From assembly GCF_054482525.1 (NCBI RefSeq), contig NZ_CM137006.1: DNA of 64,000 bases; one strand, written 5' to 3'. The notes under the pieces were generated by a model, which was not told where the DNA came from, ran no database searches, and was given only the letters and a program-made list of their open reading frames with translations. The position numbers and the translations under genes are program-made. Positions within the stretch are counted from its first letter, which is position 1, and every line of letters starts with the position of its first letter. Shown here piece after piece: positions 1-64,000 of the stretch.

Positions 1-294
1 GGCTGGTTGCTGCATGGGCAGGAGTCGATTCTGGTGCCAGATTTCAACACCAAATGTCAGTGCCAGATTTTAGGTGAAGGGATTGGTTTTTTGCCGGATT
101 ACATGGTCCGTGAGGCGATGACGCAATCCCTGCTGGTTACCCGACAAATCCATAATCCGCGCCAGGATTCGCGCATGTTACTGGCGACTCAGCATTCTGC
201 TACGGGTCAGGTGACGCAGTGGATTAAAAAACAATTTGCGCCAAATGGCATATTAACGGGGATCTATCAGGATTTACTGCATCGGGAGAATTAA
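1..294 (+). CDS. yahB: LysR-family transcriptional regulator, C-terminal part (5' end lies outside the window)
   Basis: Open frame runs in from the window edge to a stop at 294; the LysR co-inducer-domain-like C-terminus converges on pdeL as in K-12 synteny. Confidence 0.6.
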   Translation, partial: GWLLHGQESILVPDFNTKCQCQILGEGIGFLPDYMVREAMTQSLLVTRQIHNPRQDSRMLLATQHSATGQVTQWIKKQFAPNGILTGIYQDLLHREN

Positions 295-335
295 TCGCTG
301 CCAACCTCCCGATGCGCTGTGAATAGCGGTTTACA

Positions 336-1424
336 TCAACCACCTGCTTTCATTACCCATTCAGAGATAAATTTATTACCCGGAACTGGCGGGGAGTACA
401 AATAGCCCTGTAAAAAGTGAACGCCTTTGCCGATCATTAAATCCGCCTGCTCCTGGGTTTCTACCCCTTCCGCCACGATACTCAGACCAGGCTTACGCGC
501 CAGTTCGACAATATTGTCCACAATATGACCGGATATTTCGTCCACGCTCGCCATTTGCACAAATGACTTATCGATCTTAATAAAATCGACCGGGAACGCC
601 TGCAAGTAACGATAGGTCGCATAACCCGTACCAAAGTCATCCAGCGCAAAGGTAATGTTGTGCTGATGAAGGCTGTCAAATATCGCTCTGGCTTCTGGCG
701 TTACCGGAATAGGGTTACGTTCCGTTAGCTCGAGAACCAGTTTGATTTTATCGTTACCTAATTTCTTAACCAGGTTCAGACACTCTTTTTCAAATCCCGC
801 AGCCAAAAAACAACCCGCCGAGACGTTGATGCCAATATGGAAATTGTCCGGCAGCAAATGTTTTACCGGCATCAGAATATCCGCAGTCTGTTTCATCAAC
901 TGGCGAGTCATTATGACGATAAGACCAGATGACTCCGCCAGAGGAATAAACTGATCCGGTGGGATAATTCCCGTTTGTGGATGTTCCCAGCGGACAAGCA
1001 CCTCACAGCCCGTCAGTACCCCAGTCTGCGCGCAGAAAACCGGTTGGATCCACGGTTTAAACTCATGGTTTTCCAACGCCAGACTGATGGCTTCAGGCGT
1101 GACGATATGGTGATAGTGATTATCATTAATATATTTGTGACTATTATTACCCGTGGCGGATATGATCTCCGGATTGTACTGAAAGAAAATATCCCGCCAG
1201 AAAGTAATATCACTCTGAATCCCCAGTTTCTCAAAGAGCTGTTTCTTTTGATGTGAAATGGTCTTTGCACTGCGATTTCTGTACTGTGATATTTCTGTTA
1301 CAGACATTCCCTGCATCAGCAGCTTGAGTAGCAGTCGTTCTTTCTCGGATACGCTACCAGGCAATGACAAATGAACCGTTGTACCGAACTCTTGCAGAAA
1401 AACACGAAAATCACATGAATTCAT
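336..1424 (-). CDS. pdeL: c-di-GMP phosphodiesterase PdeL (LuxR-type HTH + EAL domain)
   Basis: 362-aa product starting MNSCDFRVFLQEF, with an EAL-domain body and N-terminal LuxR HTH; the track ORF has 2 extra N-terminal codons. Confidence 0.93.
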   Translation of the reverse strand: MNSCDFRVFLQEFGTTVHLSLPGSVSEKERLLLKLLMQGMSVTEISQYRNRSAKTISHQKKQLFEKLGIQSDITFWRDIFFQYNPEIISATGNNSHKYINDNHYHHIVTPEAISLALENHEFKPWIQPVFCAQTGVLTGCEVLVRWEHPQTGIIPPDQFIPLAESSGLIVIMTRQLMKQTADILMPVKHLLPDNFHIGINVSAGCFLAAGFEKECLNLVKKLGNDKIKLVLELTERNPIPVTPEARAIFDSLHQHNITFALDDFGTGYATYRYLQAFPVDFIKIDKSFVQMASVDEISGHIVDNIVELARKPGLSIVAEGVETQEQADLMIGKGVHFLQGYLYSPPVPGNKFISEWVMKAGG

Positions 1425-2256
1425 GAACACACCTTTTATCTTTTATCGCTGTTCAGTATGAGTGATTACCTGTGGATTCCTGAGCACACATAAGGGGTAA
1501 CCATAAACATCAGCGATGCCATACGCATAACATCCCACATCACTATCAAAAAGATTATCTTTACCTCTGATGCTCGCTCAAAAACAGTTACGCTAAATAC
1601 CTTAAAAAGGTAATCACAAGTCAAACTCAGGAGATAATCACGCAAGAATGCAATATTAAAATTCAGATACTCATTTTTGGTAATAAAGAAGTAGTTGGAC
1701 TATTTCAATATTTATAATTTCCCACTACGTATTGACGCCCATTCATGAGTAAAGGCGCATTATATGAATTTAACAATCCAGATCAACTGAAAATACCTCA
1801 ACCTCATAAACACATAGCGTCAACATTCAATGACATAATGAGTAAAGATGTTGGTTATGCATACACGTCATTACTCTATGCCTATCCCTTAACAACCTGC
1901 TTTTTAAGGCTGAATCCATTCAGCAATAGATGGCCAACATTATAACAATGACAATAAAAACAATATTTAAAACAATCAATAAAATATCAGACACAGACAA
2001 TTAAACCTTAAACAACAAACAGTTACATTGATTTTAGTTGATTTGCGCTACGCGTTTCCCATGAATAAAGCGTCATTTCAAATTAGCACCAATATTTACA
2101 TTAAATAAGACTAAGCTTATTGAACATTCACAACAGTCCAAGCGTAGGTTTTGGGCTTCAATAGTTCTTTTCTTTTTTATTATCTGTTGCCTGGCAATCA
2201 TCAATCGATACTAAGGGCTTAACTGTACACAGATATAACGTATCAAGAGGTAAGAG

Positions 2257-2290
2257 AAACCGCGCCATATGCAGACATGGCGCGGTTTTA
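2257..2290. terminator. Hairpin ACCGCGCCAT / ATGGCGCGGT with flanking A/T runs, immediately downstream of betT
   Basis: Perfect 10-bp inverted repeat seen in sequence, U-rich on both strands. Confidence 0.55.
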
Positions 2291-2301
2291 TGCAATAACA
2301 A

Positions 2302-4335
2302 TCACGCGTCCGGGAACATCACGCTATGGCCCGGCGCTTCACGATGGAGATGGATAAAGTTAAGGTGCCGCTCGTACTGGTCGAGAATATCGGTGATCAC
2401 CTGCTCTTTGCTGTAGTCCATCAGGTCGTTGCCCTGGCTGCCTTCTAACAGGAAGGTTTCCAGCCGGTAGTAGGTCGATTTACCGCTACGTGCGCGGTAG
2501 GTAAAGCCCGGCACCGAATATTGCTGCGGCCAAATCTGATAGACAAAGTTTTGCTCTTCGCCCATATGCACCAACAAATCCAGATGCCCCAACTGTTGCC
2601 CCTCTTCCGGCGGCAGGCTTTTTAGCTCCACGTACGCGCCGCGCAACCGCAGTTCCTGCGCCACTTCTTCCATTGCCGGGTAACAGACCGTCTCCATCAT
2701 CTGTTTAGTGTAACGCGTGCCCGGATAATTCATCAGGCGCGAGAGACGTTTTTTCCAGCTCAGGCGATCCTGAAGCCCCAGCGGTCGCGGCGCGGTATCA
2801 CGGTTGGCACTTTCACGGCGGTAATCTTCTACCTTCAGAGATTTATACAACCCCGCCATCACGAAGAAAATCACAAAGCTGAACGGCAGCCCCATGATTA
2901 CCGTGGTGTTTTGCAGCGCGGATATCCCGTTGGTCATCAGCATGCCAAGCGTCAGCAGACCAATCGCCACCGACCAGAAGACGCGCAGCCAGCCGGGGGC
3001 GTCGCTGTTGATATCTTTAAGCTGCGAGGTGAAATTCCCCAGCACCAGCGCACCGGAGTCCGCCGAGGTCACATAAAACAGCAGGCCAGTAATGGTGGCG
3101 ACGGAGGCGCTAAAGGTAAACGCCGGATACTGCGCCAGCAGGCTGTAGAAGCCGCGCTCCGGATGGACCATCGCTTCCTCAGCAAATGCCGCGCCGCCGT
3201 GGATGATTTCATACAGCGCGCTATTGCCGAATACCGAGAGCCATAACAGCGTGAAGGTAAACGGAATAATCAACGTGCCCAGCACGAACTGGCGAATGGT
3301 ACGCCCACGCGAGATACGCGCCAGGAACAGGCCGACAAACGGCGACCATGCCACCCACCATGCCCAGAAGAAGAGCGTCCAGTTATTCATCCACTCAACC
3401 GGACGGTCGAAGGCAAAACTGTTGAGCGTCATTCCCATAAAGCGATTCACATAGTCGCCAACGTTCAGCACCAGCGCATTAAGCAGGAACGAGGTGTCGC
3501 CCATAAACAGCACGAACAGGATCAACCCCAGCGCCAGCGCAACGTTGAGTTCCGATAACACGCGAATGCCCTTATCGACACCGGAGGTGACAGAGATCGT
3601 TGCGATGATCACCGACAAGGCGATCAGTGCTGCTTTCGCCGCCATCGAATCGGGAATATCAAACAGTACGCTCAAGCCATAGTTAAGCTGCACCACACCG
3701 ATACCGAGCGTAGTGGCAATACCGAAGATGGTGCCGATTACCGCTGCAATATCCACTGAATGACCAATCGGCCCGTTAATCCGTTTACCGAAGATCGGGT
3801 ACAGCGCCGAGCGGATGGTGAGCGGCAAATTATAACGATAGCTAAAGTATCCGAGCGCCATGCCCATCAGCGCATACATCGACCAGCCGGTTAAGCCGTA
3901 GTGAAACAGCGTCCAGACCATCGCCTGACGCGCGGCCTCAATCGTCTGACCCGCGCCTTCCGGCGGCTGCATATACTGCGTTACCGGTTCGGCTACGGAG
4001 AAGAACATCAGGTCGATACCGATCCCGGCAGCAAACAGCATCGCCGCCCAACTCAGCAGACTGAACTCCGGTTTGGATTGTTCTGGCCCGAGCTTCACCG
4101 AACCAAAACGCGAACAAGCGATGCAGACCACAAAGACAATATAGAGCGTTGCCGCCAGCAGATAGTACCAACCGAAGGTTTTAGAGACCCAGTCCAGCGT
4201 GCGGCCAATCCACAGGGCCGAGAAGTCGCGAAACAGGATCGTTGTCAGGGAAAACAACAAAATCAGTCCGGCGGAGGTGTAAAACACCACCGGATTGATT
4301 TTGTCCTTTTCCCTGCTGTGTGAAAGGTCTGTCAT
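2302..4335 (-). CDS. betT: Choline transporter BetT (BCCT family)
   Basis: 677-aa polytopic membrane protein, divergent from betIBA. Confidence 0.95.
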   Translation of the reverse strand: MTDLSHSREKDKINPVVFYTSAGLILLFSLTTILFRDFSALWIGRTLDWVSKTFGWYYLLAATLYIVFVVCIACSRFGSVKLGPEQSKPEFSLLSWAAMLFAAGIGIDLMFFSVAEPVTQYMQPPEGAGQTIEAARQAMVWTLFHYGLTGWSMYALMGMALGYFSYRYNLPLTIRSALYPIFGKRINGPIGHSVDIAAVIGTIFGIATTLGIGVVQLNYGLSVLFDIPDSMAAKAALIALSVIIATISVTSGVDKGIRVLSELNVALALGLILFVLFMGDTSFLLNALVLNVGDYVNRFMGMTLNSFAFDRPVEWMNNWTLFFWAWWVAWSPFVGLFLARISRGRTIRQFVLGTLIIPFTFTLLWLSVFGNSALYEIIHGGAAFAEEAMVHPERGFYSLLAQYPAFTFSASVATITGLLFYVTSADSGALVLGNFTSQLKDINSDAPGWLRVFWSVAIGLLTLGMLMTNGISALQNTTVIMGLPFSFVIFFVMAGLYKSLKVEDYRRESANRDTAPRPLGLQDRLSWKKRLSRLMNYPGTRYTKQMMETVCYPAMEEVAQELRLRGAYVELKSLPPEEGQQLGHLDLLVHMGEEQNFVYQIWPQQYSVPGFTYRARSGKSTYYRLETFLLEGSQGNDLMDYSKEQVITDILDQYERHLNFIHLHREAPGHSVMFPDA

Positions 4336-4400
4336 CCAGTATCCCCACTGTTATTGTTACCATTTAAAATCAAATTCGTAACAATTAAGACACATTTTAT

Positions 4401-4414
4401 ATTGAACGTCCAAT
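4401..4414. promoter_or_regulatory. Candidate BetI (TetR-type) operator in the betT-betI divergent promoter region
   Basis: Near-palindrome ATTGAACGTCCAAT centred in the 128-bp intergenic region between the divergent betT and betI starts. Confidence 0.5.
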
Positions 4415-4463
4415 CAATAACCGCTTTAATAGATAAACAACGCTGATGAATGGAGTGGCGAAA

Positions 4464-5051
4464 ATGCCCAAATTGGGGATGCAGTCGATCCGGCGCAGAC
4501 AACTGATCGACGCCACGCTGGAAGCAATAAATGAAGTGGGCATGCACGATGCAACGATCGCGCAGATCGCCCGCCGTGCAGGCGTTTCTACGGGGATCAT
4601 CAGCCACTATTTCAGGGACAAAAATGGCCTGCTGGAAGCAACCATGCGCGATATCACCAGTCAGCTGCGTGACGCGGTTTTGAATCGATTACATGCACTT
4701 CCGCAGGGCAGTGCAGAGCAGCGATTACAGGCGATTGTTGACGGGAATTTCGATGAATCGCAGGTCAGTAATGCTGCGATGAAAGCCTGGTTGGCGTTTT
4801 GGGCCAGCAGTATGCATCAGCCGATGCTTTACCGTTTGCAGCAGGTGAGCAGCCGCCGCTTGTTGTCGAATCTGGTGAGCGAATTTCACCGCGAGTTACC
4901 GCGCCAACAGGCACAGGAAGCGGGCTACGGCCTTGCCGCGCTGATTGACGGATTATGGCTGCGCGCGGCACTGAGCGGCAAACCGCTGGATAAACCTCTC
5001 GCACACTCGCTGACCCGTCACTTTATTACTCAGCATTTACCCACCGATTAA
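4464..5051 (+). CDS. betI: TetR-family repressor BetI
   Basis: 195-aa product starting [24 protein letters not shown] with a TetR HTH; internal start chosen over the track ORF start. Confidence 0.93.
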
Positions 5052-5064
5052 CCGAGGAAACGTG

Positions 5065-6537
5065 ATGTCCCGAATGGCAGAACAGCAGCTTTATATACAT
5101 GGTGGTTATACCTCCGCCACCAGCGGTCGCACCTTCGAGACCATTAACCCGGCCAACGGTAACGTGCTGGCGACCGTGCAGGCCGCCGGGCGTGAGGATG
5201 TCGATCGCGCCGTGAAGAGTGCCCAACAAGGGCAAAAAATCTGGGCGGCGATGACCGCTATGGAGCGCTCGCGTATTCTGCGTCGGGCCGTTGATATTCT
5301 GCGTGAACGCAATGACGAACTCGCAAAACTGGAAACCCTCGACACCGGAAAAGCGTATTCGGAAACCTCAACCGTCGATATCGTTACCGGCGCGGACGTG
5401 CTCGAGTACTACGCCGGGCTGATCCCGTCGCTGGAAGGCAGCCAGATCCCATTGCGTGAGACGTCATTTGTTTATACCCGCCGCGAACCGCTGGGCGTAG
5501 TGGCAGGGATTGGCGCATGGAACTACCCGATCCAGATTGCCTTGTGGAAATCCGCACCGGCGCTGGCGGCAGGCAACGCGATGATTTTCAAACCGAGCGA
5601 AGTCACCCCGCTTACCGCGTTAAAGCTGGCTGAAATTTACAGCGAAGCGGGCCTGCCGGACGGTGTATTTAACGTGCTGCCGGGCGTAGGTGCGGAAACC
5701 GGGCAGTATCTGACCGAGCATCCGGGCATTGCCAAAGTGTCATTTACCGGCGGTGTCGCCAGCGGCAAAAAAGTGATGGCTAACTCGGCGGCTTCCTCCC
5801 TGAAAGAAGTGACCATGGAGCTGGGCGGTAAATCACCGCTGATCGTTTTCGACGATGCAGATCTCGATCTCGCCGCTGATATCGCCATGATGGCGAACTT
5901 CTTCAGCTCCGGTCAGGTGTGTACCAACGGCACCCGCGTCTTCGTTCCGGCGAAATGCAAAGCCGCATTTGAACAAAAGATTCTGGCGCGCGTTGAGCGC
6001 ATTCGCGCGGGCGACGTTTTCGATCCGCAAACTAACTTCGGCCCGCTGGTCAGCTTCCCGCATCGCGATAACGTGCTGCGTTACATCGCCAAAGGCAAAG
6101 AGGAAGGCGCGCGCGTACTGTGCGGCGGCGATGTATTGAAAGGCGATGACTTCGATAACGGCGCATGGGTTGCACCGACCGTGTTCACCGATTGCCGCGA
6201 CGAAATGACCATCGTGCGCGAAGAGATCTTCGGTCCGGTGATGTCGCTTCTCACTTATGAATCTGAGGACGAAGTGATTCGCCGCGCCAATGATACCGAC
6301 TACGGCCTGGCGGCGGGCATCGTGACGGCGGACCTGAACCGCGCGCATCGCGTCATTCATCAGCTGGAAGCGGGTATTTGCTGGATCAACACCTGGGGCG
6401 AATCCCCGGCAGAGATGCCCGTTGGCGGCTACAAACACTCCGGCATTGGTCGCGAGAACGGCGTGATGACGCTCCAGAGTTACACCCAAGTGAAGTCCAT
6501 CCAGGTTGAGATGGCTAAATTCCAGTCCATATTCTAA
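5065..6537 (+). CDS. betB: Betaine aldehyde dehydrogenase BetB
   Basis: 490-aa aldehyde dehydrogenase family protein; 13-bp gap after betI. Confidence 0.95.
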
Positions 6538-6550
6538 CCAGGAGGTTTAT

Positions 6551-8221
6551 TTGCAATTTGACTACATCATTATTGGTGCCGGCTCAGCCGGCAACGTTCT
6601 CGCTACCCGTCTGACTGAAGATCCGAACACAACCGTGCTGCTGCTTGAAGCAGGCGGCCCGGACTATCGCTTTGACTTCCGCACCCAGATGCCCGCCGCG
6701 CTGGCGTTCCCGTTACAGGGTAAACGCTATAACTGGGCCTATGAGACGGAACCGGAACCGTTTATGAACAACCGTCGCATGGAGTGCGGACGCGGTAAGG
6801 GGCTTGGCGGGTCATCACTGATCAACGGCATGTGTTACATCCGTGGTAACGCGCTGGATCTCGATAACTGGGCGCAAGAACCCGGTCTGGAGAACTGGAG
6901 CTACCTCGACTGTCTGCCCTACTATCGCAAGGCCGAGACTCGCGATGTGGGCGAGAACGACTACCACGGTGGCGATGGCCCGGTGAGCGTCACTACCTCC
7001 AAACCCGGCGTCAATCCGCTGTTTGAAGCGATGATTGAAGCGGGCGTGCAGGCGGGCTACCCGCGCACGGACGATCTCAACGGCTATCAGCAGGAAGGTT
7101 TTGGCCCGATGGATCGCACCGTCACGCCGCATGGCCGTCGCGCCAGCACCGCGCGTGGCTATCTCGATCAGGCCAAATCGCGCCCTAACCTGACCATTCG
7201 TACTCACGCCATGACCGATCACATCATTTTTGACGGCAAACGCGCGGTGGGCGTCGAGTGGCTGGAAGGCGACAGCACTATTCCGACCCGCGCGGCGGCG
7301 AATAAAGAAGTGCTGTTATGTGCAGGCGCGATTGCTTCACCGCAGATCCTGCAACGCTCCGGCGTCGGCAACGCTGAACTGCTGGCGGAATTTGATATTC
7401 CGCTGGTGCATGAATTACCTGGCGTCGGCGAAAATCTTCAGGATCACCTGGAGATGTACCTGCAATATGAGTGCAAAGAACCGGTTTCCCTCTACCCTGC
7501 CCTGCAGTGGTGGAATCAGCCGAAAATCGGTGCGGAGTGGCTGTTTGGCGGCACCGGCGTTGGTGCCAGCAACCACTTTGAAGCAGGCGGATTTATTCGC
7601 AGCCGTGAGGAATTTGCGTGGCCGAATATTCAGTACCACTTCCTGCCAGTGGCGATTAACTATAACGGCTCGAACGCAGTGAAAGAGCACGGCTTCCAGT
7701 GCCACGTCGGATCGATGCGCTCGCCAAGCCGTGGGCATGTGCGGATTAAATCCCGCGACCCGCACCAGCATCCGGCAATTCTGTTTAACTACATGTCGCA
7801 CGAGCAGGACTGGCAGGAGTTCCGCGACGCAATTCGCATCACCCGGGAGATCATGCATCAACCGGCGCTGGATCAGTATCGTGGCCGCGAAATCAGCCCC
7901 GGTGTCGAATGCCAGACGGATGAGCAGCTCAATGAGTTCGTGCGTAACCACGCCGAAACCGCCTTCCACCCGTGCGGTACCTGCAAAATGGGTTATGACG
8001 AGATGGCAGTGGTTGACGCCGAAGGCCGCGTACACGGGCTGGAAGGCCTGCGCGTGGTGGATGCGTCAATTATGCCGCAGATTATCACCGGCAATTTGAA
8101 CGCCACGACTATTATGATTGGCGAGAAAATGGCGGATATGATTCGCGGGAAGGATGCGTTGCCGAGGAGCACGGCGGGATATTATGTGGCAAATGGGATG
8201 CCGGTGAGAGCGAAAAAATGA
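6551..8221 (+). CDS. betA: Choline dehydrogenase BetA (GMC oxidoreductase)
   Basis: TTG start preceded by the GGAGG RBS; FAD-binding motif [11 protein letters not shown]; 556 aa. Confidence 0.92.
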
Positions 8222-8431
8222 GTCGTGATGTGAACTGACTCAGGAACCTATCAGATTGAGAGTTACCGTTCTACTATGAGGACCGAATCCTTATATAAAA
8301 CACTGAGGTAACTCTCATGCTTCATATCCAGTATTCATGATGCTGGCTTTTTGCTGATATTTAACCCGAACATTCCTGATACAGACTATTAATTCATTTA
8401 TCTGCGGCAGATTTTATTTTCTGGATATATT

Positions 8432-9100
8432 ATGAGTGAACAAATCAAACAGGATATCGATCTGATTGAGATTTTATTTTATCTGAAGAAAAAGATTCGT
8501 GTTATTCTGTTTATTATGGCTACCTGTATGACAATGGTGCTGTTGTTTCTGTACATCAATAAAGATAATATAAAAGTGAGTTACAGCCTAAAAATAAACC
8601 AGACAACACCAGGCATACTTGTTAGCTGTGATAGCAATAATAATTTTGCCTGTCAGACCACAATGACTGAAGATGTTATTCAGCGAATTACTACATTTTT
8701 TCAGACCAGACCAGATGTCAAGAACAGAGAAATAAAGCTGGAATGGTCAGGAGATAAGAGAGATTTGCCAACTGCTGAAGCGGAAATATCTCGCGTGCAG
8801 GCGTCTATTATCAAATGGTATGCGTCAGAATACCATAATGGCAGGCAAGTTCTCGATGAGATACAAACACCTTCAGCAATTAACAGTGAGCTTTATACAA
8901 AAATGATATACCTGACCAGGAACTGGTCATTGTATCCGAACGGTGATGGCTGTGTAACTATAAGCTCACCAGAAATAAAAAGTAAATATCCTGCTGCCAT
9001 TTGCCTGATTCTGGGATTTTTTCTAAGCATTGTGATTTCTGTAATGTTTTGCCTTGTCAAAAAAATGGTAGATGAATACCAACAAAACTCTGGGCAGTAA
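8432..9100 (+). CDS. ykgH: Inner-membrane protein YkgH
   Basis: 222-aa ORF with N- and C-terminal hydrophobic segments; synteny. Confidence 0.8.
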   Translation: MSEQIKQDIDLIEILFYLKKKIRVILFIMATCMTMVLLFLYINKDNIKVSYSLKINQTTPGILVSCDSNNNFACQTTMTEDVIQRITTFFQTRPDVKNREIKLEWSGDKRDLPTAEAEISRVQASIIKWYASEYHNGRQVLDEIQTPSAINSELYTKMIYLTRNWSLYPNGDGCVTISSPEIKSKYPAAICLILGFFLSIVISVMFCLVKKMVDEYQQNSGQ

Positions 9101-9198
9101 TAAACAGCATTCTGATAGAGAGTGCCTGTATAAAACTGAAGTGACAATGACCGGGAAGGGAACCCGTTTTCAGGAATGGATGCCTGTCTTTTTCACTG

Positions 9199-9234
9199 TA
9201 AATATCCTGGCATTACTAATGCCAGGATATTTAA
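9199..9234. terminator. Bidirectional hairpin terminator between convergent ykgH and ykgG
   Basis: Perfect 15-bp inverted repeat AAATATCCTGGCATT / AATGCCAGGATATTT with a 3-nt loop. Confidence 0.6.
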
Positions 9235-9340
9235 AGAAGAGGAGCATAACCATGACAGAACGGGGTTAAGTCAGGTTGTCCTTAGCGCTATTCGCAACCT
9301 CGTGCCGCCTTCAGGTTTATGTCCAGACTTCATATCTCTC

Positions 9341-10036
9341 TCAGCAATCCTCAATAATCAGATACACCGCTTTCACCGGACCATGAACCCCGACGACTTT
9401 GATAAGCTCAATGTCCGCCGTTGAACTGGGACCACTGATGATGTTAATACATGACGGCATTCGTTCACCGGCCTGCGCTTTCTGATGCAATTTTTCTGCG
9501 AGTTGCGCTACACGCGGCAGGATTGTGCTTTTACGCAGGATAAAAAGAGAAGATTCCGGGAGCAGGCTCAATGAACGCCCGCGCTCGGCGGCGGAAAAAA
9601 GAACCACGCCTCCCGATTCGGTTAAACCATATTCAGCATACACGACACCCACTTTAGCCTGCTCTGCCTGTGAGATATTCTCGGCACCTTTCGCCGGATC
9701 CCAAACAACGACATTGCATTCCTGCTGCAAACGTTCGCTAATCCCCAATTCCTCCAGCCTCGTGTCACCGCTAATCACGACCGACTGATCTCCCAGCTCT
9801 TTACACAGACGTATTGCAGCTTCTGCCGCCTTCGCCTCGCTGGTCAGTTCACAGCGCGTCAACATAACATCGCTGGCAAACTGAATAAACGCGTCACAAC
9901 GCTGCTGTTGGGTAAGTTGGGTAAGCCGCTCGTTAGCATAGTTGTTAAGCGGCGCATCTTCTGCTTGCGGTTCAAGTCGCAGCGGGCGACCCAGTGCCTG
10001 AGCAACGTTATTCAAAAATTCGCTCCGATTATCCAT
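9341..10036 (-). CDS. ykgG: LutC-like lactate-utilisation protein YkgG
   Basis: 231-aa product from internal start MDNRSEF; 8-nt overlap with the ykgF stop. Confidence 0.88.
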   Translation of the reverse strand: MDNRSEFLNNVAQALGRPLRLEPQAEDAPLNNYANERLTQLTQQQRCDAFIQFASDVMLTRCELTSEAKAAEAAIRLCKELGDQSVVISGDTRLEELGISERLQQECNVVVWDPAKGAENISQAEQAKVGVVYAEYGLTESGGVVLFSAAERGRSLSLLPESSLFILRKSTILPRVAQLAEKLHQKAQAGERMPSCINIISGPSSTADIELIKVVGVHGPVKAVYLIIEDC

Positions 10037-11456
10037 TCTTTTTCTCCTGCGCCTGATGTTTCTTAAACCAACTACGGAAACTCTCTCCGTCAGCTTCAGG
10101 AAGATCGCGTGCTTCCATCCAGTCGCTAATCGCGCCAAATTTGAGTGGTGTTTTGCCGCCATTGATAAACCAGCTTGCCGCATGAGCACCAGCCATCATC
10201 CCGACTTTCCACAATCCTGGATGACTATTGGCATAAGCGAACATTTTTATCGCCCGTTGCTCTGCTTTTGCGGTGATCCCTTTTTCAGCCATCACCCGAC
10301 GATGACGCAAAATCAGTTTTGACAGCGGAATACGCACCGGACACACGCTGTCACAAGCTGTGCATAAAGAGCAGGCGTAGGGTAAATCTTTAAAATCTTT
10401 ATAGCCGCCAAGTAACGGGGAAATCACCGCACCAATTGGCCCTGGATAAATAGAGCCATATCCATGACCGCCAATATGGCGATATGCCGGACAAGTATTC
10501 ATACAAGCCCCGCAGCGAATACAGCGCAGCACATCCCGAAATTCAGAGGCCAGCACCTCAGAACGCCCGTTATCGACAATAACCAGATGAAACTCTTCAG
10601 GACCATCAACGTGCCCCGCTTCGCGCGGTCCTGTCAGCCAGGTGTTGTATCCCGTCAAACGTGCACCAACGGCACTGCGCGCCAGCATGGTGATCAATAC
10701 ATCTACCTCGGCAAACGTGGGGGCAATACGCTCCATTCCCATCACTGCAATATGCGTTTTAGGCAGCGTGGTACACATTCGCGCATTACCTTCATTGGTC
10801 ACCAGGCATACCGAACCGGTCTCTGCCACCGCGAAATTACAGCCGGTAATACCTATTTCAGCACTGAGGAAATCTTCGCGGATTTTTTGCCGGATGAATA
10901 AGGTCATTGCTTCAGGCGTTTCCGACCCCTCATAGCCCAGACGTTCGTGTAGCACCCGACGGATCTGATGGCGATCTTTATGAATTGCCGGGACCACAAC
11001 ATGAGAGGGCGGATCTTGATCCAGCTGGAGAATGTATTCACCCAGATCGGTTTCAATCACCTGAATGCCAGCATCCTGCAACACATGATTGACACCAATC
11101 TCTTCGGTCACCATCGATTTAGATTTCACCACCTTCCGGGCATTTTTGCGTTGGGCAACCTGTAAAATGTAGCGGGTAGCGTCTTCTTTGGTTTTTGCAA
11201 AATAGACGTGACCGCCGTTTTGCGTCACTTTTTCTGAGAGCTGGTACAGATAAGCGTCGAGATTACTCAGAACATGATCACGTATCTGGGCGGCCCGATC
11301 GCGCCACTCCTCCCAGTGCCCCAATTCATCGACCATTTTTTGCCGATTTGCCCCGATACGCTGCTGCGCGTTTGCCACCGCTTTGCGCATGATAGGATCT
11401 TCAATTTGCTGACGGATGCGTGTCTTAAAATCTGTATTACTGGTTTTGATCGACAT
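10029..11456 (-). CDS. ykgF: LutB-like iron-sulfur oxidoreductase YkgF (4Fe-4S ferredoxin motifs)
   Basis: 475 aa with CxxCxxCxxxCP motifs (CIRCGACMNTCP, CSLCTACDSVCP). Confidence 0.92.
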   Translation of the reverse strand: MSIKTSNTDFKTRIRQQIEDPIMRKAVANAQQRIGANRQKMVDELGHWEEWRDRAAQIRDHVLSNLDAYLYQLSEKVTQNGGHVYFAKTKEDATRYILQVAQRKNARKVVKSKSMVTEEIGVNHVLQDAGIQVIETDLGEYILQLDQDPPSHVVVPAIHKDRHQIRRVLHERLGYEGSETPEAMTLFIRQKIREDFLSAEIGITGCNFAVAETGSVCLVTNEGNARMCTTLPKTHIAVMGMERIAPTFAEVDVLITMLARSAVGARLTGYNTWLTGPREAGHVDGPEEFHLVIVDNGRSEVLASEFRDVLRCIRCGACMNTCPAYRHIGGHGYGSIYPGPIGAVISPLLGGYKDFKDLPYACSLCTACDSVCPVRIPLSKLILRHRRVMAEKGITAKAEQRAIKMFAYANSHPGLWKVGMMAGAHAASWFINGGKTPLKFGAISDWMEARDLPEADGESFRSWFKKHQAQEKKNG

Positions 11457-11466
11457 CTTTATATCC

Positions 11467-12186
11467 TCAGCGGCTCATCAGCACTTCAGCAATATGCATT
11501 ACTTTGACTTTCTGCCCTTCCCGTTGTAATCGCCCACTGATGTTCAGCAGGCAACTCACGTCAGCACCAATTAAATACTCAGGGCGGACTTCCATCAGGT
11601 GCGCAACCTTTTCTTTCACCATCTCGCCGGATATTTCGGCCATTTTGACCGAGAACGTGCCGCCAAATCCGCAGCAGGTATCCTGTTCAGCAAAGGTCAA
11701 CAGCTCCAGTCCACGCACATTTTTCAGCAGCATAAGTGGCTCGTCCTTCACCCCCAGCTTACGGGCCAGGCTACAAGATGGGTGATACACCGCTCTCCCT
11801 TGCAAACTGGCACCTACATCGACTACCCCTAATTTATTAACAATAAAAGAGGTGAGATCCTGCATACGCGCGGCTACCTTTTCGGCACGTGATGCCCATT
11901 CAGGTTCATCCGCCAGATACGTCGGGTAACTTTTTACGGCATAGGTGCAAGAGCCAGCCGGTGAAATAATGGGATCGTCGTTATCCTCCAGTGCGGCGAT
12001 CAGATTTTTCATCCCTGGAATCGCTTCTTTGATATAACCACTATTGATCGCAGGCTGACCGCAGCATCCCTGTTTCTCCGGGAAATTTACGCGACAGCCG
12101 AGTTTTTCCAGTAGCAGCACGGAGTCTCGTGCCATTCTTGATTTCAGGGCGTCACCAATACAGGTGACAAAGAAATTGACATTCAC
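11467..12186 (-). CDS. ykgE: LutA-like Cys-rich (CCG domain) oxidoreductase YkgE
   Basis: 239 aa with CCG motifs; first gene of the ykgEFG operon. Confidence 0.9.
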   Translation of the reverse strand: MNVNFFVTCIGDALKSRMARDSVLLLEKLGCRVNFPEKQGCCGQPAINSGYIKEAIPGMKNLIAALEDNDDPIISPAGSCTYAVKSYPTYLADEPEWASRAEKVAARMQDLTSFIVNKLGVVDVGASLQGRAVYHPSCSLARKLGVKDEPLMLLKNVRGLELLTFAEQDTCCGFGGTFSVKMAEISGEMVKEKVAHLMEVRPEYLIGADVSCLLNISGRLQREGQKVKVMHIAEVLMSR

Positions 12187-12712
12187 AACTAATACTCCAT
12201 TACTTCATGCCCATTTATGCCCGATGGTTCCCCCCACCGGGGGATCAATCATCAATAAATATGGCGTTCTTTTTTAATTGGCTAGCAACATACCACCCCT
12301 CATTTGTATGACAAATGATAATCTTTCATCCAAACTTCAAATGCAATAACTAATTTTATTTCTTTCGGCATCGCTCACATTTTATGGGGAAATCGACGAT
12401 CATTTTTGGCATAAGAAATCCATTTAAAAATGGCTACATCTCTTATACCTATTCAGAGCTACTTATTCAGGGGTTATTGAGATATACACTGATGGTGTAC
12501 AAAAAAATCACCGACAATAATCACGTATCAAGTAATAGTCGGCATTTTATTTAATTGAAGCAATTTAGTTTGCATTTTTATTTAAAAACTGAGCTAGAGT
12601 CCATCAGAAAAAAACATATAAATCCCAAACCACCGTTGGAAATAGAAATAGTTGAAAGGCTCACAACTCCCGGAATGCGGATTATCTTTGCCCTGATTTC
12701 TGGCGGTTTTAT

Positions 12713-13567
12713 TCAGGGTGCAAGCTGTCTGACCCTTTCCCGATATTCTCCCGGGGTACAACCAAACTCGCGAACAAACGCCTTGTGAAAAGATGATTCA
12801 CTGGCATAGCCTACTGACTCAGCGATCACCACAACAGGGAGCGTTTCCCGGGAAAACATCTGGGCCGCTATTTGTAGACGCAACTTTGTTAATACAGACA
12901 GCGGCGTGGTTCCGGAAACATCACGGAAAAGCTGGGCAAAACTTGCCCGGGACATGTGGGCGATGCTGGCCAGCGATTCGACGGTCCAGGCGTGTCCTGG
13001 CATTTCCATCATTTGCTGTATTACCGCACCAAGACGTGGATGCAGAAGCAAACTGAGAATGTTTTTCTCTGTATTAACCTGTGCAATCCATTCACGCACC
13101 GCGAGGGTAAAGAATGTAGCGCAGATCTGGCTACACAGAGCATCCACTCCCGGCATTGCCGATCTGGATTCCTGTTGTAAAAACGGGATCGCCTCCCTCA
13201 GCCAGTTATATTCCACGCTGTGGTTAACCGGTGCTACAAACAGCGTTTCCGGCAAAGACGTTAAAAAATAACGCGCCGAATGTTGCAGCCGAAGAGTGCC
13301 ACAGACAATACAGGTCGATTCATTATCGACATGACTCAGGCGATGAGCTGAATTTTGTGGTAGCAGGACCACATTTCCCGGGCGTAATGTAAAAATCTCT
13401 CCCGTCGGCATTTCCAGCTTCGCCGCTCCTTGCGTTAACGCATGCCAACGAATAACCGACAATTCCCCGGCACCATGTGGAAGTTGCCAGTCACTTCCTA
13501 ACACGCAATTCTTATCGATCGTTCCTTGTGGAGCGTTAAGCATCAACAAACGGCTAAGAGCATCCAT
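12713..13567 (-). CDS. rclR: AraC-family reactive-chlorine-responsive activator RclR
   Basis: 284-aa product from MDALSRLLML; C-terminal AraC HTH; divergent from rclA. Confidence 0.9.
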   Translation of the reverse strand: MDALSRLLMLNAPQGTIDKNCVLGSDWQLPHGAGELSVIRWHALTQGAAKLEMPTGEIFTLRPGNVVLLPQNSAHRLSHVDNESTCIVCGTLRLQHSARYFLTSLPETLFVAPVNHSVEYNWLREAIPFLQQESRSAMPGVDALCSQICATFFTLAVREWIAQVNTEKNILSLLLHPRLGAVIQQMMEMPGHAWTVESLASIAHMSRASFAQLFRDVSGTTPLSVLTKLRLQIAAQMFSRETLPVVVIAESVGYASESSFHKAFVREFGCTPGEYRERVRQLAP

Positions 13568-13793
13568 ATCAGACTCCTGAGTAGTTTTTTGATTACAAAC
13601 ACCAACAATCTTAGTCAATAATTAATCTAATACCATCAAATAGTTAATCATGATTTTTGTTTTGTGATTCTGATTAAGAAAAAGAAAATACCAGACGATA
13701 AGACAAAATATCAAGCGTTGTGAAGAAATGTTATTTGCTCTTTTGCGTCTATAGTCATGATGTCAAATGAACGCGTTTCGACAGGAAATCATC

Positions 13794-15119
13794 ATGAATA
13801 AATATCAGGCAGTTATTATTGGTTTTGGCAAGGCTGGAAAAACATTAGCCGTCACGCTGGCAAAAGCAGGTTGGCGTGTGGCTCTCATCGAACAATCAAA
13901 TGCAATGTATGGCGGGACCTGTATTAATATCGGCTGTATCCCAACCAAAACATTGGTTCATGACGCACAGCAGCACACAGATTTTGTCCGTGCCATACAG
14001 CGTAAAAATGAAGTGGTTAATTTTTTACGTAATAAGAATTTTCATAATCTTGCGGATATGCCCAATATCGACGTGATCGACGGCCAGGCGGAGTTTATCA
14101 ATAATCATAGCCTGCGTGTTCATCGGCCTGAGGGAAATCTGGAAATTCATGGCGAGAAAATTTTTATTAATACCGGTGCACAAACCGTGGTTCCGCCAAT
14201 TCCTGGAATTACCACCACGCCAGGAGTATATGACAGCACCGGATTACTTAATCTAAAAGAATTGCCTGGGCATTTAGGTATTTTGGGCGGCGGATATATT
14301 GGCGTTGAGTTCGCCTCTATGTTCGCTAATTTTGGCAGCAAGGTAACCATTTTAGAAGCAGCTTCGCTGTTTTTGCCTCGGGAAGATCGGGATATTGCTG
14401 ATAATATCGCGACGATTTTACGCGATCAGGGCGTCGATATAATCCTCAATGCCCATGTGGAGCGAATCAGTCACCATGAAAATCAAGTGCAAGTGCATAG
14501 CGAGCACGCCCAACTGGCGGTGGATGCACTGTTAATAGCTTCCGGTCGTCAACCGGCTACCGCTTCGTTACATCCAGAAAATGCAGGTATCGCAGTAAAC
14601 GAGCGCGGGGCAATTGTCGTTGACAAGCAATTACATACCACCGCAGACAATATTTGGGCGATGGGAGATGTTACCGGCGGGCTGCAATTTACTTATATTT
14701 CACTGGATGATTACCGCATTGTGCGTGATGAGTTGCTGGGAGAAGGCAGACGTAGTACTGATGATCGGAAAAATGTGCCTTATTCCGTATTCATGACACC
14801 GCCACTGTCCCGGGTTGGTATGACAGAAGAACAGGCCAGAGAGAGTGGTGCTGATATTCAGGTGGTGACATTGCCTGTAGCTGCAATTCCGCGCGCCAGA
14901 GTGATGAACGATACCCGTGGGGTATTAAAAGCGATTGTTGATAATAAAACCCAACGTATATTAGGGGCATCACTGCTGTGTGTTGACTCCCACGAGATGA
15001 TTAATATAGTGAAAATGGTGATGGATGCCGGGCTGCCTTATAGCATATTACGCGATCAGATATTTACTCATCCGTCGATGAGCGAATCACTCAATGATCT
15101 ATTTTCATTACTCAAATAA
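13794..15119 (+). CDS. rclA: Flavoprotein disulfide reductase RclA
   Basis: 441 aa starting MNKYQAVIIGFGKAGK; FAD/NAD Rossmann motifs and CINIGC redox-active site. Confidence 0.93.
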   Translation: MNKYQAVIIGFGKAGKTLAVTLAKAGWRVALIEQSNAMYGGTCINIGCIPTKTLVHDAQQHTDFVRAIQRKNEVVNFLRNKNFHNLADMPNIDVIDGQAEFINNHSLRVHRPEGNLEIHGEKIFINTGAQTVVPPIPGITTTPGVYDSTGLLNLKELPGHLGILGGGYIGVEFASMFANFGSKVTILEAASLFLPREDRDIADNIATILRDQGVDIILNAHVERISHHENQVQVHSEHAQLAVDALLIASGRQPATASLHPENAGIAVNERGAIVVDKQLHTTADNIWAMGDVTGGLQFTYISLDDYRIVRDELLGEGRRSTDDRKNVPYSVFMTPPLSRVGMTEEQARESGADIQVVTLPVAAIPRARVMNDTRGVLKAIVDNKTQRILGASLLCVDSHEMINIVKMVMDAGLPYSILRDQIFTHPSMSESLNDLFSLLK

Positions 15120-15227
15120 ACTCAAAATCAGACGCCAGGACAAATATTCTGGCGTCTCAGAGAAAAGAATCTTATTAATTCCCTGTTATTATATAACTTC
15201 TTAATCACTTCATTGATGGTATTTTAT

Positions 15228-15464
15228 ATGTTTAAAAAATCTGTTTTATTTGCAACACTATTATCTGGCGTTATGGCATTTTCCACCAATGCAGATGATA
15301 AAATAATTCTGAAACATATCAGCGTCTCGTCAGTATCAGCATCACCGACAGTTCTTGAGGATGCCATTGCTGATATAGCCAGAAAATATAATGCTTCATC
15401 CTGGAAAGTCACATCGATGCGAATTGATAATAATTCAACCGCAACAGCAGTATTGTATAAATAA
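15228..15464 (+). CDS. rclB: Small periplasmic protein RclB (DUF1471-like)
   Basis: 78 aa with a signal peptide, MFKKSVLFATLLSGVMAFSTNA. Confidence 0.85.
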   Translation: MFKKSVLFATLLSGVMAFSTNADDKIILKHISVSSVSASPTVLEDAIADIARKYNASSWKVTSMRIDNNSTATAVLYK

Positions 15465-15475
15465 GGATGTTCACA

Positions 15476-16069
15476 ATGGAAAAATACCTGCACCTGTTAA
15501 GTCGGGGAGATAAAATTGGCCTGACATTGATTCGTCTGAGTATTGCGATTGTTTTTATGTGGATTGGGTTATTAAAGTTTGTCCCTTACGAGGCAGACAG
15601 CATTACACCATTCGTCGCAAACAGTCCACTAATGTCGTTCTTTTATGAACACCCGGAAGACTATAAACAGTATCTGACTCACGAAGGCGAATACAAACCA
15701 GAAGCAAGGGCATGGCAAACGGCCAATAATACCTATGGTTTTTCCAACGGTCTTGGCGTCGTGGAGGTGATTATTGCTCTGCTGGTTTTGGCTAATCCTG
15801 TCAATCGCTGGTTAGGTTTATTGGGAGGGCTGATGGCATTTACCACACCGTTGGTAACACTCTCATTTTTAATCACCACCCCGGAGGCATGGGTACCCGC
15901 ATTGGGTGACGCTCATCATGGTTTCCCTTATTTATCCGGTGCTGGTCGCCTGGTATTGAAAGATACTCTGATGCTGGCAGGTGCTGTCATGATAATGGCA
16001 GATTCGGCGCGGGACATTCTTAAACAACGCAGTAATGAATCCAGTTCAACGTTAAAAACTGAATATTGA
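15476..16069 (+). CDS. rclC: Inner-membrane protein RclC
   Basis: 197-aa hydrophobic protein starting MEKYLHLLSRGDKIGL. Confidence 0.88.
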   Translation: MEKYLHLLSRGDKIGLTLIRLSIAIVFMWIGLLKFVPYEADSITPFVANSPLMSFFYEHPEDYKQYLTHEGEYKPEARAWQTANNTYGFSNGLGVVEVIIALLVLANPVNRWLGLLGGLMAFTTPLVTLSFLITTPEAWVPALGDAHHGFPYLSGAGRLVLKDTLMLAGAVMIMADSARDILKQRSNESSSTLKTEY

Positions 16070-16228
16070 TAATCCGAACACTGTCTGTTGTTCACTTTTT
16101 CAGGCGTCAGGCCCCCTTTCTGATAATGAAGCCTGACGCCATATTACCGGAGATATGACAGAGTGAAGATCAATATCACTCCCCTGTTAAAAGATTCTTG
16201 TCGTCTCAGGTAAAATACATGATTAATA

Positions 16229-17113
16229 TCAATCATGTATTTTTACAGCAAGACAACCACGAACAAACTCAGGATTAAAATGTTTTACCGATTCCCCAAC
16301 ATAACCCAAATCAAGCGAACTAATTTGCGCTATTTCTTTCTCTGTCAGTGAGAAATCCCAAATAGCAAAATTTTCTTCGATACGCTGTTGATGTGTCGAT
16401 TTCGGAATAACGACCACTCCCCGTTGAATATTCCAACGCAGAATGACCTGAGAAATCGATTTTTGATGGGCATCTGCAATACTCTGAAGCAGATTATTTT
16501 CAAAGGGTTTATGTCGTCCACCACCTAACGGAGCCCATGCTTCAGGCTGCACGTTATAATACTTCATGGTTGCCAGCGCCTCTGGTTGGGCAAAATAGGG
16601 ATGCAACTCGACCTGGTTGACCATCGGTTTAACTCTTACCGTTTCACAAAAGTTCGCCAGAACATGAGGGTAGAAATTGGAAACCCCAATCGCTTTTAAT
16701 TTGCCCTCTTCATAGGCATCTTCGAGTGCACGCCACGCACTGAAATAATCGCGCATGGCCTGGTGCAATAAATAGAGGTCGAAGTATTCTAGTCCCGATT
16801 TTTTTAATGACGCTTCAATACCTGCTTTTGCCGTATCCTGATTCAACATATCCTGCACCCACAATTTAGACGTTATAAATAACTCTTCTCGGGTACATAA
16901 ACCTTCAGATATGGCTTCACGAACGGCTTCACCGACGGCATCTTCATTACCGTATACCGCTGCAGTGTCGATGAGTCGATAACCCGTGCGGATAGCATTC
17001 AACACTGACTGTTTGCACACGTTTTTATCGGTAACCTGAAAAACACCAAATCCCATCATCGGCATTTTCAGATTGTTACTTAATACGGAAAATTCCACTG
17101 TCAGTCCCTCCAT
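16229..17113 (-). CDS. Aldo-keto reductase (DkgA/DkgB-like), intact
   Basis: AKR motifs ([20 protein letters not shown]); divergent from the Rob-like regulator; a K-12 pseudogene (name not recalled with certainty) appears to be the remnant. Confidence 0.8.
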   Translation of the reverse strand: MEGLTVEFSVLSNNLKMPMMGFGVFQVTDKNVCKQSVLNAIRTGYRLIDTAAVYGNEDAVGEAVREAISEGLCTREELFITSKLWVQDMLNQDTAKAGIEASLKKSGLEYFDLYLLHQAMRDYFSAWRALEDAYEEGKLKAIGVSNFYPHVLANFCETVRVKPMVNQVELHPYFAQPEALATMKYYNVQPEAWAPLGGGRHKPFENNLLQSIADAHQKSISQVILRWNIQRGVVVIPKSTHQQRIEENFAIWDFSLTEKEIAQISSLDLGYVGESVKHFNPEFVRGCLAVKIHD

Positions 17114-17313
17114 TAGGCATGAACAATGAGTCTACGTTAAAACATAACCTCAAATTAGTATGTGGATTTTGATATCACTTATGCAAAAAATTCATTAATA
17201 ATGTAGGGCTGAAACCTCTCTATTTTCGGGGACAACGAAGCAGACGCTACCAGTGCTTTTGCCTTGGGCCTTGCTGTTTTTGATACACTTAGGGCCCAGG
17301 GCATAACGAAAAT

Positions 17314-18204
17314 GTGCGATATGACAAAGAATTAATGGAGAATGTGATGATCAGGCAGAAGATTCTACAGCAGCTCCTGGAGTGGATTGAGTGCAATCTT
17401 GAGCACCCTATTTCAATCGAAGATATCGCACAGAAATCTGGCTACAGCAGACGCAACATCCAGCTTCTGTTCCGAAATTTCATGCATGTGCCTTTGGGAG
17501 AATACATTCGCAAACGAAGGCTTTGTCGTGCCGCCATTCTTGTCCGGCTCACCGCGAAATCTATGCTTGATATTGCACTCTCTTTGCATTTTGATTCACA
17601 GCAGTCATTCAGCCGCGAATTTAAAAAGTTATTCGGCTGCTCTCCCCGTGAATACCGCCACCGTGATTATTGGGATCTCGCAAATATCTTCCCTTCTTTT
17701 TTAATACGTCAACAGCAAAAGACGGAGTGTAAATTAGTCAACTTTCCTGAGACACCTATTTTTGGCGATTCATTTAAATATGACATTGAAGTGTCGAATA
17801 AATCACCGGATGAAGAAGTCAAACTGCGACGTCATCATTTAGCCAGATGTATGAAGAGTTTTAAGACGGATATCTATTTCGTCTCCACATTCGAACCGTC
17901 AACAAAATCGGTCGATTTGCTCACAGTTGAAACTTTTTCCGGTACGGTATGCAAACAAACCGATTCAGAGATGTCGAAAGAGTGGACAATTAACCGAGGA
18001 CTGTATGCCTCTTTCCGCTATGAAGGTGAGTGGGAGCACTACCCTGAATGGGCGCGAAACCTCTATCTGATGGAATTACCTGCCAGGGGGTTAGCCAGAG
18101 TGAACGGCAGTGATATTGAGCGATTTTATTACAATGAAAACTTCGTCGAAATTGATAGCAATAACATTGTTTGCGAAATTTTTATCCCCGTTCGCCCGGT
18201 TTAG
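17314..18204 (+). CDS. ykgA: Rob-like AraC/XylS regulator (MarA-type dual HTH + GyrI-like effector domain), intact
   Basis: N-terminus aligns to the Rob/MarA HTH region (DIALSLHFDSQQSFSREFKKLFGCSPREYR); C-terminus DIERFYYNE...IPVRPV is Rob-like; the true start may be an internal Met. Confidence 0.75.
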   Translation: MRYDKELMENVMIRQKILQQLLEWIECNLEHPISIEDIAQKSGYSRRNIQLLFRNFMHVPLGEYIRKRRLCRAAILVRLTAKSMLDIALSLHFDSQQSFSREFKKLFGCSPREYRHRDYWDLANIFPSFLIRQQQKTECKLVNFPETPIFGDSFKYDIEVSNKSPDEEVKLRRHHLARCMKSFKTDIYFVSTFEPSTKSVDLLTVETFSGTVCKQTDSEMSKEWTINRGLYASFRYEGEWEHYPEWARNLYLMELPARGLARVNGSDIERFYYNENFVEIDSNNIVCEIFIPVRPV

Positions 18205-18258
18205 CTGTAGCGATGTTTACATGAATTTATAACGAGACTACTGTCAGGCAATTCAATA

Positions 18259-18295
18259 AATAATGGCGTTGAAGATGTCAACGCCATTATTGTTT
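18259..18295. terminator. Bidirectional hairpin terminator between ykgA and eaeH
   Basis: 13-bp inverted repeat ATAATGGCGTTGA / TCAACGCCATTAT flanked by A- and T-runs. Confidence 0.6.
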
Positions 18296-18324
18296 ATTAG
18301 AATGTTACTTTCATATTCTTAATA

Positions 18325-21300
18325 TTACTTCATCGCCTCCTCGCCCTTTGCCGTATCGGCATCCACCGCGGTTATGGTCACCGTCACTGGCTTCATTTCG
18401 TACCCGCCATAGGTCAGGGCGTTAAATGTGAACGTATAGACACCAGGCTTGCTGGTACTAAATGTACGCGTGATTTTTCCGCTCACGAAATGGTCATTTT
18501 TCGACGGCAGGAATTGATAATCCTTCTCCGTCACTCCTTCCGGAGCCTCAATGTCGACCCACACATTCCCCCCAACAGGGTTATTTGCCGAGAACAGGGT
18601 AACCTCCAGCTTCGCAGTCGATTTCCCATCCGCCACCAGCGATTGCACATCAGATGATGCGGTGAGCTCCGCGTTTTTATCATCCGCGACGAATTTAGAT
18701 TCGGCAGTTTTCGTTGATACCTGACCGTTGGTCTGACTCACTTGCGCCTTGAGTGTGTATGTCGCCGCAACAGTAGTGGTAGCGGTGAAAATAGCCTGCC
18801 CTTGCTCATTCGTTGTCGCAGTGCCATTCGGTTCCAGGTTTAACGAAGCCGGGCTGGCAGTCAGCGTCACGTCGCTATCTTTCAACAGGTTGTTATTGGC
18901 ATCAGTCACCGTAACTTTATACGTCTGTTTGGCTTTGCCGTCCGCCAGTGCATAGTTGCCAATCATCTCAATACTGGAAACGGTTGCGGTAGCCTTATCG
19001 GCTACAAACGTTATAGTCTGCGCATCTGAAGGCTGGTCATTTCCTGCCGACGCCGTGATCTCATAGGTTCCGGCAGTCACGGAAACCACCTGCAACTCTG
19101 CTTTCCCCTCATCGTTGGCTTTCACCCAGACATTATCGCCAGTAAGCGGCTTGACACCCCGGGGCAGATTAAAGGTCACCAGTGTGCCTGGAACAGGGTT
19201 ACCGTTTTTATCCTCAACGGTCACCGTCAGCGTAAAGGCATCTTTGCCGTTTGCCACTTTTTGAACGGCGGTGTCTACCTGCAGGTTTGCCTGACCGGTG
19301 CTGGCATCCGCGTTGAATTTCACCGTGACCGTCTTCTGAGAGTTTTTCACCGCGGCCGCGATTTCAAGTTCCCCTGCAACGGTTGATATCAATTCAATAT
19401 CCGCTTTACCTGCCGCATTGGTTGTTACTGTATTCCCCGTCTTGCTAGTCACACCCTGCGGTAAAGTCAGCGTAACTTCTTGCCCCTGCAACGGGTTACC
19501 ATAGCTGTCCACGACGGTCAGGGTTACCTGGTTAGCAGACTGTCCATTTGCCAGTTGGTTATTCACCTTCACCGCCATATCACTGATCACTGCCCGGGAA
19601 GCGTCGCCTGCAACATTCAGCACCAGTGGCTGAGCAACGGCATTTTGGCCGTTCACTCGCGGCATCACAGACAACTGACCCGCGGCAGATCCCAGCGTTA
19701 AGGTCGCCACGTAGACCCCATTACCTTTCTCTGTCCAGTTTCCTGCTGAAGGACGCTCACTCCCCGTGCTGGCGGCACCGCTAAACACTGGTGCATCTGG
19801 CTTCAGCCCGGTGACCGAGTTCCCATACGCATCCTTCACGGTGAAGGTGAGTTCCGTCGTCGTTTTGACGGTCGGAGCCTTATTGTCCGCAACAAGCGTA
19901 GAGTTCGCTGATGACATCTCTCCGGCGATGACCGTCAACTGTGCGGCTTCGGTGGCTGCTGGCTGGCCGTTGAAGAGCGGCATGACGCGAAGCTCGCCCG
20001 TCTTTCCGCCTGTAGTCAACGTAGCAACATAGGAACCGTCACCTTTTTCGGTCCAACTGGAAACGGTCGCCCCTTCAGAGGCGGTCCCCGTCAAACTTGC
20101 CGACAACGAAAGACCACTGATAGCGTTGCCATGTGCATCTTTTGCAATAAGCGTCACGGTTGTGCTTTCGCCGGCTTTTACGTGATCTTCTGCGACAGAG
20201 ACTTTCGACTGGTTTGAAGATAACGCATCAGCCACCACGGTTACTTTTGCCGCATTTGCTGCCGCATCCTGTCCATTTAGCTTCGGCATAACTTCTAATT
20301 CACCCGCCGTAGAGCCGAGAGTAATCTGCGCAGTCCACGTCCCATCACCATTATTTGTCCAGCCCGATGCCGTAGAACCTACAGCAGCGGCACCCGCTAA
20401 TGACGGCGCTTCCGGCGTGAGGCTGGTCACAGGGTTGTCATAGGCATCTTTTACCGTCCAGATTGCCGTAACTGTACCCCCAACCACCGGTTTATCAGGA
20501 TTCAGGGTGATGGACGAATGTGCTGCATCAAGCGGCCCGGCAACAAACTTCAGCGTTTGTTGTAATGTGCCCAGTTGATACTGCTCGCTGAAGGCACGTA
20601 CAACAACGTTTCCGGCACGGGTCGAAGAAACCGTGGCGCTGTAAACCCCTGGTTTTATTTCCGAAATGGCACCAACGGTAACACCATTAGTGTCTTGCGG
20701 AACAAGTCGCAGGCGGATGGCTTCTCCCGTCACCGGATTACCCTCGGAGTCCACCGCAGTCAGCGTCAGCGTGTAGGCTTGCTGACCATCAGCAACCACG
20801 TCACCTGACGGCTCGTTAGCGCTCAGGGTGGAGTTTGCCACATCCATCATCGTGGCCCGCAGTTCTGCAGTGACGGTTTTGCTCATGCCATCAACGCTAA
20901 CAGTAATCGTTGCCTCACCTGACTGCGTTCCGGTAGTAAAGACAGACTGATACACCCCTGCTTCAGTTTCGGTGAACTCACCCAGTGTTGGCTTTGCCTG
21001 TGATTTAGTGGCCTTCAGGGTACGAGTCACAATATTTCCAGCCGGTTTGAAGGTTAGTTCAGTCTTGATCTGATCTTTCATGCCCGTGACTGGCTGGCCC
21101 TCGGCGTCGCGCAGAGACAGCACCAGCGGCTTTTGCTCATTACCGTTAGCAAGCATTTGAATACGGCTCTGACCGTCAAGCGTTAACGCCGTACGATCGG
21201 CGCTCATACCAGCTCCGCTAATAACCACTTCTGTCTGCACACGTTTCGAGGCATTGCCTTTGTTATCGTAGGCAATCGCTGAAATCGCATAATAATTGTC

Positions 21301-22578
21301 TTTGCCTGGACGATAAGCCGGGAGCGTTACTTGCCACTGACTACCCTGACCGGTAATTTTGCCACCTTCAGCCAGTAATGACGGCGCTTCCCACTGCACA
21401 TTTTTCAGTCCGTGAGTTGCTTTGCTGACCACAAGCCCCAGGGAAACCGTCTGACCGCCCTTACCTTCAATCCGCTCAGGCAGAGCAATACGGATCACTT
21501 CAGATTTGCGGTACTCAAGAACGATGTTGTTATTACGCTCAACCAGGTCATAGCGGCTGCCTGCCAGCATTCGACGCTCGCGAATGCTGTCTGTATCGAG
21601 TTGTTTTTGCAGAGGTTCGCCAATCCGATAATTAACTTCCAGGCCAAAGCGAGTGTCATTCTCACCACTCTTGCCCTGCTTATGCCCGGCACTCAGGGTC
21701 AGAAGAGGCACTGGCGTGTAATTCACTTCAGCGGTAATCGCATGTGGATCTTTCTGGCGTTTATCTTTGCCAAACAGCCCGACTTCATCGCCATAATACT
21801 GCTCATACATCAGGCTTGCGCCAAGCTGCGGCCAGGCGGGTAAATAGCCCTCAGCACGAATATCCCAGCCATTCGCCGGGCGTTCCTGATAATCCTCAAC
21901 ATCCGGCGATTTTTTCCAGCCAGAAGCCCGGATATAACCATTGGCGCTCAATTTCAAATAATCACGCCAGTATTCCGCACCAACACCAATGCGGGTATGA
22001 CTACGGGATAAATCATGGTCGATAAAGGTGTTCACCCCCGCCATCCAGTCATTTCCTGAAAAATGACGCCAGCCAAAACCAATATTTGACTGAGTACGAT
22101 CGTCGGTACGATGTATTGCTCCCTGAGTGAACAACATATTTGTCGGCGTATCATAAATAGGATAAAGCATTTCCAGCGAAGAATCCTTCAGCGAGAATTC
22201 TTTATCGACATTCAGTTTGACGCGCGCAGTACCATATTTCCCGAGCCACTCCTGTATTTCCTGGTTAGCTTTAGCTGTGGCCATTCCGGTAATAAAGTTA
22301 CGTGTCGCATCGCTATCTGGCTGACTGCTTAAAAATGTCCCGGCATTTGCGGCAAACGACGCGACATTTTTCTCCACATTATTATCAGCAGCTACCGTGG
22401 TATTTTCCATGCTCAACCGTGGCTGAACCGCATGCTGCGCGCGTGCCGCCATTACTGGGGTAAAGGTGACAGCGAGTGGAAAAAGAACCTGAACAGAGAT
22501 ATTTGCCCACGCCACGCAGCGGGCCAGAACTGAATAACGAAATCGTGGTTGTTTATGACCTGTTTTATAACGTGACAT
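18325..22578 (-). CDS. eaeH: Intimin/invasin-like inverse autotransporter adhesin EaeH (FdeC), full length
   Basis: 1417-aa ORF with N-terminal signal and beta-barrel region followed by many Big-like repeats; uninterrupted, unlike the IS3-disrupted K-12 allele. Confidence 0.9.
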   Translation of the reverse strand: MSRYKTGHKQPRFRYSVLARCVAWANISVQVLFPLAVTFTPVMAARAQHAVQPRLSMENTTVAADNNVEKNVASFAANAGTFLSSQPDSDATRNFITGMATAKANQEIQEWLGKYGTARVKLNVDKEFSLKDSSLEMLYPIYDTPTNMLFTQGAIHRTDDRTQSNIGFGWRHFSGNDWMAGVNTFIDHDLSRSHTRIGVGAEYWRDYLKLSANGYIRASGWKKSPDVEDYQERPANGWDIRAEGYLPAWPQLGASLMYEQYYGDEVGLFGKDKRQKDPHAITAEVNYTPVPLLTLSAGHKQGKSGENDTRFGLEVNYRIGEPLQKQLDTDSIRERRMLAGSRYDLVERNNNIVLEYRKSEVIRIALPERIEGKGGQTVSLGLVVSKATHGLKNVQWEAPSLLAEGGKITGQGSQWQVTLPAYRPGKDNYYAISAIAYDNKGNASKRVQTEVVISGAGMSADRTALTLDGQSRIQMLANGNEQKPLVLSLRDAEGQPVTGMKDQIKTELTFKPAGNIVTRTLKATKSQAKPTLGEFTETEAGVYQSVFTTGTQSGEATITVSVDGMSKTVTAELRATMMDVANSTLSANEPSGDVVADGQQAYTLTLTAVDSEGNPVTGEAIRLRLVPQDTNGVTVGAISEIKPGVYSATVSSTRAGNVVVRAFSEQYQLGTLQQTLKFVAGPLDAAHSSITLNPDKPVVGGTVTAIWTVKDAYDNPVTSLTPEAPSLAGAAAVGSTASGWTNNGDGTWTAQITLGSTAGELEVMPKLNGQDAAANAAKVTVVADALSSNQSKVSVAEDHVKAGESTTVTLIAKDAHGNAISGLSLSASLTGTASEGATVSSWTEKGDGSYVATLTTGGKTGELRVMPLFNGQPAATEAAQLTVIAGEMSSANSTLVADNKAPTVKTTTELTFTVKDAYGNSVTGLKPDAPVFSGAASTGSERPSAGNWTEKGNGVYVATLTLGSAAGQLSVMPRVNGQNAVAQPLVLNVAGDASRAVISDMAVKVNNQLANGQSANQVTLTVVDSYGNPLQGQEVTLTLPQGVTSKTGNTVTTNAAGKADIELISTVAGELEIAAAVKNSQKTVTVKFNADASTGQANLQVDTAVQKVANGKDAFTLTVTVEDKNGNPVPGTLVTFNLPRGVKPLTGDNVWVKANDEGKAELQVVSVTAGTYEITASAGNDQPSDAQTITFVADKATATVSSIEMIGNYALADGKAKQTYKVTVTDANNNLLKDSDVTLTASPASLNLEPNGTATTNEQGQAIFTATTTVAATYTLKAQVSQTNGQVSTKTAESKFVADDKNAELTASSDVQSLVADGKSTAKLEVTLFSANNPVGGNVWVDIEAPEGVTEKDYQFLPSKNDHFVSGKITRTFSTSKPGVYTFTFNALTYGGYEMKPVTVTITAVDADTAKGEEAMK

Positions 22579-23128
22579 TGAGATAATTTCCTGATGAACG
22601 AATTAACGAACATAGGCAGACACAAATAGTGGCGTCTGCTTGTCAGAAAAACCGGGAAATCCCCGATTTCCTTTTCCGCAGAAAAGGAAATACCTTTATG
22701 TAAGAAAGTACACCGCCACCTAATATATCCAGTGTCTGTAGCCACTCATCAGGTGGTTGGGCGCGGGATTATATTTTTATTTATGGGTAAAAATTTAGCT
22801 TTTTGTGCAAGTCATTAAATAGATACTTAAGTTATATTTCTTACTCTGCGGGCAGTGAATAATTCATTATTCAGAGTGAATAATAATGACCCGTCTTTAA
22901 TTAATCGCTATTGGGAATACGTCGAAGTAGGTATATACACCAGGATAAACCAATATATTTTTTATGGATATTCATTTTCCTTCATCAGACTGTGAATTGC
23001 AGGGATATCGAACTTGCACGACTCATCGCAACACTCAAGCAGATTTATGAATTTCGTTCATAACCCCTGACAAATCCTGCCGTCTAATCGAGCTCTTCTC
23101 TTTACGTTATGCTTCTCATGAACGATAA

Positions 23129-25995
<2,867 letters not shown>

Positions 25996-26135
25996 CTATT
26001 ATTTTAGCCACATTATTAGTAACAATGATAATCTGGCTGTATCGAAAATAATTCTAAACTTTCAGGAGATTTATTATGAATAAACGTATCCTCACGATTG
26101 CGCCATTCTTCTTACCGATATTCTGACACATATCA

Positions 26136-27062
26136 TCAATTTTCGAGTTTTACTCTTTTCTCCACCATAAAATCAATAAAAGCACGAACTTTAGAGGGCA
26201 TTCTCACCCGTGATGAAACATATATATAAAATCCAGGAAATGAAACGGCCCAATCCTCAAGAATCGGCTGTAACTTGCCCGCATTAATATGTTCAGCGAT
26301 TGCAAAATCCAGATGTTGAATGATACCCGTTCCATTCAGCGCCATTCGTATCATGCTTTCGTCATCATTAGAAATATACTTACCTGACACCTCTATTTCG
26401 AACTCTTCATTACCCCCCACAACATTCGAAAACTCCCATGCAGAGAGTGCACCGCTACTTTTATGCCGCAACCGAAGACAATTATGGTTACTCAATTCCT
26501 GAGGCGTTTCAGGAATACCGTGTTCTTTTAAATAATCTGGCGATGCCACAGTAACCAGTTTAATAAGCGGAGAAACAGGAACGGCAGTCATATGCTCATC
26601 CAGTCCTTGCTCAAGACGTATGCCCACATCACAGCCGTCCGCAATAATGTTAGATAAACCGTCATCCATAATGAGTTCTATCTTTGTTTTGGGGTAACGA
26701 GTAAGAAACTCGCCAATATGAGGCTCAACAAGCATCCGTGCTGCAACACGGGAGGAATTTATTCTCAACAGGCCTGTAGGTTCAAGTTGGGTATCACCAA
26801 CATCTTTCAAAGCATCATCAATTTGTCCCAAAGCCGACACCAGCACTTCATACAGACGCTGTCCTTCCTCAGTAAGCGACATATTGCGGGTCGTACGGTA
26901 TATCAGCTTGGTGTTAAGACGTTCCTCAAGAGATTTTAAATTCTGGGACAATGCGGCCCGCGTAATACCCATTTCAGAAGCGGCTCTGGAAAAACTGCCG
27001 GCACGAACAATAAGCGCAAACCAGGCAAGAGAAGGCAAAATTGAAGGCTCTATTTTCATCAT
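26136..27062 (-). CDS. LysR-family transcriptional regulator
   Basis: HTH FALIVRAGSFSRAASEMGITRAALSQNLKSLEE; divergent from the hydrolase gene; start uncertain (Met32/33 of the track ORF). Confidence 0.8.
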   Translation of the reverse strand: MMKIEPSILPSLAWFALIVRAGSFSRAASEMGITRAALSQNLKSLEERLNTKLIYRTTRNMSLTEEGQRLYEVLVSALGQIDDALKDVGDTQLEPTGLLRINSSRVAARMLVEPHIGEFLTRYPKTKIELIMDDGLSNIIADGCDVGIRLEQGLDEHMTAVPVSPLIKLVTVASPDYLKEHGIPETPQELSNHNCLRLRHKSSGALSAWEFSNVVGGNEEFEIEVSGKYISNDDESMIRMALNGTGIIQHLDFAIAEHINAGKLQPILEDWAVSFPGFYIYVSSRVRMPSKVRAFIDFMVEKRVKLEN

Positions 27063-27218
27063 TGTAAACCTTAACTTAACACTGTGATAGATATTAGACC
27101 ATTGATGATAACCAATACAAGTCATACTATTACGCCGTTCTCGATATGAACACAAATGCCAGTTGCGGATAATAGAAATGATATTTAAATCTGTTTAGGC
27201 AAATCCCCGGAGCTTGAA

Positions 27219-28139
27219 ATGAAAACTGTTTCGATAAAACACACTTACTGGGATATAGCTGCTGATATCTATTTCCCTGACGATTTTAATAGTAAAAAAA
27301 AGTATCCTGCCATTATCAGCGCCCATCCAATTGGAAGCTGCAAAGAACAGACATCGGGTAGTGTGTATGGTGCCGCCCTGGCAAAAGCTGGCTTTATCGT
27401 CATTGCTTTTGATGCCAGTTTTCAGGGAAGCAGCGGTGGGGAACCGCGTTATCTGGAAGATCCAACAATGCGAGTAAAAGACTTCAGCATTGTCGTTGAT
27501 TACCTTACCAGCTTACCTTACGTTGATGCCTGGCGTATTGGTGTACTGGGTATTTGTGGTGGAGGTGGATATGCCATTAATGCCGCAATGACAGAACGTC
27601 GAATTAAAGCTATTGGTACTGTCACGGGTGCAAACTACGGGCGTCTTATGCGTGAGGGATTTACAGCGTTTAATCCTATCGGAGCACTCGAAGCAATGGC
27701 GCAACAAAGAACAGACGAAGCTAACGGCGCAAAACTTCGCGTAGATGATTTACTCCCCTCTTCTCCAGATGCAGCTCTTGAAGCGGGATTAACAGAAATA
27801 GACCTTTTTGAAGCCACAGAATATTATCGTTCGCCACGAGGCTGTGCACCTAATGGGGTAAATCGTTCGCTATTCTCACATCAGACTGTTGCCGTGGGTT
27901 GGGATGCATTTCATCTTGCAGAAGTGCTGTTAACTCAACCAATAATGGTTGTGGTGGGCGATAGAGTGGGCGCATTTGGTGCCTACCGTGACGGCTGCGA
28001 AATTATTGGCCGCGCTGCCTCAAAACATAAAGAGCTGGTCGTGGTTGAAGGTTATTCACATTACGACCTGTATGATAAGCCAGAACCGGTGAAACAGGCA
28101 CTCGATAAATTAATTCCTTTTTATAAAACACATTTGTAA
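27219..28139 (+). CDS. Alpha/beta-fold hydrolase, dienelactone-hydrolase-like (GxCxG nucleophile)
   Basis: 306 aa with a GICGGGGYA elbow; no signal peptide. Confidence 0.75.
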   Translation: MKTVSIKHTYWDIAADIYFPDDFNSKKKYPAIISAHPIGSCKEQTSGSVYGAALAKAGFIVIAFDASFQGSSGGEPRYLEDPTMRVKDFSIVVDYLTSLPYVDAWRIGVLGICGGGGYAINAAMTERRIKAIGTVTGANYGRLMREGFTAFNPIGALEAMAQQRTDEANGAKLRVDDLLPSSPDAALEAGLTEIDLFEATEYYRSPRGCAPNGVNRSLFSHQTVAVGWDAFHLAEVLLTQPIMVVVGDRVGAFGAYRDGCEIIGRAASKHKELVVVEGYSHYDLYDKPEPVKQALDKLIPFYKTHL

Positions 28140-28383
28140 TAATTTTACAGGGAGATTCCTTATCTCCCTGACATTTATCCTTTATTGACTACACAACAAT
28201 AATAAAATTACTCAAAAAGAAATTTCATTAAAGAAACAAAAAAGCAGCAACTCAATTATTAAGATTATTAGAACCCCTTTGAAGGGATTATAAATAAAGC
28301 CAGAAATCTTGGTTCCAAAGCTGGCAACAACTAACCAGTTAAAACATACGCATCAAAATCAGATAAACATTTGAGGTATTGTT

Positions 28384-29526
28384 ATGACAAATAAACACCC
28401 ATCATTGTTTTCTCCTTTTATGCTGACAGAAAAAATAAAGCTACGTAATCGTATCGTTATGGCTCCTATGACGACCTGGTCAGCGAATCCTGATGGAACC
28501 ATCTCTGAGCAAGAACTCGAATTTTATAAACGCCGCTCACAAAATGTTGGTTTAGTAATAACAGGATGTACCTATGTCACGCCAAGCGGCATTGGGTTTA
28601 CTCATGAATTTGCCGCATATGACGACCGTTTCATTAACAGCCTTGAAAAGTTAGCAGCGGCAGCCCAAAGTGGGGGTGCTCCGGCTATTTTGCAGATTTT
28701 CCACGCCGGTAATAAAGCCATCCCGGAGCTTGTACCAAATAACGATGTTATTAGTGCCAGCGCATCAAGCGTAAAATCTGGTGACTTTGTGAAGAGAGTG
28801 GTACAAAGCAGGGAAATGACTGAAAACGAAATTCAGGAAACCATTAGAGCATTCGGAGATGTCACAAAAAGGGCGATTAAAGCAGGTTTTGATGGCATTG
28901 AACTTCATGGTGCGCACGGATTCCTTCTACAGAATTTCTTCTCCCCTCTATTTAACCAGCGTAATGACCGATGGGGAGGAGATCTCGAAGGACGTATGCG
29001 CTTCCCGCTGGCCGTATTACAGGAAGTAAAAAATGTAGTCTATGAATATGCGACAAAGCCCTTTGCCATCGGTTACAGAATATCTCCTGAAGAATCTGCA
29101 ACAGGGGGGCTGCGGATAGAGGATACTTATAAACTCCTTGATCGGCTCATTTCATCCGGTATTTCGTATATACATACCTCGCTGGTCAGTATTAACGATA
29201 GCTACCCTGTTGAGTCGCCAAATGGCCCCCGAACTATTGAATTGATTTTAAATCATATTGCAGGCAGAGTGCCGGTAATCGCCGCAGGTAAAATACGCAC
29301 ACCGTCTCAGGCTCAAGAAGCAATTTCCGCTGGCCTGCCACTTGTTGCGATCGGTAAAGGGCTGGTGATAAATCCAGAATGGGTGACTTTAGCTGAATCA
29401 GGTAGAAGCCATGAAATTCAAACAACCCTTAATCCACAACTTGTTCCTGAATTAACCATTCCGGATAAACTATGGGATCAAATTCAGGCATCTAGAGGAA
29501 CTGGCTGGTTTCCGTTAATGGATTAA
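28384..29526 (+). CDS. NADH:flavin oxidoreductase (Old Yellow Enzyme family)
   Basis: 380 aa TIM-barrel flavoenzyme with the HGAHGFLLQNFFSP motif. Confidence 0.85.
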   Translation: MTNKHPSLFSPFMLTEKIKLRNRIVMAPMTTWSANPDGTISEQELEFYKRRSQNVGLVITGCTYVTPSGIGFTHEFAAYDDRFINSLEKLAAAAQSGGAPAILQIFHAGNKAIPELVPNNDVISASASSVKSGDFVKRVVQSREMTENEIQETIRAFGDVTKRAIKAGFDGIELHGAHGFLLQNFFSPLFNQRNDRWGGDLEGRMRFPLAVLQEVKNVVYEYATKPFAIGYRISPEESATGGLRIEDTYKLLDRLISSGISYIHTSLVSINDSYPVESPNGPRTIELILNHIAGRVPVIAAGKIRTPSQAQEAISAGLPLVAIGKGLVINPEWVTLAESGRSHEIQTTLNPQLVPELTIPDKLWDQIQASRGTGWFPLMD

Positions 29527-29998
29527 ATATCTATTACTCTCCCGAGAGTAAAACTATCAAATCAATGAGTAACCGATACAGCCTCGCAAATTCTTTCAGA
29601 TAATTAACCCGTCACTGCGGCACGTTCTCTCATAAGGCGTGCCTGCAGTGTAATCAAGTATGTATCCGGCATAGTTGACGGTTTAATAGAACTCAATTCC
29701 TCTCCCAGGTCACCAACAACGATATCTTGTATAACACCCCAGGAGATACGACATTATGATGAGATGAGGTATGCTCCTCAGCGCCAATCAACGCCAGGGC
29801 TGGGCCAGTTTTGAGATCAGACTCATTCCCGGACTGACTTCAGGCGACATATATCAATGACGTTGGGGCAATAAAAGATAGCCGATGTAATACATCTATT
29901 CAAATTTGTGATACATGTCAAAAAATTGGTTGACCAAACTCGTTATTTATATAAGGGCACTTACGAAGTGCACTCTTTTTTAAAGCGAGGAAGTACCA

Positions 29999-30100
29999 AT
30001 GAAAGAGAATAAAGTACAGCAAATCAGTCATAAACTGATTAATATCGTTGTTTTTATCGCAATTGTAGAATACGCCTATTTATTTCTCCATTTCTATTAA
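29999..30100 (+). CDS. ykgR: Small membrane protein YkgR (33 aa)
   Basis: ATG AAA GAG AAT... encodes MKENKVQQISHKLINIVVFIAIVEYAYLFLHFY; too short for the ORF track. Confidence 0.75.
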   Translation: MKENKVQQISHKLINIVVFIAIVEYAYLFLHFY

Positions 30101-30420
30101 TAACGGCAGTAAACTGTTCACTTCAGTGATATTTAAAATATGCATCCTCTCCCTTTTTGTAAGTAATTATTATATCCGTGGGAGAGGAATACACGCTGTC
30201 AGGTAATCAATCATACTGCGATAAATCATCGGCCAGTAAAGTGGAGATAACCTCCATTCTCGAAAAAGCGAAACTATCATCAATCACTCATCCAGGCGTT
30301 TATGGGAGCGTCGCCAACGGCTGCTAACAATGCCAGACTTCCCCGTTGGGGAAATTCCACATACCACAAATAGTCACAGGGATTGGGTGTTGAAATGATC
30401 CGGATGAGCATGTATCTTTA

Positions 30421-30443
30421 TGGTTATGTTATAACATAACAGG
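30421..30443. promoter_or_regulatory. Zur box upstream of ykgM-ykgO
   Basis: TGGTTATGTTATAACATAACAGG contains the palindrome ATGTTATAACAT, abutting the ykgM RBS. Confidence 0.65.
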
Positions 30444-30451
30444 TAAAAATG

Positions 30452-30715
30452 ATGAAACCCAATATCCATCCTGAGTATCGTACTGTGGTGTTCCATGACA
30501 CCAGTGTTGATGAGTACTTTAAAATCGGCTCGACTATCAAAACAGACCGTGAGATTGAGCTGGATGGCGTAACGTATCCGTACGTGACAATTGATGTCTC
30601 TTCGAAATCGCACCCGTTCTATACAGGGAAGCTGAGAACAGTAGCATCAGAAGGAAATGTTGCACGGTTCACCCAACGTTTTGGTCGTTTTGTTAGCACG
30701 AAAAAGGGGGCGTGA
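30452..30715 (+). CDS. ykgM: Ribosomal protein L31 type B (zinc-independent paralog)
   Basis: 87 aa starting [18 protein letters not shown]; lacks the CxxC zinc ribbon. Confidence 0.92.
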
Positions 30716-30855
30716 TGAAAGTCCTTAACTCTCTGCGTACCGCAAAAGAACGCCATCCAGACTGTCAGATTGTGAAGCGAAAAGGACGGCTATATGTGAT
30801 TTGTAAATCTAATCCACGTTTTAAGGCCGTTCAGGGTCGTAAGAAAAAACGTTGA
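30715..30855 (+). CDS. ykgO: Ribosomal protein L36 paralog (zinc-independent)
   Basis: 46-aa [49 protein letters not shown]; ATGA overlap with the ykgM stop. Confidence 0.88.
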
Positions 30856-30905
30856 TTCAAAATTCGACGGATTAATGATATTTGTCTGATTAATAATCAG
30901 ACCTG

Positions 30906-30946
30906 ATTAATGTTGGTGTATTTATTACACCAGCATTAATTTTCTT
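30906..30946 (+). terminator. Rho-independent terminator of ykgM-ykgO
   Basis: 15-bp stem ATTAATGTTGGTGTA / TACACCAGCATTAAT followed by TTTCTT. Confidence 0.65.
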
Positions 30947-31869
30947 GGGGATGTATCTTCCTGTTCATTTAAGGTCAACTGCCTGACGTTTCTCTCCGAA
31001 TATTCCATTATATTAATGTTGACTTGTTAACCAGGTGCGCCCTGTATGCTGGCATCAACTCTCTTTTAGACTGAACACGCCACTCAGTTTCCTCCCTTTG
31101 CGACGCAGCCTGCATTTACACTCAAACGGTTAAGATGATAAATGTGGTAAATCTGTTGGTACTGACATAAAAACGTTTACGTCACAGGAACGGCCTGATC
31201 CACCGGTAACCCCATCGCCGACGTTCGAGTGCCAGTTAGAGTAACGCGCACAGATGACTGAATGCAGTGCCCTGGCAAAGAGGCCATCGTTCCTGTGACA
31301 ACTGGCAGTCTTCGTTTAACTTCACTTAATTTGGCTCTTAGGGGGCTTACCGGACAGATGACGTACTTACACCTGTTTAATTTTTCATCACTTATTGGGA
31401 TGAACACCCATAACCATTTTGTGCGGCATGTTAATCCATTAAAACACCTTACTGATTGGCAAATCATCTTTAATTATGACTCATGATAGTTTTATATTCT
31501 ATTTCTTATCATTTAAACTTGTTTTTTTACTAGTCCATCACACAACACATTAAGACTATTCCTAACACCTCAGGGCAAAGTTCCTGGCTAATATAAAATG
31601 CAAGTAAGAATTGAACGTTATATTGCCAATAACCTTATGAAACTGAATGTCTTTTTCTTCTTATCAAAAAAGCAATATTTTCATTTTTTGTAAATATTGA
31701 CTTAACCATGGAATTCCTTTTCTGTTCACATATTGACACTCATCAGGAAAAAAACATAAATTTAAACCTAATCGAAATAATTAAAACTTAATCTCGTTTA
31801 ACCTATATTGATATGTGCTACGTATCTTATTTACTTCCGATTTACTAAAGAAACTGAATGTACCTGTAA

Positions 31870-32481
<612 letters not shown>

Positions 32482-32555
32482 ACTCCAGGCAAGTTAGTTT
32501 TAAAAAATGACTCACAGGGACATCACGTCCTCAATTCAACTCGGGAAGAAATGCA

Positions 32556-33143
32556 ATGAAAAAAAAGGTTCTGGCAATAGCTCTGGTAACGGTGTTTACC
32601 GGCATGGGTGTGGCGCAGGCTGCTGACGTAACAGCTCAGGCTGTAGCGACCTGGTCGGCAACAGCCAAAAAAGACACCACCAGTAAACTGGTTGTGACGC
32701 CACTCGGTAGCCTGGCGTTCCAGTATGCCGAAGGCATTAAAGGTTTTAACTCACAGAAAGGTCTATTTGACGTAGCTATCGAGGGTGACTCAACGGCTAC
32801 CGCCTTTAAACTGACCTCACGTCTTATAACCAACACCTTAACCCAGTTGGATACCTCAGGTTCCACACTGAATGTGGGCGTGGATTATAACGGCGCGGCA
32901 GTCGAAAAAACTGGCGATACCGTGATGATCGATACCGCCAACGGCGTACTGGGCGGCAACCTTAGCCCACTGGCTAACGGTTACAATGCCAGCAATCGTA
33001 CCACCGCACAGGATGGTTTCACTTTCTCCATCATCAGCGGCACCACCAATGGTACCACCGCAGTAACCGATTACAGCACTCTACCGGAAGGCATCTGGAG
33101 CGGCGACGTTAGCGTACAGTTCGACGCTACCTGGACCAGTTAA
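32556..33143 (+). CDS. ecpA: E. coli common pilus major subunit EcpA (MatB)
   Basis: 195 aa with a signal peptide [22 protein letters not shown]. Confidence 0.93.
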
Positions 33144-33199
33144 TTTCTCTGATGTACCAGCAGGGGTACCCCCCTGCTTTATTCCTGGACGGAATTGTT

Positions 33200-33868
33200 A
33201 TGAAAAAGCACCTTCTGCCTCTCACTCTGCTGTTTTCCGGAATATCTCCGGCCCAGGCGCTGGATGTCGGCGATATATCATCGTTTATGAACAGTGACAG
33301 CAGCACGCTGAGCAAAACGATCCAAAACAGTACCGACAGTGGCCGCCTCATCAATATCCGTCTCGAACGGCTCTCTTCACCGCTTGACGACGGGCAGGTT
33401 ATCGCAATGGACAAGCCGGATGAGTTGCTACTCACTCCCGCCAGCTTGCTGCTACCCGCCCAAGCCAGCGAAGTGATCCGCTTCTTCTATAAGGGACCAG
33501 CAGATGAAAAAGAGCGCTACTACCGCATTGTCTGGTTTGATCAGGCCCTCAGTGATGCGCAGCGCGATAATGCCAACCGTAGCGCTGTGGCCACTGCTTC
33601 CGCCCGCATCGGCACCATTCTGGTCGTCGCACCCCGCCAGGCGAACTACCACTTTCAGTACGCCAACGGCTCCCTGACAAATACAGGAAATGCGACGCTG
33701 CGGATCCTCGCCTACGGCCCCTGCCTGAAAGCCGCCAATGGTAAGGAGTGTAAAGAGAATTACTACCTGATGCCGGGCAAGTCGCGTCGTTTTACCCGCG
33801 TGGACACGGCGGATAACAAAGGACGGGTTGCACTTTGGCAGGGTGATAAGTTCATTCCCGTGAAATAG
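33200..33868 (+). CDS. ecpB: ECP chaperone EcpB
   Basis: 222 aa from [12 protein letters not shown]; signal peptide. Confidence 0.9.
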
Positions 33869-33893
33869 ATAGCTGTGCAGATGGATAACGACA

Positions 33894-36419
33894 ATGCCTT
33901 TACGACGGTTCTCCCCAGGACTGAAAGCCCAGTTTGCCTTCGGCATGGTCTTTTTGTTCGTTCAGCCCGATGCCAGCGCTGCTGACATAAGTGCGCAGCA
34001 AATAGGTGGGGTGATTATTCCGCAGGCCTTCAGTCAGGCGCTTCAGGACGGCATGAGCGTCCCGCTCTATATTCATCTTGCCGGTAGCCAGGGTCGCCAG
34101 GACGATCAGCGAATCGGCAGCGCTTTTATCTGGCTGGATGATGGACAGCTACGCATCCGGAAAATACAGCTTGAAGAGAGTGAAGATAACGCCAGTGTCA
34201 GCGAACAAACTCGACAACAGCTGATGGCTCTGGCGAACGCCCCGTTCAATGAGGCCCTTACCATCCCCCTGACTGACAACGCGCAGCTGGATCTCAGCTT
34301 GCGCCAACTGCTGCTGCAGCTGGTGGTCAAGCGCGAAGCGCTGGGCACTGTACTACGCTCACGTAGCGAAGACATCGGGCAGTCCAGTGTTAACGCCCTC
34401 AGCAGTAATCTGAGCTATAACTTCGGCATCTATAACAACCAGTTGCGTAACGGCGGGAGCAACACATCCAGCTATCTGTCGCTGAATAACGTTACAGCAC
34501 TGCGCGAACATCATGTGGTGCTCGACGGCTCGCTGTATGGGATCGGTAGCGGTCAACAGGACAGTGAATTATATAAAGCGATGTATGAACGCGATTTTGC
34601 TGGTCACCGATTTGCCGGTGGAATGCTCGACACCTGGAACTTGCAGTCCTTAGGGCCGATGACCGCCATTTCAGCAGGGAAGATTTACGGCCTTTCCTGG
34701 GGAAACCAGGCCAGCTCCACCATCTTCGACAGCAGCCAGTCAGCCACGCCAGTGATCGCCTTTTTACCGGCGGCGGGCGAAGTACATCTCACCCGTGATG
34801 GGCGGCTACTAAGCGTTCAGAACTTCACCATGGGCAATCATGAAGTGGATACCCGGGGTCTACCGTACGGTATTTACGATGTGGAAGTTGAGGTGATCGT
34901 TAACGGTCGCGTGATCAGCAAACGCACTCAACGGGTCAATAAGCTGTTTAGCCGGGGGCGCGGCGTCGGTGCACCACTGGCGTGGCAGATATGGGGTGGT
35001 AGCTTTCATATGGATCGCTGGTCGGAAAACGGGAAAAAGACGCGACCAGCTAAAGAGAGTTGGCTGGCAGGTGCCTCGACCTCCGGCTCACTGAGTACGC
35101 TTAGCTGGGCGGCAACGGGATATGGATACGATAATCAGGCGGTGGGTGAAACCCGTCTGACGCTGCCGCTTGGGGGAGCGATCAACGTTAACCTGCAAAA
35201 TATGCTGGCCAGTGACAGCTCATGGAGCAACATCGCCAGCATCAGCGCCACTCTACCGGGAGGCTTTAGTTCGCTGTGGGTTAACCAGGAAAAAACCCGC
35301 ATTGGCAATCAATTGCGACGTAGCGATGCCGACAACCGTGCAATCGGCGGCACACTCAACCTGAACTCACTGTGGTCGAAGCTGGGCACATTCAGCATCA
35401 GCTACAATGATGACCGCCGTTACAACAGCCATTATTACACGGCAGATTACTATCAAAATGTCTACAGCGGTCCCTTTGGTTCGCTTGGCCTGCGGGCCGG
35501 TATTCAGCGCTATAACAACGGCGACAGCAGCGCCAATACAGGGAAATATATCGCTCTCGATCTCTCGCTACCACTGGGCAACTGGTTTAGCGCAGGGATG
35601 ACCCATCAAAACGGCTACACCATGGCAAACCTGTCAGCACGCAAACAGTTTGATGAAGGAACCATTCGCACTGTTGGTGCCAATCTGTCACGAGCCATCT
35701 CCGGCGATACCGGTGATGACAAAACCCTCAGCGGTGGGGCGTATGCACAGTTCGACGCTCGTTACGCCAGCGGAACGCTGAACGTCAATAGCGCGGCGGA
35801 CGGCTACATCAATACCAATTTGACCGCCAACGGCAGCGTCGGCTGGCAAGGTAAAAACATCGCTGCCAGCGGGCGGACCGATGGCAATGCTGGGGTGATA
35901 TTCGACACTGGCCTGGAGAACGATGGTCAGATCAGCGCCAAAATCAACGGGCGGATTTTCCCGCTTAACGGCAAGCGTAACTATCTCCCGCTCTCTCCCT
36001 ATGGAAGATATGAGGTGGAGTTACAGAACAGCAAAAACTCACTCGACAGTTACGATATCGTCAGCGGTCGCAAAAGCCATCTGACTCTCTATCCAGGCAA
36101 TGTCGCTGTCATTGAGCCAGAGGTGAAGCAGATGGTTACCGTCTCCGGTCGTATCCGTGCGGAAGACGGCACACTGCTGGCTAACGCACGGATTAACAAC
36201 CATATCGGCCGAACCCGAACCGATGAAAACGGCGAGTTTGTCATGGACGTGGACAAGAAATACCCCACTATCGATTTTCGCTACAGTGGCAATAAAACCT
36301 GCGAAGTGGCACTGGAACTCAACCAGGCGCGCGGTGCCGTCTGGGTCGGTGATGTGGTCTGCAGCGGCCTCTCATCGTGGGCGGCGGTGACGCAGACAGG
36401 AGAAGAGAATGAGAGTTAA
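33894..36419 (+). CDS. ecpC: ECP usher EcpC
   Basis: 841-aa outer-membrane usher-like protein. Confidence 0.93.
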
Positions 36420-38052
36420 CCTACTGATAGCGATGATAATCTTTGCGCTAATCTGGCCTGCAACCGCGCTCAGAGCGGCAGTGAGCAAAACAACCTGGGC
36501 GGATGCTCCGGCACGCGAGTTTGTGTTTGTCGAAAACAACTCAGACGACAACTTTTTCGTCACGCCTGGCGGGGCGCTGGATCCGCGCCTGACCGGTGCC
36601 AACCGCTGGACCGGTTTAAAATACAATGGTTCAGGAACCATCTATCAGCAAAGTCTCGGCTACATTGATAACGGTTACAACACCGGCCTTTATACCAACT
36701 GGAAGTTTGATATGTGGCTGGAAAATTCACCAGTTTCATCTCCTTTAACTGGCTTGCGCTGCATCAACTGGTACGCAGGGTGTAATATGACCACCAGTCT
36801 TATCCTGCCGCAAACCACCGACGCCAGTGGATTTTATGGCGCGACGGTGACCAGCGGCGGCGCGAAGTGGATGCACGGCATGTTGTCAGACGCGTTTTAC
36901 CAGTATCTGCAACAAATGCCCGTCGGCAGCAGCTTTACAATGACCATCAATGCCTGCCAGACCTCTGTGAACTATGACGCCAGCAGCGGCGCACGCTGTA
37001 AGGATCAGGCCTCCGGCAACTGGTATGTTCGCAACGTCACCCATACGAAAGCAGCAAATCTGCGGTTGATAAATACCCACTCGCTGGCGGAAGTATTTAT
37101 CAACAGCGACGGAGTACCGACTCTGGGCGAAGGGAACGCCGACTGCCGGACGCAAACCATCGGCAGCCGTTCAGGATTAAGTTGTAAGATGGTTAACTAT
37201 ACCCTGCAAACAAACGGACTCAGCAACACCTCAATCCATATATTCCCGGCGATCGCCAACTCGTCGTTAGCCTCGGCCGTCGGGGCGTACGATATGCAGT
37301 TCAGTCTGAATGGCAGTTCATGGAAACCGGTGAGCAATACCGCCTATTACTACACCTTCAACGAGATGAAGAGCGCAGACTCGATCTATGTTTTCTTCTC
37401 GAGCAACTTCTTTAAGCAGATGGTGAACCTCGGGATCAGCGATATCAACACCAAAGATCTATTCAACTTTCGCTTTCAGAACACCACATCACCGGAGTCT
37501 GGCTGGTATGAATTTTCTACCTCCAACACGCTGATTATCAAACCCCGTGATTTCAGCATCAGTATTATCTCCGATGAATATACTCAGACACCGTCGCGGG
37601 AGGGATATGTCGGCAGCGGCGAGTCGGCACTCGATTTCGGCTATATCGTAACCACCAGCGGTAAAACAGCTGCCGACGAAGTGCTGATCAAGGTGACCGG
37701 ACCCGCGCAGGTGATTGGCGGACGCTCCTATTGTGTCTTCAGCTCCGATGACGGTAAGGCGAAAGTACCGTTCCCGGCGACGCTTTCCTTTATTACCCGC
37801 AACGGAGCTACAAAAACCTACGATGCCGGGTGCGATGATAGCTGGCGGGATATGACCGATGCGCTGTGGCTGACTACACCGTGGACTGATATCTCTGGCG
37901 AAGTGGGGCAGATGGATAAGACCACTGTCAAATTTTCGATTCCAATGGATAACGCCATTTCGCTGCGTACGGTAGATGATAACGGCTGGTTTGGCGAAGT
38001 CAGCGCTTCAGGAGAGATTCATGTTCAGGCGACGTGGCGTAACATTAACTAA
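36409..38052 (+). CDS. ecpD: ECP tip adhesin EcpD
   Basis: 547 aa; overlaps the ecpC stop. Confidence 0.92.
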
Positions 38053-38731
38053 GGCCCTGCTGACAGCGGTCTGTATGCTGGCGGCACCTTTGACACAGGC
38101 GATTTCGGTCGGCAATCTGACATTTTCGCTGCCGTCCGAGACTGACTTTGTCAGCAAACGTGTAGTGAATAACAACAAAAGCGCACGGATATACCGTATT
38201 GCCATCAGTGCTATTGATAGCCCGGGCAGCAGTGAATTGCGCACCCGACCGGTGGATGGTGAACTACTTTTCGCCCCCCGCCAGCTGGCGTTGCAGGCTG
38301 GTGAGAGCGAGTATTTTAAATTTTACTATCATGGTCCACAGGATAACCGCGAGCGCTACTACCGGGTCTCATTTCGCGAGGTCCCCACTCGCAACCAGAC
38401 AAGACGCAGCCCAACCGGCGGCGAGGTCAGCACGGAGCCGGTGGTGGTGATGGATACCATTCTGGTAGTACGACCACGTCAGGTTCAGTTTAAATGGTCC
38501 TTCGACCAGGTGACAGGAACGGTAAGTAACACCGGCAACACGTGGTTTAAGCTACTGATTAAACCAGGATGTGATTCGACCGAAGAGGAAGGCGACGCCT
38601 GGTATCTACGTCCGGGAGACGTTGTTCATCAGCCTGAGTTACGTCAGCCGGGGAATCATTATCTGGTCTATAACGACAAATTCATTAAGATTAGCGATTC
38701 CTGTCCGGCTAAGCCCCCTTCGGCGGACTAA
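38021..38731 (+). CDS. ecpE: ECP chaperone EcpE
   Basis: 236 aa from [14 protein letters not shown]; paralog of EcpB. Confidence 0.9.
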
Positions 38732-39043
38732 GACTTATCCATCGGTCGAGGGAAGAACTCCACCTCAGAGACTCAAAAATCGTTTAAATAATGTGGAAGC
38801 GATCGTCAATGTCACCTGTAACGATGGGCTTTCTCATATGTACACCATAGTGTTCAGGAGACACGGAAAGGTACCAGGCAGCCTGCTAACGAGTGGTTTA
38901 TTCACGAATTAGTACGTAAAATCGGTAACGGCTGGAAATCATTCAATACTCACACTATCGAAAGTTCCCCAGCCAACCGCGGTACGTTCTTACATACGAT
39001 GTACCGCTGTTCTCTTTACGATTTAAAGCTGTACTGGTGAATT

Positions 39044-39373
39044 ATGAGCAATCTGAATCCATGCATGACGTGTGGTGCCTGTTGTGCATTTTTCCGCGTC
39101 TCTTTTTACTGGGCCGAAGCCGACGATGCTGGCGGTACCATTCCCGCCAGGCTCACGGAACAAATATCCCCTTTTCACCGATGCATGAGCGGTACCAATC
39201 AGAAAAACCCCCGATGTATTGCCCTTGCAGGAACACCGGGCAAAAATGCCTGCTGCACGATATATAAAAATCGATCGTCCACGTGCAGAGAATTCGCCAT
39301 GTCTGGTGAGAACGGAGTCGTCAATGAGGCTTGCAATCGTGCAAGAGCTAAATACGGGCTGACACCGTTATAA
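39044..39373 (+). CDS. ykgJ: YkgJ, Cys-rich putative zinc/iron-chelating protein (UPF0153)
   Basis: 109 aa, [17 protein letters not shown]... Confidence 0.85.
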
Positions 39374-39395
39374 ATATGCAATAATTAATTGCACT

Positions 39396-39429
39396 GCCCC
39401 GCCAGCTATAATCGCGGGGCTTCGTTTTT
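39396..39429 (+). terminator. Rho-independent terminator after ykgJ
   Basis: GCCCCGC / GCGGGGC stem followed by TTCGTTTTT. Confidence 0.65.
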
Positions 39430-39575
39430 CAGGGATAACAAAACCCGAAACTTCTTCCATCTGCCAGCAACAATGCCTCTTCCTCTATAGTGTTCTCCGG
39501 ATCTACAGCATCCTGAAGTAGCGCGATGTACTCACTAGCTATCTGTTTCAGAAAGTAAAAAGCAATGTTTTTAAC

Positions 39576-39612
39576 CTATAAAAATGGCGCTGTATTTGCG
39601 CCATTTTTATTA
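39576..39612. terminator. Bidirectional terminator between ykgJ and yagU
   Basis: AAAAATGGCGC-TGTATTT-GCGCCATTTTT perfect palindrome with A/T runs. Confidence 0.65.
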
Positions 39613-39621
39613 TTCAATGCA

Positions 39622-40236
39622 TTATCTGTTTGAGCCTAAAGGGATCTCAGGGTCTGGCTCATGAGTAATTCTGTTTCGTAAATCTCTGCGAATAATTTCA
39701 ATGGACCAGAACCAGACTAAATGTCCAAAAATTTCAGAAACATTCTCATACCACGGGAGATCAAACAGAGGTGGCGTCAGTCCCATGAGAGGGAATGAAA
39801 TCATATGAACAAAAAGTTGGGCTAAAGCACCTGCCAGTAAGCCCTGCCAGAGTTTAATTTTTGGAAATACTTCAGCGACCACACAATAACCGACAGCAAA
39901 CACTATCGAAAAGATAATGTGCGTAACACCAACCCAGTTAAAGACATGCCCGGCAAAGGTATAAACAGCCGCATTGGGATCTGTCAGTCCCAACCAATCC
40001 CGAAGAAAAATGTACGGAGGATTGAGAAAGTTACGGGAGCAATCAATTTGGCCTGCAGCCCTGATTAATGATTCCGGGCCACACGCTGCATTAAACATAT
40101 CCACCGGGCTACGTGGCGGCAATGGAACTTCAGCCCCCCACTTCACAAATGCGGAAACAACGCCAGCAATCAGCCCAATGAATGCAGCAAGACCATAACG
40201 TCTGCGGTTCGGTGGAGTTTGTTCAAATATATTCAT
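39622..40236 (-). CDS. yagU: Inner-membrane protein YagU (DUF1440)
   Basis: 204-aa hydrophobic protein. Confidence 0.88.
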
Positions 40237-40642
40237 ATCTACCCTGCTTGTACCATTATGTTATACACCTCTTCAGGAGTATTCATAAAACAAGACAAAT
40301 GTAAAGAACTGTATTGTTTTGTATAACAAAATAGTTTCCTAATCGCCAATGAATATAAGCACCATCATTTCTCCCTATTTTTATGTTAGAAGTGACAAAG
40401 ATTTGTAGGGTGATGCAGAGCTGACAATCACAGGTTTCCTTATCGGTTTTTGCATCGCACAACTAAAGCAATAAACGAGCTCCCGTCATCGGCGAATATG
40501 AATTAATTAGCCGGGCTCATAGCTGCATTCGCGTTTTAAGAATAATCCTCCTGCTCTCACCGACTATGCTTAACATTTAAAAAAGCATCAGCACTCTCGC
40601 AACGCTCTCTTATTTTCCCCTTTAGAATACCGGAGGCCTGGT

Positions 40643-41332
40643 ATGAGCAACCAAGGCGAATACCCCGAAGATAATCGGGTTGGGAAGCACGAGCCGCACG
40701 ATTTTAGTTTGACCCGTCGCGATCTGATTAAAGTCAGCGCCGCAACGGCGGCGACCGCCGTGGTTTATCCTCATTCTACGCTTGCAGCAAGCGTTCCGGC
40801 AGCTACACCCGCGCCCGAGATAATGCCCCTGACACTTAAGGTGAACGGCAAAACCGAGCAGTTGGACGTTGATACCCGAACCACGCTACTGGACGCTTTG
40901 CGTGAAAATCTGCATCTGATCGGTACCAAGAAAGGTTGCGATCACGGGCAGTGCGGAGCCTGTACCGTGCTGGTCAATGGTCGCAGGCTTAATGCCTGCC
41001 TGACGCTTGCAGTCATGCATCAGGGGGCAGAGATCACCACCATTGAAGGCCTGGGTTCACCAGAGAATCTTCACCCCATGCAGGCGGCCTTTATCAAGCA
41101 TGATGGCTTCCAGTGCGGCTACTGCACCTCCGGGCAAATTTGCTCATCAGTTGCGGTGCTAAAAGAGATTCAGGACGGCATTCCCAGTCACGTCACGGTC
41201 GATTTGGTTTCCCCTCCAGAAAGAACGGCCGATGAGATCCGTGAACGTATGAGCGGCAACATCTGTCGCTGTGGTGCATACGCTAACATCCTTGCCGCCA
41301 TTGAAGATGCTGCGGGGGAGATAAAATCATGA
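40643..41332 (+). CDS. paoA: Periplasmic aldehyde oxidoreductase 2Fe-2S subunit PaoA (Tat signal)
   Basis: 229 aa; twin-arginine motif TRRDLIK; two [2Fe-2S] Cys clusters. Confidence 0.93.
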
Positions 41333-42285
41333 AGGCGTTTACCTATGAACGAGTGAACACCCCGGCCGAGGCGGCACTTAGCGCTCAGCGCGTACCCGGC
41401 GCAAAATTTATCGCTGGCGGGACCAATCTGCTGGACCTGATGAAGCTGGAAATTGAAACGCCAACCCACCTTATCGATGTGAACGGGCTCGGGCTCGATA
41501 AGATTGAAGTGATCGACGCGGGTGGGCTGCGCATCGGCGCACTGGTACGGAACACCGACCTGGCAGCTCACGAGCGCGTGCGTCGTGATTACGCGGTACT
41601 CTCCCGCGCCCTGCTCGCTGGCGCGTCTGGTCAGTTACGCAATCAGGCAACCACCGCAGGTAATCTGCTCCAGCGCACGCGCTGCCCCTATTTTTACGAC
41701 ACCAATCAGCCCTGCAATAAGCGCCTGCCCGGGAGCGGCTGCGCGGCACTTGAAGGCTTTAGCCGTCAGCACGCGGTGGTAGGCGTAAGCGAAGCCTGCA
41801 TTGCCACCCATCCGAGCGATATGGCGGTCGCAATGCGGTTGCTGGATGCGGTGGTGGAAACCATCACGCCGGAGGGAAAGACTCGCAGTATCACACTGGC
41901 TGATTTTTATCACCCTCCGGGAAAAACGCCGCACATTGAAACCGACCTGCTTCCCGGTGAGCTTATCGTTGCGGTGACGTTACCTCCGCCGCTCGGCGGA
42001 AAACATATTTACCGTAAGGTGCGCGATCGCGCCTCCTACGCCTTTGCCCTGGTATCGGTCGCAGCGATTATTCAGCCTGACGGCAGCGGGCGCGTCGCGC
42101 TGGGCGGAGTAGCACATAAGCCCTGGCGCATTGAGGCTGCGGATGCTCAGCTATCCCAGGGGGCGCAGGCCGTATATGACGCGCTGTTCGCCAGCGCCCA
42201 TCCCACCGCTGAAAACACCTTTAAACTCCTGTTGGCGAAGCGAACGCTTGCCTCCGTACTGGCTGAAGCGAGGGCACAGGCATGA
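41329..42285 (+). CDS. paoB: Aldehyde oxidoreductase FAD-binding subunit PaoB
   Basis: 318 aa; ATGA overlap with paoA. Confidence 0.93.
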
Positions 42286-44480
42286 AATTTGATAAACCCG
42301 CAGGGGAAAACCCGATCGATCAGCTGAAGGTTGTCGGTCGTCCCCATGACCGCATCGACGGACCGCTGAAAACTACCGGCACGGCACGCTACGCCTACGA
42401 ATGGTATGAAGAAGCTCCCAACGCCGCCTATGGCTATATCGTCGGTTCCGCCATTGCCAAAGGACGCCTCACCGCCCTCGATACGGACGCCGCGCAAAAA
42501 GCGCCGGGCGTACTGGCTGTCATTACCGCCAGTAACGCCGGGGCACTCGGCAAAGGCGACAAAAACACCGCCAGCCTGTTAGGCGGCCCCACTATTGAGC
42601 ACTATCATCAGGCCATTGCGCTGGTAGTGGCTGAGACCTTCGAACAGGCGCGAGCGGCGGCCTCGCTGGTGCAGGCGCACTATCGCCGTAATAAAGGAGC
42701 TTACTCCCTGGCGGACGAAAAACAGGCCGTCAGTCAGCCGCCGGAAGACACGCCCGATAAAAACGTTGGTGACTTTGACGGGGCTTTCACCTCCGCTGCG
42801 GTGAAGATTGATGCTACCTACACGACCCCGGACCAGAGCCATATGGCGATGGAGCCGCATGCCTCGATGGCCGTCTGGGATGGAAATAAGCTTACCCTCT
42901 GGACCTCAAATCAGATGATTGACTGGTGCCGCACCGATCTGGCAAAAACGCTGAAAGTGCCCGTGGAGAATGTGCGTATTATCTCCCCGTATATCGGTGG
43001 AGGGTTTGGCAGCAAGCTGTTCCTGAGAAGCGATGCGCTGCTGGCGGCCCTCGCCGCCCGTGCGGTGAAACGTCCGGTTAAAGTGATGCTCCCCCGCCCC
43101 ACTATTCCCAATAACACCACGCACCGCCCCGCCACCCTTCAGCACTTGCGTATCGGTGCCGACCAGAGCGGGAAAATCACTGCTATCTCACATGAAAGCT
43201 GGTCCGGAAACCTGCCCGGCGGCACGCCGGAAACGGCGGTACAGCAAAGCGAATTTCTTTACGCAGGGGCGAATCGTCATATCGGCCTGCGGCTCGCCAC
43301 GCTTGATTTGCCGGAAGGGAACGCCATGCGTGCGCCCGGCGAAGCCCCCGGTCTGATGGCGCTCGAAATCGCGATCGATGAACTGGCGGAAAAAGCGGGC
43401 ATCGATCCCGTCGAGTTTCGCATCCTGAATGACACTCAGGTTGACCCCGCCGACCCGACGCGCCGCTTCTCTCGCCGTCAGCTTATCGAGTGCTTGCGCA
43501 CCGGAGCGGATAAATTTGGCTGGAAGCAGCGCAACGCCACACCCGGACAGGTACGCGACGGAGAGTGGCTAGTCGGCCACGGCGTCGCGGCGGGCTTTCG
43601 CAATAATCTGCTGGAAAAATCGGGGGCTCGGGTTCACCTCGAACCAAACGGCACCGTTACCGTGGAAACGGACATGACCGACATTGGCACCGGCAGCTAC
43701 ACCATTCTGGCCCAGACGGCAGCGGAAATGCTTGGCGTACCGCTGGAGCAGGTTGCGGTTCACCTCGGCGATTCCAGTTTCCCGGTTTCTGCGGGGTCTG
43801 GTGGACAATGGGGCGCAAATACCTCCACCTCCGGCATTTACGCCGCCTGTGTGAAGCTTCGCGAAATGATTGCCTCGGCAGTCGGGTTTGATCCTGAGCA
43901 GTCGCAGTTTGCCGACGGCAAGATTACCAACGGTACCCGAAGCGCCATGCTACATGAGGCCACCGCAGGCGGCAGACTGACAGCGGAAGAGAGCATTGAA
44001 TTCGGAACACTGAGCAAGGAGTACCAGCAGTCGACCTTTGCCGGGCATTTTGTGGAGGTCGGCGTGCATAGCGCGACGGGAGAAGTTCGGGTCCGGCGTA
44101 TGCTCGCTGTGTGTGCTGCAGGACGCATCCTGAATCCGAAAACTGCACGCAGCCAGGTCATTGGCGCAATGACTATGGGCATGGGTGCGGCACTGATGGA
44201 GGAGCTGGCGGTGGATAACCGTTTGGGCTACTTCGTTAATCACGATATGGCGGGGTATGAGGTGCCGGTCCATGCGGATATCCCAAAACAGGAGGTGATT
44301 TTCCTGGATGATACCGACCCCATCTCCTCCCCGATGAAGGCCAAAGGTGTCGGTGAGCTGGGCCTGTGCGGCGTGAGCGCGGCTATCGCCAACGCGGTGT
44401 ATAACGCCACCGGTATTCGGGTACGGGATTATCCCATCACTCTGGATAAGCTGCTCCATAAACTGCCGGATGTGGTTTAA
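42282..44480 (+). CDS. paoC: Aldehyde oxidoreductase molybdopterin-binding subunit PaoC
   Basis: 732 aa xanthine-dehydrogenase-family Mo subunit; ATGA overlap with paoB. Confidence 0.93.
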
Positions 44481-44489
44481 GGAGGAACA

Positions 44490-45446
44490 ATGTCATACTC
44501 GCTTTTTGACAAAGACGAGCACTGGCATAAGCCAGAGCAGGCGTTTCTCACCGATGACCACCGGACCATTCTGCGCTTCGCCGTAGAGGCGCTAATGTCC
44601 GGTAAAGGAGCGGTGCTGGTGACGCTGGTGGAGATACGCGGCGGCGCGGCGCGCCCGCTCGGGGCTCAGATGGTGGTGCGCGAAGATGGTCGTTACTGCG
44701 GTTTTGTCTCTGGCGGCTGCGTGGAGGCCGCTGCCGCTTTTGAAGCGCTGGAGATGATGGGCTCAGGCCGCGATCGCGAAATTCGCTATGGCGAAGGTTC
44801 GCCGTGGTTTGACATCGTTCTGCCCTGCGGCGGTGGGATCACGCTGACGCTCCATAAACTACGCTCGGCACAGCCTCTGCTCGCCGTGCTGAACCGCCTG
44901 GAACAGAGAAAACCGGCGGGTCTGCGCTACGATCCGCAAGCACAATCGTTGGTGTGCCTGCCCACGCAAACCCGGACGGGCTGGAATCTCAATGGCTTTG
45001 AGGTGGGGTTCAGGCCATGCGTCAGGCTGATGATTTACGGACGTTCTCTTGAGGCGCAGGCAACCGCGAGTCTTGCAGCAGCCACAGGCTATGACAGCCA
45101 TATCTTCGATCTTTTTCCGGCCTCAGCCAGCGCTCAGATCGATACCGATACGGCGGTCATTTTGCTGTGCCATGATCTCAACCGGGAGCTGCCAGTGTTG
45201 CAGGCCGCGCGAGAAGCAAAACCCTTTTATCTCGGCGCATTGGGCAGCTATCGAACCCACACTTTACGTCTGCAAAAGCTCCACGAGCTGGGATGGTCCA
45301 GGGAGGAGACAGCGCAAATCCGGGCACCCGTCGGGATATTCCCCAAAGCCCGGGATGCGCATACTCTGGCACTCTCCGTGCTGGCAGAAGTCGCCTCTGT
45401 ACGTCTCCATCAGGAGGAGGATTCATGCCTGCCCCCGTCGTCCTGA
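44490..45446 (+). CDS. paoD: XdhC-like Moco insertion chaperone PaoD
   Basis: 318 aa. Confidence 0.9.
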   Translation: MSYSLFDKDEHWHKPEQAFLTDDHRTILRFAVEALMSGKGAVLVTLVEIRGGAARPLGAQMVVREDGRYCGFVSGGCVEAAAAFEALEMMGSGRDREIRYGEGSPWFDIVLPCGGGITLTLHKLRSAQPLLAVLNRLEQRKPAGLRYDPQAQSLVCLPTQTRTGWNLNGFEVGFRPCVRLMIYGRSLEAQATASLAAATGYDSHIFDLFPASASAQIDTDTAVILLCHDLNRELPVLQAAREAKPFYLGALGSYRTHTLRLQKLHELGWSREETAQIRAPVGIFPKARDAHTLALSVLAEVASVRLHQEEDSCLPPSS

Positions 45447-45500
45447 TCCTTGCGGCCGGGCGTGGAGAGCGCTTTCTCGCCTCCGGGGGAAATACCCATA
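45425..45500 (+). pseudogene. N-terminal stub of a MobA/MocA-like molybdenum-cofactor nucleotidyltransferase gene
   Basis: ATG overlapping the paoD end encodes MPAPVVLILAAGRGERFLASGG (nucleotidyltransferase P-loop-like), then similarity is lost in an AT-rich junction. Confidence 0.5.
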
Positions 45501-45625
45501 AATTAAGAGAAAAATCTGCAGTAGCCGTTTTAGAAAATCACCTAAATCGTTTAAAAGAGCACCCAACCCATAGTGGGCGCTCATCGCCTTGTGTAACTTA
45601 TTCAGCAACGCGCGCCCTCGCCGGA

Positions 45626-46819
45626 CTAAAGCGCACCGGCCTTCTGGCGTGCGGTAACAAAGGTCAGTACGCCAGCGCAAAGGAGCAGCACGCTACTCAT
45701 AGCAAACGTGCTCTGCCAGCCAAGGCGGTCAAATACGATGCCTCCTGCTGTTGATCCAAGGGCGATGGAGAGCTGAATCACCGCGACCATGAGCCCGCCT
45801 CCGGCTTCGGCGTTGTCAGGCAACGTACGCGCAATCCATGTCCACCATCCGGTTGGCGCGGCGGTGGCCAGCATGCCCCAGAGTCCTAACAGCAGCGAGA
45901 CCGTCCAGACGTGATGCCCGGTCAGCATCAGACCGATAGCAATGACGGCCATCAGTCCGGGTATGGCCATCAGCGTGGGGTAGAATTTTCTGTTGAGAAA
46001 TGCCGAAACAACCAGCGTGCCAATAAAACCGGCCACGCCGATAATCAGCAAAATCAACGACAAGCCTAAGGAATTAACCCGTGTCACCGACTCCAGAAAC
46101 GGGCGCACATAGGTGAATAGTGCAAACTGCCCCATGAAAAACAGGCAGCAGGCTATCATGCCGACCACAACCATGCGGCGGCTAAATAAGCGGAATACCG
46201 CGCCACATGAAGTGTGGCTTTTATTCGCATCCATGCTTGGCAGGCTGATGCACTGCCAGATAAAGGCGACAACCGCGATGGGCACCAGGCACAAGAAAGC
46301 GCCTCGCCATCCGACCGTAGCCCCCAGATAGCTTCCCAGCGGTGCGGCCACGACCGTCGCCAGCGCATTACCGGCGTTGAAAATTGCCAGCGCACGCGTG
46401 ACCTGATGCTGCGGCACCAGACGAATCGCCGTTGCCGCTGACATCGACCAGAATCCGCCAATAGCCACACCAATCATCGCACGACCGACCATATACATCA
46501 GATAACTGGAAGCCAGCGCAATAATAAGCCCCGATACGGCCATCAGAACCGTCATCCCCAGCAGCAGGAACTTACGATTCATCTTTCCAGCTAGCGTTGA
46601 AAGCGTCAGGCTGGTCAGAACCGCCAGCGCGCCGGAGATAGCAATCCCCTGCCCTGCCAGCCCCTCCGTCACGCCTAAATCGCGGGTAATCGGCGTGAGC
46701 AGGCTGACGGGCATAAATTCAGAAGCAATCAGCACAAACACGCACAGGGTCATGGCAAAAATACCGCCCCAGTATGCGCGCTGATGATGAGGTGATAGTG
46801 TTTGGCTTAGTGTCGACAT
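45626..46819 (-). CDS. MFS transporter (12-TM, efflux-type)
   Basis: 397-aa hydrophobic protein with MFS-like repeats. Confidence 0.85.
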   Translation of the reverse strand: MSTLSQTLSPHHQRAYWGGIFAMTLCVFVLIASEFMPVSLLTPITRDLGVTEGLAGQGIAISGALAVLTSLTLSTLAGKMNRKFLLLGMTVLMAVSGLIIALASSYLMYMVGRAMIGVAIGGFWSMSAATAIRLVPQHQVTRALAIFNAGNALATVVAAPLGSYLGATVGWRGAFLCLVPIAVVAFIWQCISLPSMDANKSHTSCGAVFRLFSRRMVVVGMIACCLFFMGQFALFTYVRPFLESVTRVNSLGLSLILLIIGVAGFIGTLVVSAFLNRKFYPTLMAIPGLMAVIAIGLMLTGHHVWTVSLLLGLWGMLATAAPTGWWTWIARTLPDNAEAGGGLMVAVIQLSIALGSTAGGIVFDRLGWQSTFAMSSVLLLCAGVLTFVTARQKAGAL

Positions 46820-46894
46820 AGTGAAATTTCACAAAGATCAGGATAAAAGCCACCAGCCTATGGCCGGTGGCTTTGCATCAATTCAGGAGAGGTT

Positions 46895-48031
46895 TTATTT
46901 CAGTTTGGTCTGGAAAAATTGTTCGAACTTCGCGAAAGGTATTTTTCCGGCCACGTTATCGTACAGGTCCACGTGATTTGCCCCTGGTACCACCACCAGC
47001 TCTTTGTCGTTACTGCCAACCACCTTGTAAGCATCTTCAGCAAAATAGCGTGAATGCGCTTTCTCACCGGTCACAATCAGCGTCGGGATGGTGATTTCAC
47101 TGGCGTAGCTCAACAGCGGCATATTCATAAATGACAGCGGCATCGTTGCCGTCCACGCCCCGGTAGAGTTAACGGAACGTTCGTGGAAGCCGCGCGGCAT
47201 GCGATAGTAGTCAAAGAACTCTTTCAGTACCGGATGAGGATTTGCCGGCAGCGTTTCTGGCAGAATGCGCTCGCCCGCACTGACCTTGCCGTTGCTGTCG
47301 ACATTAATATCATGACCACCGTGAGCGAACGTTCCGCTCTGCGCATCCTTCCAGCGCTGTTCATTCAGATATTGCAGAACGGCACGACGGTCGGCGGTAG
47401 AATAACGGTCTTTGCCATCCCCCACACCATGACCCATCGCCCGGCTCATGTCATACATCACGCTGGTAGCTACCGCTTTAACGCGGGTATCCATCGCCAC
47501 GTCGTTCAGCGCCATGCCGCCCCAGCCACAAATACCGAGCAGCCCGATACGGTTGCGATCTACCTCTTTTTGCAGCCCTAAGAAATCCACCGCCGCGCTG
47601 AAATCTTCAGTGTTGATATCCGGTGAGGCGACGTTTCGCGGATAGCCGCCGCTTTCCCCGGTGTAAGAAGGATCGAACGCCAGGGTAACAAACCCTCGTT
47701 CCGCCAGCGTCTGCGCATACAAGCCGCTGGATTGCTCTTTCACCGCGCCAAATGGCCCACTGACCGCAATCGCCGCCAGCTTGCGATCGCCACGGTCTTT
47801 AGGCAGGTAAAGATCGCCCACTAAGGTGATGCCATATCGGTTCGGGAACGAGACTTTACGGTGATCGACTTTCTGGCTCTCGGCGAACGTTTTATCCCAT
47901 TTATCTGCCATGGACACAGGGGCATTAGGATTGGTTGAATCAGCATAACTCATTGTCGTGACTCCACTTAATGATGCGAAAAGCAGCATGGTCGGCATCG
48001 CGGTTTTTAGCGTGCGGGTGAAGGCTTTCAT
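46895..48031 (-). CDS. Secreted alpha/beta-fold hydrolase (GxCxG), paralog of the 27219-28139 gene
   Basis: GICGWGGMALN elbow; N-terminal signal peptide ...LLFASLSGVTTMSYA; start may be 48052. Confidence 0.75.
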   Translation of the reverse strand: MKAFTRTLKTAMPTMLLFASLSGVTTMSYADSTNPNAPVSMADKWDKTFAESQKVDHRKVSFPNRYGITLVGDLYLPKDRGDRKLAAIAVSGPFGAVKEQSSGLYAQTLAERGFVTLAFDPSYTGESGGYPRNVASPDINTEDFSAAVDFLGLQKEVDRNRIGLLGICGWGGMALNDVAMDTRVKAVATSVMYDMSRAMGHGVGDGKDRYSTADRRAVLQYLNEQRWKDAQSGTFAHGGHDINVDSNGKVSAGERILPETLPANPHPVLKEFFDYYRMPRGFHERSVNSTGAWTATMPLSFMNMPLLSYASEITIPTLIVTGEKAHSRYFAEDAYKVVGSNDKELVVVPGANHVDLYDNVAGKIPFAKFEQFFQTKLK

Positions 48032-48218
48032 AAAAATCCCCATAAAAAACAACAGAGAGATACAGGTTTCCGACGGACAACGCTGCGGTGCTTTACTTTG
48101 ATGGGGTCATTATAGTGAGCAGAATTAGTGCTGATTAGGGGGCGATTAATGCTAAGATTAATACCATATTGTTATAAATTAATGCGGAGATTGCCGGCAT
48201 GAAGGGGGGGATGTTTCA

Positions 48219-49103
48219 ATGGCGAAAAGGGAGAACTACAACGAGCTGTACCTGTTTATGCAGGTGGTGCGGGAAGGCAGCTTTACCGCAGCGGCTCAGC
48301 GGCTGGGTCTTGCTCAGTCAGGAGTCAGCCGTTCTGTTCGCGAGCTTGAAGAAAGGCTGGGCGTCCAGCTGCTAGTGCGCACCACGCGTAAACTGTCGCT
48401 GACACAAGCAGGCGAGCAGCTCTACCAGAAGACGGCATCTGGATTTGAAATGTTAGATCTTGGGCTTGCCACGCTGGCGCACTATCGAGAGACGCCCTCC
48501 GGCACGGTGCGTATCAATGCCAGCCAGCACGCGATTGATAAATGCCTGCTGCCAAAGCTGGCGGTATTTAAACAGAGATATCCTGATATCCGGCTTGAAC
48601 TGATAAATGAGAGCCGGTTCGTCGATATCATCGAGGAAAGATTCGATGCAGGTGTCCGCCTGGGGCCTGAAGTCGGCCAGGGTATGGTCGCGGTACGCAT
48701 CACGCCCGATATGGAGATGGCAATTGTGGGGACTCCGGAACATTTTCGTCGTTATGGTTTTCCGCAAACCCCGGCGGATTTAAAGGCGCATCCCTGTATC
48801 GCCTATCAGTTTGCCGACGGCAGCGTATACCAGTGGGAACTCAATCAGGATGATAAAAAAATCACTCATCGCCCTGAAGGGCAATGGGCCCTATCCGACA
48901 GCTATATGGAAGCAGAAGCCGCCCGGCTGGGCCTCGGATTGGCCTATGTTCCTGTTGAACTGGTCGCGGATGATTTAGAACACGGTAACCTTATCAGGGT
49001 GTTGCAGCGTTACAGCCTGCGAATGGAGGGATTGTTTCTCTATTACCCTCATCGCAACGTCTCCCCCGCTCTGCGGATGGTCATTGATACATTGAAAATC
49101 TGA
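48219..49103 (+). CDS. LysR-family transcriptional regulator
   Basis: 294 aa; HTH VVREGSFTAAAQRLGLAQSGVSRSVRELEE; divergent from the hydrolase gene. Confidence 0.85.
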   Translation: MAKRENYNELYLFMQVVREGSFTAAAQRLGLAQSGVSRSVRELEERLGVQLLVRTTRKLSLTQAGEQLYQKTASGFEMLDLGLATLAHYRETPSGTVRINASQHAIDKCLLPKLAVFKQRYPDIRLELINESRFVDIIEERFDAGVRLGPEVGQGMVAVRITPDMEMAIVGTPEHFRRYGFPQTPADLKAHPCIAYQFADGSVYQWELNQDDKKITHRPEGQWALSDSYMEAEAARLGLGLAYVPVELVADDLEHGNLIRVLQRYSLRMEGLFLYYPHRNVSPALRMVIDTLKI

Positions 49104-49316
49104 ACGTTAACAACGACCGACTCTTTACTGTGCAAAATTGTGTCAGGTAGTCCCTCTGCGTTCAATTCCAGGGTCTGTACACCCTGCTTTGAGCGAGAAA
49201 GAGGGGACTATCCAGCAATGGAGATCACCCAAAAGAAAAAACCACCTGGCTCCCTCGACAACCTTCATCCAGGCATTTAGCCTCAATCAACATTTTTATA
49301 TCTGTCAGGTTACTTC

Positions 49317-49590
49317 ATGATGAAAACTGATCATTATCGTTGTTTTTGTTGCAATAGTAGAATACGCGTATTTATTCCTCCATCTCTATTAATAACGGCA
49401 ATAAACTGTTCACTTCACTGATATTTAAAATATGTATCCTTTTCAAGCTGTTCAGCGGCGTAAGAAAAAGCATTAATTATGAATTCGACGATTTAACCAT
49501 TTCAGTCTGATTGGTAATCATCTGTGATTAATGCTGGTCTATTGATTACGCCAGCATTAACCGCTTAGGGATGTATTCTTCCTGTTCATA
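49317..49590 (+). repeat. Degenerate second copy of the ykgR-(ykgM-ykgO) locus: frameshifted ykgR paralog fused to the 3' end of an rpmJ2-like gene plus its terminator
   Basis: 49327-49441 matches 30040-30150 (ykgR 3' part and downstream) and 49441-49590 matches 30824-30966 (ykgO 3' end and terminator), about 85-90 percent identity by eye, same orientation. Confidence 0.7.
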
Positions 49591-49793
49591 TAGCCCTCGA
49601 AAAAGAGAGAAAATAAAACTGTGTCCAATATTAATTTACCACTCCAGACCGAAGCATCGGTGGGATTAGCAGGACGACTGGTACAGAAGGATGGTATAGC
49701 GTCATTTGTCGGGCATTCCATTGCCATAATAATGACAATTTTGAATCAATAGACATGCTTCTTGATCATGTCTTAAAAATTAGACCATGAGCC

Positions 49794-50024
49794 TTACGAA
49801 GCATCATTTTTACTGACTGGTATTAACTTTGCTATCATATAAACTCTATTCTTAAAAAACGCGCCCAGAATTTTATATGATTTTCCTTGTTTTGCTGCCT
49901 GTAAAGAAATTTCTTTTTCAGTGCTGTCGATGGTTGAACCGACGGCAGTAATCGTTTTGGCGACGCTACTGAAGGATATTAAAGACAGTGTAACCACAAC
50001 AATTAAAGAATAGATAATATTCAT
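49794..50024 (-). CDS. Small periplasmic DUF1471 (YhcN/BhsA-family) protein
   Basis: Signal peptide MNIIYSLIVVVTLSLISFSSVA and C-terminal ...GKSYKILGAFFKNRVYMIAKLI pattern. Confidence 0.5.
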   Translation of the reverse strand: MNIIYSLIVVVTLSLISFSSVAKTITAVGSTIDSTEKEISLQAAKQGKSYKILGAFFKNRVYMIAKLIPVSKNDAS

Positions 50025-50239
50025 GCTAATTCTCCTGACAATTGAGAGGATGAGTTTTATATACAAAGGCATTAAATATGAGTCATGTTTACTCCCTGTG
50101 AAAATAATCTTACTGTAATTAAACCTTCATCTCCTTCGGAGTGAGCAATGCATAATATAATGCATCTTGCTATTCAAAACAGTGGATATAAATTTTCCTT
50201 CCGACCTATTTAATAAAACGTGAATATAAAAGTTATTCT

Positions 50240-50791
50240 TCAGTTTGCAGATGCAGTAGGTCTGATGGTAATTTCGGTTGTATCAACGCTTTCGGGAGAT
50301 TCAATAATATGCCTTACAGCACGGGCAATATCCGCGGGTTGAAGTGCAACAGAACGGTAGGCGTCTATTGACTTCATGGTTTCCACATGGGTAATGGTTG
50401 AAGCCAGTTCACTTTCTACAACCCCAGGATTTACGCAGGTCACACGGATTTTCGAGCTTTCCTGCCGTAAGCCATCCGAAATAGCCCGTACTGCAAATTT
50501 TGACGCGCAATAGACTGCGCCTGTGGGCACAACAGAAAGGGCACCAATAGAACCAAGATTGATTATCTGACCGGAACCCTGTGCTTCCATCACCGGAAGT
50601 ACAGCGCCAATTCCCCAAAGTACACCTTTGATATTCACGTCAATAGTGAGTTCCCATTCATCTTGTTTTCCTGCTGCAAGCGGTGAAAGCGGCATAACGC
50701 CCGCATTATTGATAAGAACATCAACTCGCCCCCAGCTATCCAGCGCTGCTTGCACGAAATCTGCCATGGACTGTCGGTCTGTGACATCCAA
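50240..50791 (-). pseudogene. 5'-truncated short-chain dehydrogenase/reductase gene
   Basis: Contains NNAG, the catalytic Ser and YxxxK but lacks the N-terminal TGxxxGxG Rossmann segment (about 60 aa missing); frame abuts the integrase fragment. Confidence 0.6.
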
Positions 50792-50794
50792 CTT

Positions 50795-50962
50795 GCATTT
50801 TCAGAAATGGGAGGCTGGGAGTCTATCGAAATGGTTCGTCGATATGCTCACCTCGCGCCTAATCACCTTACCGAACACGCACGGCAAATAGACTCAGTCC
50901 TGAACCCATCGGTCCCAAATTTGTCCCAGTCAAAAAAAAAGGAAGGTACTAATTATGTGTAA
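50795..50962 (+). pseudogene. 3' fragment of a tyrosine recombinase (phage/P4-type integrase) gene
   Basis: Encodes ...[24 protein letters not shown], the integrase C-terminal motif carrying the catalytic Tyr; no upstream integrase body. Confidence 0.6.
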
Positions 50963-51174
50963 CTTATTGATTTAAATGGTGCGATAATAGGAATATAACA
51001 CACCACATATATTCTTTGATAAATATGACTATTTTCTTGTTTCATCTTTATAAATGCCCCCTTTTGTGCCCCCACCTTGTTTTTCATGCGACTCGATGAG
51101 ACTTTCATCGAGTCGTTAATCTCATCAAATTCTTCACGTATCGTGGAAACCTTCGCAGATCTCCATCCCCTCAC
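50953..51174 (-). CDS. Hypothetical small protein coupled to the toxin gene
   Basis: 73-aa ORF whose ATG overlaps the toxin stop (ATGA). Confidence 0.3.
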
Positions 51175-51539
51175 AGCCGTGATCGGCTAAGAACAATATT
51201 ACTTACCTCCCTGTAAGAACACCGGCTCATCAGCCCGCACGCTTTCCTGGCTTGAAGAATGTCTGTCGCAGTCAAATATGGTGCTTGTACCTGAGAGGTA
51301 AATCCATTGCGATCAATACGAACTAACTCATATTTCTCTACCAGAAAGTTAACGGCATTAGCCAGAGTGATACCGGCATCGATATGCTCCTTTATAACGG
51401 TTTCATCGCTAAAAGGTGTGTCGCTTAGCATTAGGCCATAGTGCTGCTCAAGCAGACGAGTAAGTAACATTTGCCAGATTGCAACGGGCGACAGACAGGG
51501 CTTCGCCGCCCGCGAAATTGTAGCAGGTAGATTTTTCAT
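51171..51539 (-). CDS. CbtA/YeeV/YkfI-family toxin (cytoskeleton-targeting type IV TA toxin)
   Basis: [36 protein letters not shown]... is collinear with CbtA; ATGA overlap with the antitoxin stop. Confidence 0.85.
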
Positions 51540-51877
51540 GTTTGCTCTCGTGAAATTTGTTTGCGCTGAGGGGGATAAATGGCGATGTATACGTAGCCGC
51601 AACTACCAAGGGTATCGGCTTCGCAGGTGAAACCGTTGTGGTACAGGGTGACACAGTGGGCATGGCGGGGATTCATTTCACCAGTGGTCAGCATCGATTC
51701 CATCTGACTGATAAAATGTGGAAATACGACATCCAACTTCAGGCTTTCGGCATCACTAAACTTACCGGTGATACTTGCCCGGTCAGCCAGATAGTGCAGC
51801 CGGTTGCCCTCCTGCACCAGACGTGCTCCCAGGCACGGCGTGATATCCCGCTGCAGGCCCCATGTGGGGTTGCTCAT
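51536..51877 (-). CDS. CbeA/YeeU/YfjZ-family antitoxin
   Basis: ...[20 protein letters not shown]...[10 protein letters not shown] matches the YeeU family. Confidence 0.85.
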
Positions 51878-51894
51878 TTATAACCTCTTTATTG

Positions 51895-52116
51895 TCAGTT
51901 CAGGGTAATACTCACCAGACAGGTATAAGGTCCGTTGCGATCCTGGCGGCGTTCGACGTATACCGCCAGCACACTGGAAATGTCAGGAACCACCTTAACG
52001 GTGTATTGACAGACACTGCCATGCCACTGGTATCTGCCAGTGCAGAATCGAACAATGCGGGAGGCCGGATGCTGACGGTAAATCGTCATCGCCAGGCGTT
52101 TACTGATAATTTTCAT
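51895..52116 (-). CDS. DUF987 protein (YeeT/YkfH family)
   Basis: MKIISKRLAMTIYRQHPASRIVRFCTGRYQWHGSVC... Confidence 0.75.
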   Translation of the reverse strand: MKIISKRLAMTIYRQHPASRIVRFCTGRYQWHGSVCQYTVKVVPDISSVLAVYVERRQDRNGPYTCLVSITLN

Positions 52117-52124
52117 GTAATACC

Positions 52125-52604
52125 TCAAAGCAGACCATGTTCAGCGAACGACAATATCTGCGTACCACCGACGATAAGGTGGTCGAGCACCCGGATCTCC
52201 ACCAGCATCAGTGCATGTAACAGTCGTTGAGTGATAGCCTTGTCGGCCTGGCTTGGAGTCACTTCTCCGGACGGGTGGTTATGGGCAAATATCACCGCCG
52301 CCGCATTAAAGTACAGCGCGCGTTTCACCACCTCGCGAGGATGAACCTCAGTGTGACTGATGGTGCCGGTAAAGAGCGTTTCGTGGGCAAGCAGCTGGTT
52401 CTGGTTATTGAGGTACAACACGACAAACACTTCGCGCTCAAGGGGGCCCATTTTCAGCCTGAGCCAGTCGCGGGCAGCCTGAGTCGAGGTGAATGCCACA
52501 CCCGGTTCTAGCAAGTGCTGGTCAAGCAGAACCAAGGCTCGCTTAATGGTACGCAGTGCTGGTAACGGCAGTTCAGGTGTAAACATAGTCAGTTGTTTCG
52601 CCAT
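52125..52604 (-). CDS. RadC-like JAB-domain protein (YeeS/YkfG/YfjY family)
   Basis: HNHPSGEVTPSQAD JAMM-like motif. Confidence 0.85.
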   Translation of the reverse strand: MAKQLTMFTPELPLPALRTIKRALVLLDQHLLEPGVAFTSTQAARDWLRLKMGPLEREVFVVLYLNNQNQLLAHETLFTGTISHTEVHPREVVKRALYFNAAAVIFAHNHPSGEVTPSQADKAITQRLLHALMLVEIRVLDHLIVGGTQILSFAEHGLL

Positions 52605-52978
52605 AGCAAATATCCTTAATTAAAGGTGGTGAGAATGACACTGGATTCGGCACGACAGGCGTGATGGTCGTATTCGAGTAGGAAGATGGTAATATGATTG
52701 CGGAATGCATGAGGAAACGAAGCCAGCAATGACCCAGTGACTCACACCCAATCACAGTGTTAAAAATAAAAAAATCCCGCAATCCAGCGAGGATTGCATT
52801 GGGATAATATCTATCTGTAATTATTTAGAAAAAATGTTTTTTTTCTGAGGTCTATTATAAATTTTTTTCGTTCAGAAACTTCTCGGATATGATCATCTGC
52901 TGAGTACCAAGAACGGACATTGTACCCAATAGTGAGTTAATCATTGGAACGTTGATCACCCCAATTGAAAATTTTCAC

Positions 52979-53006
52979 AATATCCAATATCCAATATCCA
53001 ATATAT
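52979..53006. repeat. Tandem 7-bp repeat CAATATC x about 4
   Basis: CACAATATCCAATATCCAATATCCAATATATC, about 27 bp left of the IS end. Confidence 0.7.
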
Positions 53007-53032
53007 CGGTGTAGAGGGCTTCTCTCTTAAAC

Positions 53033-54230
53033 TGATCCTACCCGCGTAATGTGGACACGCTCCTAAGCGAGATTCTGGTTTTCAAACTGTTTCGGGCTGA
53101 GGCCGCCATAATCGCTGTGACGCCGCCAGCGATTGTAATCGCACTTAATCCGCCGTCCGCATGATTTCCCGGCTGATAAAGCGTTCTCCGTGGATACACT
53201 CGACTTTTAACGAGTGTAAGAAGCTTTCCGCACAGGCATTATCATAACAGCAACCTTTTGCGCTCATGCTGCCATGCAGATTATGTCGTTTCAGCAGAGC
53301 CTGATAATCCGCTGAGCAGTACTGCCCGCCACGGTCGGTGTGAATTCGCCGCCACAGCGCCATCTGCAGTGCATCACAGGCAAGTTCTGCCGTTATTTGC
53401 GAGGACACCAACTAGCCAATAATAGCACGCGACCACCAGTCTATAACCACGGCAAAGTATAACAAGCTTTCATCGATGCGAAGGTACGTGATGTCACCAG
53501 CCCACTTCTGGTCCGAGCCACTAGATCTGAAGTCCTGCTTCAGCAGATTCTCCGGCACTGGCTGGTCGTGAGCACAGTAGATTAACGGGCTGAACAGACG
53601 TGAGGTTTTTGCCCGCAGGCCCTGACGACGCGAACTGTTGCTATCGTTTTGATGTTGTATTCCGGCGGCTCGTCTGCAAGACGAGCCGCACCATAACGCT
53701 GTTTTGCCTCAACGAATACCTTACAGACAGCTTCATTGAAGACGCACCGGAACTGTTGCCGATGGCTCAGTTGGGGACGACGCAGACACCAGGTATACCA
53801 GCAGCTGTGCGCCACGCACAGCACCCGACACATAGCTTTGATACTGAACTCAACCTGATATTTTTCGATAAAGATATACTTCATTTCAGGCGCTACGCGA
53901 AGTATGTCGCGCCCTTTTGGAGAATAGCCAACTCATTATCCCGCTCAGCCAGTTGACGTTTGAGGCAGGCAATCTCCGCTGCTTGTGCGCTCTCTCTCAG
54001 AGGATATTGTCTGGTGCAGTTGTTTGTAGAGCTGGGAATCGTAAAGGCTGAGTTCACGGGCGGTAGTGGCCACACCGAGACGTTCGGCCAACTTAAGGGC
54101 TTCTTCACGAAATTCAGGCGTGTGTTGTTTGCGTGACTTTTGTTGATTGATGCTGATTTTGTCATGTGAGCTACCTCTGATTGAGAGTTTACTCGCTTAG
54201 TCCCGTGTCCACTATTGGTGGGTAGGATCA
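53033..54230 (-). mobile_element. Degraded IS3-family insertion sequence (IS3-like) with frameshifted orfA/orfB
   Basis: Terminal inverted repeats TGATCCTACCCGCGTAATGTGGAC (left) and TGATCCTACCCACCAATAGTGGAC (right, reverse complement); minus-strand ORF fragments match IS3 InsE (…[23 protein letters not shown]) and InsF (MKYIFIEK..., ...[14 protein letters not shown]...CCYDNA...), split by frameshifts; no target-site duplication. Confidence 0.8.
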
Positions 54231-54579
54231 TTATTGATCAAAGATCAAGATGTGCAAAAATTCCCAAGTAAAGCCTTATCTGAACCTTCCGTTTTGTTAG
54301 CACATCTGACATTATTATTCAGTCAAATCCCTTCAGTTGATTGAGTTCAAAGGCGGTAGCTATGCTGATTTGCATTACTGTAAAACTTTTAAAGCAGAGG
54401 TTTATATAGAATTGCTCTGTTGAATAAATTAGTAGGTTCACATGGATTTTGAGTTCACCAAGCATGACAACTTGCGTTCTTCAAGCGATCCTGAGAAGCC
54501 TATTATATTAGTGTACAAGATGCCTCACGTGGCACCACTGAATTTTACATTAGACTCTATCCATTAAAACGATAAAATT

Positions 54580-56313
54580 ATGTACATAGCAAAAATTAAA
54601 TTTACAAATTTCAAATCATTCAAAGAGATGTCTTTTGAGTGCAATGATAAATTCAACATAATTGTTGGTGAAAATAATATTGGTAAAAGCACATTATTTG
54701 AGGGGGTAAGTTTATGGAAATATGCTTATGACAACCTTATTCAAGAAAAAAACAAAAACAAATTCTACAAAGCTTCAACTAACTACTACATTACCTATTC
54801 TACACTCGATCAAATAAGACTTGTTGACGATATTGATATTTTTAACGACCCAAAGAATAGCTCCGCATCAATATGCATTACAATTAAAGATGAACAAAAT
54901 GAATTTGATTTAGAGATTAGATTTGAAAAGCCAGGGATTAAAAATTCATACTTACGGATATTTAATAGCAATGGTTCTGATAATGACACACAGTTTTCAA
55001 ACTTTGAACGATTCTCAAACTATATAAAAGAAAAGGATTGCACTCTAAAAGATGCCATTTACATTTACCAAACAAGACCAATATCAACTATTTTTAGAGA
55101 TGAGCCATTTTACAATAATGCGCAGATAGAGAAAAAAATAAATATTGGAAAGTCACATGATGTCTTAAGGAATAAAATATTAAAAACCGAAAATACTCAA
55201 GCCACAAGGGTTGCACAAAAATTTGAAAATCTTGAGATTCGCCTACAAAAAGTCCTTGGTGAAAACTATATCTTAAAATTTAAGAATAGAAATCGAATCG
55301 ATGATGAGTATGTTAAAATAACTGCAACAAAGGAAAACGGGAAAGAATTGGAAATATCACTTATGGGTAGTGGTTTTTTGCAAGTCTTAGAGATATTTTC
55401 AACAATTGAGTATATGGAAAAGAATTCAACCGGTATTAACCTCATTCTTATCGATGAGCCTGATTCACATATCCACTCAAATTTACAAGCAAATTTAATT
55501 GACGAACTAAAGCAACAAACAGCATGTCAAATTTTTGTCATAACACATAATGACAGACTAACATCAAAAGCTAATGAAGGTGAGCTTTTTTATCTAAATC
55601 AGATAGTTAAGGATCTTGGTTTATTGTCTCACCTTGAAATATCTGATTATTCAAAAGTTAAAGATGGTCTAGCTAATGTACTAACAGCTATAAATGATGG
55701 AGATGAAACACCCATTGTTATAACTGAAGGAAAAACGGACCAGAAAATTTTAACAACTGCTTGGGAAAAGCTAAACCCAGGAACTCCTATGCCTTTTAAA
55801 ATAATTTCATCCGGCATTCAAATTGAAGAGGAAAAAAGAACTGGGTGCGCAGAGGCAGTTAGAAGATCTTTAGAATACATTTCAACATTAACTGATAGAA
55901 CAATTATCGGTTTATTTGATAATGATCGGGAGGGAAATGAGCAGTTCAAAGGATTAAATCGTTCTATTTTTGAACCTCATGACCTGCAAAATAACTCCCG
56001 AAAACATCAGATAAAAAATATCTATGGGCTTATTCTTCCCGTTCCTGTGCATAGAGAACGTTTTGTACAAAACAATTCTTTAACGCAGCGTTACTTCGTA
56101 ATTGAACAATATTTCCAAGATGAAATATTACTACAGCATAACATGAAAGGTGAGTCAATATTAGGTACTGAGGTATTTTTTGTTAATGACTCAAGAAAGA
56201 ATGAGTTTTCAGAGTCAACCAATGACCTTCCGGTAGAATGCTTTGGGGATTTTAGTATTTTATTCGATAAAATTTCCGATTTATTGGCTAACAATAGACC
56301 AGAAAACACTTGA
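54580..56313 (+). CDS. OLD-family protein: N-terminal ABC-type ATPase fused to a C-terminal TOPRIM nuclease-like domain (P2 Old / Gabija GajA / PARIS-like); candidate anti-phage defense protein
   Basis: 577 aa; Walker A GENNIGKST (aa 30-38), Walker B LILIDEPD (aa 288-295), H-loop ITHND; TOPRIM-like ITEGKTD (E383) and FDNDREG (D447, D449); strongly AT-rich codon usage. Confidence 0.7.
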   Translation: MYIAKIKFTNFKSFKEMSFECNDKFNIIVGENNIGKSTLFEGVSLWKYAYDNLIQEKNKNKFYKASTNYYITYSTLDQIRLVDDIDIFNDPKNSSASICITIKDEQNEFDLEIRFEKPGIKNSYLRIFNSNGSDNDTQFSNFERFSNYIKEKDCTLKDAIYIYQTRPISTIFRDEPFYNNAQIEKKINIGKSHDVLRNKILKTENTQATRVAQKFENLEIRLQKVLGENYILKFKNRNRIDDEYVKITATKENGKELEISLMGSGFLQVLEIFSTIEYMEKNSTGINLILIDEPDSHIHSNLQANLIDELKQQTACQIFVITHNDRLTSKANEGELFYLNQIVKDLGLLSHLEISDYSKVKDGLANVLTAINDGDETPIVITEGKTDQKILTTAWEKLNPGTPMPFKIISSGIQIEEEKRTGCAEAVRRSLEYISTLTDRTIIGLFDNDREGNEQFKGLNRSIFEPHDLQNNSRKHQIKNIYGLILPVPVHRERFVQNNSLTQRYFVIEQYFQDEILLQHNMKGESILGTEVFFVNDSRKNEFSESTNDLPVECFGDFSILFDKISDLLANNRPENT

Positions 56314-57088
56314 TACTGTACTGCATTTTCCATATCGAGCTAAAACGGACCATTCGCTTTTAAAGTGATTACGGCATACGGGACAGATTTTCCTTAAAGC
56401 AAACGTCTCCTTCACGCCCTGAGACATTCGACATTAAGTAAGAACGGGGGTGCGCCTCGAGTGCCAGCAAATATTTTGCTTCGTCGTAGCGGGTTCTGGT
56501 CATCCAGCAGCTGTAAATGATCCTTATCCATTTATACGCCAGAGCCCAAATGGCTGATTGATGCGATTTTCCTTTTCTTCGCAGCTCTTACTAATAAAGT
56601 CTGGCCCAGAATGATGAGTTAATCGTCTTTGCAGCCCATTCCACGAATGTCTGTCGGACGAGCTCCGCACATTGCCAACATCAGTGTACCCAAGATTTCT
56701 GGCCGCTTTGTTCTGTCACCGGAAAAATACCTGCGTAGTTTTGAATTTCTTCAGCGCAGTTTAACTGGTCACGGTTACTTGAAGAAAGAAACTGACCACT
56801 GCGCTCGTCGTTCGGAAGTGCCAGGGCTATCGGTGGATATTAAGGGAAACCTGACAGCCGGAGGTAATCAGGGTTATTAATGCCGTCAGTGTGGGCCCCG
56901 CTACCAGTGAAACACTAATGTATTGATTAAGTTTCATATTCTTCCTTAATGAAAATAAGCATGTTTTCTTTTGCTAAATCAGTCGTCGTTGGCGATGAAA
57001 CCGGCTCACACATCACGCGATTGTTAAATGAAAAAGCCCCTATTGCGTGAGCAACAGGGGCTATATTTATTTTGTGTCTATAGAGGCA

Positions 57089-57499
57089 TCAGTAACCAGT
57101 TTTAACCTTGTACATCAATAGTGTTTTACTGCCCCGGACAATTTTCACATACAGGGCATTATCTTTCGTGCCTCGCACAAAACCGGCCTGCACATCGCCC
57201 TTACAGTCACCACCGTCGTAAGGAATATTGACACCTGTCTGACGCACCAGATCAATAACCCCGAAGCTTAAGTCCTCACAGGCCGGGCCCGGCAGGTCCT
57301 GAATCAGGGCAAATTTATGGTCGTCGCTGACACCGGTCAGTGAGCACATGGAGGTATTGATGTCGTTTCCCTGGCACCAGTACTCCTGACCGGGATTATC
57401 TTTATCCATCAGACTTGCCGGAAGCTGAGCGGCACCGGCACTGAAGGCGGCAAGTGACAGAATGAGGGCGGGTACAGCAGAGGTCATTATTTTCAGCAT
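57089..57499 (-). CDS. Secreted 4-Cys protein of unknown function (island-associated)
   Basis: Signal peptide MLKIMTSAVPALILSLAAFSAGAA; motif W-C-x9-C...C...C. Confidence 0.6.
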   Translation of the reverse strand: MLKIMTSAVPALILSLAAFSAGAAQLPASLMDKDNPGQEYWCQGNDINTSMCSLTGVSDDHKFALIQDLPGPACEDLSFGVIDLVRQTGVNIPYDGGDCKGDVQAGFVRGTKDNALYVKIVRGSKTLLMYKVKTGY

Positions 57500-57565
57500 G
57501 GTTTTCTTCCTGAATTAATCCAGCCCGCTGTCGGGCAAAATGAGGGAGGTTGGTATCGGGTATTA

Positions 57566-58003
57566 TCAGAAGCGCCGGTAGCGAAACAGCTCTTTGCCCT
57601 GGTAAAGTGCCACCAGGTCGTCATATTCCGGCTTCTTCTGGTTGGGCTTAAAGGTCACTACCGTGCCCGGACGGCACAGATCTTTTACGGTGAGACCGAA
57701 TTTCCTATCCGGAGTAATGGTGAATCCCTTCGACACATCGTTGTGCATGATAGTTATCCAGCCCCACAGGCCGCCTTCGCAGTCCTTAAAGGGTGCTGAA
57801 CGAACTGTTACCATCCCACCCAGGCGGTCAACAGACATGGCTTCACATTTTCCGGTAACCTGTCGATGCGCATCACACCAGAAAATATTCCCGTTGTTGT
57901 CATTGACGACTGCAGGTAGCGTTCGGTTATAAGGCTGAGCCTGAGCGCCCACACAGAGCAGAAGGCTGCCGGTAATACCCAGTACTTTAATCAGTGTTTT
58001 CAT
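57566..58003 (-). CDS. Secreted 4-Cys protein, paralog of the 57089-57499 gene
   Basis: Start at MKTLIKVLGITGSLLLCVGAQA; same W-C-x9-C...C...C spacing. Confidence 0.55.
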   Translation of the reverse strand: MKTLIKVLGITGSLLLCVGAQAQPYNRTLPAVVNDNNGNIFWCDAHRQVTGKCEAMSVDRLGGMVTVRSAPFKDCEGGLWGWITIMHNDVSKGFTITPDRKFGLTVKDLCRPGTVVTFKPNQKKPEYDDLVALYQGKELFRYRRF

Positions 58004-58044
58004 TACGTTGGTCCTTAACAGAGAAAGAATCAGGTAGCAGTCAT

Positions 58045-58581
58045 TCAGGCCCAGACGGTCAGGCCCAGCATCAAAAGCCATACCCAGAAGTAAGCCGGTT
58101 TCTGACCGAGAGTTTTCGCCCGCCGCCACAAATAGAACGGCACCAGCCAGGCCAGTTTGCCGAACGTGGTAGTGTCCACTCCGGCCTTACGAAGGCGTCG
58201 TTCATCGAGATACCCCAGAGCGATATTGAGCAGCAGCGTGATAAACCAGTACTGCCCACCCGAGACGGCATCATATGCCTCGTCAAATGACATCCCGCTC
58301 AATCCTGCAGTCCACAACTCCAGCGCGTAGCCAATGAAGGGAGCAAATGCAAGCGTCCACACAACGCCACCCGGAATGCGGTTCCCCGTCAGCGCTGGCG
58401 GTGTGGTGCTGTGGAGCAGCGCCGAAGCCAGCGGGGTGGCGGAGACCGGTTGCCAGTCCGGCATGCCCTGTCGCCACACCAGCGTGGCAGCGGTGAGTTC
58501 ACCGCGCTTAATCAGGTTAGTGATGTCGTCTTCGGTCACATTGTCGTGACGTATGCCATTTTTCTCGTAATGCCAGGTCAT
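58045..58581 (-). CDS. Membrane protein with N-terminal GYF-like (DUF4339-like) domain
   Basis: WHYEKNG...ATLVWRQGMPDWQPV then 3-4 hydrophobic helices. Confidence 0.5.
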   Translation of the reverse strand: MTWHYEKNGIRHDNVTEDDITNLIKRGELTAATLVWRQGMPDWQPVSATPLASALLHSTTPPALTGNRIPGGVVWTLAFAPFIGYALELWTAGLSGMSFDEAYDAVSGGQYWFITLLLNIALGYLDERRLRKAGVDTTTFGKLAWLVPFYLWRRAKTLGQKPAYFWVWLLMLGLTVWA

Positions 58582-58606
58582 TGTTTTTCCTTCTTAACAG
58601 AGGTAA

Positions 58607-59317
58607 TTAAATCAGTGTATTGCCATGCTCCTCCTCAGAGGGCCCATGAGACAGGACTTCGCGAATACAGCTGAAGTGCGGAAGAGCCCGAATAAAGCCC
58701 GCCTGTGTGGTTAACTGGCTGAGACGTTTTCGCGGGGTAAAAGTGGTGTTCAGGACTGTCACCGCATGGATGGTCGCCAGAGGGTGCACAGTGATATGCC
58801 CGTTAAGTTCACCGGTGAGGTACCAGCAGCCGTCGAGTGATATCAGGCGGTACGGAGCCAGCCCGTCACAGCGCTCTCCCTCGGCCAGCAGCAGTACCCG
58901 CTGGCAGGCGGTAATGGCACTGACGAGACGGTAGAACACCAGTGAGATGGTCGGTGACACAGACTGTGGCGGCTGCCATACCAGACACGGCATCCCTCCC
59001 GCAGTGAGCAACATGCCCGCCAGACGCCGGTCCAGCCCCGGAAAAATATCGGCCAGTCCGGCCCGGTGTGCGAAGGTCAGCGCATCAAGCTCCCCCTGTA
59101 CGCCCCCACCGGTGCTGCGCAGGCGGCATTGCCCCCGTCGATACTCAAGGTCGAGGTACATCAGCCGTTCGCGAAAATCCCGTCGCAGGGTACGGACTGA
59201 CACACCAAACTCTGCAGCCAGCCGCGCCATGTTCAGCGTTTCACCGGCAACCAGGCGGCTGATTATCAGTGACAGCCTGACAGCCAGCCGGTCATGACGG
59301 CGATCTGCCTGTGTCAT
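58607..59317 (-). CDS. YfjR-like HTH transcriptional regulator (DeoR-like)
   Basis: N-terminal HTH LNMARLAAEFGVSVRTLRRDF; position relative to the yfjP/yfjQ-like genes. Confidence 0.6.
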   Translation of the reverse strand: MTQADRRHDRLAVRLSLIISRLVAGETLNMARLAAEFGVSVRTLRRDFRERLMYLDLEYRRGQCRLRSTGGGVQGELDALTFAHRAGLADIFPGLDRRLAGMLLTAGGMPCLVWQPPQSVSPTISLVFYRLVSAITACQRVLLLAEGERCDGLAPYRLISLDGCWYLTGELNGHITVHPLATIHAVTVLNTTFTPRKRLSQLTTQAGFIRALPHFSCIREVLSHGPSEEEHGNTLI

Positions 59318-59525
59318 CTTAAATCTCCGTAATAATTAACTGACTGAATATGAAATGATTCTAAAGAGGGGGGCGGACAGGGTATGGACACGGAATGAAC
59401 TATTTTTTATCTGCCACCGGAAGCAGGTCTGACGCGGTGCTCCGTGAAATACGATGAAAAAACACCCAATCAAATGGAGGTAAAACGGACAGGGAGTGTC
59501 CTTTCCCAACATACTGATAACAAGC

Positions 59526-60365
59526 TCAGGACTGAAATCCACTCAACATCGCTTCTGCCATCACCCAGAGAGCCCGGTTGAGCTTCACATCTCCGTCGAT
59601 ACCACGCACGGCGCGGGTATGCGTTCGCCCGCCTTTCGCACTCCGACCACTGAGCCCGCCCTTAATCAGGTTCTCCTGAATACGCTGATATGTGGTCCAC
59701 AGATCATTGCTCTCATCCTGCCAGCGGCGTGGGGAGAGTATCTGAGGTGCTGTCACTGGCTGGTGGTCCTCACCGAAACGGTACGTCAGTGCAGCCTGTG
59801 CCAGAGCCTGTTGTGCAGGTGGCGGCAGCATCAGCGACTGCATGGCATCCCGCTTCTCTTCCACACGGTCAAAAATACCCAGTACTTCATACGCCCCCTC
59901 AATCACCTGACTCACAACATCTCCTTTGTGCGGCACACGCACCTCGCCAAACGACTCACCGCAGACAAGCCCGTTCTGGCATACCGCGCGGAATAATCCC
60001 GGCAGCATCTGATACGAGCTGGTGCCGTCATGAGAGTTGAGCAGAATGATTTCCGGGACTTGCTTGCCGGTAATTTGCCCCTCCCGACGCAGGCGCAGCA
60101 TGTGCTTTGTGTGGTCGCGGCGACCTGGGTCACGCACTCTGGTCTGACAGGCAAAGAAGGGCTGAAAGCCTTCGCGCTGCAGACTGTCGAGGAGAGAAAT
60201 CGTGGGTATATATGTGTACCGTTCACTGCGAGATTCGTGTTTGTCCTCGCTGAAAACACTGGGCACTACACGAAATAGCTCTTCGCGGGTTAACGGACGG
60301 TCACGACGGATAAGATTTGATGCGCCAAAGCGCGAAGCCAGACGGGTCATAAGCAGACTCCTCAT
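59526..60365 (-). CDS. YfjQ/YafZ-like protein (DUF932/UPF0380-like)
   Basis: 279 aa; island synteny yfjP-yfjQ-yfjR; family assignment from memory. Confidence 0.5.
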   Translation of the reverse strand: MRSLLMTRLASRFGASNLIRRDRPLTREELFRVVPSVFSEDKHESRSERYTYIPTISLLDSLQREGFQPFFACQTRVRDPGRRDHTKHMLRLRREGQITGKQVPEIILLNSHDGTSSYQMLPGLFRAVCQNGLVCGESFGEVRVPHKGDVVSQVIEGAYEVLGIFDRVEEKRDAMQSLMLPPPAQQALAQAALTYRFGEDHQPVTAPQILSPRRWQDESNDLWTTYQRIQENLIKGGLSGRSAKGGRTHTRAVRGIDGDVKLNRALWVMAEAMLSGFQS

Positions 60366-60445
60366 GATGGGAAAATAAAGACAGAAAAGCCCTACCGCTC
60401 AATCGCGGCAGGGCTCAGGAAACTACGGGTTAGAAGGGTTAATGT

Positions 60446-61309
60446 TCAGAAGAAGAAGTTCCAGACTGCACGAGCGACCGATACCACGATGTCGCGTACA
60501 GACTGGATGACAGTCCGAACCGGGGACGGTATCAGGGGCATGGAACTTACTGTATCCAGTACCGAGCCGACCGTTTCACCAAAATCGTCGCGGGCTTTTT
60601 TATTAATGGCATCGGTACGAAGTGGATCACTAAGCTGTACCGCCACCGGACTACTGGCCTCCCGCGGCAGGCAATGAATCATCCGTTCAGCCATTACCCG
60701 CAGCCCCCATTGCAAACGTACCGACACCGCACAGACAGGGTTAACAGGTTGGAACAACTCATGCAGTAGACAGATTTTGCGGCTGATATTTTGTTTCTGC
60801 TCTGTAGACAGCTTTTCACCACCGCTGGTGGGTTCAACCTTGTCGGACTGACTGATAACAAACAACACCTTATGCCGGTATGCTTCACCAATCACCTGCA
60901 GGTAAAAATGTTCATCCACCGCTAGTGCTCGATCATCGGCCTTAATCAGCCACAGTACCAGATCGAGTTGCGTCAGTTGCTGGCGATACATCGCAGCATA
61001 TTCCGCATCACGACTTTTGCTTTCACCGACACCGGGCAGATCTACTATGGTCATAAAGCGTTCGCCAACTTGCAGGCGAAAGCGCAAAGGTTCGCGTGTG
61101 CAGGCGCTCACATCGCTGACCGGAGAGATTTTTCCGGCAAACAGCGCATTACAGAGTGATGATTTACCCGACCCGGTTTTCCCCATAATGCCGATCACCG
61201 GCTCATAGTGAGTAAGCTGGTTTACCTGTTGCAGAATACGCTCTGATGCCCACTGCGGCAGGCCAGAAAGCGATTGCTGCAGCGACTGCAAACCTTCAGA
61301 TTTTTTCAT
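60446..61309 (-). CDS. YfjP/YkfA-family GTPase
   Basis: G1 motif GKTGSGKSS, G3 DLPG, SQSDK; start at MKKSEG preceded by GAGGA. Confidence 0.8.
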   Translation of the reverse strand: MKKSEGLQSLQQSLSGLPQWASERILQQVNQLTHYEPVIGIMGKTGSGKSSLCNALFAGKISPVSDVSACTREPLRFRLQVGERFMTIVDLPGVGESKSRDAEYAAMYRQQLTQLDLVLWLIKADDRALAVDEHFYLQVIGEAYRHKVLFVISQSDKVEPTSGGEKLSTEQKQNISRKICLLHELFQPVNPVCAVSVRLQWGLRVMAERMIHCLPREASSPVAVQLSDPLRTDAINKKARDDFGETVGSVLDTVSSMPLIPSPVRTVIQSVRDIVVSVARAVWNFFF

Positions 61310-61431
61310 CACGGTTCCTCTGAAATAAAAAAAACGGCAGAACAATGGAGTTCAGCCGTTAATGAGGTATGTTCAGGGTAATGATATATATCTGTTTCTT
61401 TTTCAGATAAACCCGCGCAATCGATTAGAGA

Positions 61432-62490
61432 TCAGGAATGCGCCCTGACTTTTTCTGTTTTTACCATTAATCCGGCATACTCACGTTCAATAAGTGAGGA
61501 CATTAAATCTGACTCAGACTCACCATATATTTCTGACAGTCTGGCGAGTTTCTTTTTAGTTCTGGCTGAAATTTTTATTGTCATATCGTTCTCTTTAGAC
61601 TGTCTGCGAAACAGTTTCTGATCCCAGGCTTTTTGCAGTTCACCCATCAGGACTGCTTTATGTCGCAGGGGAGAGCGCGGAAGCGTCAGTAAATCAGCGA
61701 AGTTCTGACTCATTTTTTTTCGATTTCCCTTTAAATAACTCAGTTGCTCATGAGTCCAGCCCTCCCACTGATCAAAAGTAGCACAAATAAAAAGCCAGCG
61801 TTGATAGTTATTCAGCGGATTTATCGGAGGGCAAACCGCCTTCTTTTTCATCAGGTTCCATACCCACAAGCACTGTTTTTCATCATTGATATCCAGCCAT
61901 GAAAAAGCTTCAGGAAAGTCACCACAGGCCTGTCCCCATGCAGTATTTATTGCTTTTATTAGCTTGCGCCGGGTTTCAGTTTCTGCATCACAGAGTTCTC
62001 TTAATACACACTCAAAAACATCATCAACTCCAGTTGCCATTTCCCTCATGAATGGTGAGTAAATCCCATTGGCGTAATAAAAATCTGGCGGCATCATCTT
62101 TTTTGGAGTGGACATTTTACCCAGGGTTGATTTTTCAGAAGCTGATTCAAGGTTTGTGTTTAATATGTTTTCTAACAGCTCATCACCTTCATAACCCTTA
62201 CCTTCATTTGTTTGATTAAAATTAAATTCTGGCATCATTCCTGGAAGTGTTGCTGCTTTATTTTTTTCAATACTTAGCTCAATTGACTCCGTCCCCAGAG
62301 CCCTAGCAGATATCTGACTGGGTTCGTCTATATGATCCTGGCGAACAACTGCTGACCTCCACTCACTCAGAAAACGAGCAATATAGAAAAAATAGAAACA
62401 TGCGGCACGGGGATTTTTATCAAGCCACCTCAGCTTCTTTTTTAATAACTTGTATTTTTCTTGAGCGCCCAGCGCCTTCTCTTTGCTCAT
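61432..62490 (-). CDS. Hypothetical protein (352 aa), no recognisable motifs
   Basis: Long ORF with a Lys-rich N-terminus, upstream of the GTPase on the same strand. Confidence 0.5.
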   Translation of the reverse strand: MSKEKALGAQEKYKLLKKKLRWLDKNPRAACFYFFYIARFLSEWRSAVVRQDHIDEPSQISARALGTESIELSIEKNKAATLPGMMPEFNFNQTNEGKGYEGDELLENILNTNLESASEKSTLGKMSTPKKMMPPDFYYANGIYSPFMREMATGVDDVFECVLRELCDAETETRRKLIKAINTAWGQACGDFPEAFSWLDINDEKQCLWVWNLMKKKAVCPPINPLNNYQRWLFICATFDQWEGWTHEQLSYLKGNRKKMSQNFADLLTLPRSPLRHKAVLMGELQKAWDQKLFRRQSKENDMTIKISARTKKKLARLSEIYGESESDLMSSLIEREYAGLMVKTEKVRAHS

Positions 62491-63466
62491 TATTCACCCA
62501 GATTCAGTTTCCATTAATGATGTCATTATGATGTAAAACCATAGGCAATCAACAGGAAAAAATGTAATTTCAAGAGTGAGTAATGATGAATCAATGTATT
62601 TTTTTCGTAGTAGATTCGTAGTAAGATATCGCGTGGCAAAACACTAATTATCAACAGGTTGTAAGTGCTCCCTTCCTCAGACTACCATTACCAATATGGG
62701 ACTGCAGTATGAAGACCCTGGCATGTGAAGTTAAACAACAACGACATGACATTCGTGATGTTGCCATGCGTTGGGGAGTGCAAATCAAACGACCTGCGTC
62801 ATTCCTTCATCAGGATTTCTGCTACCCTGATAGGGTCAGCACCTCCGCACACTTCGTGACAATCGCAACATCAGATGACACCCGATGCGATTGCTGATAT
62901 CGCATTCGTGTTGTTTTCGATAATTAAGGTTAATTAATAATATAGTGCATAGTGCCTGCCCTTTCTCATCCATGCCCCATTTTACCCTTGGACCGTGTTT
63001 CAACATATTTACATTCAGTACCTGTTTCTCCACGCGCTATCTTCCCTGCAAAAAAAAACAGTACCAGGCAATCCTTTGAGCAAAAACCAAAGGATTACTG
63101 AAATACAAAAACACTACCCATCTTTCCAGAATATTATCCCTGATGATTGCCTTCTCAACATGATTAATCACCACCTTAATCAGATGCTGGAACGTTACTC
63201 AAAGATTCTGGCTTTTCGCATGGACTTCAGTTACCGGAAAGGAATCAATAGGTATATCCGTAATTCCGCCCTTGAAATATAGGATGTTCTTCGCGAGTTA
63301 ATGCCATCCATTTTAACCAAAGATGCGTCTGTGGCTGTTTTTGGGCGTTAGAATGGACAAGAGAAGGTGCAGTGCACTCACATGCCATTTTTTATATCAA
63401 TGGACAAAATCATAAGAAATCATTCCCTTTTGTACTGGAGGCAAAAAGCATGTGGTTAAAAATCTC

Positions 63467-63490
63467 GAAGGAAGAAGGAAGAAGGAAGAA
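63467..63490. repeat. Tandem 7-bp purine repeat GAAGGAA x about 3.4
   Basis: GAAGGAAGAAGGAAGAAGGAAGAA in the non-coding stretch upstream of alpA. Confidence 0.7.
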
Positions 63491-63783
63491 TAAAATGGTG
63501 TCCGGCGGATAGTTATCACAGGGATACTATAAACAGAATAGTGGAATAAAAAAATGAGGTTGATGTGCAGAGTTTGAGACGGATAGCCAGCTATCAGACA
63601 AAAGAAGACCAGAAATATGGATTACCAATATGGGGATACAACGAAATTAATTTGCCCGCCAGACAGGGCAGACCGAGGAAGTTTAGTTAGTTTTTTACAG
63701 CAGCACCGGTTGCTATGCCGGAGTGGGTAGTAGTAATTCATCACTGGACTCCGGTACTTATTTAGCTACCGGAGAATCAAATC

Positions 63784-63996
63784 ATGACCAGTAAACCTTC
63801 CTTGTCCGAAGACCAGTTCGTTGATATGGCTTTTATCACCCGCCTGCTGGGGGTCAGCGATAAATGGATTTACCGACTCATTAAGGATGGCATATTTCCA
63901 AAACCCATCAAACTGGGACGAAGCTCCCGCTGGTTACAAAGCGAAGTCGAAGCCTGGCTGCAGGCCCGTATTGATGCATCCCGCCCTCAACACTAA
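63784..63996 (+). CDS. alpA: AlpA-family phage regulatory protein / excisionase-like (MerR-type HTH)
   Basis: 70 aa; MTSKPSLSEDQFVDMAFITRLLGVSDKWIYRLIKDGIFPKP... is typical AlpA. Confidence 0.8.
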   Translation: MTSKPSLSEDQFVDMAFITRLLGVSDKWIYRLIKDGIFPKPIKLGRSSRWLQSEVEAWLQARIDASRPQH

Positions 63997-64000
63997 ACCC

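Follow-up and report, generated by a model that had tools for sequence, protein, structure and literature searches.

Which gene is controlled by YkgA, the Rob-like regulator encoded between an aldo/keto reductase gene (AKR1) and the adhesin gene fdeC (eaeH)? YkgA has been known as a Rob/SoxS paralogue since 2000, but by 2007 neither a function nor targets had been identified for it (PMC2064960). The locus analysed here lies in a window of 64,000 nucleotides (contig NZ_CM137006.1, assembly GCF_054482525.1), whose initial annotation described intact versions of three genes that are pseudogenes in K-12, concluded that the strain is not K-12, and proposed the divergent reductase as the probable target of YkgA. 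The features considered are collected in Table 1.

Table 1. Coordinates of the features discussed, as positions in the window.
Feature	Position	Strand	Basis
AKR1, aldo/keto reductase, 289 aa	16229..17098	-	ORF, Pfam Aldo_ket_red 6e-43
AKR1-ykgA intergenic region	17099..17346		marbox scans
ykgA, Rob paralogue, 285 aa	17347..18204	+	ORF, Pfam, orthologue alignment
Hairpin, 14-bp stem, candidate bidirectional terminator	18259..18291		between the convergent ykgA and fdeC 3' ends
fdeC (eaeH), inverse autotransporter adhesin, 1417 aa	18325..22578	-	ORF, Pfam, RefSeq
Predicted fdeC 5' leader, about 184 nt	22579..22762	-	inferred TSS
Invariant TATAAT, predicted -10 of the fdeC promoter	22768..22773	-	alignments, sequence
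Marbox-type site CTTGCACAAAAAGCTAAATT	22792..22811	-	consensus scan, alignments
AKR2, AKR1 paralogue (44% identity)	23144..23995	+	ORF, RefSeq, K-12 comparison

Identity, integrity and prevalence of the locus

The window is 100% identical to the chromosome of E. coli PCN033, where the corresponding RefSeq products are an aldo/keto reductase, a helix-turn-helix protein and fdeC, and the strain is thus indeed not K-12. The three open reading frames run uninterrupted and free of frameshifts, that of the adhesin included, at the coordinates first proposed apart from two starts that had to be corrected. Alignment to K-12 confirms them as the unbroken counterparts of pseudogenes there. In K-12, AKR1 has suffered two internal deletions (~16358-16448 and ~16496-17084), the annotated ykgQ being its remnant, i.e. 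its last 129 bp; ykgA is cut by IS3A at window position ~18010, and an IS3-associated deletion spans ~18010-21702, leaving in eaeH only the part that corresponds to 21703-22578. A second K-12 loss lies nearby, a 6.3 kb deletion (23130-29434) in which AKR2, divergent from fdeC, is the first gene missing. K-12, with its naturally truncated ykgA, retains the marbox-type site discussed below. The 82-bp match H30, considered as a second copy of the promoter, was rejected as a deletion remnant.

Among 5,426 complete E. coli genomes, 4,491 match the 6.8 kb region over 80% or more of its length, and ykgA together with fdeC is present in ~83-85% of the 5,426; published figures for complete fdeC are 67% of genomes and 83% of the ECOR collection (PMC6714894). 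The locus and its K-12 pseudogene were described in 2012 (PMC3324786). What we see is hence an ordinary fdeC locus, intact as in most E. coli and known since 2012, and its integrity does not set this strain apart. The original observation therefore carries little weight in itself, since intact AKR1, ykgA and fdeC are normal for E. coli and the K-12 lesions have long been described.

AKR1 and the proposed pairing with YkgA

The PF00248 match in AKR1 spans profile positions 18-289 of 291, in keeping with the view that the enzyme is full length; the start at ATG 17113 is probably over-extended, and GTG 17098 is the most likely one, since nearly all of the full-coverage orthologues listed have 289 aa and GGAGG lies 7 nt upstream. 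The closest solved structure is 1vp5, with which the catalytic Asp/Tyr/Lys/His motifs align and whose corresponding motifs are matched by LIDTAAVYGNE, TSKLW and LLHQ of AKR1. Orthologues at 80-86% identity occur in several enterobacterial genera, in Vibrio and in other marine Gammaproteobacteria. For ykgA, the PGAP annotation, the K-12 start, all orthologues and a GGAG 7 nt upstream support ATG 17347 instead of GTG 17314, and the two corrections together define the intergenic region listed in Table 1.

According to the pairing first put forward, YkgA would sense a carbonyl or xenobiotic compound and switch on the divergent AKR1. The divergent arrangement itself holds, with the two genes 248 bp apart in E. 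coli as well as in E. whittamii and Escherichia sp. E1V33, and it is plausible for a GyrI-like sensor to be encoded beside a detoxifying reductase. In a K-12 TSS dataset a ykgA start lies near 17278, and a published computational list has a weak predicted marbox over this start site (PMC12052159 supplement for both). However, the intergenic marbox search that had been suggested as a check came out negative: no marbox with up to 2 mismatches is found in 17099-17346, matches at 3 mismatches are only at chance level, and the best match there to the YkgA-associated box described below has 8 mismatches in 19 positions, which equals the median for random segments. The regions upstream of ykgA at seven other loci likewise contain no good marbox.

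The distribution of both genes points in the same direction. Whereas ykgA is full length in 4,630 of the complete E. coli genomes, AKR1 is so in 2,936, so that at least 1,694 genomes (4,630 minus 2,936) have lost AKR1 by deletion while retaining ykgA. The adjacency is restricted to the rcl-region context of Escherichia and is not seen in Salmonella, Kosakonia, E. coli E69 or the loci L021 and L022; conversely, YkgA is missing beside the AKR1 orthologues (81-86% identity) of Klebsiella, S. salamae and Vibrio. Finally, homology to the Salmonella, Kosakonia, L021 and L022 loci begins only 1-13 bp upstream of the ykgA ATG, hence the intergenic DNA falls outside the conserved unit. Taken together, we regard AKR1 as a very improbable target of YkgA. 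In S. salamae, a GyrI-like gene located 3.5 kb from the AKR1 orthologue was also considered and is not a YkgA relative.

YkgA as a Rob paralogue

Concerning the regulator, the dual HTH and GyrI-like domains initially recognised are recovered by Pfam (HTH_18 1.3e-19, HTH_AraC 2.6e-16 and PF06445, the last at residues 138-294 in the 296-aa ORF version), and the likeness to Rob extends over the entire length, with 32% identity and a full-length alignment to the Rob structures 1d5y and 7vwy (E = 5e-39). The N-terminal domain can be aligned over its whole length with SoxS, Rob, RamA and MarA. The RobA equivalog cut-offs are not reached (194.4 vs 380 bits and 172.8 vs 426 bits), and from its sequence YkgA is classified as a Rob paralogue, not Rob itself.

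A further difference resides in helix 3, which reads YSRRNIQLL in YkgA instead of YSKWHLQRM. The S-K-W-[HY]-L-Q-R motif of the four marbox binders with solved structures (MarA, SoxS, Rob and RamA) is missing, with two residues invariant among them absent from YkgA (SRRNIQL vs SKWHLQR), while S-R-R-[NHY]-[IL]-[QE] is found in YkgA and in all its relatives down to 32% identity. YkgA may hence not read GCAC in the way these four proteins do.

ykgA and fdeC as a conserved unit

The adhesin comprises the IAT_beta domain (PF11924, 1.9e-110) followed by 9 Invasin_D3 and 4 Big_1 stretches, and its orthologues share 70% identity with it in Salmonella, and 89-90% elsewhere in Escherichia. YkgA orthologues are encoded beside fdeC in five chromosomal contexts, from Escherichia, Salmonella, Kosakonia and a metagenome contig. 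In Salmonella (L004), Kosakonia sacchari (L005) and E. coli E69 (L011), orthologues with at least 65% identity face an fdeC orthologue in convergent orientation, and the same layout is found in the metagenome contig L022 and in other Escherichia (L009, L010). The flanking genes differ from one context to the next, and AKR1 is among them solely in the rcl-region context of Escherichia (E. coli, L009 and L010). DNA homology in all the contexts runs from 17241-17338 to 22810-22811, and the block common to Salmonella, Kosakonia and E69 stops exactly at the marbox-type site (22811-22792).

These comparisons indicate that ykgA and fdeC are a two-gene unit, ~17340-22811, inherited together, with fdeC as the conserved partner of ykgA; AKR1 and AKR2 are mere flanking genes of this unit in Escherichia. 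Since YkgA travels with fdeC and its marbox-type promoter and not with the reductase, fdeC is the likelier target. Outside Escherichia, this comparison draws on a small sample (a single Salmonella genome, a single Kosakonia, two contigs from metagenomes and an IS-rich contig), and the genome-collection scan gave 12 loci only, which limits the statistics.

Regulators and their targets are not classically arranged as convergent pairs. A search from the FdeC side returned, beyond Kosakonia L005, a single non-Escherichia protein above 60% identity, a Salmonella protein at 64%, which is uninformative on linkage, as its N-terminus and upstream region are unrelated and its contig ends within the gene.

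The fdeC promoter and its marbox-type site

The marbox-type site differs from the consensus AYnGCACnnWnnRYYAAAYn by one mismatch, at position 1, and is the sole match with up to 1 mismatch in the window, where 1.3 are expected by chance. It lies 18 bp upstream of the predicted -10, with its centre at about -40.5 as judged from that element, GCAC distal and AAA proximal. With respect to a start deduced from the sequence, this would be class II geometry, for which centres range from about -36 to -55. This position and orientation agree with those of the micF box, at about -41 with CAC..AAA (PMC8811837, PMC12052159). Temperature-dependent FdeC expression is retained by a published reporter that starts 17 nt upstream of the box. 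No recognisable -35 is present (AAATTT). An unaided sigma-70 promoter would therefore be weak at fdeC, and with a marbox-type box over the -35 position, dependence on an activator is to be expected.

Across 6 lineages, box and TATAAT block show no variation and keep a fixed spacing, in contrast to the 13-nt spacer and the DNA further upstream. In L021, a YkgA orthologue with 65% identity adjoins a gene for an EAL phosphodiesterase: this gene is preceded by the identical 19-nt box, a 13-nt spacer and ATAAAAATATAAT, the remaining DNA being unrelated, so that 32 positions with exact spacing are kept in common with the fdeC promoter. Boxes with 2-3 mismatches also occur near distant Rob-like proteins with the YSRR-type helix 3 (32-42% identity) in Budvicia, Citrobacter, Buttiauxella and E. 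albertii, in three of these four genera with TATnnT at the same offset. Overall, 9 box matches (4 of which are homologous fdeC promoters) are found in 182 kb, where chance predicts 0.05, whereas 110 kb of control DNA contains none. A metagenome scan with the box and -10 core for new cargo genes yielded fdeC leaders in 117 of 117 matches, and a plasmid search with the L021 ykgA-EAL segment retrieved nothing but pieces of chromosome deposited as plasmids and EAL homologues that lack the box.

The same site could in principle be read by other proteins. It might be a true marbox used by the housekeeping proteins MarA, SoxS or Rob, fdeC belonging to the mar/sox/rob stress regulon and YkgA being linked for some other role, e.g. 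as an antagonist or as a regulator of unlinked genes. The single mismatch to the consensus of these proteins counts for such a reading, as do the RE2 element, which we take to be identical to that of the mar promoter, and the fact that the GCAC-reading K-W-x-L-Q-R helix is kept in them and not in YkgA. Members of the family also share boxes and cross-regulate each other's genes (PMC2064960). However, MarA ChIP-seq in ETEC H10407, an eaeH carrier, has no peak between degP and lacZ, hence not every family member occupies the fdeC box in vivo, although H-NS occlusion could explain this. Moreover, in L021 the exact box and -10 core stand, together with a YkgA orthologue, before an unrelated gene, and the clustering of boxes at YSRR-type regulator loci in five genera, and not in control DNA, is predicted by co-inheritance and not by a general stress regulon. 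We therefore consider membership in that regulon unlikely, if less so than the reductase pairing.

A further reading dispenses with a dedicated activator: a core promoter with an H-NS nucleation or UP-like AT-rich element would suffice, control being exerted by H-NS, temperature and the leader alone, and ykgA and fdeC would be merely co-transferred. The region is AT-rich (38% GC), chance alone predicts one consensus match per 64 kb, and fdeC is described as controlled by H-NS and temperature (Easton 2014, as cited in PMC11143625). Such a reading would leave unexplained why 32 positions are fixed in L021 amid unrelated DNA, and why conservation falls on the marbox letters (GCAC, GCTAAAT) and not on the spacer; together with the absent -35, this makes it improbable in our judgement, somewhat more so than the stress-regulon reading.

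The predicted fdeC leader

The predicted leader contains three conserved hairpins (22690-22667, 22666-22651 and 22641-22613), and in both MFE and consensus folds its U-run at 22651-22643 pairs with the Shine-Dalgarno region at 22594-22587. The structure has z = -4.8 and 5 compensatory pairs; the Shine-Dalgarno pairing itself is invariant, hence covariation gives it no support. A strongly structured leader that sequesters the Shine-Dalgarno sequence also agrees with control in which no activator takes part. An Rfam search with the leader and promoter returned no family.

Proposed mechanism and its significance

The explanation that we consider the most likely, with about even confidence, is that the intact fdeC locus harbours a ykgA-fdeC unit in which YkgA activates fdeC through the class II box. 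The gene would be transcribed from the promoter with TATAAT at 22773-22768 and no -35; YkgA would occupy box 22811-22792 in monomeric form, bring in RNA polymerase and oppose H-NS silencing at fdeC. Its GyrI-like domain would sense a small molecule, and masking of the ribosome-binding site by the structured leader may account for an additional layer, the known temperature control. The published accounts of fdeC regulation covered here name H-NS, temperature, pH and host contact and make no mention of YkgA or a marbox; in the same literature there is no report of YkgA activating fdeC.

More tentatively, YkgA may be the founding member of a clade with the YSRR-type helix 3, made up of ligand-sensing Rob paralogues that serve surface-adhesion loci and not drug or stress resistance. 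With the same reserve, taken jointly, the clade could act at class II promoters with TTGCAC-N5-GCTAAAT before fdeC, a c-di-GMP phosphodiesterase gene and genes for CsgD/FimZ-like regulators of chaperone-usher fimbriae. If true, this would explain the scant laboratory expression of FdeC.

FdeC/EaeH, an adhesin with broad conservation, is a vaccine antigen for ExPEC/ETEC that stays silent in standard conditions. The useful outcome of the analysis is a corrected, testable regulator-target pair, predicted to be YkgA-fdeC. If YkgA does switch on fdeC via the box, this would provide a handle for antigen expression, point towards a trigger signal for adhesion, and provide a role for an orphan within a regulator family that has been studied in depth.

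Comparison with known systems

AKR1 has in common with DkgA/DkgB, YvgN and TM1009 (1vp5) the full (alpha/beta)8 AKR domain, but falls under both the DkgA and DkgB equivalog cut-offs (234.8 vs 425 bits and 161.3 vs 327 bits) and is not classed as either. The adhesin is the same gene as the published FdeC/EaeH (Nesta 2012; Easton 2014), with the IAT beta-barrel, Big_1/Invasin_D3 repeats, no LysM and the same length, and without any difference at the protein level. The predicted leader resembles fourU/ROSE RNA thermometers in the U-rich stretch that pairs with the AGGA of the Shine-Dalgarno sequence, and differs from them in that the paired segments are far apart, with another hairpin between them, and in that Rfam gives no match. 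FdeC is reportedly produced only at temperatures of 39-42 C or above.

Class II marbox promoters (micF, fumC, lpxC P2, lpxL P1 and rfaY P1) have a 20-bp asymmetric forward box over the -35, centred near -41; like them, the fdeC promoter combines a good -10 with a poor -35, whereas its box is at least 214 bp from the start codon, owing to the long leader.

As for the regulator, YkgA has the dual HTH and GyrI-like architecture of Rob over its full length, and helix 6 (SQQxFxR) is conserved between YkgA and Rob, MarA, SoxS and RamA, from all of which it differs in being linked to an adhesin gene and not to efflux or stress genes. Rns, CfaD, AggR and PerA are AraC-family activators that adjoin adhesin loci and act against H-NS silencing. 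YkgA is likewise an AraC-family protein encoded beside an adhesin; those activators, however, have another N-terminal domain, other sites and no GyrI-like sensor, while YkgA belongs to the MarA/Rob branch.

Gene content and reading frames

The three uninterrupted reading frames claimed in the initial annotation are present in a six-frame ORF list, at 16229-17113 on the minus strand (294 aa), 17314-18204 on the plus strand (296 aa) and 18325-22578 on the minus strand (1417 aa). In a megablast search of 5,426 complete E. coli genomes the region finds a 100% match in the chromosome of E. coli PCN033, where RefSeq annotates rclC, an aldo/keto reductase, a helix-turn-helix protein and fdeC. Two start codons should be moved on the grounds of orthologue and ribosome binding site positions. 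The aldo/keto reductase gene (AKR1) would begin at GTG 17098 instead of 17113, giving 289 aa, the length of nearly all full-coverage orthologues among the matches listed, with GGAGG 7 nt upstream. Similarly, the Rob-like regulator gene ykgA would begin at ATG 17347 instead of 17314 (285 aa), which is the start used by PGAP and in K-12, has GGAG 7 nt upstream and is where all orthologues open with M-[IVL]-[RK].

Pfam profiles identify a full Aldo_ket_red domain in AKR1, and IAT_beta, nine Invasin_D3 and four Big_1 stretches in the adhesin FdeC. For YkgA they return HTH_18/HTH_AraC and GyrI-like domains, in agreement with the Rob-like architecture initially described, and the protein aligns with Rob from end to end (E = 5e-39 to 7vwy and 1d5y; 32% identity). 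Its score lies well under the NCBI RobA equivalog cut-offs, hence it is a Rob paralogue. Helix 6 (DSQQSFSREF) agrees with MarA, SoxS, Rob and RamA, whereas helix 3 reads YSRRNIQLL against YSKW[HY]LQR[ML] in all four; YkgA was still without an assigned function or targets in 2007 (PMC2064960), and a literature search found no later work naming a target. AKR1 is a DkgA-like reductase, scoring under the equivalog cut-offs, whose catalytic motifs align with those of 1vp5 and which shares 44% identity with its paralogue AKR2 on the other flank of fdeC. Orthologues of AKR1 with 80-86% identity occur in Klebsiella, Kluyvera, Enterobacter, Salmonella, Vibrio, Marinomonas and other marine Gammaproteobacteria, where the neighbouring genes are unrelated; this uncharacterised reductase would be either unusually conserved or recently transferred. 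The hairpin between ykgA and fdeC is likely a bidirectional terminator.

Coordinates of the features discussed, in the window unless a locus is named
Feature	Position	Strand	Remark
AKR1	16229-17098	-	
ykgA	17347-18204	+	
Hairpin	18259-18291		perfect 14-bp stem, between convergent ykgA and fdeC ends
fdeC (eaeH)	18325-22578	-	
Predicted fdeC 5' leader	22579-22762	-	about 184 nt, predicted start to ATG
TATAAT (predicted fdeC -10)	22773-22768	-	
Marbox-type box	22811-22792	-	in front of fdeC
AKR2	23144-23995	+	
Segment missing from K-12	23130-29434		6.3 kb; two more AKRs, two LysR regulators, alpha/beta hydrolase, NADH-dependent flavin (OYE-type) oxidoreductase
EAL-domain c-di-GMP phosphodiesterase gene	L021 6016-7092	-	IS-rich contig; exact fdeC box and -10 core in front

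The intact state and its prevalence

Aligned with MG1655, the region reveals three distinct lesions in K-12, so that the genes were correctly described as intact versions of K-12 pseudogenes. K-12 AKR1 has lost about 16358-16448, between the 9-bp direct repeats TGAGAAATC, and also about 16496-17084; what remains of the gene is the 129-bp ykgQ. About 18010-21702 are replaced by IS3A, with the last 60-odd codons of ykgA gone and only the first 292 codons of fdeC left, while ykgP is the last 90 bp, or tail, of the oxidoreductase gene in the missing 6.3-kb segment. Escherichia sp. E1V33 shows another arrangement: it is without the rclR and rclABC stretch (window 12384-16234 against L009 5422-5743), and AKR1 directly adjoins the ykgEFG side.

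The intact state is not unusual, and the locus is an ordinary one, already described. Of the 5,426 genomes, 4,491 have 80% or more of the 6.8 kb region in one place; a full-length ykgA is present in 4,630 and a full-length AKR1 in only 2,936. The K-12-type internal deletion of AKR1 (16358-17084) is therefore not peculiar to K-12: about 2,100 carry only a partial AKR1 copy (those sampled have the K-12-type remnant, roughly 20%) and most of these retain ykgA and fdeC, the 20% remnant being present in many non-K-12 strains. The K-12 pseudogene had been noted by Nesta et al. (2012), whose drawing of the 'fdeC cluster' includes its regulators and reductases (PMC3324786). Complete fdeC was present in 67% of the 126 genomes surveyed by Goh et al. 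(2019), and in the ECOR collection the share was 83% (PMC6714894).

Linkage of ykgA to fdeC and to AKR1

YkgA orthologues with at least 65% identity are encoded in Salmonella enterica, Kosakonia sacchari, the divergent 'E. coli' E69, other Escherichia species (L009, L010), a metagenome contig and an IS-rich contig (L021). In all these loci except L021 an fdeC orthologue lies downstream of and convergent to ykgA, and the genes flanking the two are different in every genus; AKR1 occurs only where the locus lies in the rcl region of Escherichia (E. coli, L009, L010). In Salmonella, Kosakonia and E69 the DNA similar to the window extends from 17241-17338 through 22810-22811, limits which indicate that ykgA, fdeC and about 230 bp upstream of fdeC act as one transferable unit. 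The best-supported reading of these comparisons is that ykgA and fdeC are a co-inherited pair. In Escherichia the unit lies between the paralogues AKR1 and AKR2, and the adjacency of AKR1 and ykgA is best explained by that location alone.

The initial annotation had proposed AKR1 as the probable target of its neighbour YkgA, which is now the weakest of the options. Comparison across genomes speaks against this pair: the AKR1 orthologues (81-86% identity) of Klebsiella, Salmonella salamae and Vibrio natriegens have unrelated surroundings and no YkgA gene beside them, at least 1,694 E. coli genomes keep ykgA and have lost AKR1, and of the metagenome contigs with sufficient length, 12 in number, all contain ykgA (10 full length) and only 4 a full AKR1. 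The suggested mar/sox/rob box is also missing, since 17099-17346 holds no match to the marbox consensus AYnGCACnnWnnRYYAAAY at up to two mismatches; at three, a single poor match overlaps the ykgA start codon. A weak marbox-like 15-mer at about 17276-17290, overlapping a K-12 ykgA transcription start, is listed by a computational screen (PMC12052159, supplementary file 3). PCN033 and K-12 differ there by one base.

The fdeC promoter and predicted leader

The shared block opens exactly at CTTGCACAAAAAGCTAAATT, the only marbox-consensus match with at most one mismatch in the 64 kb window. Since chance alone predicts one match of this quality, finding it proves nothing in itself; position and conservation carry the argument. 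Eighteen bases downstream of the box lies an invariant AAAAATATAATCC with TATAAT, and the -35 position is AAATTT. Across six lineages neither the box nor the -10 block changes, in contrast to the 13-nt spacer and all upstream DNA. With a predicted start about 7 nt past the -10, the box would span about -50 to -31 (centre -40.5), GCAC distal and AAA proximal. This would be the class II arrangement known from micF (about -41, CAC-N-AAA) and from lpxC, lpxL and rfaY (PMC8811837, PMC12052159). Moreover, FdeC expression from a reporter whose insert extends no more than 17 nt beyond the upstream end of the box (primer P0184) was still temperature-dependent (PMC11143625), hence the functional promoter lies downstream of 22828. 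The best-supported interpretation is a class II promoter that depends on an activator and carries a putative MarA/Rob-family box. A genome-wide marbox screen discarded sites more than 200 bp away from a start codon, and its supplement lists here solely the weak site at the ykgA start (PMC12052159); the fdeC box, at least 214 bp from the ATG, would be absent for that reason.

The predicted leader folds far more stably than shuffles (-65.5 kcal/mol, z = -4.8), with three conserved hairpins, five compensatory pairs over six lineages and 97% of all cells paired, against 37-58% with partners slid; an Rfam search returned no matching family. The U-run past the second hairpin, UUUUUCUGA, is predicted to pair with UCAGGAAA, which carries the Shine-Dalgarno AGGA; this helix is invariant, so covariation is neutral on it. 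FdeC is reportedly produced only at 39-42 C or above (PMC11143625), which makes a thermometer-like role a reasonable idea, and the leader may be an RNA thermometer. Second hairpin and U-run could instead form an attenuator.

Candidate activators of fdeC

In L021 the gene for a YkgA orthologue (65%) is followed by the EAL-domain gene in place of fdeC, and about 270 bp upstream of the latter lie the identical 19-nt box, a 13-nt spacer and ATAAAAATATAAT, in DNA that, leader included, is otherwise unrelated to the fdeC locus. The fdeC promoter core occurs here with a different cargo gene. Boxes with 2-3 mismatches also occur in the loci of more distant Rob-like proteins (32-42% identity) that share the YSRR helix-3 signature. 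It is the regulator's own gene that the box precedes in Budvicia and E. albertii; in Citrobacter and Buttiauxella (L015 7001-13805; L017 1115-7849) it precedes a CsgD/FimZ-like LuxR gene, which lies with the YSRR-type regulator within a chaperone-usher fimbrial cluster. TATnnT follows at the same offset in three of the four genera. At up to three mismatches, taking one locus per lineage, 9 matches were observed in 182 kb against 0.05 predicted by shuffles (4 of the 9 are homologous fdeC promoters, leaving about five independent contexts); 110 kb of control DNA held no match. These data suggest that the box is associated with YkgA-type regulators.

In the MarA-DNA structure a helix-3 Trp and Arg contact the GCAC element, and YkgA helix 3 is without the Trp and Arg common to all four aligned marbox binders. 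The main rival is that MarA, SoxS or Rob are the real users of the fdeC box, family members known to share sites and regulate each other; we consider this rather unlikely. MarA ChIP-seq in ETEC H10407 gave no peak from degP to lacZ, which argues weakly against MarA, although H-NS occlusion, mentioned by its authors, could account for the missing peak (PMC5684230). LmiA represses fdeC indirectly, via intermediate regulators (PMC11657066). A third option, somewhat less probable again, is that fdeC has no dedicated activator. YkgA is the most likely activator of fdeC, a proposal we hold with about even confidence. Were this confirmed, regulator and target would be new as a pair, but the kind of system they form would be a well-known one and not new.

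Follow-up and report, generated by a model that had tools for sequence, protein, structure and literature searches.

In a 64,000-nt stretch of the E. coli chromosome (here the window; it matches strains PCN033 and 19KM1776 with 100% identity), two genes for Cys-nucleophile alpha/beta hydrolases, H1 and H2, each stand divergent to a gene for a LysR-type regulator, LysR1 and LysR2, respectively (Table 1). The two divergent pairs had been described in a first-pass annotation and are indeed present, and it was postulated there that they are copies of a single sensing-and-detoxifying cassette. This raises the question of whether the likeness of the two modules reflects the duplication of a cassette or has some other origin. 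We consider it likely that these are two independent LysR-controlled modules, neither of which was derived from the other, and that their enzymes share one old Cys-hydrolase family.

Table 1. Features of the two modules and their surroundings, in window coordinates
Feature	Position	Strand	Basis or remark
LysR-A, third LysR regulator, adjoins module 1	25042-25935	-	42% identity to LysR2
LysR1, LysR-type regulator of module 1, 308 aa	26136-27062	-	HTH_1 and LysR_substrate domains; RefSeq WP_001307603.1
Candidate LysR1 operator box TTGTAAACCTTAACTTAAC, GTAAR-N7/8-YTTAC dyad	27062-27080	.	conservation
Predicted weak sigma-70 promoter of H1 (TTGATG, 17 nt, TACTAT)	27102-27130	+	sequence reading
H1, Cys-nucleophile alpha/beta hydrolase, 306 aa, predicted cytoplasmic	27219-28139	+	homology to YcjY (PDB 5xb6)
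Old-yellow-enzyme (OYE)-type NADH flavin oxidoreductase, 3' of H1	28384-29526	+	Oxidored_FMN, E 3.5e-77
MFS transporter (DHA1/NepI-like), 397 aa, downstream of H2	45626-46819	-	MFS_1, E 1e-38
H2, Cys-nucleophile alpha/beta hydrolase, predicted exported, 378-aa precursor	46895-48031	-	PA2218 (PDB 2hdw), E 4e-124
Sec-type signal peptide of H2, codons 1-30, predicted cleavage after SYA	47942-48031	-	rule-based check
Predicted H2 promoter core (-10 TATAAT, 48109-48114; weak -35 TAATCA, 48132-48137)	48109-48138	-	conservation
Candidate LysR2 recognition site TATAACAATATGGTATTAAT, T-N11-A dyad	48157-48176	-	conserved in 4 genera
LysR2, LysR-type regulator of module 2, 294 aa	48219-49103	+	HTH_1 and LysR_substrate domains

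Module 1 consists of the divergent LysR1 and H1 genes and probably includes the OYE-type reductase gene downstream. This gene shares the low GC3 of LysR1 and H1, lies inside the same 6.3-kb block whose deletion has left K-12 without module 1, and may be co-regulated with H1. The start of LysR1 at 27062 is both the conserved one and that of RefSeq; the start at 27155 given in the first-pass annotation is that of the longest ORF. Together with yahB and LysR-A, the regulators of the two modules bring the number of LysR-type genes in the window to four.

Two hydrolases of the YcjY/PA2218 family

The nucleophile-elbow strings by which the two hydrolases had originally been linked are both found, VLGICGGGGYAI in H1 and LLGICGWGGMA in H2. 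Furthermore, the relationship extends beyond generic motifs, since the pairwise alignment of H1 and H2 runs from end to end (32% identity, E 1e-42), and both enzymes carry the motif G-I-C-G-x-G-G. H1 is 41% identical to YcjY (5xb6; E 1.3e-66) and also matches 2hdw (E 5.6e-44), and H2 matches 5xb6 (E 4.3e-43) as well as 2hdw, with the value given in Table 1; it is this full-length homology to both structures that places H1 and H2 in the YcjY/PA2218 family. PA2218 of Pseudomonas aeruginosa, deposited as a structural-genomics "hypothetical protein", is the closest solved relative of H2, aligning over the whole of the mature enzyme with an identical GICGWGG elbow.

Members of the family share a G-[IVM]-C-[AG]-x-[GA]-G elbow, a C-terminal H-x-D-L-Y-D, and the motifs KEQ and SGG. 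The cysteine is present in 106 of 106 sequences and the histidine in 104, and the K, E and Q residues are kept in 103-105 of the same 106. In H1 these two residues are Cys113 (codon 27555-27557) and His281 (28059-28061); in H2 they are Cys168 (47528-47530) and His353 (46973-46975). The nucleophile is the sole cysteine of mature H2, in contrast to the four cysteines of H1. In alignments with PET46 and an MHETase, the family cysteine falls on the serine of their G-L-S-M-G-G. Where serine esterases have their aspartate, H1 has D, H2 has E, and YcjY has S, and no one residue stood out as the catalytic acid. An AlphaFold model of H1, built from a 10-sequence alignment, had a mean pLDDT of 66 and left the cap domain unresolved; a Foldseek search with this model returned 5xb6 and 2hdw and then, outside the family, generic serine esterases and thioesterases.

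Three subfamilies can be distinguished, with mean identities of 40.7% between H1 and YcjY, 34.1% between H2 and YcjY, and 32.3% between H1 and H2; by this measure, H1-type and H2-type enzymes are the most distant pair. Judged by these alignments, then, H1 and H2 are distant cousins in one old Cys alpha/beta hydrolase family that is functionally unassigned. For YcjY, the literature searched contained nothing functional beyond regulon lists, and nothing was found there on PA2218, on the entries 5xb6 and 2hdw, or on the five RefSeq accessions.

Better known enzymes were also compared. Dienelactone hydrolase (PF01738), with its Cys-His-Asp triad, shares the elbow cysteine nucleophile within an alpha/beta hydrolase fold. 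With the Pfam DLH model, for which the cut-off is 21 bits, H1 scores 23.3 bits over its N-terminal half only (profile positions 12-123 of 217), and H2, at 18.7 bits, falls under the cut-off; the Peptidase_S15, Hydrolase_4 and PETase-like models equal or beat the DLH score. The best NCBIfam match for both H1 (E 1.5e-20) and H2 (E 7e-17) is the model NF047920 for UilS, a cytoplasmic, quorum-quenching AHL lactonase of Serratia marcescens that was first annotated as a dienelactone hydrolase (PMC11633161). Membership in the UilS family was rejected, as H1 (74.1 bits) and H2 (62.0 bits) score far below the cut-off of 400 bits and match the model mostly in the N-terminal half.

Export of H2 and its transporter

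Three starts can be considered for H2: 48052, which gives the longest ORF, the conserved ATG at 48031, and the RefSeq start at 47953 (M34). The ATG at 48031, together with a GGGGA Shine-Dalgarno sequence 5 nt upstream, is kept in Klebsiella, Rahnella and Yersinia, and 378 aa is the length annotated for the majority of homologues in the databases; homologues of this length with 85-98% identity occur across the Enterobacterales. Translation from this ATG is needed for the predicted signal peptide, MKAFTRTLKTAMPTMLLFASLSGVTTMSYA, which is followed by DSTNPN. The N-terminus, MKAFTRTLK-TAMPTMLLFASLSGVTTM-SYA with the cut before D, has three K/R in residues 1-10 and a Kyte-Doolittle maximum of 1.76. 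In a rule-based check, it thus shows the positive n-region, hydrophobic h-region and small-x-small site of a Sec type I signal, and the same check found no lipobox and no twin arginine. The signal peptide is kept in four genera, and within the first 30 codons, the changes between E. coli and Klebsiella are 13 synonymous to 5 non-synonymous. The RefSeq start at 47953 drops the signal peptide; as a consequence, the protein is mis-filed as cytoplasmic.

In H1, no signal peptide and no hydrophobic N-terminus were seen on inspection. These predictions agree with the earlier claim that one hydrolase is cytoplasmic and the other exported. Among more distant H2-type relatives, Sec signals are predicted in Gastranaerophilales and Fretibacterium and a twin-arginine (Tat) signal in Bosea. 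The conserved leader of H2 was also searched for an RNA element, but the consensus structure obtained (-4 kcal/mol, one covarying pair) was unconvincing, and Rfam gave no match.

The first-pass annotation had also linked an MFS gene to the second module, and here conservation bears it out. In Klebsiella, Rahnella and Yersinia, LysR2 counterparts (294 aa, 86-89% identity) lie divergent to H2, and MFS counterparts of 395-397 aa always adjoin it, so that LysR-H2-MFS forms a conserved three-gene unit with varying flanking genes. In Bosea, the order is LysR, then divergently MFS-H2, with a homologous MFS gene standing before the H2-type gene. The transporter belongs to MFS_1 and has NepI and the SotB and Cmr-type pumps among its relatives. 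Its identification as the purine ribonucleoside efflux pump NepI (NF007578) was rejected, with 292.7 bits against a cut-off of 584. The labels "exporter" and "detoxifying", as applied to the modules, are guesses.

Regulators, operators and the origin of the modules

A duplication of one regulator-hydrolase cassette, after which the copies diverged and one gained a signal peptide and an exporter, would leave the same compounds to be detoxified in two compartments. This idea draws on the full-length homology of the hydrolases with their shared catalytic motif, on the divergent LysR gene in both modules, on the differing compartments predicted for H1 and H2, and on the finding that the NCBIfam YafC model is the best match for both regulators. 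A direct comparison of the two gives a different picture. LysR1 (HTH_1 E 3.4e-19, LysR_substrate E 2.5e-29) and LysR2 (E 1.4e-23 and 4.7e-35, respectively) are 29% identical, with a phmmer score of 139 bits, and the Neisseria regulator CrgA (3hhg) scores about as high against them, at 132 and 138 bits. Consequently, their similarity is the background of their LysR subgroup, and LysR2 is much nearer to LysR-A (242 bits) and PgrR (213 bits, 41% identity) than to LysR1. PgrR in turn scores 312 bits with LysR-A and is 31% identical to LysR1. The paralogy originally claimed for the modules therefore holds for the hydrolases, which are homologous over their full length, but not for the regulators, which are no closer to each other than to CrgA.

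The remaining evidence also runs against a duplicated cassette. H1 and H2 come from the most distant pair of subfamilies, and codon composition differs sharply, with a GC3 of 0.34-0.38 in module 1 versus 0.59-0.65 in module 2. The closer relatives of each module lie in other phyla or genera rather than in this genome: H1 homologues with 75-82% identity are spread across phyla, and in Burkholderia, Stenotrophomonas, Myxococcus, Paraburkholderia and Caballeronia, LysR1 counterparts (51-57% identity) are paired divergently with hydrolases of H1 type. In addition, export signals characterise the H2 subfamily as a whole, with a Tat signal in Bosea, and do not represent a local gain.

Shared operator motifs, which the first-pass annotation proposed to look for in the two divergent promoter regions, were not found. 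Conserved boxes were derived from related loci and then searched for across the window. The candidate LysR1 box abuts the regulator start codon in eight modules of distant genera whose regulator is of LysR1 type. From this box, it is about 66 bp downstream to the predicted transcription start of H1, whose promoter (TTGATG/TACTAT) scores below the threshold of a consensus scan. In module 2, the candidate LysR2 site is centred about 64 bp upstream of the predicted start and is unique in the window even when three mismatches are allowed (0 expected). A second conserved box, CTAATCAGCACT (48127-48138), which has a single mismatch-free occurrence in the window, overlaps the H2 promoter core, and this core is kept in Klebsiella, Rahnella and Yersinia. 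No box of one intergenic region matched the other region (up to two mismatches for CTAATCAGCACT, up to three for the other two), and consensus promoter and terminator scans of both regions gave nothing above shuffled expectation.

A cassette duplication thus seems quite improbable, and a recent one is contradicted. Both modules might nevertheless go back to a LysR-hydrolase pair of great age, with later divergence and rapid evolution of LysR1, since all four regulator types found beside these hydrolases belong to one broad LysR subgroup and the YafC model is the best match for all three that were tested. One K-12 gene, yagP, was considered as a remnant of LysR2 and rejected, since it is just 27% identical to LysR2.

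Might the pairing instead be coincidental in both modules, with other genes as the possible targets of the regulators? No regulator family is commoner in bacteria than LysR, and the window alone has four members. H1-type genes without a LysR neighbour occur, for example, in Pseudomonas sp. N3-W and Mycobacterium, and regulators of AraC type are found at Bacteroidota loci. However, a given regulator lineage keeps its divergent position beside a given hydrolase type across classes, at 9 loci for LysR1-type and 10 for PgrR-type regulators and in four genera for LysR2, and the shared intergenic regions contain conserved boxes. Furthermore, genomic SELEX has located PgrR between ycjY and ycjZ, and ycjY is among the genes listed for the PgrR regulon (PMC5934670). 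Coincidence in both modules is accordingly highly improbable.

A census of 79 loci drawn from about 100,000 species found a divergent LysR gene at approximately 22 of them. In this census, LysR1-type regulators accompany H1 alone or a YcjY-H1 tandem, PgrR-type regulators accompany this tandem or YcjY alone, and LysR-A-type regulators accompany MFS-H2 in Bosea, where the relatives of LysR-A that are paired with this operon have 56-57% identity. One type of hydrolase operon is thus served by differing LysR lineages, depending on the bacterium, which argues that regulators and hydrolases have not been co-inherited as pairs. The likeness of modules 1 and 2 thus probably reflects a family-wide habit of pairing with a divergent LysR gene, not the result of a cassette duplication in this genome, and two LysR-controlled hydrolase operons per genome are routine. 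At Bacteroidota loci, AraC-type regulators take the place of LysR.

PgrR-YcjY and the possible function of the modules

The arrangement of both intergenic regions resembles that of classical LysR activators (for example, those of the subgroup of CrgA, AphB and AaeR). The domains are the same and the target is divergent, and each region has a candidate T-N11-A-type dyad near -65 (27062-27080, at 8 loci; 48157-48176, at 4 loci); a second putative site would lie over a weak -35, and the regulator's own promoter would be overlapped. In the mechanism that we infer from this geometry, each regulator would bind the dyad some 65 bp upstream of the hydrolase promoter and, upon sensing a small-molecule inducer, would activate that promoter, whose -35 is weak; since the dyad would also cover the promoter or leader of the regulator gene, autoregulation may follow. 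The substrate of H1 and H2 would be a carboxylic ester, lactone or thioester, hydrolysed by way of a Cys-His acyl-enzyme intermediate; H2 would act in the periplasm after export via its Sec signal peptide, and the inner-membrane MFS protein would move the substrate or the product of H2.

A third module of this kind is present in E. coli, namely pgrR (ycjZ) and ycjY of K-12. Its plan is the same, with a LysR gene divergent to that of a 306-aa hydrolase bearing a G-I-C-x-G-x-G elbow, and YcjY is closer to H1 than H2 is. However, YcjY represents another subfamily, the operator is an ATCAT-N5-ATGAT dyad plus GTCTAATC repeats, and the genes downstream in K-12 differ (ymjD, ymjC, mpaA). The pair is also distributed differently: ycjY-pgrR is a core pair present in 5218 of 5426 E. 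coli genomes (96%), and modules 1 and 2, found in 2104 (39%) and 912 (17%) of these genomes, respectively, are independent accessory genes.

PgrR has been described as a regulator of peptidoglycan recycling, with a regulon that holds ycjY-ymjDC-mpaA (PMC5934670). By analogy with this operon, which includes the murein peptide amidase gene mpaA, and given that ycjY adjoins mpaA, ycjG and mppA in K-12, it could be argued that modules 1 and 2 serve the recycling of peptidoglycan peptides. Yet ymjC, which lies between ycjY and mpaA in K-12, is a 48-residue N-terminal remnant of an NmrA-like reductase, and this reductase comes after these hydrolases in 11 other loci. It therefore seems that a deletion produced the ycjY-mpaA link, and if the K-12 ycjY operon is such a remnant, as it appears to be, any inference of function from the neighbouring mpaA is weakened. 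In addition, the genes that recur beside family members encode NAD(P)H-binding reductases, SDR, AKR, FMN reductase, OYE and cupin proteins; no murein enzyme was found among them. A role in peptidoglycan recycling is thus unlikely.

Another suggestion is tentative, and we place limited confidence in it. In this model of a widespread enzyme family, H1-type and YcjY-type enzymes form a tandem pair that would work together with an NmrA-like NAD(P)H reductase, the substrate being a small-molecule ester or lactone; the H2 branch is a periplasmic version with a dedicated MFS transporter; and the accepted link of PgrR-YcjY to peptidoglycan recycling in K-12 is a by-product of a deletion that fused ycjY and mpaA.

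E. coli can carry three members of one structurally solved enzyme family that lacks an assigned function, and the absence of two of the three from K-12 helps to explain why they have gone unstudied. Given their conservation, both the H2-MFS-LysR unit and the H1-type enzyme would make good targets for substrate discovery.

An exact second copy of the LysR1-type box is present at 31688-31706, upstream of ecpR. This copy is probably unrelated to LysR1, because K-12, which has no LysR1, retains the site with one mismatch.

Gene layout and predicted cellular location of the hydrolases

The window is E. coli chromosome sequence that matches strains PCN033 and 19KM1776 at 100% identity, with the gene order yahB, bet, ykgEFG, rcl, fdeC, ykgMO, ecp, paoABCD and an integrative island adjoining thrW and proA. 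The first-pass annotation had described two paralogous modules in it, each with a GxCxG hydrolase (H1 or H2) divergently paired with a LysR regulator (LysR1 or LysR2), and had postulated a duplicated cassette with different compartment targeting. The gene layout of both modules agrees with the divergent pairing, and the nucleophile-elbow motifs it quoted were located in H1 and H2. The reported proximity of the second copy to an MFS transporter also holds: the MFS gene lies just downstream of H2, and the order LysR2-H2-MFS is maintained amid differing flanks in three other genera (Klebsiella, Rahnella and Yersinia). The transporter resembles NepI, but its score against that model (293 bits) is under the curated cut-off of 584 bits. 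RefSeq starts it at 46753 (375 aa); a start at 46819 would agree with the 395-397 aa of the counterparts in these genera.

Features of the two modules
Feature	Position	Strand	Remark
LysR-A	25042-25935		third LysR regulator of this comparison
LysR1	26136-27062	-	module 1 regulator
H1 promoter (inferred, weak)	27102-27130		TTGATG-17-TACTAT; from spacing; LysR1 box ~66 bp upstream of inferred start
H1	27219-28139	+	module 1 alpha/beta hydrolase, 306 aa
MFS transporter	45626-46819	-	directly downstream of H2
H2	46895-48031	-	module 2 hydrolase
H2 promoter (inferred)	-10 at 48109-48114		perfect -10 TATAAT; poor -35 TAATCA, 17 bp upstream; from conservation and spacing
LysR2	48219-49103	+	module 2 regulator

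The RefSeq start of H2 (WP_122986710.1) is M34, at 47953, which removes the signal peptide. The ATG at 48031 is the better start, since it has a GGGGA Shine-Dalgarno sequence 5 nt upstream, is kept in Klebsiella, Rahnella and Yersinia, gives the 378 aa found in most of the best 120 database homologues, and opens a conserved Sec signal. A longer TTG start is not conserved in the same three genera. From ATG 48031, codons 1-30 encode MKAFTRTLKTAMPTMLLFASLSGVTTMSYA, followed by D, a textbook Sec signal of 30 residues that is conserved at the protein level, codon changes between E. coli and Klebsiella being mostly synonymous. Distant H2-type proteins carry Sec signals (Gastranaerophilales, Fretibacterium) or a twin-arginine signal (RRDLMKL, in Bosea), and thus export is a trait of the whole H2 subfamily. 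Furthermore, the nucleophile is the only cysteine of H2, against four cysteines in H1, counts that fit a periplasmic and a cytoplasmic enzyme, respectively. The proposed difference in compartment is supported.

Elsewhere in the window, the region at ~50800-62200, past LysR2, holds an SDR fragment, integrase fragments and a "tRNA-Ser" annotation that is oddly long at 112 nt. It continues into an island that carries trbL, trbJ and traJ together with a HigA antitoxin and a retron system (RT, PtuA ATPase, HNH), before thrW and proA; in K-12, this position is filled by the CP4-6 prophage. Between ykgJ and yagU, at 39416-39616 (-), an Rfam IS009 match of 186 bits marks a candidate small RNA.

Relationship between the two modules

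H1 and H2 align end to end, well past the nucleophile elbow, with 32% identity (E 1e-42), and the two regulators are 29% identical. Homology of the hydrolases, as the first-pass annotation had it, is thus confirmed. However, six lines of evidence argue against its duplicated cassette. First, the H1-type and H2-type enzymes are the most distant pair of three subfamilies (mean identities: H1-H2, 32%; H2-YcjY, 34%; H1-YcjY, 41%), and both have much closer relatives outside this genome than each other. Second, LysR1 scores 139 bits against LysR2, which on a single scoring scale is level with the scores of the two regulators against Neisseria CrgA (132 and 138 bits); LysR2 scores 242 bits against LysR-A and 213 bits against PgrR, the regulator divergent to ycjY in K-12. 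Third, inheritance does not keep particular regulators with particular enzymes: tandem YcjY-type and H1-type genes lie behind a single divergent LysR in many bacteria, the regulator being of the PgrR type at nine such loci and of the LysR1 type at three, and in Bosea an MFS-H2-type operon pairs with a LysR-A-type regulator. Fourth, the search for a shared operator motif found none, the boxes of each intergenic region having no match in the other. Fifth, GC3 is 0.34-0.38 for LysR1, H1 and the downstream old-yellow-enzyme-type reductase gene (OYE), and 0.59-0.65 for MFS, H2 and LysR2; LysR1-H1-OYE has the appearance of a block acquired from a donor of low GC content. Finally, a count over 5426 complete E. 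coli genomes gives 2104 with module 1, 912 with module 2 and 5218 with pgrR-ycjY. Modules 1 and 2 are independent accessory modules, and pgrR-ycjY is a core module. The earlier interpretation is therefore partly supported, in homology, divergence, compartments and the MFS-H2 link, but not in duplication.

What the modules have in common is the family habit of a divergent LysR, present at ~22 of 79 loci retained from a census of one genome per species (~100,000 species scanned); at Bacteroidota loci, an AraC-type regulator replaces it. A very old ancestral LysR-hydrolase pair behind both modules is possible, since all regulators tested belong to a single broad subgroup whose best model is YafC. 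Such a pair, even if real, would characterise the family as a whole and would not make the modules duplicates within this genome.

In K-12, 23130-29434 (6.3 kb; both AKR genes, LysR-A, LysR1, H1 and OYE) is missing, and the annotated pseudogene ykgP corresponds to the final 29 codons of OYE, all that K-12 retains of the block; consequently, K-12 carries a deletion. The AKR and LysR-A genes of the window have ~51% GC. Beside paoD, the place of MFS-H2-LysR2 is taken in K-12 by yagP and the CP4-6 prophage; yagP was rejected as a counterpart of LysR2, being a different LysR fragment (27% identity).

The enzyme family and its gene neighbours

The genes of both modules belong to known kinds, the operons to those under LysR control and the enzymes to the YcjY/PA2218 hydrolase family, and their interest is low to modest, lying chiefly in an enzyme family without an assigned function. 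The closest solved relative of H1 is E. coli YcjY (5xb6; E 1e-66, 41% identity) and that of H2 is P. aeruginosa PA2218 (2hdw; E 4e-124); a literature search on these two found no function for either. Hydrolases of the census loci sort into H1-type, YcjY-type, H2-type and more distant groups. Of 106 family sequences, all have the cysteine of G-[IVM]-C-[AG]-x-[GA]-G and 104 have His281. The motifs KEQ and SGG, two arginines and a YY pair show almost no variation either. This cysteine aligns with the serine of G-L-S-M-G-G in PET46 and an MHETase. A fold search with a query model of only pLDDT 66 ranked 5xb6 and 2hdw first, followed by carboxylesterases and thioesterases of the serine type (PET46, DcsB, GrgF, TTL lipase, feruloyl esterases). 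No catalytic acid was identified, the position aligned with the Asp of serine esterases being D in H1, E in H2 and S in YcjY. H1 lies narrowly above the Pfam DLH threshold and H2 below it, and the best NCBIfam match, the UilS AHL lactonase, scores far under its cut-off. The enzymes are predicted to hydrolyse an ester, a lactone or a thioester via a thioacyl-enzyme intermediate.

H1-type proteins of E. coli are 75-82% identical to those of Burkholderia, Cupriavidus, Pseudomonas, Stenotrophomonas, Mycobacterium, Rhodococcus, Propionispora and Nitrospira. Conservation this unusually tight, together with a patchy distribution, suggests that an enzyme under strong constraint has spread horizontally. 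For H2, identities to proteins across Enterobacterales are 85-98%.

NAD(P)H-binding NmrA-like reductases occur in 11 loci, mostly directly downstream of the H1-type gene; other recurrent neighbours are genes for SDR, AKR, FMN reductase and cupin proteins and, in gut anaerobes, for a hexapeptide acetyltransferase. The OYE reductase and two AKR genes border H1 in the window, a neighbourhood in which small compounds with carbonyl or ester groups could be metabolised, so the detoxifying role once proposed is a plausible candidate. Across Proteobacteria and Bacteroidota, YcjY-type and H1-type genes are very often arranged as a tandem within a single operon (L015, L016, L019, L021-L023, L025-L030, L033, L038, L040, L045), and cooperation between the two paralogues is suggested.

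The only published functional link is that of PgrR-YcjY to "peptidoglycan recycling" (PMC5934670). However, K-12 ymjC, between ycjY and mpaA (5681-5863 of the ycjY locus, L003), encodes the N-terminal 48 residues of the NmrA-like reductase that accompanies YcjY-type and H1-type hydrolases at the 11 other loci, and is 67% identical to the gene of Pseudocitrobacter, where the order is PgrR<->YcjY-H1-type-reductase. Given this remnant and this order, the K-12 ycjY-mpaA operon looks like a deletion derivative that would have lost the H1-type paralogue and the reductase, and the remnant weakens the peptidoglycan link.

Candidate operators and a proposed mechanism

Loci with a LysR1-type regulator have in common TTGTAAA-N6-CTTAAC beside the regulator start codon (27062-27080 in the window), and the boxes common to module 2 loci are TATAACAATATGGTATTAAT (48157-48176) and CTAATCAGCACT (48127-48138). 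The CTAATCAGCACT box overlaps the poor -35 of the putative H2 promoter, and the T-N11-A dyad at 48157-48176 is centred ~64 bp upstream of the inferred H2 start. A consensus promoter scan of both intergenic regions gave no result above chance. Read from conservation and spacing, the operator and promoter assignments of both modules would have classical LysR activator geometry. In the proposed mechanism, the LysR regulator would bind near -65 and over the -35 and, once bound, would repress its own divergent gene; inducer binding would then activate the enzyme gene. H1 would work in the cytoplasm, H2 would be exported, and MFS might carry the substrate or product of H2 over the inner membrane, inward or outward.

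Within the inferred 5' leader of H2 mRNA (48046-48108), a block, ACCGCAGCGTTGTCCGTCGGAAACCTGTATCT, is kept in four genera; folding it gave nothing convincing as an RNA structure, and Rfam had no match. A second exact LysR1-type box, TTGTAAATATTGACTTAAC, lies at 31688-31706, ~230 bp upstream of ecpR. This box is also kept, with one mismatch, in K-12, which is without LysR1, and it is probably a coincidence or part of ecpR regulation.

Follow-up and report, generated by a model that had tools for sequence, protein, structure and literature searches.

The sequence just upstream of ykgM raises the question of whether its A+T-rich inverted repeat is the operator through which Zur, the zinc uptake regulator and a Fur-family repressor, controls the ykgM-ykgO operon. 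The window analyzed here, 64,000 nucleotides in length, corresponds to the chromosome of E. coli strain PCN033 (NZ_CP006632.1), to which it is 100% identical in reverse complement. A first-pass annotation made from the letters alone had proposed a Zur box at 30421-30443, directly upstream of genes for zinc-independent L31 and L36 paralogues. We conclude that the 18 bp at 30423-30440 are the Zur operator of ykgM-ykgO, with a probability of roughly 0.97, and no evidence contradicts this reading. The evidence gathered here consists of the sequence itself, its identity to K-12 DNA that is bound by Zur, a weight matrix score, conservation, promoter hexamers and the presence of a zur gene. The site is not new: the ykgMO operator is a known, textbook Zur site with derepression under zinc starvation as its established function, and its prediction in E. 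coli K-12 is said to go back to Panina et al. in 2003.

The ykgM-ykgO operon and its promoter

The two genes of the operon lie on the plus strand and meet at a single shared position. ykgM (30452-30715; RefSeq WP_000803998.1) encodes an 87-residue type B, zinc-independent ribosomal protein L31 that contains no cysteine and scores 122.9 bits against the NCBIfam model for type B L31 (NF002462; cutoff 86). ykgO (30715-30855; RefSeq WP_000866436.1) encodes a 46-residue type B ribosomal protein L36, which scores 91 bits against its own model (NF002021; cutoff 70) and has only two cysteines. The zinc-binding proteins RpmE and RpmJ have four ligands each. The description of the operon as encoding zinc-independent L31/L36 paralogues was therefore accurate, and both products are identical to the K-12 proteins. 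The repressor gene is also present in the PCN033 genome, with zur (WP_001295691.1) found at 4538171-4538686 of NZ_CP006632.1.

The operon probably ends at an intrinsic terminator at 30905-30948 on the plus strand, which consists of an A+T-rich 16-bp stem (30905-30941) followed by UUUCUU. This stem is the second of two hairpins 3' of ykgO. The predicted fold of 30856-30960 has a free energy of -31.2 kcal/mol (z -4.7), and none of 200 shuffled sequences was as stable. A G+C-biased consensus terminator scan called no terminator, missing the A+T-rich hairpin 3' of ykgO. An Rfam scan of 30100-31100 identified no RNA family, its lone match (E 0.83) falling far under the gathering score. On the opposite strand, the end of ykgL (~30925-31115) overlaps the terminator hairpin. 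The PCN033 annotation lists ykgL as a pseudogene with a frameshift; K-12 and most E. coli have an intact gene.

A promoter scan, the published literature and conservation all place the ykgMO promoter at the same two plus-strand hexamers, TTGAAA (-35; 30390-30395) and TATCTT (-10; 30413-30418). TTGAAA-17-TATCTT is the sole sigma-70-like match in 30100-31100, and a genomic SELEX study with RpoD holoenzyme tabulates the same pair for ykgMO (Shimada et al. 2014, PMC3946193). The operator core starts 4 bp downstream of the -10 hexamer. Transcription would then start at about 30425-30428, and the operator would cover the start site and the first ~15 nt of the leader. No experimental mapping of the ykgM start site in E. 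coli turned up in the literature searched, so the position of the operator relative to +1 is given here as the hexamers predict it.

We also considered and rejected an alternative promoter whose extended -10 would be TGTTATAAC, within the box itself. Conservation falls on TTG and TA in the upstream hexamers, it is the upstream pair that has been published, and a start from the alternative would give a leader that we estimate at just ~8-10 nt.

The first-pass annotation had also described the palindrome as overlapping the ribosome-binding region of ykgM. Reading the sequence places the Shine-Dalgarno motif AGGT at 30441-30444 on the plus strand. Its spacing to the annotated ATG (30452) is 7 nt, and to a second, in-frame ATG (30449) just 4 nt. 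In an alignment of upstream regions, GAGG- or AGG-like purine runs are found near this position in many orthologues. The palindrome ends at 30440, and the share of the Shine-Dalgarno motif in the 23-mer 30421-30443 is the final AGG (30441-30443) only. The overlap is thus real for these three nucleotides, but the one that matters functionally involves the promoter and the start-site region directly after the -10 hexamer. Since Zur binds duplex DNA, the adjacency of operator and Shine-Dalgarno motif has no known role in translation.

Operator sequence and weight matrix scans

The sequence at 30421-30443 is TGGTTATGTTATAACATAACAGG, exactly as first reported. The 12-bp palindrome ATGTTATAACAT named within it is present at 30426-30437, but this is the middle part of a longer one. 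The true palindrome is a perfect 18-bp repeat, GTTATGTTA|TAACATAAC, which occupies 30423-30440 with no spacer between its arms (like the matrix span and the probe core described below, it is given without a strand). It can be read as two overlapping GTTAT-N3-ATAAC units, at 30423-30435 and 30428-30440, which are offset by 5 bp. The site is therefore even-centered (9-0-9).

Not every property of this sequence is informative at the scale of the window. A perfect palindrome of at least 18 bp was present in ~30% of Markov-1 simulations of the 64-kb window, so length by itself does not make the palindrome significant at this scale. The core also fits the 18-bp skeleton RxxxYRxxR*YxxYRxxxY (Gilston et al. 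2014) exactly, but the window holds 227 matches to this purine/pyrimidine pattern compared to 258 expected, so the skeleton by itself is non-specific. The GTTAT-N3-ATAAC unit is a different matter, with three occurrences in 64 kb compared to 0.06 expected, two of them at the ykgM operator.

The third unit, GTTATTATATAAC, lies at 15185-15197 (23-mer 15180-15202) between rclA and rclB, with the rclB start (15228) ~30 bp further on. Its flanks are unmatched and the Zur matrix gives it just 9.2 bits, which is under the chance maximum. It may be a coincidence or a weak site that takes a single Zur dimer.

A symmetric 23-bp weight matrix was built only from the znuA/C, zinT and pliG operators, as taken from the K-12 genome sequence, and the ykgM sites were left out. 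The two best matches in the 64-kb window were both at the ykgM site, at 30423-30445 (19.4 bits) and 30418-30440 (17.6 bits), with a joint span of 30418-30445; the third-best match scored 10.8 bits. Across 200 shuffled or simulated windows, the maximum score had a mean of 13.0 (sd 1.75) and a largest value of 17.7, so none reached 19.4. The scan with a Zur matrix, named from the start as the way to check the box, was therefore positive. With leave-one-out matrices, the ykgM site scored 15.5-20.1 bits, compared to 18.7-24.5 bits for the held-out known sites. It is ~3-4 bits under the other operators, yet well within the range of real sites.

Comparisons with consensus sequences gave the same moderate fit. 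The ykgM site has 6/22 mismatches to the 23-mer consensus GAAATGTTATANTATAACATTTC, and a search of the 64-kb window for the 19-bp consensus AATGTTATAWTATAACATT with up to 3 mismatches returned no match, since the ykgM site, counted by hand, has 4/19. The cause lies in the geometry of the sites. The znuA/znuC, zinT and pliG operators are odd-centered (11-1-11) and have 2-4 mismatches to GAAATGTTATANTATAACATTTC, whereas the ykgM site is even-centered. The half-site words TGTTATA and TATAACA and the RNNNY-N3-RNNNY layout are common to all, and each operator sits in a short region directly upstream of the genes that it regulates. The ykgM site also differs from the other three in its two perfect GTTAT-N3-ATAAC units and in its affinity, reported as the highest.

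This difference matters for anyone who scans genomes, since classical consensus matrices rank the highest-affinity operator below the weaker znuA/C site. When the threshold has been set from the 11-1-11 consensus, the ykgM operator, which is even-centered and scores low by that standard, can be under-called. A poor score relative to known Zur sites had been proposed as grounds for refuting the box. As the ykgM operator is the tightest in E. coli despite its moderate consensus fit, a modest matrix score is no valid refutation.

Conservation upstream of ykgM

Conservation was examined in 80 loci chosen solely by YkgM protein similarity (67-95% identity) from a collection with one genome per species and ~100,000 species. 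These loci span Escherichia, Citrobacter, Kluyvera, Enterobacter, Klebsiella, Salmonella, Serratia, Photorhabdus, Brenneria, Vibrio and Pseudoalteromonas. In all 80, the top matrix match of the whole ~1.85-kb locus is upstream of ykgM, with 8-31 bp between its end and the start codon. The GTTAT-N3-ATAAC unit is found in the 60 bp that precede the start in 66/80 loci and is absent from the other 143 kb of these loci.

When 81 distinct upstream regions are aligned, the box stands out as the most conserved intergenic block. Columns 30423-30435 are conserved at 91-100% and columns 30436-30441 at 64-86%, compared to ~20-50% for most other intergenic columns. Besides the box and the start codon, the only strongly conserved positions are the TTG at 30390-30392 (98-100%) and the TA at 30413-30414 (86% and 100%). 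The outer arm of the palindrome is degenerate in many genera, reading AAAAC in Enterobacter, for example.

Of 5426 complete E. coli genomes, 5057 contain the 70-bp promoter region, and the variants inspected carry changes at 30420-30422, outside the core. The divergent strain OkiPb01713, which belongs to a rare lineage, has the operator ACTATGTTATAACGTAAC, aligned to 30421-30440. Its three core changes all preserve the purine/pyrimidine skeleton described by Gilston et al. The ykgM-ykgO region, including the 70-bp promoter/operator, was also seen at 12-13 plasmid locations among complete E. coli assemblies, and a few E. coli genomes have two copies of the region.

Zur binding, repression and other readings

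The DNA of the window is the same as the DNA on which Zur binding has been studied. Positions 30387-30456, from the -35 hexamer to the start codon, are identical to the K-12 ykgMO (L31p) operator region. The differences from K-12 are the strain itself and some flanking polymorphisms outside this interval. The stretch at 30407-30453 is an exact match to the 47-nt genomic core, excluding the 2-nt clamps, of the Cy5-L31P gel-shift probe listed in supplementary file 3 of Gilston et al. (2014, PMC4219657).

Affinity and repression are taken from published work, and these figures belong to the identical K-12 sequence rather than to PCN033. By EMSA, the L31p operator gave an apparent Kd of 0.025e-18 M^2, the lowest among the four E. 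coli operators measured, and it was repressed 560-fold in vivo when wild type was compared to delta-zur (Gilston et al. 2014, PMC4219657). In the same study, Zur protected ~30 bp of the znuABC, L31p and zinT operators, and two Zur dimers were described that bind the operator from opposite faces, each reading RNNNY-N3-RNNNY. A ykgM-lacZ fusion showed negligible activity in a zur+ strain and very high activity after zur::kan transduction, and the zinc chelator TPEN raised its expression almost 1000-fold (Aseev et al. 2020, PMC7297116). The 560-fold repression and the almost 1000-fold induction bear out the proposed derepression of ykgM-ykgO under zinc starvation. A related box is known in Yersinia pestis, where ykgM-rpmJ2 is Zur-repressed and its Zur box has been located by DNase I footprinting (Li et al. 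2009, PMC2706843). That box lies upstream of the orthologous operon, at much the same distance from the start codon (-34 to -16, compared to -29 to -12 here). Its sequence, GATGTTACATTATAACATA, is 9-1-9 and is reported to overlap the -10, whereas the E. coli core begins 4 bp past it.

These data suggest how the switch would work. With sufficient zinc, two Zn-loaded Zur dimers would occupy the two overlapping GTTAT-N3-ATAAC units from opposite faces of the duplex. Since the operator begins 4 bp after the -10 hexamer and covers the predicted start, the bound (Zur2)2 complex would occlude the start-site region and block initiation by RNA polymerase. When zinc is scarce, Zur would leave the DNA and transcription of the operon would rise several-hundred-fold, providing L31/L36 paralogues, described as cysteine-free, that would replace the zinc-binding RpmE and RpmJ. 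The two perfect units fit the dimer-of-dimers model. They may also be a simple reason why this operator is bound most tightly despite its rank below znuA/C with classical matrices, and the order in which Gilston et al. (2014, PMC4219657) rank palindromes is in line with this.

Could the palindrome instead be a chance A+T-rich intergenic feature with no regulatory role? The frequency of perfect palindromes of this length in simulated windows and the chance-level count of the purine/pyrimidine skeleton would allow it. Chance does not, however, predict a block conserved at 91-100% among neighboring columns at mostly ~20-50%, or a best matrix match that keeps a fixed spacing to the start codon in 80/80 loci. 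Together with the binding and repression published for the identical sequence, this conservation rules the chance reading out, and we give it almost no weight. Control by another Fur-family regulator, such as Fur itself, with iron rather than zinc as the signal, is only marginally more credible. Fur and Zur are homologous proteins, and the boxes of both are A+T-rich inverted repeats. Yet the best match of the ykgM box to the 19-bp Fur consensus has 9/19 mismatches, and its central TATA is contacted by Zur Tyr45, a feature described as missing from the Fur box (Gilston et al. 2014, PMC4219657). Repression is also lost in a zur deletion (PMC4219657) and under TPEN (PMC7297116). We rejected a Fur box because of these mismatches and the zur and TPEN genetics.

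A third reading would add to the Zur operator rather than replace it. The RNA copy of the operator could form a hairpin at the 5' end of the ykgMO mRNA that tunes stability or translation after Zur has left. Of the readings considered, this one comes nearest to the stress that the first-pass annotation laid on the ribosome-binding region. With a start near 30425, most of the palindrome would be in the 5' UTR, where 30423-30440 is predicted to form a stem of 7 bp capped by a 4-nt loop (centroid -6.1 kcal/mol), and the 18-bp palindrome stops 1 nt before the AGG of the Shine-Dalgarno motif. This fold is nevertheless no better than those of shuffled sequences (z -1.14; 22/200 as stable), it does not sequester the Shine-Dalgarno motif, and the outer arm of the palindrome is degenerate in many genera. 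The DNA palindromy needed for Zur accounts fully for the symmetry. Because Zur binding alone demands a palindrome, covariation and sequence comparison cannot separate the RNA reading from the DNA reading. We consider an additional RNA role unlikely, though less so than either chance or Fur.

Read as a Zur operator, the site is part of a switch that lets E. coli swap zinc-binding L31/L36 for zinc-free paralogues when it is starved of zinc, as under host nutritional immunity. The ykgMO promoter is among the most tightly regulated known in E. coli. For PCN033, a swine extraintestinal pathogenic strain, the analysis confirms that the standard circuit is present and intact, and it implies nothing beyond that.

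Two other features of the window were noted. A Fur-like sequence, ATTAATGATAATCACTATC, on the minus strand at 1112-1130 has 3 mismatches to the 19-bp Fur consensus, and such a match was found in 0/100 shuffles; it lies inside the coding sequence of pdeL (~336-1424, minus strand, in the PCN033 annotation). The small membrane protein gene ykgR is intact at 29999-30100, and a partial second ykgR that lacks its N-terminus is located at ~49324-49392, near an integrase remnant beside tRNA-Thr.

Follow-up and report, generated by a model that had tools for sequence, protein, structure and literature searches.

PaoC of Escherichia coli contains the MCD form of Moco, which is made by MocA and is received from MocA by PaoD (PMC2997495, PMC3909100), and the operon has been described with paoD as its 'last gene' (PMC3909100). 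In other bacteria, genes for XdhC-family chaperones are often followed by a gene for a MocA homologue, for example in pucA-pucB (PMC2997495). Such pairs, in which the order is that found in pao, include pucA-pucB of Bacillus subtilis and the xdhC-mocA pairs of Arthrobacter pAO1 and Oligotropha; these are intact and serve other enzymes that belong to the xanthine-oxidase family, whereas the second gene of the locus described here is destroyed.

E. coli MocA (YgfJ) supplies MCD to PaoD and PaoC, so that its client pathway is that of the pao cluster, and it shares with the intact relatives described below the PF12804 fold and the N-terminal loop hhh(T/L)AAGxxxR...K.L. Its gene (mocA, ygfJ, b2877) sits in the yqeB/ygf cluster, unlinked to pao, whereas the intact pao-linked gene is coupled to paoD and encodes a protein scoring 84 bits against a MocA equivalog cutoff of 186. 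MobA, the molybdopterin guanine dinucleotide synthase, belongs to the same superfamily and has the same N-terminal loop, but gave only weak matches to the intact relatives. The loop of the stub reads LAAG, not LAGG, the form that reportedly marks MobA.

The open reading frame overlapping the 3' end of paoD

The sequence analysed, referred to as the window, was a stretch of 64,000 nucleotides, in which paoA, paoB, paoC and paoD spanned nt 40643-45446 on the plus strand (Table 1). An ATG at 45425-45427, 19 nt upstream of the paoD stop codon (45444-45446), opened a second frame sharing 22 nt with paoD. The initial annotation had let this ATG overlap the paoD stop; an overlap with the paoD 3' end was indeed present, but the stop codon itself was not overlapped by the ATG. 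It had also let similarity to nucleotidyltransferases end after about 25 codons, and a short N-terminal match was found, measuring 27 codons. They represent codons 1-27 of a gene for a pao-linked MobA/MocA-like NTP transferase and carry the N-terminal nucleotide-binding motif hhhLAAGxGxRF...HKL.

Table 1. Features at and downstream of the 3' end of paoD in the window
Feature	Position (nt)	Strand	Description or basis
paoD	44490..45446	+	318-aa ORF; annotated paoD in matching E. coli records; XdhC-family Moco insertion chaperone; last intact paoABCD gene
Shine-Dalgarno-like sequence AGGAGGAGG	45412..45420	+	inside paoD, 4 nt before the stub ATG; read from the sequence
Homologous stub, codons 1-27 (MPAPVVLILAAGRGERFLASGGNTHKL)	45425..45505	+	tblastn, family profile, alignments to intact genes
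Read-through ORF, 109 aa	45425..45754	+	starts with the stub peptide; residues 28-109 unrelated sequence
CATAA microhomology	45497..45501	+	left end of the 6,134-bp K-12-type deletion; three-way comparison of window, K-12 and O157:H7
AT-rich spacer, 120 nt	45506..45625	.	GC 38-47%; single copy per genome; interval from stub to MFS stop; no alignment to intact relatives
Hairpin GAGCGCCCA-loop-UGGGUGCUC, then UUUUAAA	45550..45582	-	RNA fold, 9-bp stem
MFS transporter gene, convergent	45626..46819	-	annotated MFS, 375 aa in matching records; first gene of the block abutting the stub
Alpha/beta hydrolase gene	46895..48052	-	pairing with the MFS gene also seen in L088
LysR-family regulator gene (LysR1)	48219..49103	+	28% identical to YagP; not the yagP parent

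Beyond codon 27, the frame continued through the spacer and then antisense to the 3' end of the MFS gene (residues 28-109). The 109-aa product had no match among NCBIfam models, and no PGAP gene was present between paoD and the MFS gene in genomes matching the window. In public databases, over 1,000 contigs carried the product under the name 'hypothetical protein', with a few records named 'transcriptional regulator LYSR-type', a name presumably transferred from YagP via the common 26-residue N-terminus. Because the start codon and the ribosome-binding site of the stub lie inside or beside paoD, both are still present, and a meaningless 109-aa frame therefore persists. The window was 100% identical to E. 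coli strain 1190 over nt 45200-45900 and to E. coli strain SCU-102 over nt 49673-56000.

As the initial annotation had described, the junction leading into the convergent MFS gene was AT-rich, GC content dropping from 58-67% to 38-40% across nt 45480-45569. An Rfam scan of nt 45300-45800 gave no match. The minus-strand hairpin within the spacer is predicted from RNA folding and could plausibly act as a weak intrinsic terminator of the MFS gene; its tail has only 4 U, and nothing was called in a scan with consensus terminators and promoters.

Intact relatives of the stub

Relatives were sought in a comparison set of 80 loci with PaoD relatives, one genome per species. By tblastn, the 27-residue stub peptide matched directly after the paoD homologue in 28 of the 80 loci with 55-92% identity, for example PSPVVLILAAGRGERFLASGGKTHKL in Enterobacter asburiae and MPSPVVIILAAGRGERFLASGATTHKL in Dryocola, and the matching segments were the N-termini of ORFs of approximately 180-190 aa. 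With a family profile made from 25 intact enterobacterial homologues, 26 of 28 enterobacterial pao loci were found to carry the gene in full length (profile positions 1-182), its start being offset by -30 to +42 nt relative to where the paoD match ends; the other two loci are both from Erwinia. The comparison with genomes carrying an intact gene after paoD, which the initial annotation had suggested, thus bore out its proposal. The 22-nt overlap with paoD was also seen in L085-L087 (paoD at 7063-8022, following gene at 8001-8555).

Upon searching a six-frame translation of the 64-kb window with this profile, the sole match was the stub ORF (37.5 bits, E 2.6e-10), a similarity therefore well beyond chance. 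In the alignment, MPAPVVLILAAGRGERFLASGGNTHKL occupied profile positions 1-27 of the intact family, and both the N-terminal loop hhhLAAGxGxR(F/M) and the conserved K were present.

The intact orthologues matched Pfam PF12804 (MobA-like NTP transferase) with an E-value of 2.6e-23 over positions 1-156 of 160. Among NCBIfam models, the best match of the intact protein was MocA TIGR03310 (E 7.5e-24, 84.7 bits), followed by the DVU_1551-type NTP transferase and, in third place, PucB TIGR03202; matches to the MobA models were weak (approximately 20 bits, E 2e-4 to 7e-4). These results, together with the profile match, confirm the initial view that a truncated mocA/mobA-like gene follows paoD. The nearest PDB structures were those of mycobacterial 'MocA/MobA-related' proteins, and the public names of the intact protein were 'nucleotidyltransferase family protein' and, occasionally, 'CTP:molybdopterin cytidylyltransferase'. 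The intact orthologues scored 83-85 bits against TIGR03310, below its equivalog cutoff of 186.45, and the intact protein shared 21% identity with E. coli MocA over 115 residues. Judged from these comparisons, the lost gene represents a separate pao-linked subfamily and a distant paralogue of MocA, neither a copy of mocA nor a MocA orthologue.

By its family and its coupling to an XdhC-type chaperone gene, the intact pao-linked gene presumably makes the MCD form of Moco for PaoC. In Enterobacteriaceae generally, the pao cluster is ancestrally one of five genes, the fifth being its own MocA-like gene, and E. coli is the exception. The intact gene in Enterobacter, Cronobacter or Leclercia would be a candidate in which to look at the pairing of cofactor synthase and chaperone.

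Gene loss in E. coli and the origin of yagP

In tblastn searches with intact proteins, the match ended at nt 45505. Extending the peptide past residue 27 brought no gain in profile score, and 256 of 500 shuffled tails scored equally well. At the DNA level, alignments to L003, L085 and L088 were continuous from paoA and ended at nt 45502-45505; identities of the closest intact loci were 91.3% for a Pluralibacter MAG, 89.7% for Enterobacter oligotrophicus and 92.9% for a contig labelled Salmonella. The C-terminal part of the gene was found in no frame of the 64-kb window by tblastn or by the six-frame profile search. Two segments considered as the missing 3' part, nt 31133-31315 on the minus strand and nt 49594-49749 on the plus strand, were rejected as chance matches (E>1, short, on opposite strands, approximately 30% identical). 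A search at blastn sensitivity with the last (3') 474 nt of the closest intact gene gave no match in any of 5,426 complete E. coli genomes. With 27 of approximately 184 codons left, a complete PF12804 domain of approximately 160 residues is absent. The locus is thus a fragment, a gene remnant that is truncated rather than frameshifted; the possibility raised at the outset, that correcting a sequencing error would restore an intact downstream ORF, does not apply, the remainder of the gene being absent in any frame.

The remnant was not peculiar to the window. paoD with the stub was found in approximately 3,600 of the 5,426 complete E. coli genomes, 912 with the layout of the window (MFS gene downstream) and 2,680 with the yagP layout, and all of the approximately 3,600 genomes carrying pao had the stub. 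In O157:H7, the stub had suffered a further 1-nt deletion (CCC to CC) that shifted the frame, as expected for neutral decay of a remnant. mocA was found in 5,169 of the 5,426 genomes (95%), and by counting at least 93% of the pao-carrying genomes therefore also have mocA. This agrees, as does the literature, with the earlier proposal that activity depends on a MocA encoded elsewhere. The biochemistry of PaoABC, PaoD and MocA has been worked out in a species without its own pao-linked MocA-like enzyme and reliant on the unlinked MocA.

The course of events that we regard as well supported combines a non-functional stub, an ancestral loss, the yagP fusion and reliance on the unlinked mocA. The ancestral gene would have been the fifth, translationally coupled gene of pao, encoding a MobA/MocA-like nucleotidyltransferase of 180-190 aa. 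Before the pao-carrying lineages of E. coli diversified, a rearrangement would have removed everything past codon 27, most likely through a deletion of approximately 7 kb reaching from codon 28 as far as the 3' flank of the convergent MFS gene, joining the stub to the MFS-hydrolase-LysR block. In K-12 and the majority of E. coli, a later loss of 6,134 bp at CATAA microhomology joined the stub, in frame, with a second LysR-family gene (LysR2) at its codon 188, producing the chimeric pseudogene yagP. Maturation of PaoABC in E. coli would then proceed via the unlinked mocA (ygfJ), and redundancy with mocA may be the reason why the loss was tolerated.

The deletion was deduced from L088/L089, a contig labelled Salmonella enterica that carries the 3' part of paoD followed by an intact MocA-like gene. 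In L088, the intact gene was followed in order by genes for a hydrolase, a two-component system, cupin, CMD, flavodoxin-like and abhydrolase proteins, and 7.2 kb beyond it, collinear with the window, lay a convergent MFS gene (80.8% nucleotide identity to window nt 45638-46831) and the start of the hydrolase gene. The presence of the same MFS/hydrolase pair 7.2 kb past an intact gene supports a deletion in the E. coli lineage; relative to this layout, the E. coli arrangement amounts to a deletion of approximately 7.1 kb that starts at codon 28 and reaches the MFS gene's 3' flank. The layout inferred as ancestral is that of one oddly placed relative, L088, whose paoD is itself cut by an integrase/TraI element. 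Spacer nt 45506-45625 could not be aligned significantly with what lies downstream of the MFS gene in L088; compared with that contig, a clean deletion is therefore not what is seen, nor is one proven. The initial statement that a dedicated gene appears to have been deleted is borne out by the lack of any C-terminal match in the window and in the E. coli genomes, and the L088 layout fits it.

The same spacer is an argument for replacement instead of deletion, in which horizontal transfer or an illegitimate insertion would have brought in the MFS-hydrolase-LysR block with its AT-rich flank and overwritten the gene's 3' part. The spacer, AT-rich at 38-40% GC, lacks a counterpart in L088, what lies downstream of the intact gene varies from genus to genus, the interval from paoD to thrW is a variable region rich in islands, and a similar LysR/hydrolase/MFS trio (MFS 63% identical) in the distant Frateuria suggests that the trio moves as a module. 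However, L088 has its MFS and hydrolase genes on the downstream side of the intact gene, with order and orientation unchanged and 81% nucleotide identity, so that the block seems native and a deletion suffices; replacement is accordingly considered improbable, though the likeliest of the alternatives. The stub is a case of ordinary gene loss in the variable, island-rich stretch between paoD and thrW.

The K-12 gene yagP (b0282) was located at nt 5226-5636 of L002 (NC_000913.3, nt 297381-297791) and is homologous to window nt 45425-45501. Its annotated start in MG1655 is the ATG of the stub, with the same overlap of 22 nt with paoD, and 25 of 26 residues are identical, K-12 having R16C. K-12 YagP is annotated as a 'putative LysR family substrate binding domain-containing protein' and continues in frame into residues 189-299 of LysR2, whereas the window stub continues into the spacer and sequence antisense to the MFS gene. 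Of its 136 residues, the MocA-like gene contributed 1-26 and a LysR effector-binding domain 27-136.

Identity between K-12 and the window stopped at nt 45501, where K-12 continued from ...CATAA into GTGTATCGGC.... Strains of O157:H7 had the layout of the window together with an intact LysR2 gene of 299 aa located 6 kb further on, whose codons 186-192 contain ...GTGAATCATAAGTGTATCGGC...; its sequence CATAAGTGTATCGGC accounts for the K-12 junction. From the comparison of window, K-12 and O157:H7, it follows that K-12 has a deletion of 6,134 bp between two CATAA pentamers, in frame. LysR2 was wholly absent from the window. The LysR1 gene of the window was considered as a yagP parent and rejected, sharing only 28% identity; the true parent is LysR2, intact in O157:H7. 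Strain 1190 diverged from the window at nt 49672/49673, where a separate deletion joins LysR2 at codon ~224 (yagP residues 61-136 left).

In the literature searched, no description was found of a MocA-like remnant or of the origin of yagP. The origin of the stub explains the nucleotidyltransferase motif at the start of K-12 YagP as well as the occasional LysR misnaming of the 109-aa ORF in other strains. The value of these findings lies in annotation and in the reading of the pao system; no principle is changed.

The breakpoint of the first truncation (45505/6) lies within 4-9 nt of the left end of the K-12 deletion. In addition, a collinear patch of 16 nt at 45523-45538 (AGCC-GTTTTAGAAAAT) resembled nt 101-117 of the gene of the closest relative, with p ~0.05 when position was not constrained. 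The patch may mean that the junction is more complex than a single clean break, and it may be due to chance. The nearness of the two breakpoints may likewise be chance; together with the patch, a complex junction or a fragile site is possible. It is very unlikely that the CATAA/ATTA site at codons 25-27 is a recurrent breakpoint and that YagP is an expressed chimera with a regulatory or dominant-negative role.

Slightly more doubtful still is a function for the surviving ORF as a new or chimeric gene translated by coupling to paoD, be it the 109-aa product or the 136-aa YagP with a MocA-like loop joined to a LysR effector domain. A strong Shine-Dalgarno sequence and ATG are retained, but both lie within or beside paoD and would be conserved whatever the ORF does. 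The K-12 fusion is in frame, yet the tails are unrelated between the two layouts, residues 28-109 of the shorter product consist of antisense and spacer sequence without a family match, and the stub of O157:H7 is frameshifted. Similarly, although 136 aa is the common length among 502 cluster members, the diversity of E. coli is too low for conservation of length to imply selection, and 27 residues are too few for an NTP-transferase fold of approximately 160 residues. The view that the ORF is a non-functional stub is thus the one retained here.

That the truncation is an artefact, whether because a short motif rich in glycine resembles others by chance or because a faulty assembly or sequencing error masks an intact gene, has a negligible probability, for although the match covers only 27 residues and hhhLAAGxGxR is common in nucleotidyltransferases (GlmU and IspD were matched), the 55-92% identity in orthologous position and with the same paoD overlap in 28 loci, the continuity of the DNA at approximately 91% identity from paoA through codon 27, the profile E-value, and the same junction in approximately 3,600 independent complete genomes all stand against it.

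Neighbourhood of the locus

The right end of the MFS-hydrolase-LysR block (window nt 49324-49592) carried direct partial copies of nt 30032-30148 and 30819-30971, with 91% and 77% identity, respectively. The copied sequences were the flanks of ykgO-ykgM, including a fragment of ykgR, and the intervening ykgMO genes were absent from the copy. Beyond nt 49673, the window contained a hypothetical gene, a truncated SDR oxidoreductase gene, an integrase fragment, a CbtA/YeeU toxin-antitoxin system, RadC, an IS3 remnant and an ATP-dependent nuclease gene.

In L088/L089 (nt 1-5600), the 5' end of paoD was cut, and the equivalent of window nt 44647 onward was kept. The element cutting paoD carried genes for TraI, a UvrD-like helicase, umuD/IMS-like proteins and a tyrosine integrase.

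In Frateuria defendens (L028, nt 5001-9581), a PaoD homologue (61% identity) was present with no PaoC nearby. It was followed by genes for a LysR-family regulator (42%), an alpha/beta hydrolase (41%) and an MFS transporter (63%), in the orientation opposite to that in the window. The LysR/hydrolase/MFS trio may form a module that is mobile or linked by function.

Two aldo-keto reductase genes were located approximately 6 kb downstream of pao in Enterobacter oligotrophicus and Pluralibacter (L085/L087/L003). In the window, the corresponding pair (84-87% nucleotide identity, same orientation) was at nt 23080-25149, approximately 16 kb upstream of pao. As the pair lies on opposite sides of pao, the neighbourhood has been rearranged between genera.

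In strain 1190 (L083, nt 2305-14361), a P4-like satellite island located at tRNA-Thr (thrW) abutted the variable region downstream of paoD. Its cargo included a retron St85 reverse transcriptase with its effector and a membrane protein of the RipA family.

Follow-up and report, generated by a model that had tools for sequence, protein, structure and literature searches.

In E. coli K-12, ykgR encodes a small membrane protein, and the adjacent ykgM and ykgO encode the Zur-repressed, zinc-independent L31B and L36B paralogues of ribosomal proteins. In Salmonella, Citrobacter and Klebsiella the same gene pair occupies another position, between ylaB and ylaC (near maa, hha, tomB and acrB), without ykgR and without the tail sequence described below, while in E. 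albertii an intact unit of ykgR, ykgM, ykgO and tail lies at yet another chromosomal position, between espG and the csiD-gab operon. The sequence that concerns us here is also known in part from genome annotation: PGAP reports 'small membrane protein YkgR, incomplete, missing N-terminus' in E. coli PCN033, O157:H7 and O145 (PPECC33_RS29500, BFL17_RS32255), and the same 69 nt are annotated merely as an incomplete hypothetical protein in E. coli C. These 69 nt correspond to positions 49324-49392 of the 64-kb stretch of DNA analysed here (hereafter the window). The pseudogene annotation covers the ykgR part only; the ykgO tail that follows it, the junction between the two and their relation to a large neighbouring gene block are unannotated, and we found no description of them among the matches listed by a full-text literature search on ykgR, ykgM and ykgO. 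Papers on clade I and on E. marmotae make no mention of ecp, pao or ykg.

From 29150 to 50992 the window is 99.98% identical to E. coli PCN033 (NZ_CP006632.1); to the right of 50992 it carries an island at the thrW site that differs from that of PCN033. Two copies of the ykgR-ykgM-ykgO locus, one intact and one a relic, lie within this segment on the plus strand. In the intact copy (copy 1), ykgR occupies 29999-30100 (33 codons and a stop by the annotation of the near-identical PCN033, translation MKENKVQQISHKLINIVVFIAIVEYAYLFLHFY), followed by ykgM (30452-30715) and ykgO (30715-30855). A blastn search of 29900-31100 against the whole 64-kb window returned two segments of a second copy (copy 2): 49324-49440, matching 30032-30148 (106/117 positions, 90.6%, gap-free, E = 7e-40), and 49440-49590, matching 30819-30968 (117/151, 77.5%, two gaps, E = 7e-20). 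The first segment consists of ykgR codons 12-33, the stop codon and 48 nt of downstream sequence; the second consists of the final 12 codons of ykgO and its 3' hairpin. We refer to the ykgR segment as R and the ykgO tail as T, with 1 denoting the intact copy and 2 the relic. Both pairs are collinear, on the same strand (that is, in direct orientation) and offset by 19,292 bp, and except for one 38-bp palindrome the window has no other non-trivial repeats of such size. Between R1 and T1, 670 bp of copy 1 (30149-30818), comprising the spacer, the ykgM promoter region, ykgM and ykgO codons 1-35, have no counterpart in copy 2. The evidence thus supports copy 2 as a degraded, incomplete copy of ykgR and of the end of ykgO, showing the collinear partial homology within one genome, the disabling lesions and the relaxed constraint of a dispersed duplication that has become a pseudogene relic.

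Much of this had been anticipated by a sequence-only reading of the window, which reported that 49327-49441 reproduces the 3' part of ykgR and its downstream region, that the sequence then jumps straight to the last codons of a ykgO-like gene and its hairpin, that the L31/L36 coding sequences are missing, and that the two copies stand in direct orientation about 19 kb apart. The comparison it proposed, of 29.9-31.0 kb with 49.2-49.7 kb by blastn, gives two collinear same-strand matches and bears these statements out, with the ykgR match adjusted to 49324-49440, FQAVQRRKKKH* at 49441-49476, the hairpin at 49528-49560 and no match to 30149-30818 near copy 2. Compared with the K-12 locus, the relic is homologous to the 3' part of ykgR and the adjoining 48 nt (91%) and to the end of ykgO and its terminator (75-77%), and order and orientation are alike; on the other hand, the relic lacks the ykgR start, the ykgM promoter region and ykgM, and has 11 ykgO codons only.

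The ykgR remnant (49324-49392) comprises the 22 C-terminal codons and the stop (KLIIIVVFVAIVEYAYLFLHLY*), found by blastn and called as a pseudogene by PGAP; it is followed at 49393-49440 by the copy of the 48 nt that lie downstream of ykgR in copy 1, with three mismatches, and together these mirror R1 at 30032-30148. At 91% nucleotide identity its homology to ykgR is clear, and only two of its 22 residues differ from the YkgR (PF28062) of K-12 and of the single-locus genomes described below (N to I and F to L). The sequence-only reading had explained its disruption by an internal deletion of about 28 bp that frameshifts a ykgR-like open reading frame. This does not hold, as the 117-bp match is gap-free and homology begins at 49324. 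To the left of that position we found no likeness to the first 11 ykgR codons or the ykgR promoter when a local alignment was compared with 500 shuffles (score 17, shuffle mean 16.9, with 220 of the 500 shuffles scoring at least as high), and the ykgR frame of copy 2 has no start codon and is preceded directly by two TGA stops. A complete 33-codon YkgR reading frame with its start and its own upstream region is therefore not present in copy 2, which is 5'-truncated rather than internally deleted. The ATGATG at 49317 is out of the ykgR frame and reads ATTATG in O157; its presence appears coincidental.

At the junction 49440/49441, where the 670 bp of copy 1 are missing, the ykgR-derived sequence passes directly into a ykgO tail remnant of 11 codons and a stop (49441-49476) and then into a remnant of the ykgO 3' region (49477-49592). 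In some other genomes the junction keeps nine more nucleotides (TCTCCCTGC / TTTTTCTGC). These are present in the block-lacking lineage represented by L004, in strains 6EVA and GF4-3, and in some two-copy metagenome contigs (L043, L055 and L059 among those with the extra bases); in GF4-3 the 9-bp unit is expanded to three copies. The relic does not encode a full 46-codon YkgO (PF00444) with the C-terminal FKAVQG motif. This motif is the usual, near-invariant form among the 120 YkgO relatives listed, the relic reads FQAVQR in its place, and the FQAVQRR tail occurs in none of those 120, from which we conclude that the relic's ykgO tail has decayed. A chimeric query seeking an intact YkgO with the relic's tail recovered no protein with FQAVQRR, and a protein ending in RKKKH (P0022), considered as an intact source of the tail, proved to be ICE-borne with unrelated flanks. 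In copy 1, T1 (30819-30971, the last 12 ykgO codons and an intrinsic terminator) folds into a stem of 16-20 bp followed by UUUUCUU (fold z = -3.85). The relic keeps the hairpin (49528-49560, z = -3.28), but follows it with CCGCUUAGGG in place of the U-tract that copy 1 retains, and a terminator scan called no rho-independent terminator at the relic hairpin.

The two copies bracket a block (30972-49323 by the PCN033 annotation) that consists of a ykgL-like pseudogene, ecpRABCDE, ykgJ, yagU, paoABCD, an MFS transporter, an alpha/beta hydrolase and a LysR regulator (48219-49103), ending in 220 nt of unique spacer. The ecp genes specify the common pilus and the pao genes an aldehyde oxidoreductase. 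That the repeats bracket ecpRABCDE-ykgJ-yagU-paoABCD, as first proposed, is right, although that gene list was incomplete: the bracketed sequence also includes ykgM-ykgO, the ykgL-like pseudogene, and the MFS, hydrolase and LysR genes. The LysR gene was considered as the counterpart of K-12 yagP, but yagP is the C-terminal part of a second LysR gene that adjoins thrW. To the 3' side of the relic are a minus-strand gene of 92 aa (49794-50072; Escherichia-only, with weak BhsA/YdgH-like similarity), a truncated SDR gene and an integrase fragment. The block does not itself adjoin thrW, as the 92-aa, SDR and LysR genes lie in between, and the annotation shows no integrase within 30972-49323. Its repeats, of 117 and 151 bp at 91% and 77% identity, are not those of an att-bounded genomic island.

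About 622 of 5426 complete E. coli genomes (~11%) carry the T2 tail at ≥ 90% identity, and 589 hold at least 80% of window positions 49150-49750. Carriers include E. coli C, O157:H7, O145:H28 and PCN033, and given this diversity the relic probably predates the split of these lineages and was later lost in many. K-12 has lost it to a deletion that begins at the paoD end and reaches into the second LysR gene, of which yagP is the C-terminal part. In O157:H7, ISEc8 immediately precedes ykgM, which has no annotated ykgR next to it; there, it is the relic that bears the gene name ykgR. A plasmid search returned only chromosome-like or F-prime records. Separately, a ykgR pattern of 35 specified bases was found on two tiny contigs, from Sulfoacidibacillus and Alkalicoccobacillus assemblies, that are 97.7% identical to E. 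coli ykgR.

The 92-aa gene served as an anchor: tracing its divergent homologues brought up loci where a full-length ykgR precedes the scar seen in the relic. These single-locus carriers comprise three complete 'E. coli' genomes (6EVA, wlxctx60 and GF4-3); L008, which is labelled E. fergusonii although 6.7 kb of it match E. coli O145 at 96.9% identity; and more distant lineages (L004-L007 and a metagenome contig, L054) that are 13-14% divergent in the flank from T2 to the SDR gene. Reading from the left, these loci carry fdeC and a flavin-oxidoreductase fragment, then a full-length ykgR preceded by its own upstream region; the junction and the T2 tail come next, followed by the 92-aa gene, the SDR gene, LysR and the thrW side. 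Neither ykgM-ykgO nor ecp nor pao is present in them. The junction, tail and downstream genes are thus as in the relic, whereas ykgR is full length with its promoter and upstream flank, and the ecp-pao block is missing. Relative to this arrangement, the extra sequence of ordinary E. coli is exactly the 19,292 bp bracketed by the repeats: one 117-bp ykgR segment, the spacer, ykgM-ykgO and their tail, ecpRABCDE, ykgJ, yagU, paoABCD, three genes and 220 nt. Since genomes exist with left flank, ykgR, scar and right flank in direct succession, the repeat boundaries coincide with a natural presence/absence polymorphism, and these comparisons show the relic to be orthologous to the sole ykgR locus of block-less Escherichia lineages. 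The single-locus form is rare among the complete genomes, a chimeric query being covered over at least 80% in only three of 5426, at 88.7-91.3% identity. In the left flank (fdeC), single-locus strains differ from block-bearing strains by 4.3-6.4%, and the latter differ from each other by 0.7-4.2%.

The two parts of the repeat have strikingly different histories. Between copy 1 and copy 2, R (117 bp) is 90-92% identical and T (~150 bp) 73-79%. The E. coli single-locus form resembles copy 1 at 95-97% in R but only 73-79% in T, whereas it resembles copy 2 at 93-95% in R and 92-94% in T. Across deeper splits, E. coli and L004/L054 share 83-89% identity in R and 88-89% in T (of the T2 type), and E. 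albertii compares with any of these at 77-86% in R and 67-71% in T. In orthologous comparisons of E. coli with L004, R and T have diverged equally (both 87-89%), so that the R1/R2 split should be far more recent than that between T1 and T2, provided that R was not homogenized by gene conversion. By the same token, with T1 and T2 at 73-79% and R at 90-97%, the intact cassette's tail was not a recent source of the relic's tail. The deletion junction is common to E. coli, L004-L007 and L054. Six sites are fixed between R1 and R2, and at four of them the state of one copy occurs in none of L004, L054 and E. albertii. At another two sites, a state not found in the outgroups is common to R2 and the R of the E. 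coli single-locus form, and one site is ambiguous. From these alignments the scar junction would seem to predate the split from L004, and the R1/R2 divergence to have begun after it, a tentative reading of the order of events, as it draws on no more than six fixed differences in 117 bp, too small a number to be decisive. The relic had initially been described as a degenerate paralogous copy; degenerate it is, but it was not produced by a recent duplication here, as its junction is common to lineages that are 13-14% divergent.

How, then, did the block come to stand between two copies? Our preferred reading, which we hold with middling confidence, is that the ecp-pao block was inserted into a locus that already carried the scar. 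A scarred single ykgR locus would have come first, the 670-bp deletion having taken out ykgM with its promoter region, the spacer before it and most of ykgO. A segment bearing an intact cassette together with the ecp-pao genes may then have been joined in, on its left side by homologous exchange in the upstream flank or in ykgR, and on its right side by an illegitimate join that cut the resident ykgR at codon 11. The 3' part of the resident ykgR and the old scar would thereby have been stranded downstream as copy 2. The scarred single locus is favoured as the older state by the R and T divergences, the site states, the age of the junction, the non-hybrid R of the single-locus genomes, their fdeC distances from block-bearing strains, and E. 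albertii, which has its cassette in a different context and is devoid of ecp and pao (PMC4700944 Table S6). Gene conversion between the ykgR segments could, however, mimic a young duplication, and a one-step insertion from a close relative alone fails to account for a T1/T2 divergence so far in excess of that in R. Indeed, T is so much more diverged than R that no simple one-step model accounts for the pattern.

Alternatively, the two-copy state could be the older one in the part of the genus that contains E. coli, and RecA-type recombination between the ykgR segments could have deleted the 19.3-kb block, with occasional gene conversion keeping the ykgR segments alike while the tails drifted. 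We consider this course of events possible but doubtful. On the one hand, the single-locus structure is the exact product that such a deletion predicts. Also, a tree of the right flank (T2 to the SDR gene, 1037 columns) interleaves single-locus and two-copy E. coli: 92% of bootstraps place GF4-3 with the O145/O157 cluster, and only 4% recover the two-copy strains as monophyletic. This calls for the block to have been lost more than once or for the flanks to have recombined, and a deletion is easily repeated. The repeats of O145 share a perfect block of 35 bp, enough for homologous recombination, and E. marmotae has YkgM and YkgJ of the E. coli type, so that both the complete cassette and some of the block may be older than E. 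coli proper. On the other hand, deletion between the repeats would leave a hybrid R that is copy-1-like on the left and copy-2-like on the right, and the R of 6EVA, wlxctx60, GF4-3 and L008 is the opposite, resembling copy 2 at the left three sites and copy 1 at the right three. The single-locus genomes, moreover, lack the derived states of either copy, and among complete genomes the form is confined to the three divergent ones noted above. In the present window, the longest stretch of perfect identity between the repeats is 16 bp, which makes them poor substrates for recombination. Finally, the model requires continuous conversion of R and never of T. The initial suggestion that these repeats could support deletion or duplication of the block is thus upheld only as far as their boundaries match a natural polymorphism; the lack of a hybrid ykgR and the short identity speak against it.

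It is also conceivable, though we think it improbable, that a circle carrying a partial ykgR, ykgM-ykgO, the ecp-pao genes and the 220 nt integrated by a Campbell-type single crossover in a resident, scarred 117-bp segment. This would explain both the direct-repeat bounds and the abrupt start of copy 2 near codon 11, which would be the joint of the circle, and copies of ykgM and ykgO do ride mobile elements in E. coli (an ICE and a urease island). However, such a crossover predicts a resident segment that is copy-1-like on the left and copy-2-like on the right, the opposite of what is seen. In addition, no integrase, att-like sequence or terminal repeats are present at the ends of the cassette or block, and the donor would need a near-identical ykgR segment alongside a tail that is 23% different.

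Returning to insertion at a pre-scarred locus as the preferred reading, one would like to know where else the cassette has resided. It had been suggested that a survey might reveal an intact second L31/L36 locus at the position of the relic; none was found in the Escherichia and enterobacterial sequences searched. Of 18 metagenome contigs with a T2 tail, none has ykgM-ykgO between R2 and T2 (in 15 the LysR end is joined to R2, one carries a divergent single-locus arrangement, and two do not extend far enough to tell). The E. coli matches listed for the tail query show no annotated L36 gene where the relic lies, and copy 2 itself has neither the promoter region nor the ykgM and ykgO coding sequences of a Zur-regulated ykgM-ykgO operon. 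A small number of E. coli do have additional copies of ykgM or ykgM-ykgO, carried by an ICE (17 genomes) or situated beside urease genes; these are about 80% identical to copy 1 at the nucleotide level and lack R and T. A second match to the ykgM query in O157 genomes, considered as part of the relic locus, is positioned elsewhere and is likely the ykgM paralogue beside the urease genes.

The E. albertii unit, by comparison, is homologous to 29884-30170 and 30345-30975 of copy 1, and its right limit falls within ~5 bp of the ends of T1 and T2. We tentatively suggest that the ~1.1-kb ykgR-ykgM-ykgO-tail unit may be a discrete, repeatedly relocated 'zinc-sparing ribosomal protein' cassette, and that ecp-pao may have been acquired along with a fresh copy of it. 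At least three deep lineages or positions are represented (near ecp in E. coli, the scar by the 92-aa gene, and the csiD-gab position in E. albertii), and further ykgM/ykgO copies are found on the ICE and the urease island. No terminal direct or inverted repeats were found at the cassette ends in either E. coli or E. albertii.

As to its present role, the relic, some 270 bp long, is a non-functional, ancient remnant of a ykgR-ykgM-ykgO cassette. It has no start codon, in-frame stops lie upstream, PGAP calls it a pseudogene, its FKAVQG motif is mutated, its U-tract is lost, and the six changes in the ykgR remnant that are specific to a lineage are without exception non-synonymous. A covariance-model search of Rfam 15 gave no match (E up to 1) within 49317-49592 or 29500-31500. 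At most, the relic sits within the untranslated stretch that separates the convergent LysR and 92-aa genes. That it functions now, as a 34-codon open reading frame (49317-49421), a small RNA, or a terminator or 3'-UTR element of the convergent 92-aa gene, seems very unlikely to us, even though the hairpin is retained in lineages that are 13% divergent and folds better than shuffled sequences (z = -3.3 to -4.1), and a minus-strand terminator-like site at 49256-49235 would extend the 3' UTR of the 92-aa gene across the relic. Besides the absence of an Rfam match and of the U-tract, the reading frame at 49317 lacks its ATG start in O157 and differs in frame from ykgR, and the whole region has been deleted without replacement in most E. 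coli, K-12 included. The last alternative, that the similarity is a chance likeness of low-complexity DNA in an AT-rich region or else a recent strain-specific duplication, can be set aside with near certainty given E-values of 7e-40 and 7e-20 in collinear order on one strand, an identical structure in hundreds of genomes and other lineages, and divergences of 9% and 23% that exclude a recent event.

Already half-annotated, the relic is an ordinary, inert pseudogene scar, and its value is that of an evolutionary marker and an annotation correction; it reveals no new mechanism or kind of element. The correction is that the PGAP 'YkgR pseudogene' is one half of a relic of the whole ykgR-ykgM-ykgO cassette. 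As a marker, the 117-bp repeat and the common junction offer a precise landmark for the presence or absence of the ecp-pao block, which includes a widely used E. coli colonization factor. If the reading of a relocating cassette is true, E. coli would have gained ecp and the Pao genes along with a new cassette when the DNA recombined at the scar that an earlier cassette had left. More broadly, the Zur-regulated L31B/L36B pair occupies differing chromosomal sites across the enterobacteria and, within Escherichia, has been lost and regained or moved, and such shifts of site bear on the distribution of adaptation to zinc starvation.

Among known systems, att sites and transposon target duplications differ from the present repeat, which is long (117 bp) and diverged, and the mechanism here is one that we infer only. 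The locus is closer to direct-repeat-bounded indel polymorphisms, in which, as here, the indel is bounded by a repeat. It also resembles the products of homology-facilitated illegitimate recombination, with which the relic shares a single abrupt non-homologous joint (49323/49324) beside a stretch of homology.

The deletion junction that the relic shares with block-less genomes is itself variable in length. In GF4-3, a genome with a single locus and no ecp-pao block, the 9-bp unit TTCAAGCTG, which originates from the ykgO tail, occurs three times in tandem at the junction (L011, 12273–12302), and this triplication is a small slippage polymorphism. In the window, the 220 nt of spacer that separate the relic from the stop codon of the LysR gene hold a terminator-like hairpin with a T-run on the minus strand (49235–49256), which could serve as an end point for transcripts of the 92-aa gene after read-through of the relic. 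The sole further self-match in the window is a 38-bp near-perfect palindrome (94.7%) at 9196–9236.

In K-12, a deletion has fused the end of paoD to mid-gene sequence of the second LysR gene, which carries the annotation yagP (19204–19800 in K-12 locus L003, compared with window 45417–45501). This deletion took out the genes for the MFS transporter, the hydrolase, the 92-aa protein and the SDR, as well as the first LysR gene and the relic. In O157:H7 (PNUSAE146131, L026, locus 1–1635), ISEc8 of the IS66 family lies immediately 5' of ykgM, a gene that has no annotated ykgR next to it; thus the PGAP name ykgR goes to the truncated downstream relic. In the right part of the window (50793–64000), the match to PCN033 ends at 50992 and the sequence differs from there on. 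In this part the SDR gene is truncated at approximately 50793, after which, beside an integrase fragment (50804–50962), comes the start of the match to tRNA-Thr (thrW), and beyond this lies an island with CP4-type ORFs, such as an antitoxin-like 143-aa ORF on the minus strand (51171–51602).

Two ykgR-bearing contigs of 403 and 264 bp (L016, L017), from assemblies of Sulfoacidibacillus thermotolerans and Alkalicoccobacillus porphyridii, match E. coli ykgR and the sequence flanking it at 97.7% identity, and are almost certainly E. coli contamination of both assemblies. The block-less contig L008 (GCA_048109445.1) is labelled E. fergusonii, but shares 96.9% identity with E. coli O145 over crl-phoE-proBA-LysR-SDR, far above the reported 89% ANI between the two species, so it is either a mislabelled contig or an introgressed segment.

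Additional ykgM and ykgO copies reside elsewhere in E. coli. A ykgM-ykgO pair is carried as ICE cargo adjoining TraG/TraU genes and siderophore-type NRPS genes (E. coli contigs L018–L023, L040–L042), with approximately 80% nucleotide identity to the chromosomal pair and approximately 92% amino-acid identity for YkgM; matches of this type occurred in 17 of 5426 complete genomes. A single ykgM paralogue without its partner (81% nucleotide, 93% amino-acid identity) lies immediately 3' of ureDABCEFG in an IS-rich island on a 5.7-Mb E. coli contig (L061, locus 6001–6333), and is the likely source of the second match to the ykgM query in O157:H7 genomes.

Outside E. coli, E. albertii (L062–L064) carries a complete ykgR-ykgM-ykgO unit, flanked by espG and an autotransporter gene and by the csiD-lhgO-gabDTP operon. 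The chromosomal context of this cassette differs from that in E. coli, and its ykgR-ykgM spacer bears no relation to the one in E. coli (window 30171–30344).

Follow-up and report, generated by a model that had tools for sequence, protein, structure and literature searches.

The window, the whole 64,000-nt stretch of DNA analysed here, was compared by megablast with 5,426 complete E. coli genomes and their RefSeq annotation, and the region of interest falls in the interval that separates the pao operon from thrW, at the thrW (tRNA-Thr)-proA locus. From left to right are found a 5'-truncated gene for a short-chain dehydrogenase/reductase (SDR), a 3' stub of a phage integrase gene, a phage attP arm, a short 3' fragment of thrW and one end of a genomic island carrying a toxin-antitoxin module. 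The thrW gene is among the most used tDNA hotspots of E. coli (PMC7545054) and its flank was highly plastic among the genomes compared. ARAGORN detected no tRNA gene in the window, a scan of 50100-51300 revealed no promoter-like or terminator-like signals, and an Rfam search of 49000-51600 (E<=1) returned only chance matches below threshold, none reaching a family.

The ORF located at 50240-50791 on the minus strand encodes 183 aa of an SDR oxidoreductase, and homology to the SDR gene runs on to 50793. Its alignment to NCBIfam SDR profiles starts only at profile position ca. 55-60, as expected from the sequence-only reading that preceded this analysis and that had described an SDR deprived of its Rossmann N-terminus. 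The product matches the intact SDR of the O145 strain RM9872 (240 aa) over residues 58-240, the region being collinear with that gene; the first 57 codons are missing (codons ca. 57/58 to 240 of 240 are kept) and the TGASSGIG Rossmann motif of the RM9872 protein falls within the absent part. The remnant thus retains NNAG and YxxxK without the TGxxxGIG cofactor-binding N-terminus, while classical SDRs combine an N-terminal TGxxxGxG Rossmann motif for cofactor binding with a YxxxK active site. That the ORF begins around NNAG, as had also been proposed, holds approximately, the actual start lying 26 residues upstream of this motif. In RefSeq, the SDR and integrase fragments are both annotated as partial pseudogenes and the former is flagged 'missing N-terminus'. 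Because the cofactor-binding fold and the neighbouring LysR regulator gene have both been lost, the SDR remnant is dead and no function is attributed to it. Adjoining it, a 92-aa ORF (49794-50072, minus strand) has a signal-peptide-like N-terminus and a single, weak match, to BhsA (E 0.002); this ORF is conserved in every state of the locus that retains the SDR.

On the plus strand, 50792-50962 corresponds to the 3' end of an integrase gene, of which 56 codons (50792-50959) and the stop codon (50960-50962) are present, i.e. codons 332-387 of 387. That only the C-terminus of an integrase is encoded had been recognised from the sequence; its assignment to the P4 type, in contrast, has to be abandoned. 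BLASTP aligned 52 aa of the stub with residues 336-387 of the SfII integrase at 94% identity, and in a tblastn comparison with phage records the stub matched 182 entries, with 91% identity to the integrases of SfI, SfII, SfIV and SfV and 83% to that of P22, so that identity to this family is high over the entire region present. No alignment with the 400-aa integrase of the island itself was obtained by BLASTP, even at E<=100. The latter, as found in strain SCU-102, has the P4-like domain set (Arm-DNA-bind_3, Phage_int_M and Phage_integrase) whereas SfII Int has PF00589 only. No NCBIfam family was assigned to the 70-aa ORF that contains the stub because it is too short, and its identity was settled by the tblastn comparison with phages. 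At the DNA level, the stub and the int allele of strain 7/2 are 100% identical from 50792 onwards; a full-length copy of this exact allele was not found among the genomes. Only the GGW and RRYAHL regions, the latter with the catalytic Tyr, are kept, and HDLRHT and everything upstream are gone. Of the complete catalytic domain (R-K-H-R-H/W-Y) needed by a functional integrase, Trp and Tyr alone are left, and the stub is a pseudogene that encodes no functional integrase.

The 14-nt spacer that follows the integrase stop codon (50963-50976) is a phage attP arm, as indicated by its alignment with the attP regions of SfII, SfV and P22 and with strain PCN033. The succession of stub, stop codon, spacer and thrW can be aligned base-for-base to the int-attP region of SfII and SfV, with P22 being close, and across the spacer the attP alignment shows identity. 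In these phages, int adjoins attP, and SfI, SfII, SfIV, SfV, SfX and P22 all integrate in thrW beside proA via a 46-bp core (PMC3636060). This core is complete in the genomes in which the stub is directly followed by thrW (see below) and is reduced to 16 nt in the window. Because of the Sf-type integrase identity, the attP alignment and the published integration of these phages in thrW, the segment 50792-50976 is what an Sf/P22-type lambdoid prophage has left on its attL side.

The join between the two pseudogenes was defined by aligning the window with both parents, represented by the O145 SDR and the int allele of strain 7/2. Homology to int starts at 50792 and homology to the SDR stops at 50793 (codon 57/58 of 240), confirming that the truncation of one coincides with the start of the other and leaving CT at 50792-50793 as a 2-nt microhomology common to both parents. 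The join is clean, and such a microhomology is typical of illegitimate recombination. At first sight, the segment 50794-50803 (TGCATTTTCA), which matches neither the SDR nor the SfII int, resembles a 10-nt filler; this was rejected because 100% matches starting at 50792 exist elsewhere and the segment belongs to the divergent int allele represented in strain 7/2. Neither an IS end nor an att-like sequence was found at the join. An IS-mediated adjacent deletion was rejected since no IS end is present, and an aberrant excision mediated by the integrase was also rejected, the breakpoint being inside the int ORF, 185 nt away from the att core and with 2 nt of homology to the SDR side. When compared to the arrangement found in O145 strains, ca. 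1.3 kb of chromosome, comprising the 5' part of the SDR gene, the LysR gene and spacers, is missing, and so is any part of the prophage that still existed beyond int codon 332.

This scar occurs in 19 of the 5,426 complete E. coli genomes with 97.7-100% identity over 131 nt, 17 of which have no island and two of which have differing islands. Because the junction is shared by these genomes at this level of identity, it is real, inherited and not recent.

Immediately after the attP arm, TGGTGCGATAATAGGA at 50977-50992 (minus strand) matches the terminal 17 nt of thrW in reverse complement, one C being absent. This 16-mer, of which the window has a single copy where chance would give 0, is a displaced 3' fragment of the tRNA gene and forms the att repeat at the distal end of the CbtA-type island. 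The 17-nt thrW end gave no match in an ungapped search of the window allowing up to 2 mismatches, owing to the 1-nt deletion in the fragment. The earlier statement that no tRNA-like sequence was recognised nearby by eye is correct as regards a tRNA gene but overlooks this fragment. To its left, the flank is common to the island-less scar genomes; to its right, from 50993, begins the toxin-side arm of the island (50993-51170), which has matches in roughly 1,600 genomes, where it sits at a comparable junction behind various left flanks. The island junction is accordingly placed by sequence comparison at 50992/50993, ca. 200 bp to the right of the SDR/int join. The scar had been taken for the left junction of the island at about 50.8 kb: it is indeed a boundary scar, but the join at ca. 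50.79 kb is the endpoint of a deletion in an older prophage remnant and the island starts only at 50993.

The opposite end of the island is seen in SCU-102, whose locus is 99.9% identical to the window. There, the island spans ca. 23.6 kb and ends at an intact thrW beside the gene for the 400-aa integrase, both of which lie past the right end of the window. The thrW 17-mer is present at both ends of the SCU-102 island in the same orientation, with thrW and int at 24676-26117 and the 17-mer repeat at 48301-48317 of the extracted locus (L004). A displaced 3' tDNA fragment at one end of an island and a regenerated gene at the integrase end are a standard signature (PMC4383910), and the arrangement sought by Islander (regenerated tDNA, displaced co-oriented 3' fragment, integrase in between) is found in SCU-102; the window holds its fragment end alone (50977-50992). 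Tandem arrays, and the division of attP sites into T-stem and anticodon classes, are established (PMC4383910). Judging by the lengths of the repeats, the 17-nt repeat, which starts at the T-loop/T-stem, would fit the T-stem class, and the 46-bp Sf/P22 core the anticodon class.

The fragment exists in two versions. The single-C version (TGGTG-CGATAATAGGA) was observed in the window, O169:H41, ET490, B20127, SE11 and FDAARGOS_1058, despite differing left flanks, while SCU-102 and SMS-3-5 have CC. The recurrence of the single-C fragment behind unrelated left flanks, with CC in SCU-102, is not explained by the simple displacement of a chromosomal fragment. The difference may reflect an imperfect attP core of the island combined with a very terminal crossover, or else homopolymer sequencing noise. 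That the island attP has an imperfect core and that its P4-like integrase exchanges strands within the last ca. 5 nt of the tRNA gene (the ACCA end) is a tentative and rather unlikely proposal; if true, the crossover would lie at an unusually terminal position, and the scar would stay an inert fossil.

In the window, the distal module of the island (51171-52604, minus strand), as defined from the RefSeq annotation of SCU-102 and from ORFs, encodes a CbtA-family toxin, a YeeU-family antitoxin, a DUF987 protein and RadC. Between radC and the nuclease gene described next, 53038-54231 contains a degraded IS3-family transposase with frameshifts and internal stops, and the antirestriction and DUF932 genes of related islands are absent at this position. 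Further right, 54580-56313 (plus strand) encodes a 577-aa ATP-dependent nuclease with PADLOC matches to NsnB, GajA, AriA/AriAB and a PtuA-type ABC-ATPase (E 1e-22 to 1e-14), flanked by the dead IS3 transposase and another transposase fragment; from its sequence it looks like a stand-alone candidate defence gene of the OLD/PARIS-like kind. In SCU-102, the integrase-proximal half of the island (26362-32539 of L004) carries genes for a SLATT-domain protein, a nucleoid-associated protein, a GTP pyrophosphokinase, DprA and a RecQ-family helicase, and looks like a cluster of defence-type cargo.

Three states of the locus were seen. In state A, found in O145 strains such as RM9872, a hypothetical gene is followed by the intact 240-aa SDR gene, the LysR regulator gene, thrW and proA, and the match to the window stops at 50793. 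In state B, found in PCN033 and 16 others, the truncated SDR and the int stub are followed by thrW, 14 nt past the int stop codon, and by proA; the match ends at 50992, i.e. 17 nt into the 3' end of thrW, and in PCN033 the position of the thrW fragment of the window runs on into the full gene. The comparison with island-less strains called for by the sequence-only reading thus yielded 17 genomes in which thrW directly follows the scar. State C, with a full-length match, is that of the window, SCU-102 and O169:H41, in which the truncated SDR and the stub precede the short thrW fragment and the CbtA/YeeU/DUF987/RadC island; the cargo of this island differs between the genomes, with nuclease, RecQ, DprA and SLATT genes in SCU-102 and ars genes in O169:H41. 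Other layouts were also encountered: SE11 and FDAARGOS_1058 have paoD, a LysR fragment, a thrW fragment and an island, the pao operon too is gone from SMS-3-5, and strain 7/2 has reverse transcriptase and AbiE genes where the SDR would stand. The anatomy of the window, and every intermediate state of the history that follows, can be seen in these genomes.

We consider it very probable that the region is a two-layer fossil without present function, left at the thrW hotspot beside proA by a phage, a deletion and a later island. On comparison, the ancestral locus would have had the order hypothetical gene, SDR, LysR, thrW and proA. A lambdoid phage resembling SfV/SfII, with an integrase of the P22 type, would then have entered thrW at the 46-bp core of its 3' half, leaving int as the innermost prophage gene with its 3' end facing the regenerated thrW. 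An illegitimate deletion at the 2-nt microhomology (CT), extending leftwards from int codon 332, would have taken away the rest of int and what was left of the element beyond it, along with its distal att site, and also the LysR gene and SDR codons 1-57, producing the SDR'-'int join at 50792/50793; we infer that this was a single event. Finally, an island of the CP4 type, encoding a P4-like integrase of its own, would have inserted into the terminal 17 nt of thrW, still intact at that point, displacing a 16-17-nt 3' fragment to 50977-50992, beside the toxin-antitoxin end of the island, and carrying the intact thrW and the island integrase ca. 23.6 kb away, outside the window. As had been suspected, the stub is left over from an earlier element that occupied the same site and lost most of its integrase. 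Tandem occupancy of the site by a phage and then an island does occur: in ET490 and B20127, a complete SfV-like prophage that retains full-length int precedes the same thrW fragment, behind which lies a CbtA island. What the deletion acted upon may have been a remnant that had already decayed: the same int allele is found as a 67-codon stub, adjoining thrW and with a different upstream junction, in 803 of the 5,426 genomes, including ST131-type strains. Strain 7/2 was considered as a pre-deletion genome and rejected, having its own different deletion and no SDR.

The order of the last two steps is likewise inferred. The scar is argued to have come first because the two other state-C genomes hold differing islands behind an identical scar, and phage integration, deletion and independent island insertions into an intact thrW form the most parsimonious series. 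Against a fixed order, precise excision of the island from a state-C ancestor would likewise yield state B. In the reverse sequence of events, the island would have entered thrW while the Sf-like prophage was complete, as in ET490 and B20127, the deletion would have followed, state B would result from precise excision and the O169:H41 island from re-integration or exchange. Genomes with the full prophage and island in tandem do exist and excision is plausible because the island retains its integrase and att repeats, but state B is far commoner (17 versus 2 genomes, with 97.7-100% junction identity) and, given the differing islands, one deletion and two independent insertions are more parsimonious; we therefore hold the reversed order to be improbable. 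Still less credible is that the stub belonged to the P4-type integrase of an earlier CP4-like island or tandem copy and that the present island has its left att junction at the SDR/int join. An earlier element did occupy the site and the present island is of CP4 type with a P4-like integrase, yet the stub is an Sf-type integrase that does not align with that of the island, the arm downstream of it is an Sf-phage attP arm, the stub converges on thrW in the manner of lambdoid int genes, the island arm begins at 50993, past the thrW fragment, and 17 genomes have the scar without any island. A sequencing or assembly artefact or a frameshift that conceals a full-length SDR or integrase gene, an a priori possibility to which only the single homopolymer difference (C versus CC) between the thrW fragments of the window and SCU-102 lends anything, has a negligible chance of being right, the junction being common to 19 independently assembled complete genomes with accumulated substitutions and ca. 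1.3 kb of chromosome (SDR 5' end, LysR) being simply absent when compared to O145.

Returning to the two-layer history, the scar is a case of ordinary tRNA-hotspot decay, a kind of feature that is already known, and its import is mostly one of annotation: the left end of the island is 50992/50993, its site is thrW and the integrase family of the stub is corrected. It is nonetheless a clear case of two integrase classes acting successively on one tRNA gene, an Sf/P22 Int of the anticodon-loop type and then a P4-like Int of the T-stem/3'-end type, the host having lost an SDR gene and its LysR regulator as collateral damage. The 19-genome scar could also be used as a lineage or recombination marker.

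Several known systems resemble parts of this locus. The island is like CP4-6 and CP4-57 of K-12 in being of the CbtA/YeeU/RadC type with a distal module of RadC, DUF987, antitoxin and toxin, and SCU-102 matches the layout of CP4-57 (ssrA) with an integrase beside the tRNA gene. Its description as CP4-57-like is hence valid for the gene layout, but the site is thrW, as for CP4-6, and not ssrA. CP4-6 uses the same tRNA gene and differs in cargo; its toxin module adjoins thrW, inverted relative to the window island, and it is bounded by a ca. 49-nt thrW repeat at the intF end. In MG1655, this repeat of the thrW 3' half, which has the length of the Sf/P22-type core, lies at the right end of CP4-6 beside intF/yagP (L008, 37100-37400), and the CbtA-type module (ykfI-yafW) directly adjoins the intact thrW. 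Because of this repeat length and of the inverted module at thrW, CP4-6 looks composite or rearranged. The scar itself is no part of the adjacent island.

The stub of strain 7/2 and ST131-type strains (HTH'|'int-thrW) has the same int allele (100% identity over the shared 74 nt) at the same place beside thrW. It differs by its 67 codons, its other upstream junction, its flank of reverse transcriptase and AbiE genes and the complete deletion of the SDR, and it occurs in 803 genomes compared with 19 for the window scar. In strain 7/2 (L011/L017), the stub is followed by an ash-family gene, a gene for a 1,069-aa reverse transcriptase and AbiEi/AbiEii, this block replacing the SDR region.

A further counterpart of the scar is the attL junction of the Shigella flexneri serotype-converting phages SfI, SfII, SfIV and SfV and of Salmonella P22, with the same integrase family, the same spacer between the int stop codon and thrW, the same target gene and the same orientation, the 3' end of int converging on that of thrW, and with the 46-bp core in state-B genomes. 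Unlike these prophages, the window has kept 56 of the 387 int codons and has lost gtr genes, xis and all other parts of the phage, and its core has been cut to 16 nt, apparently by the later insertion of the island.
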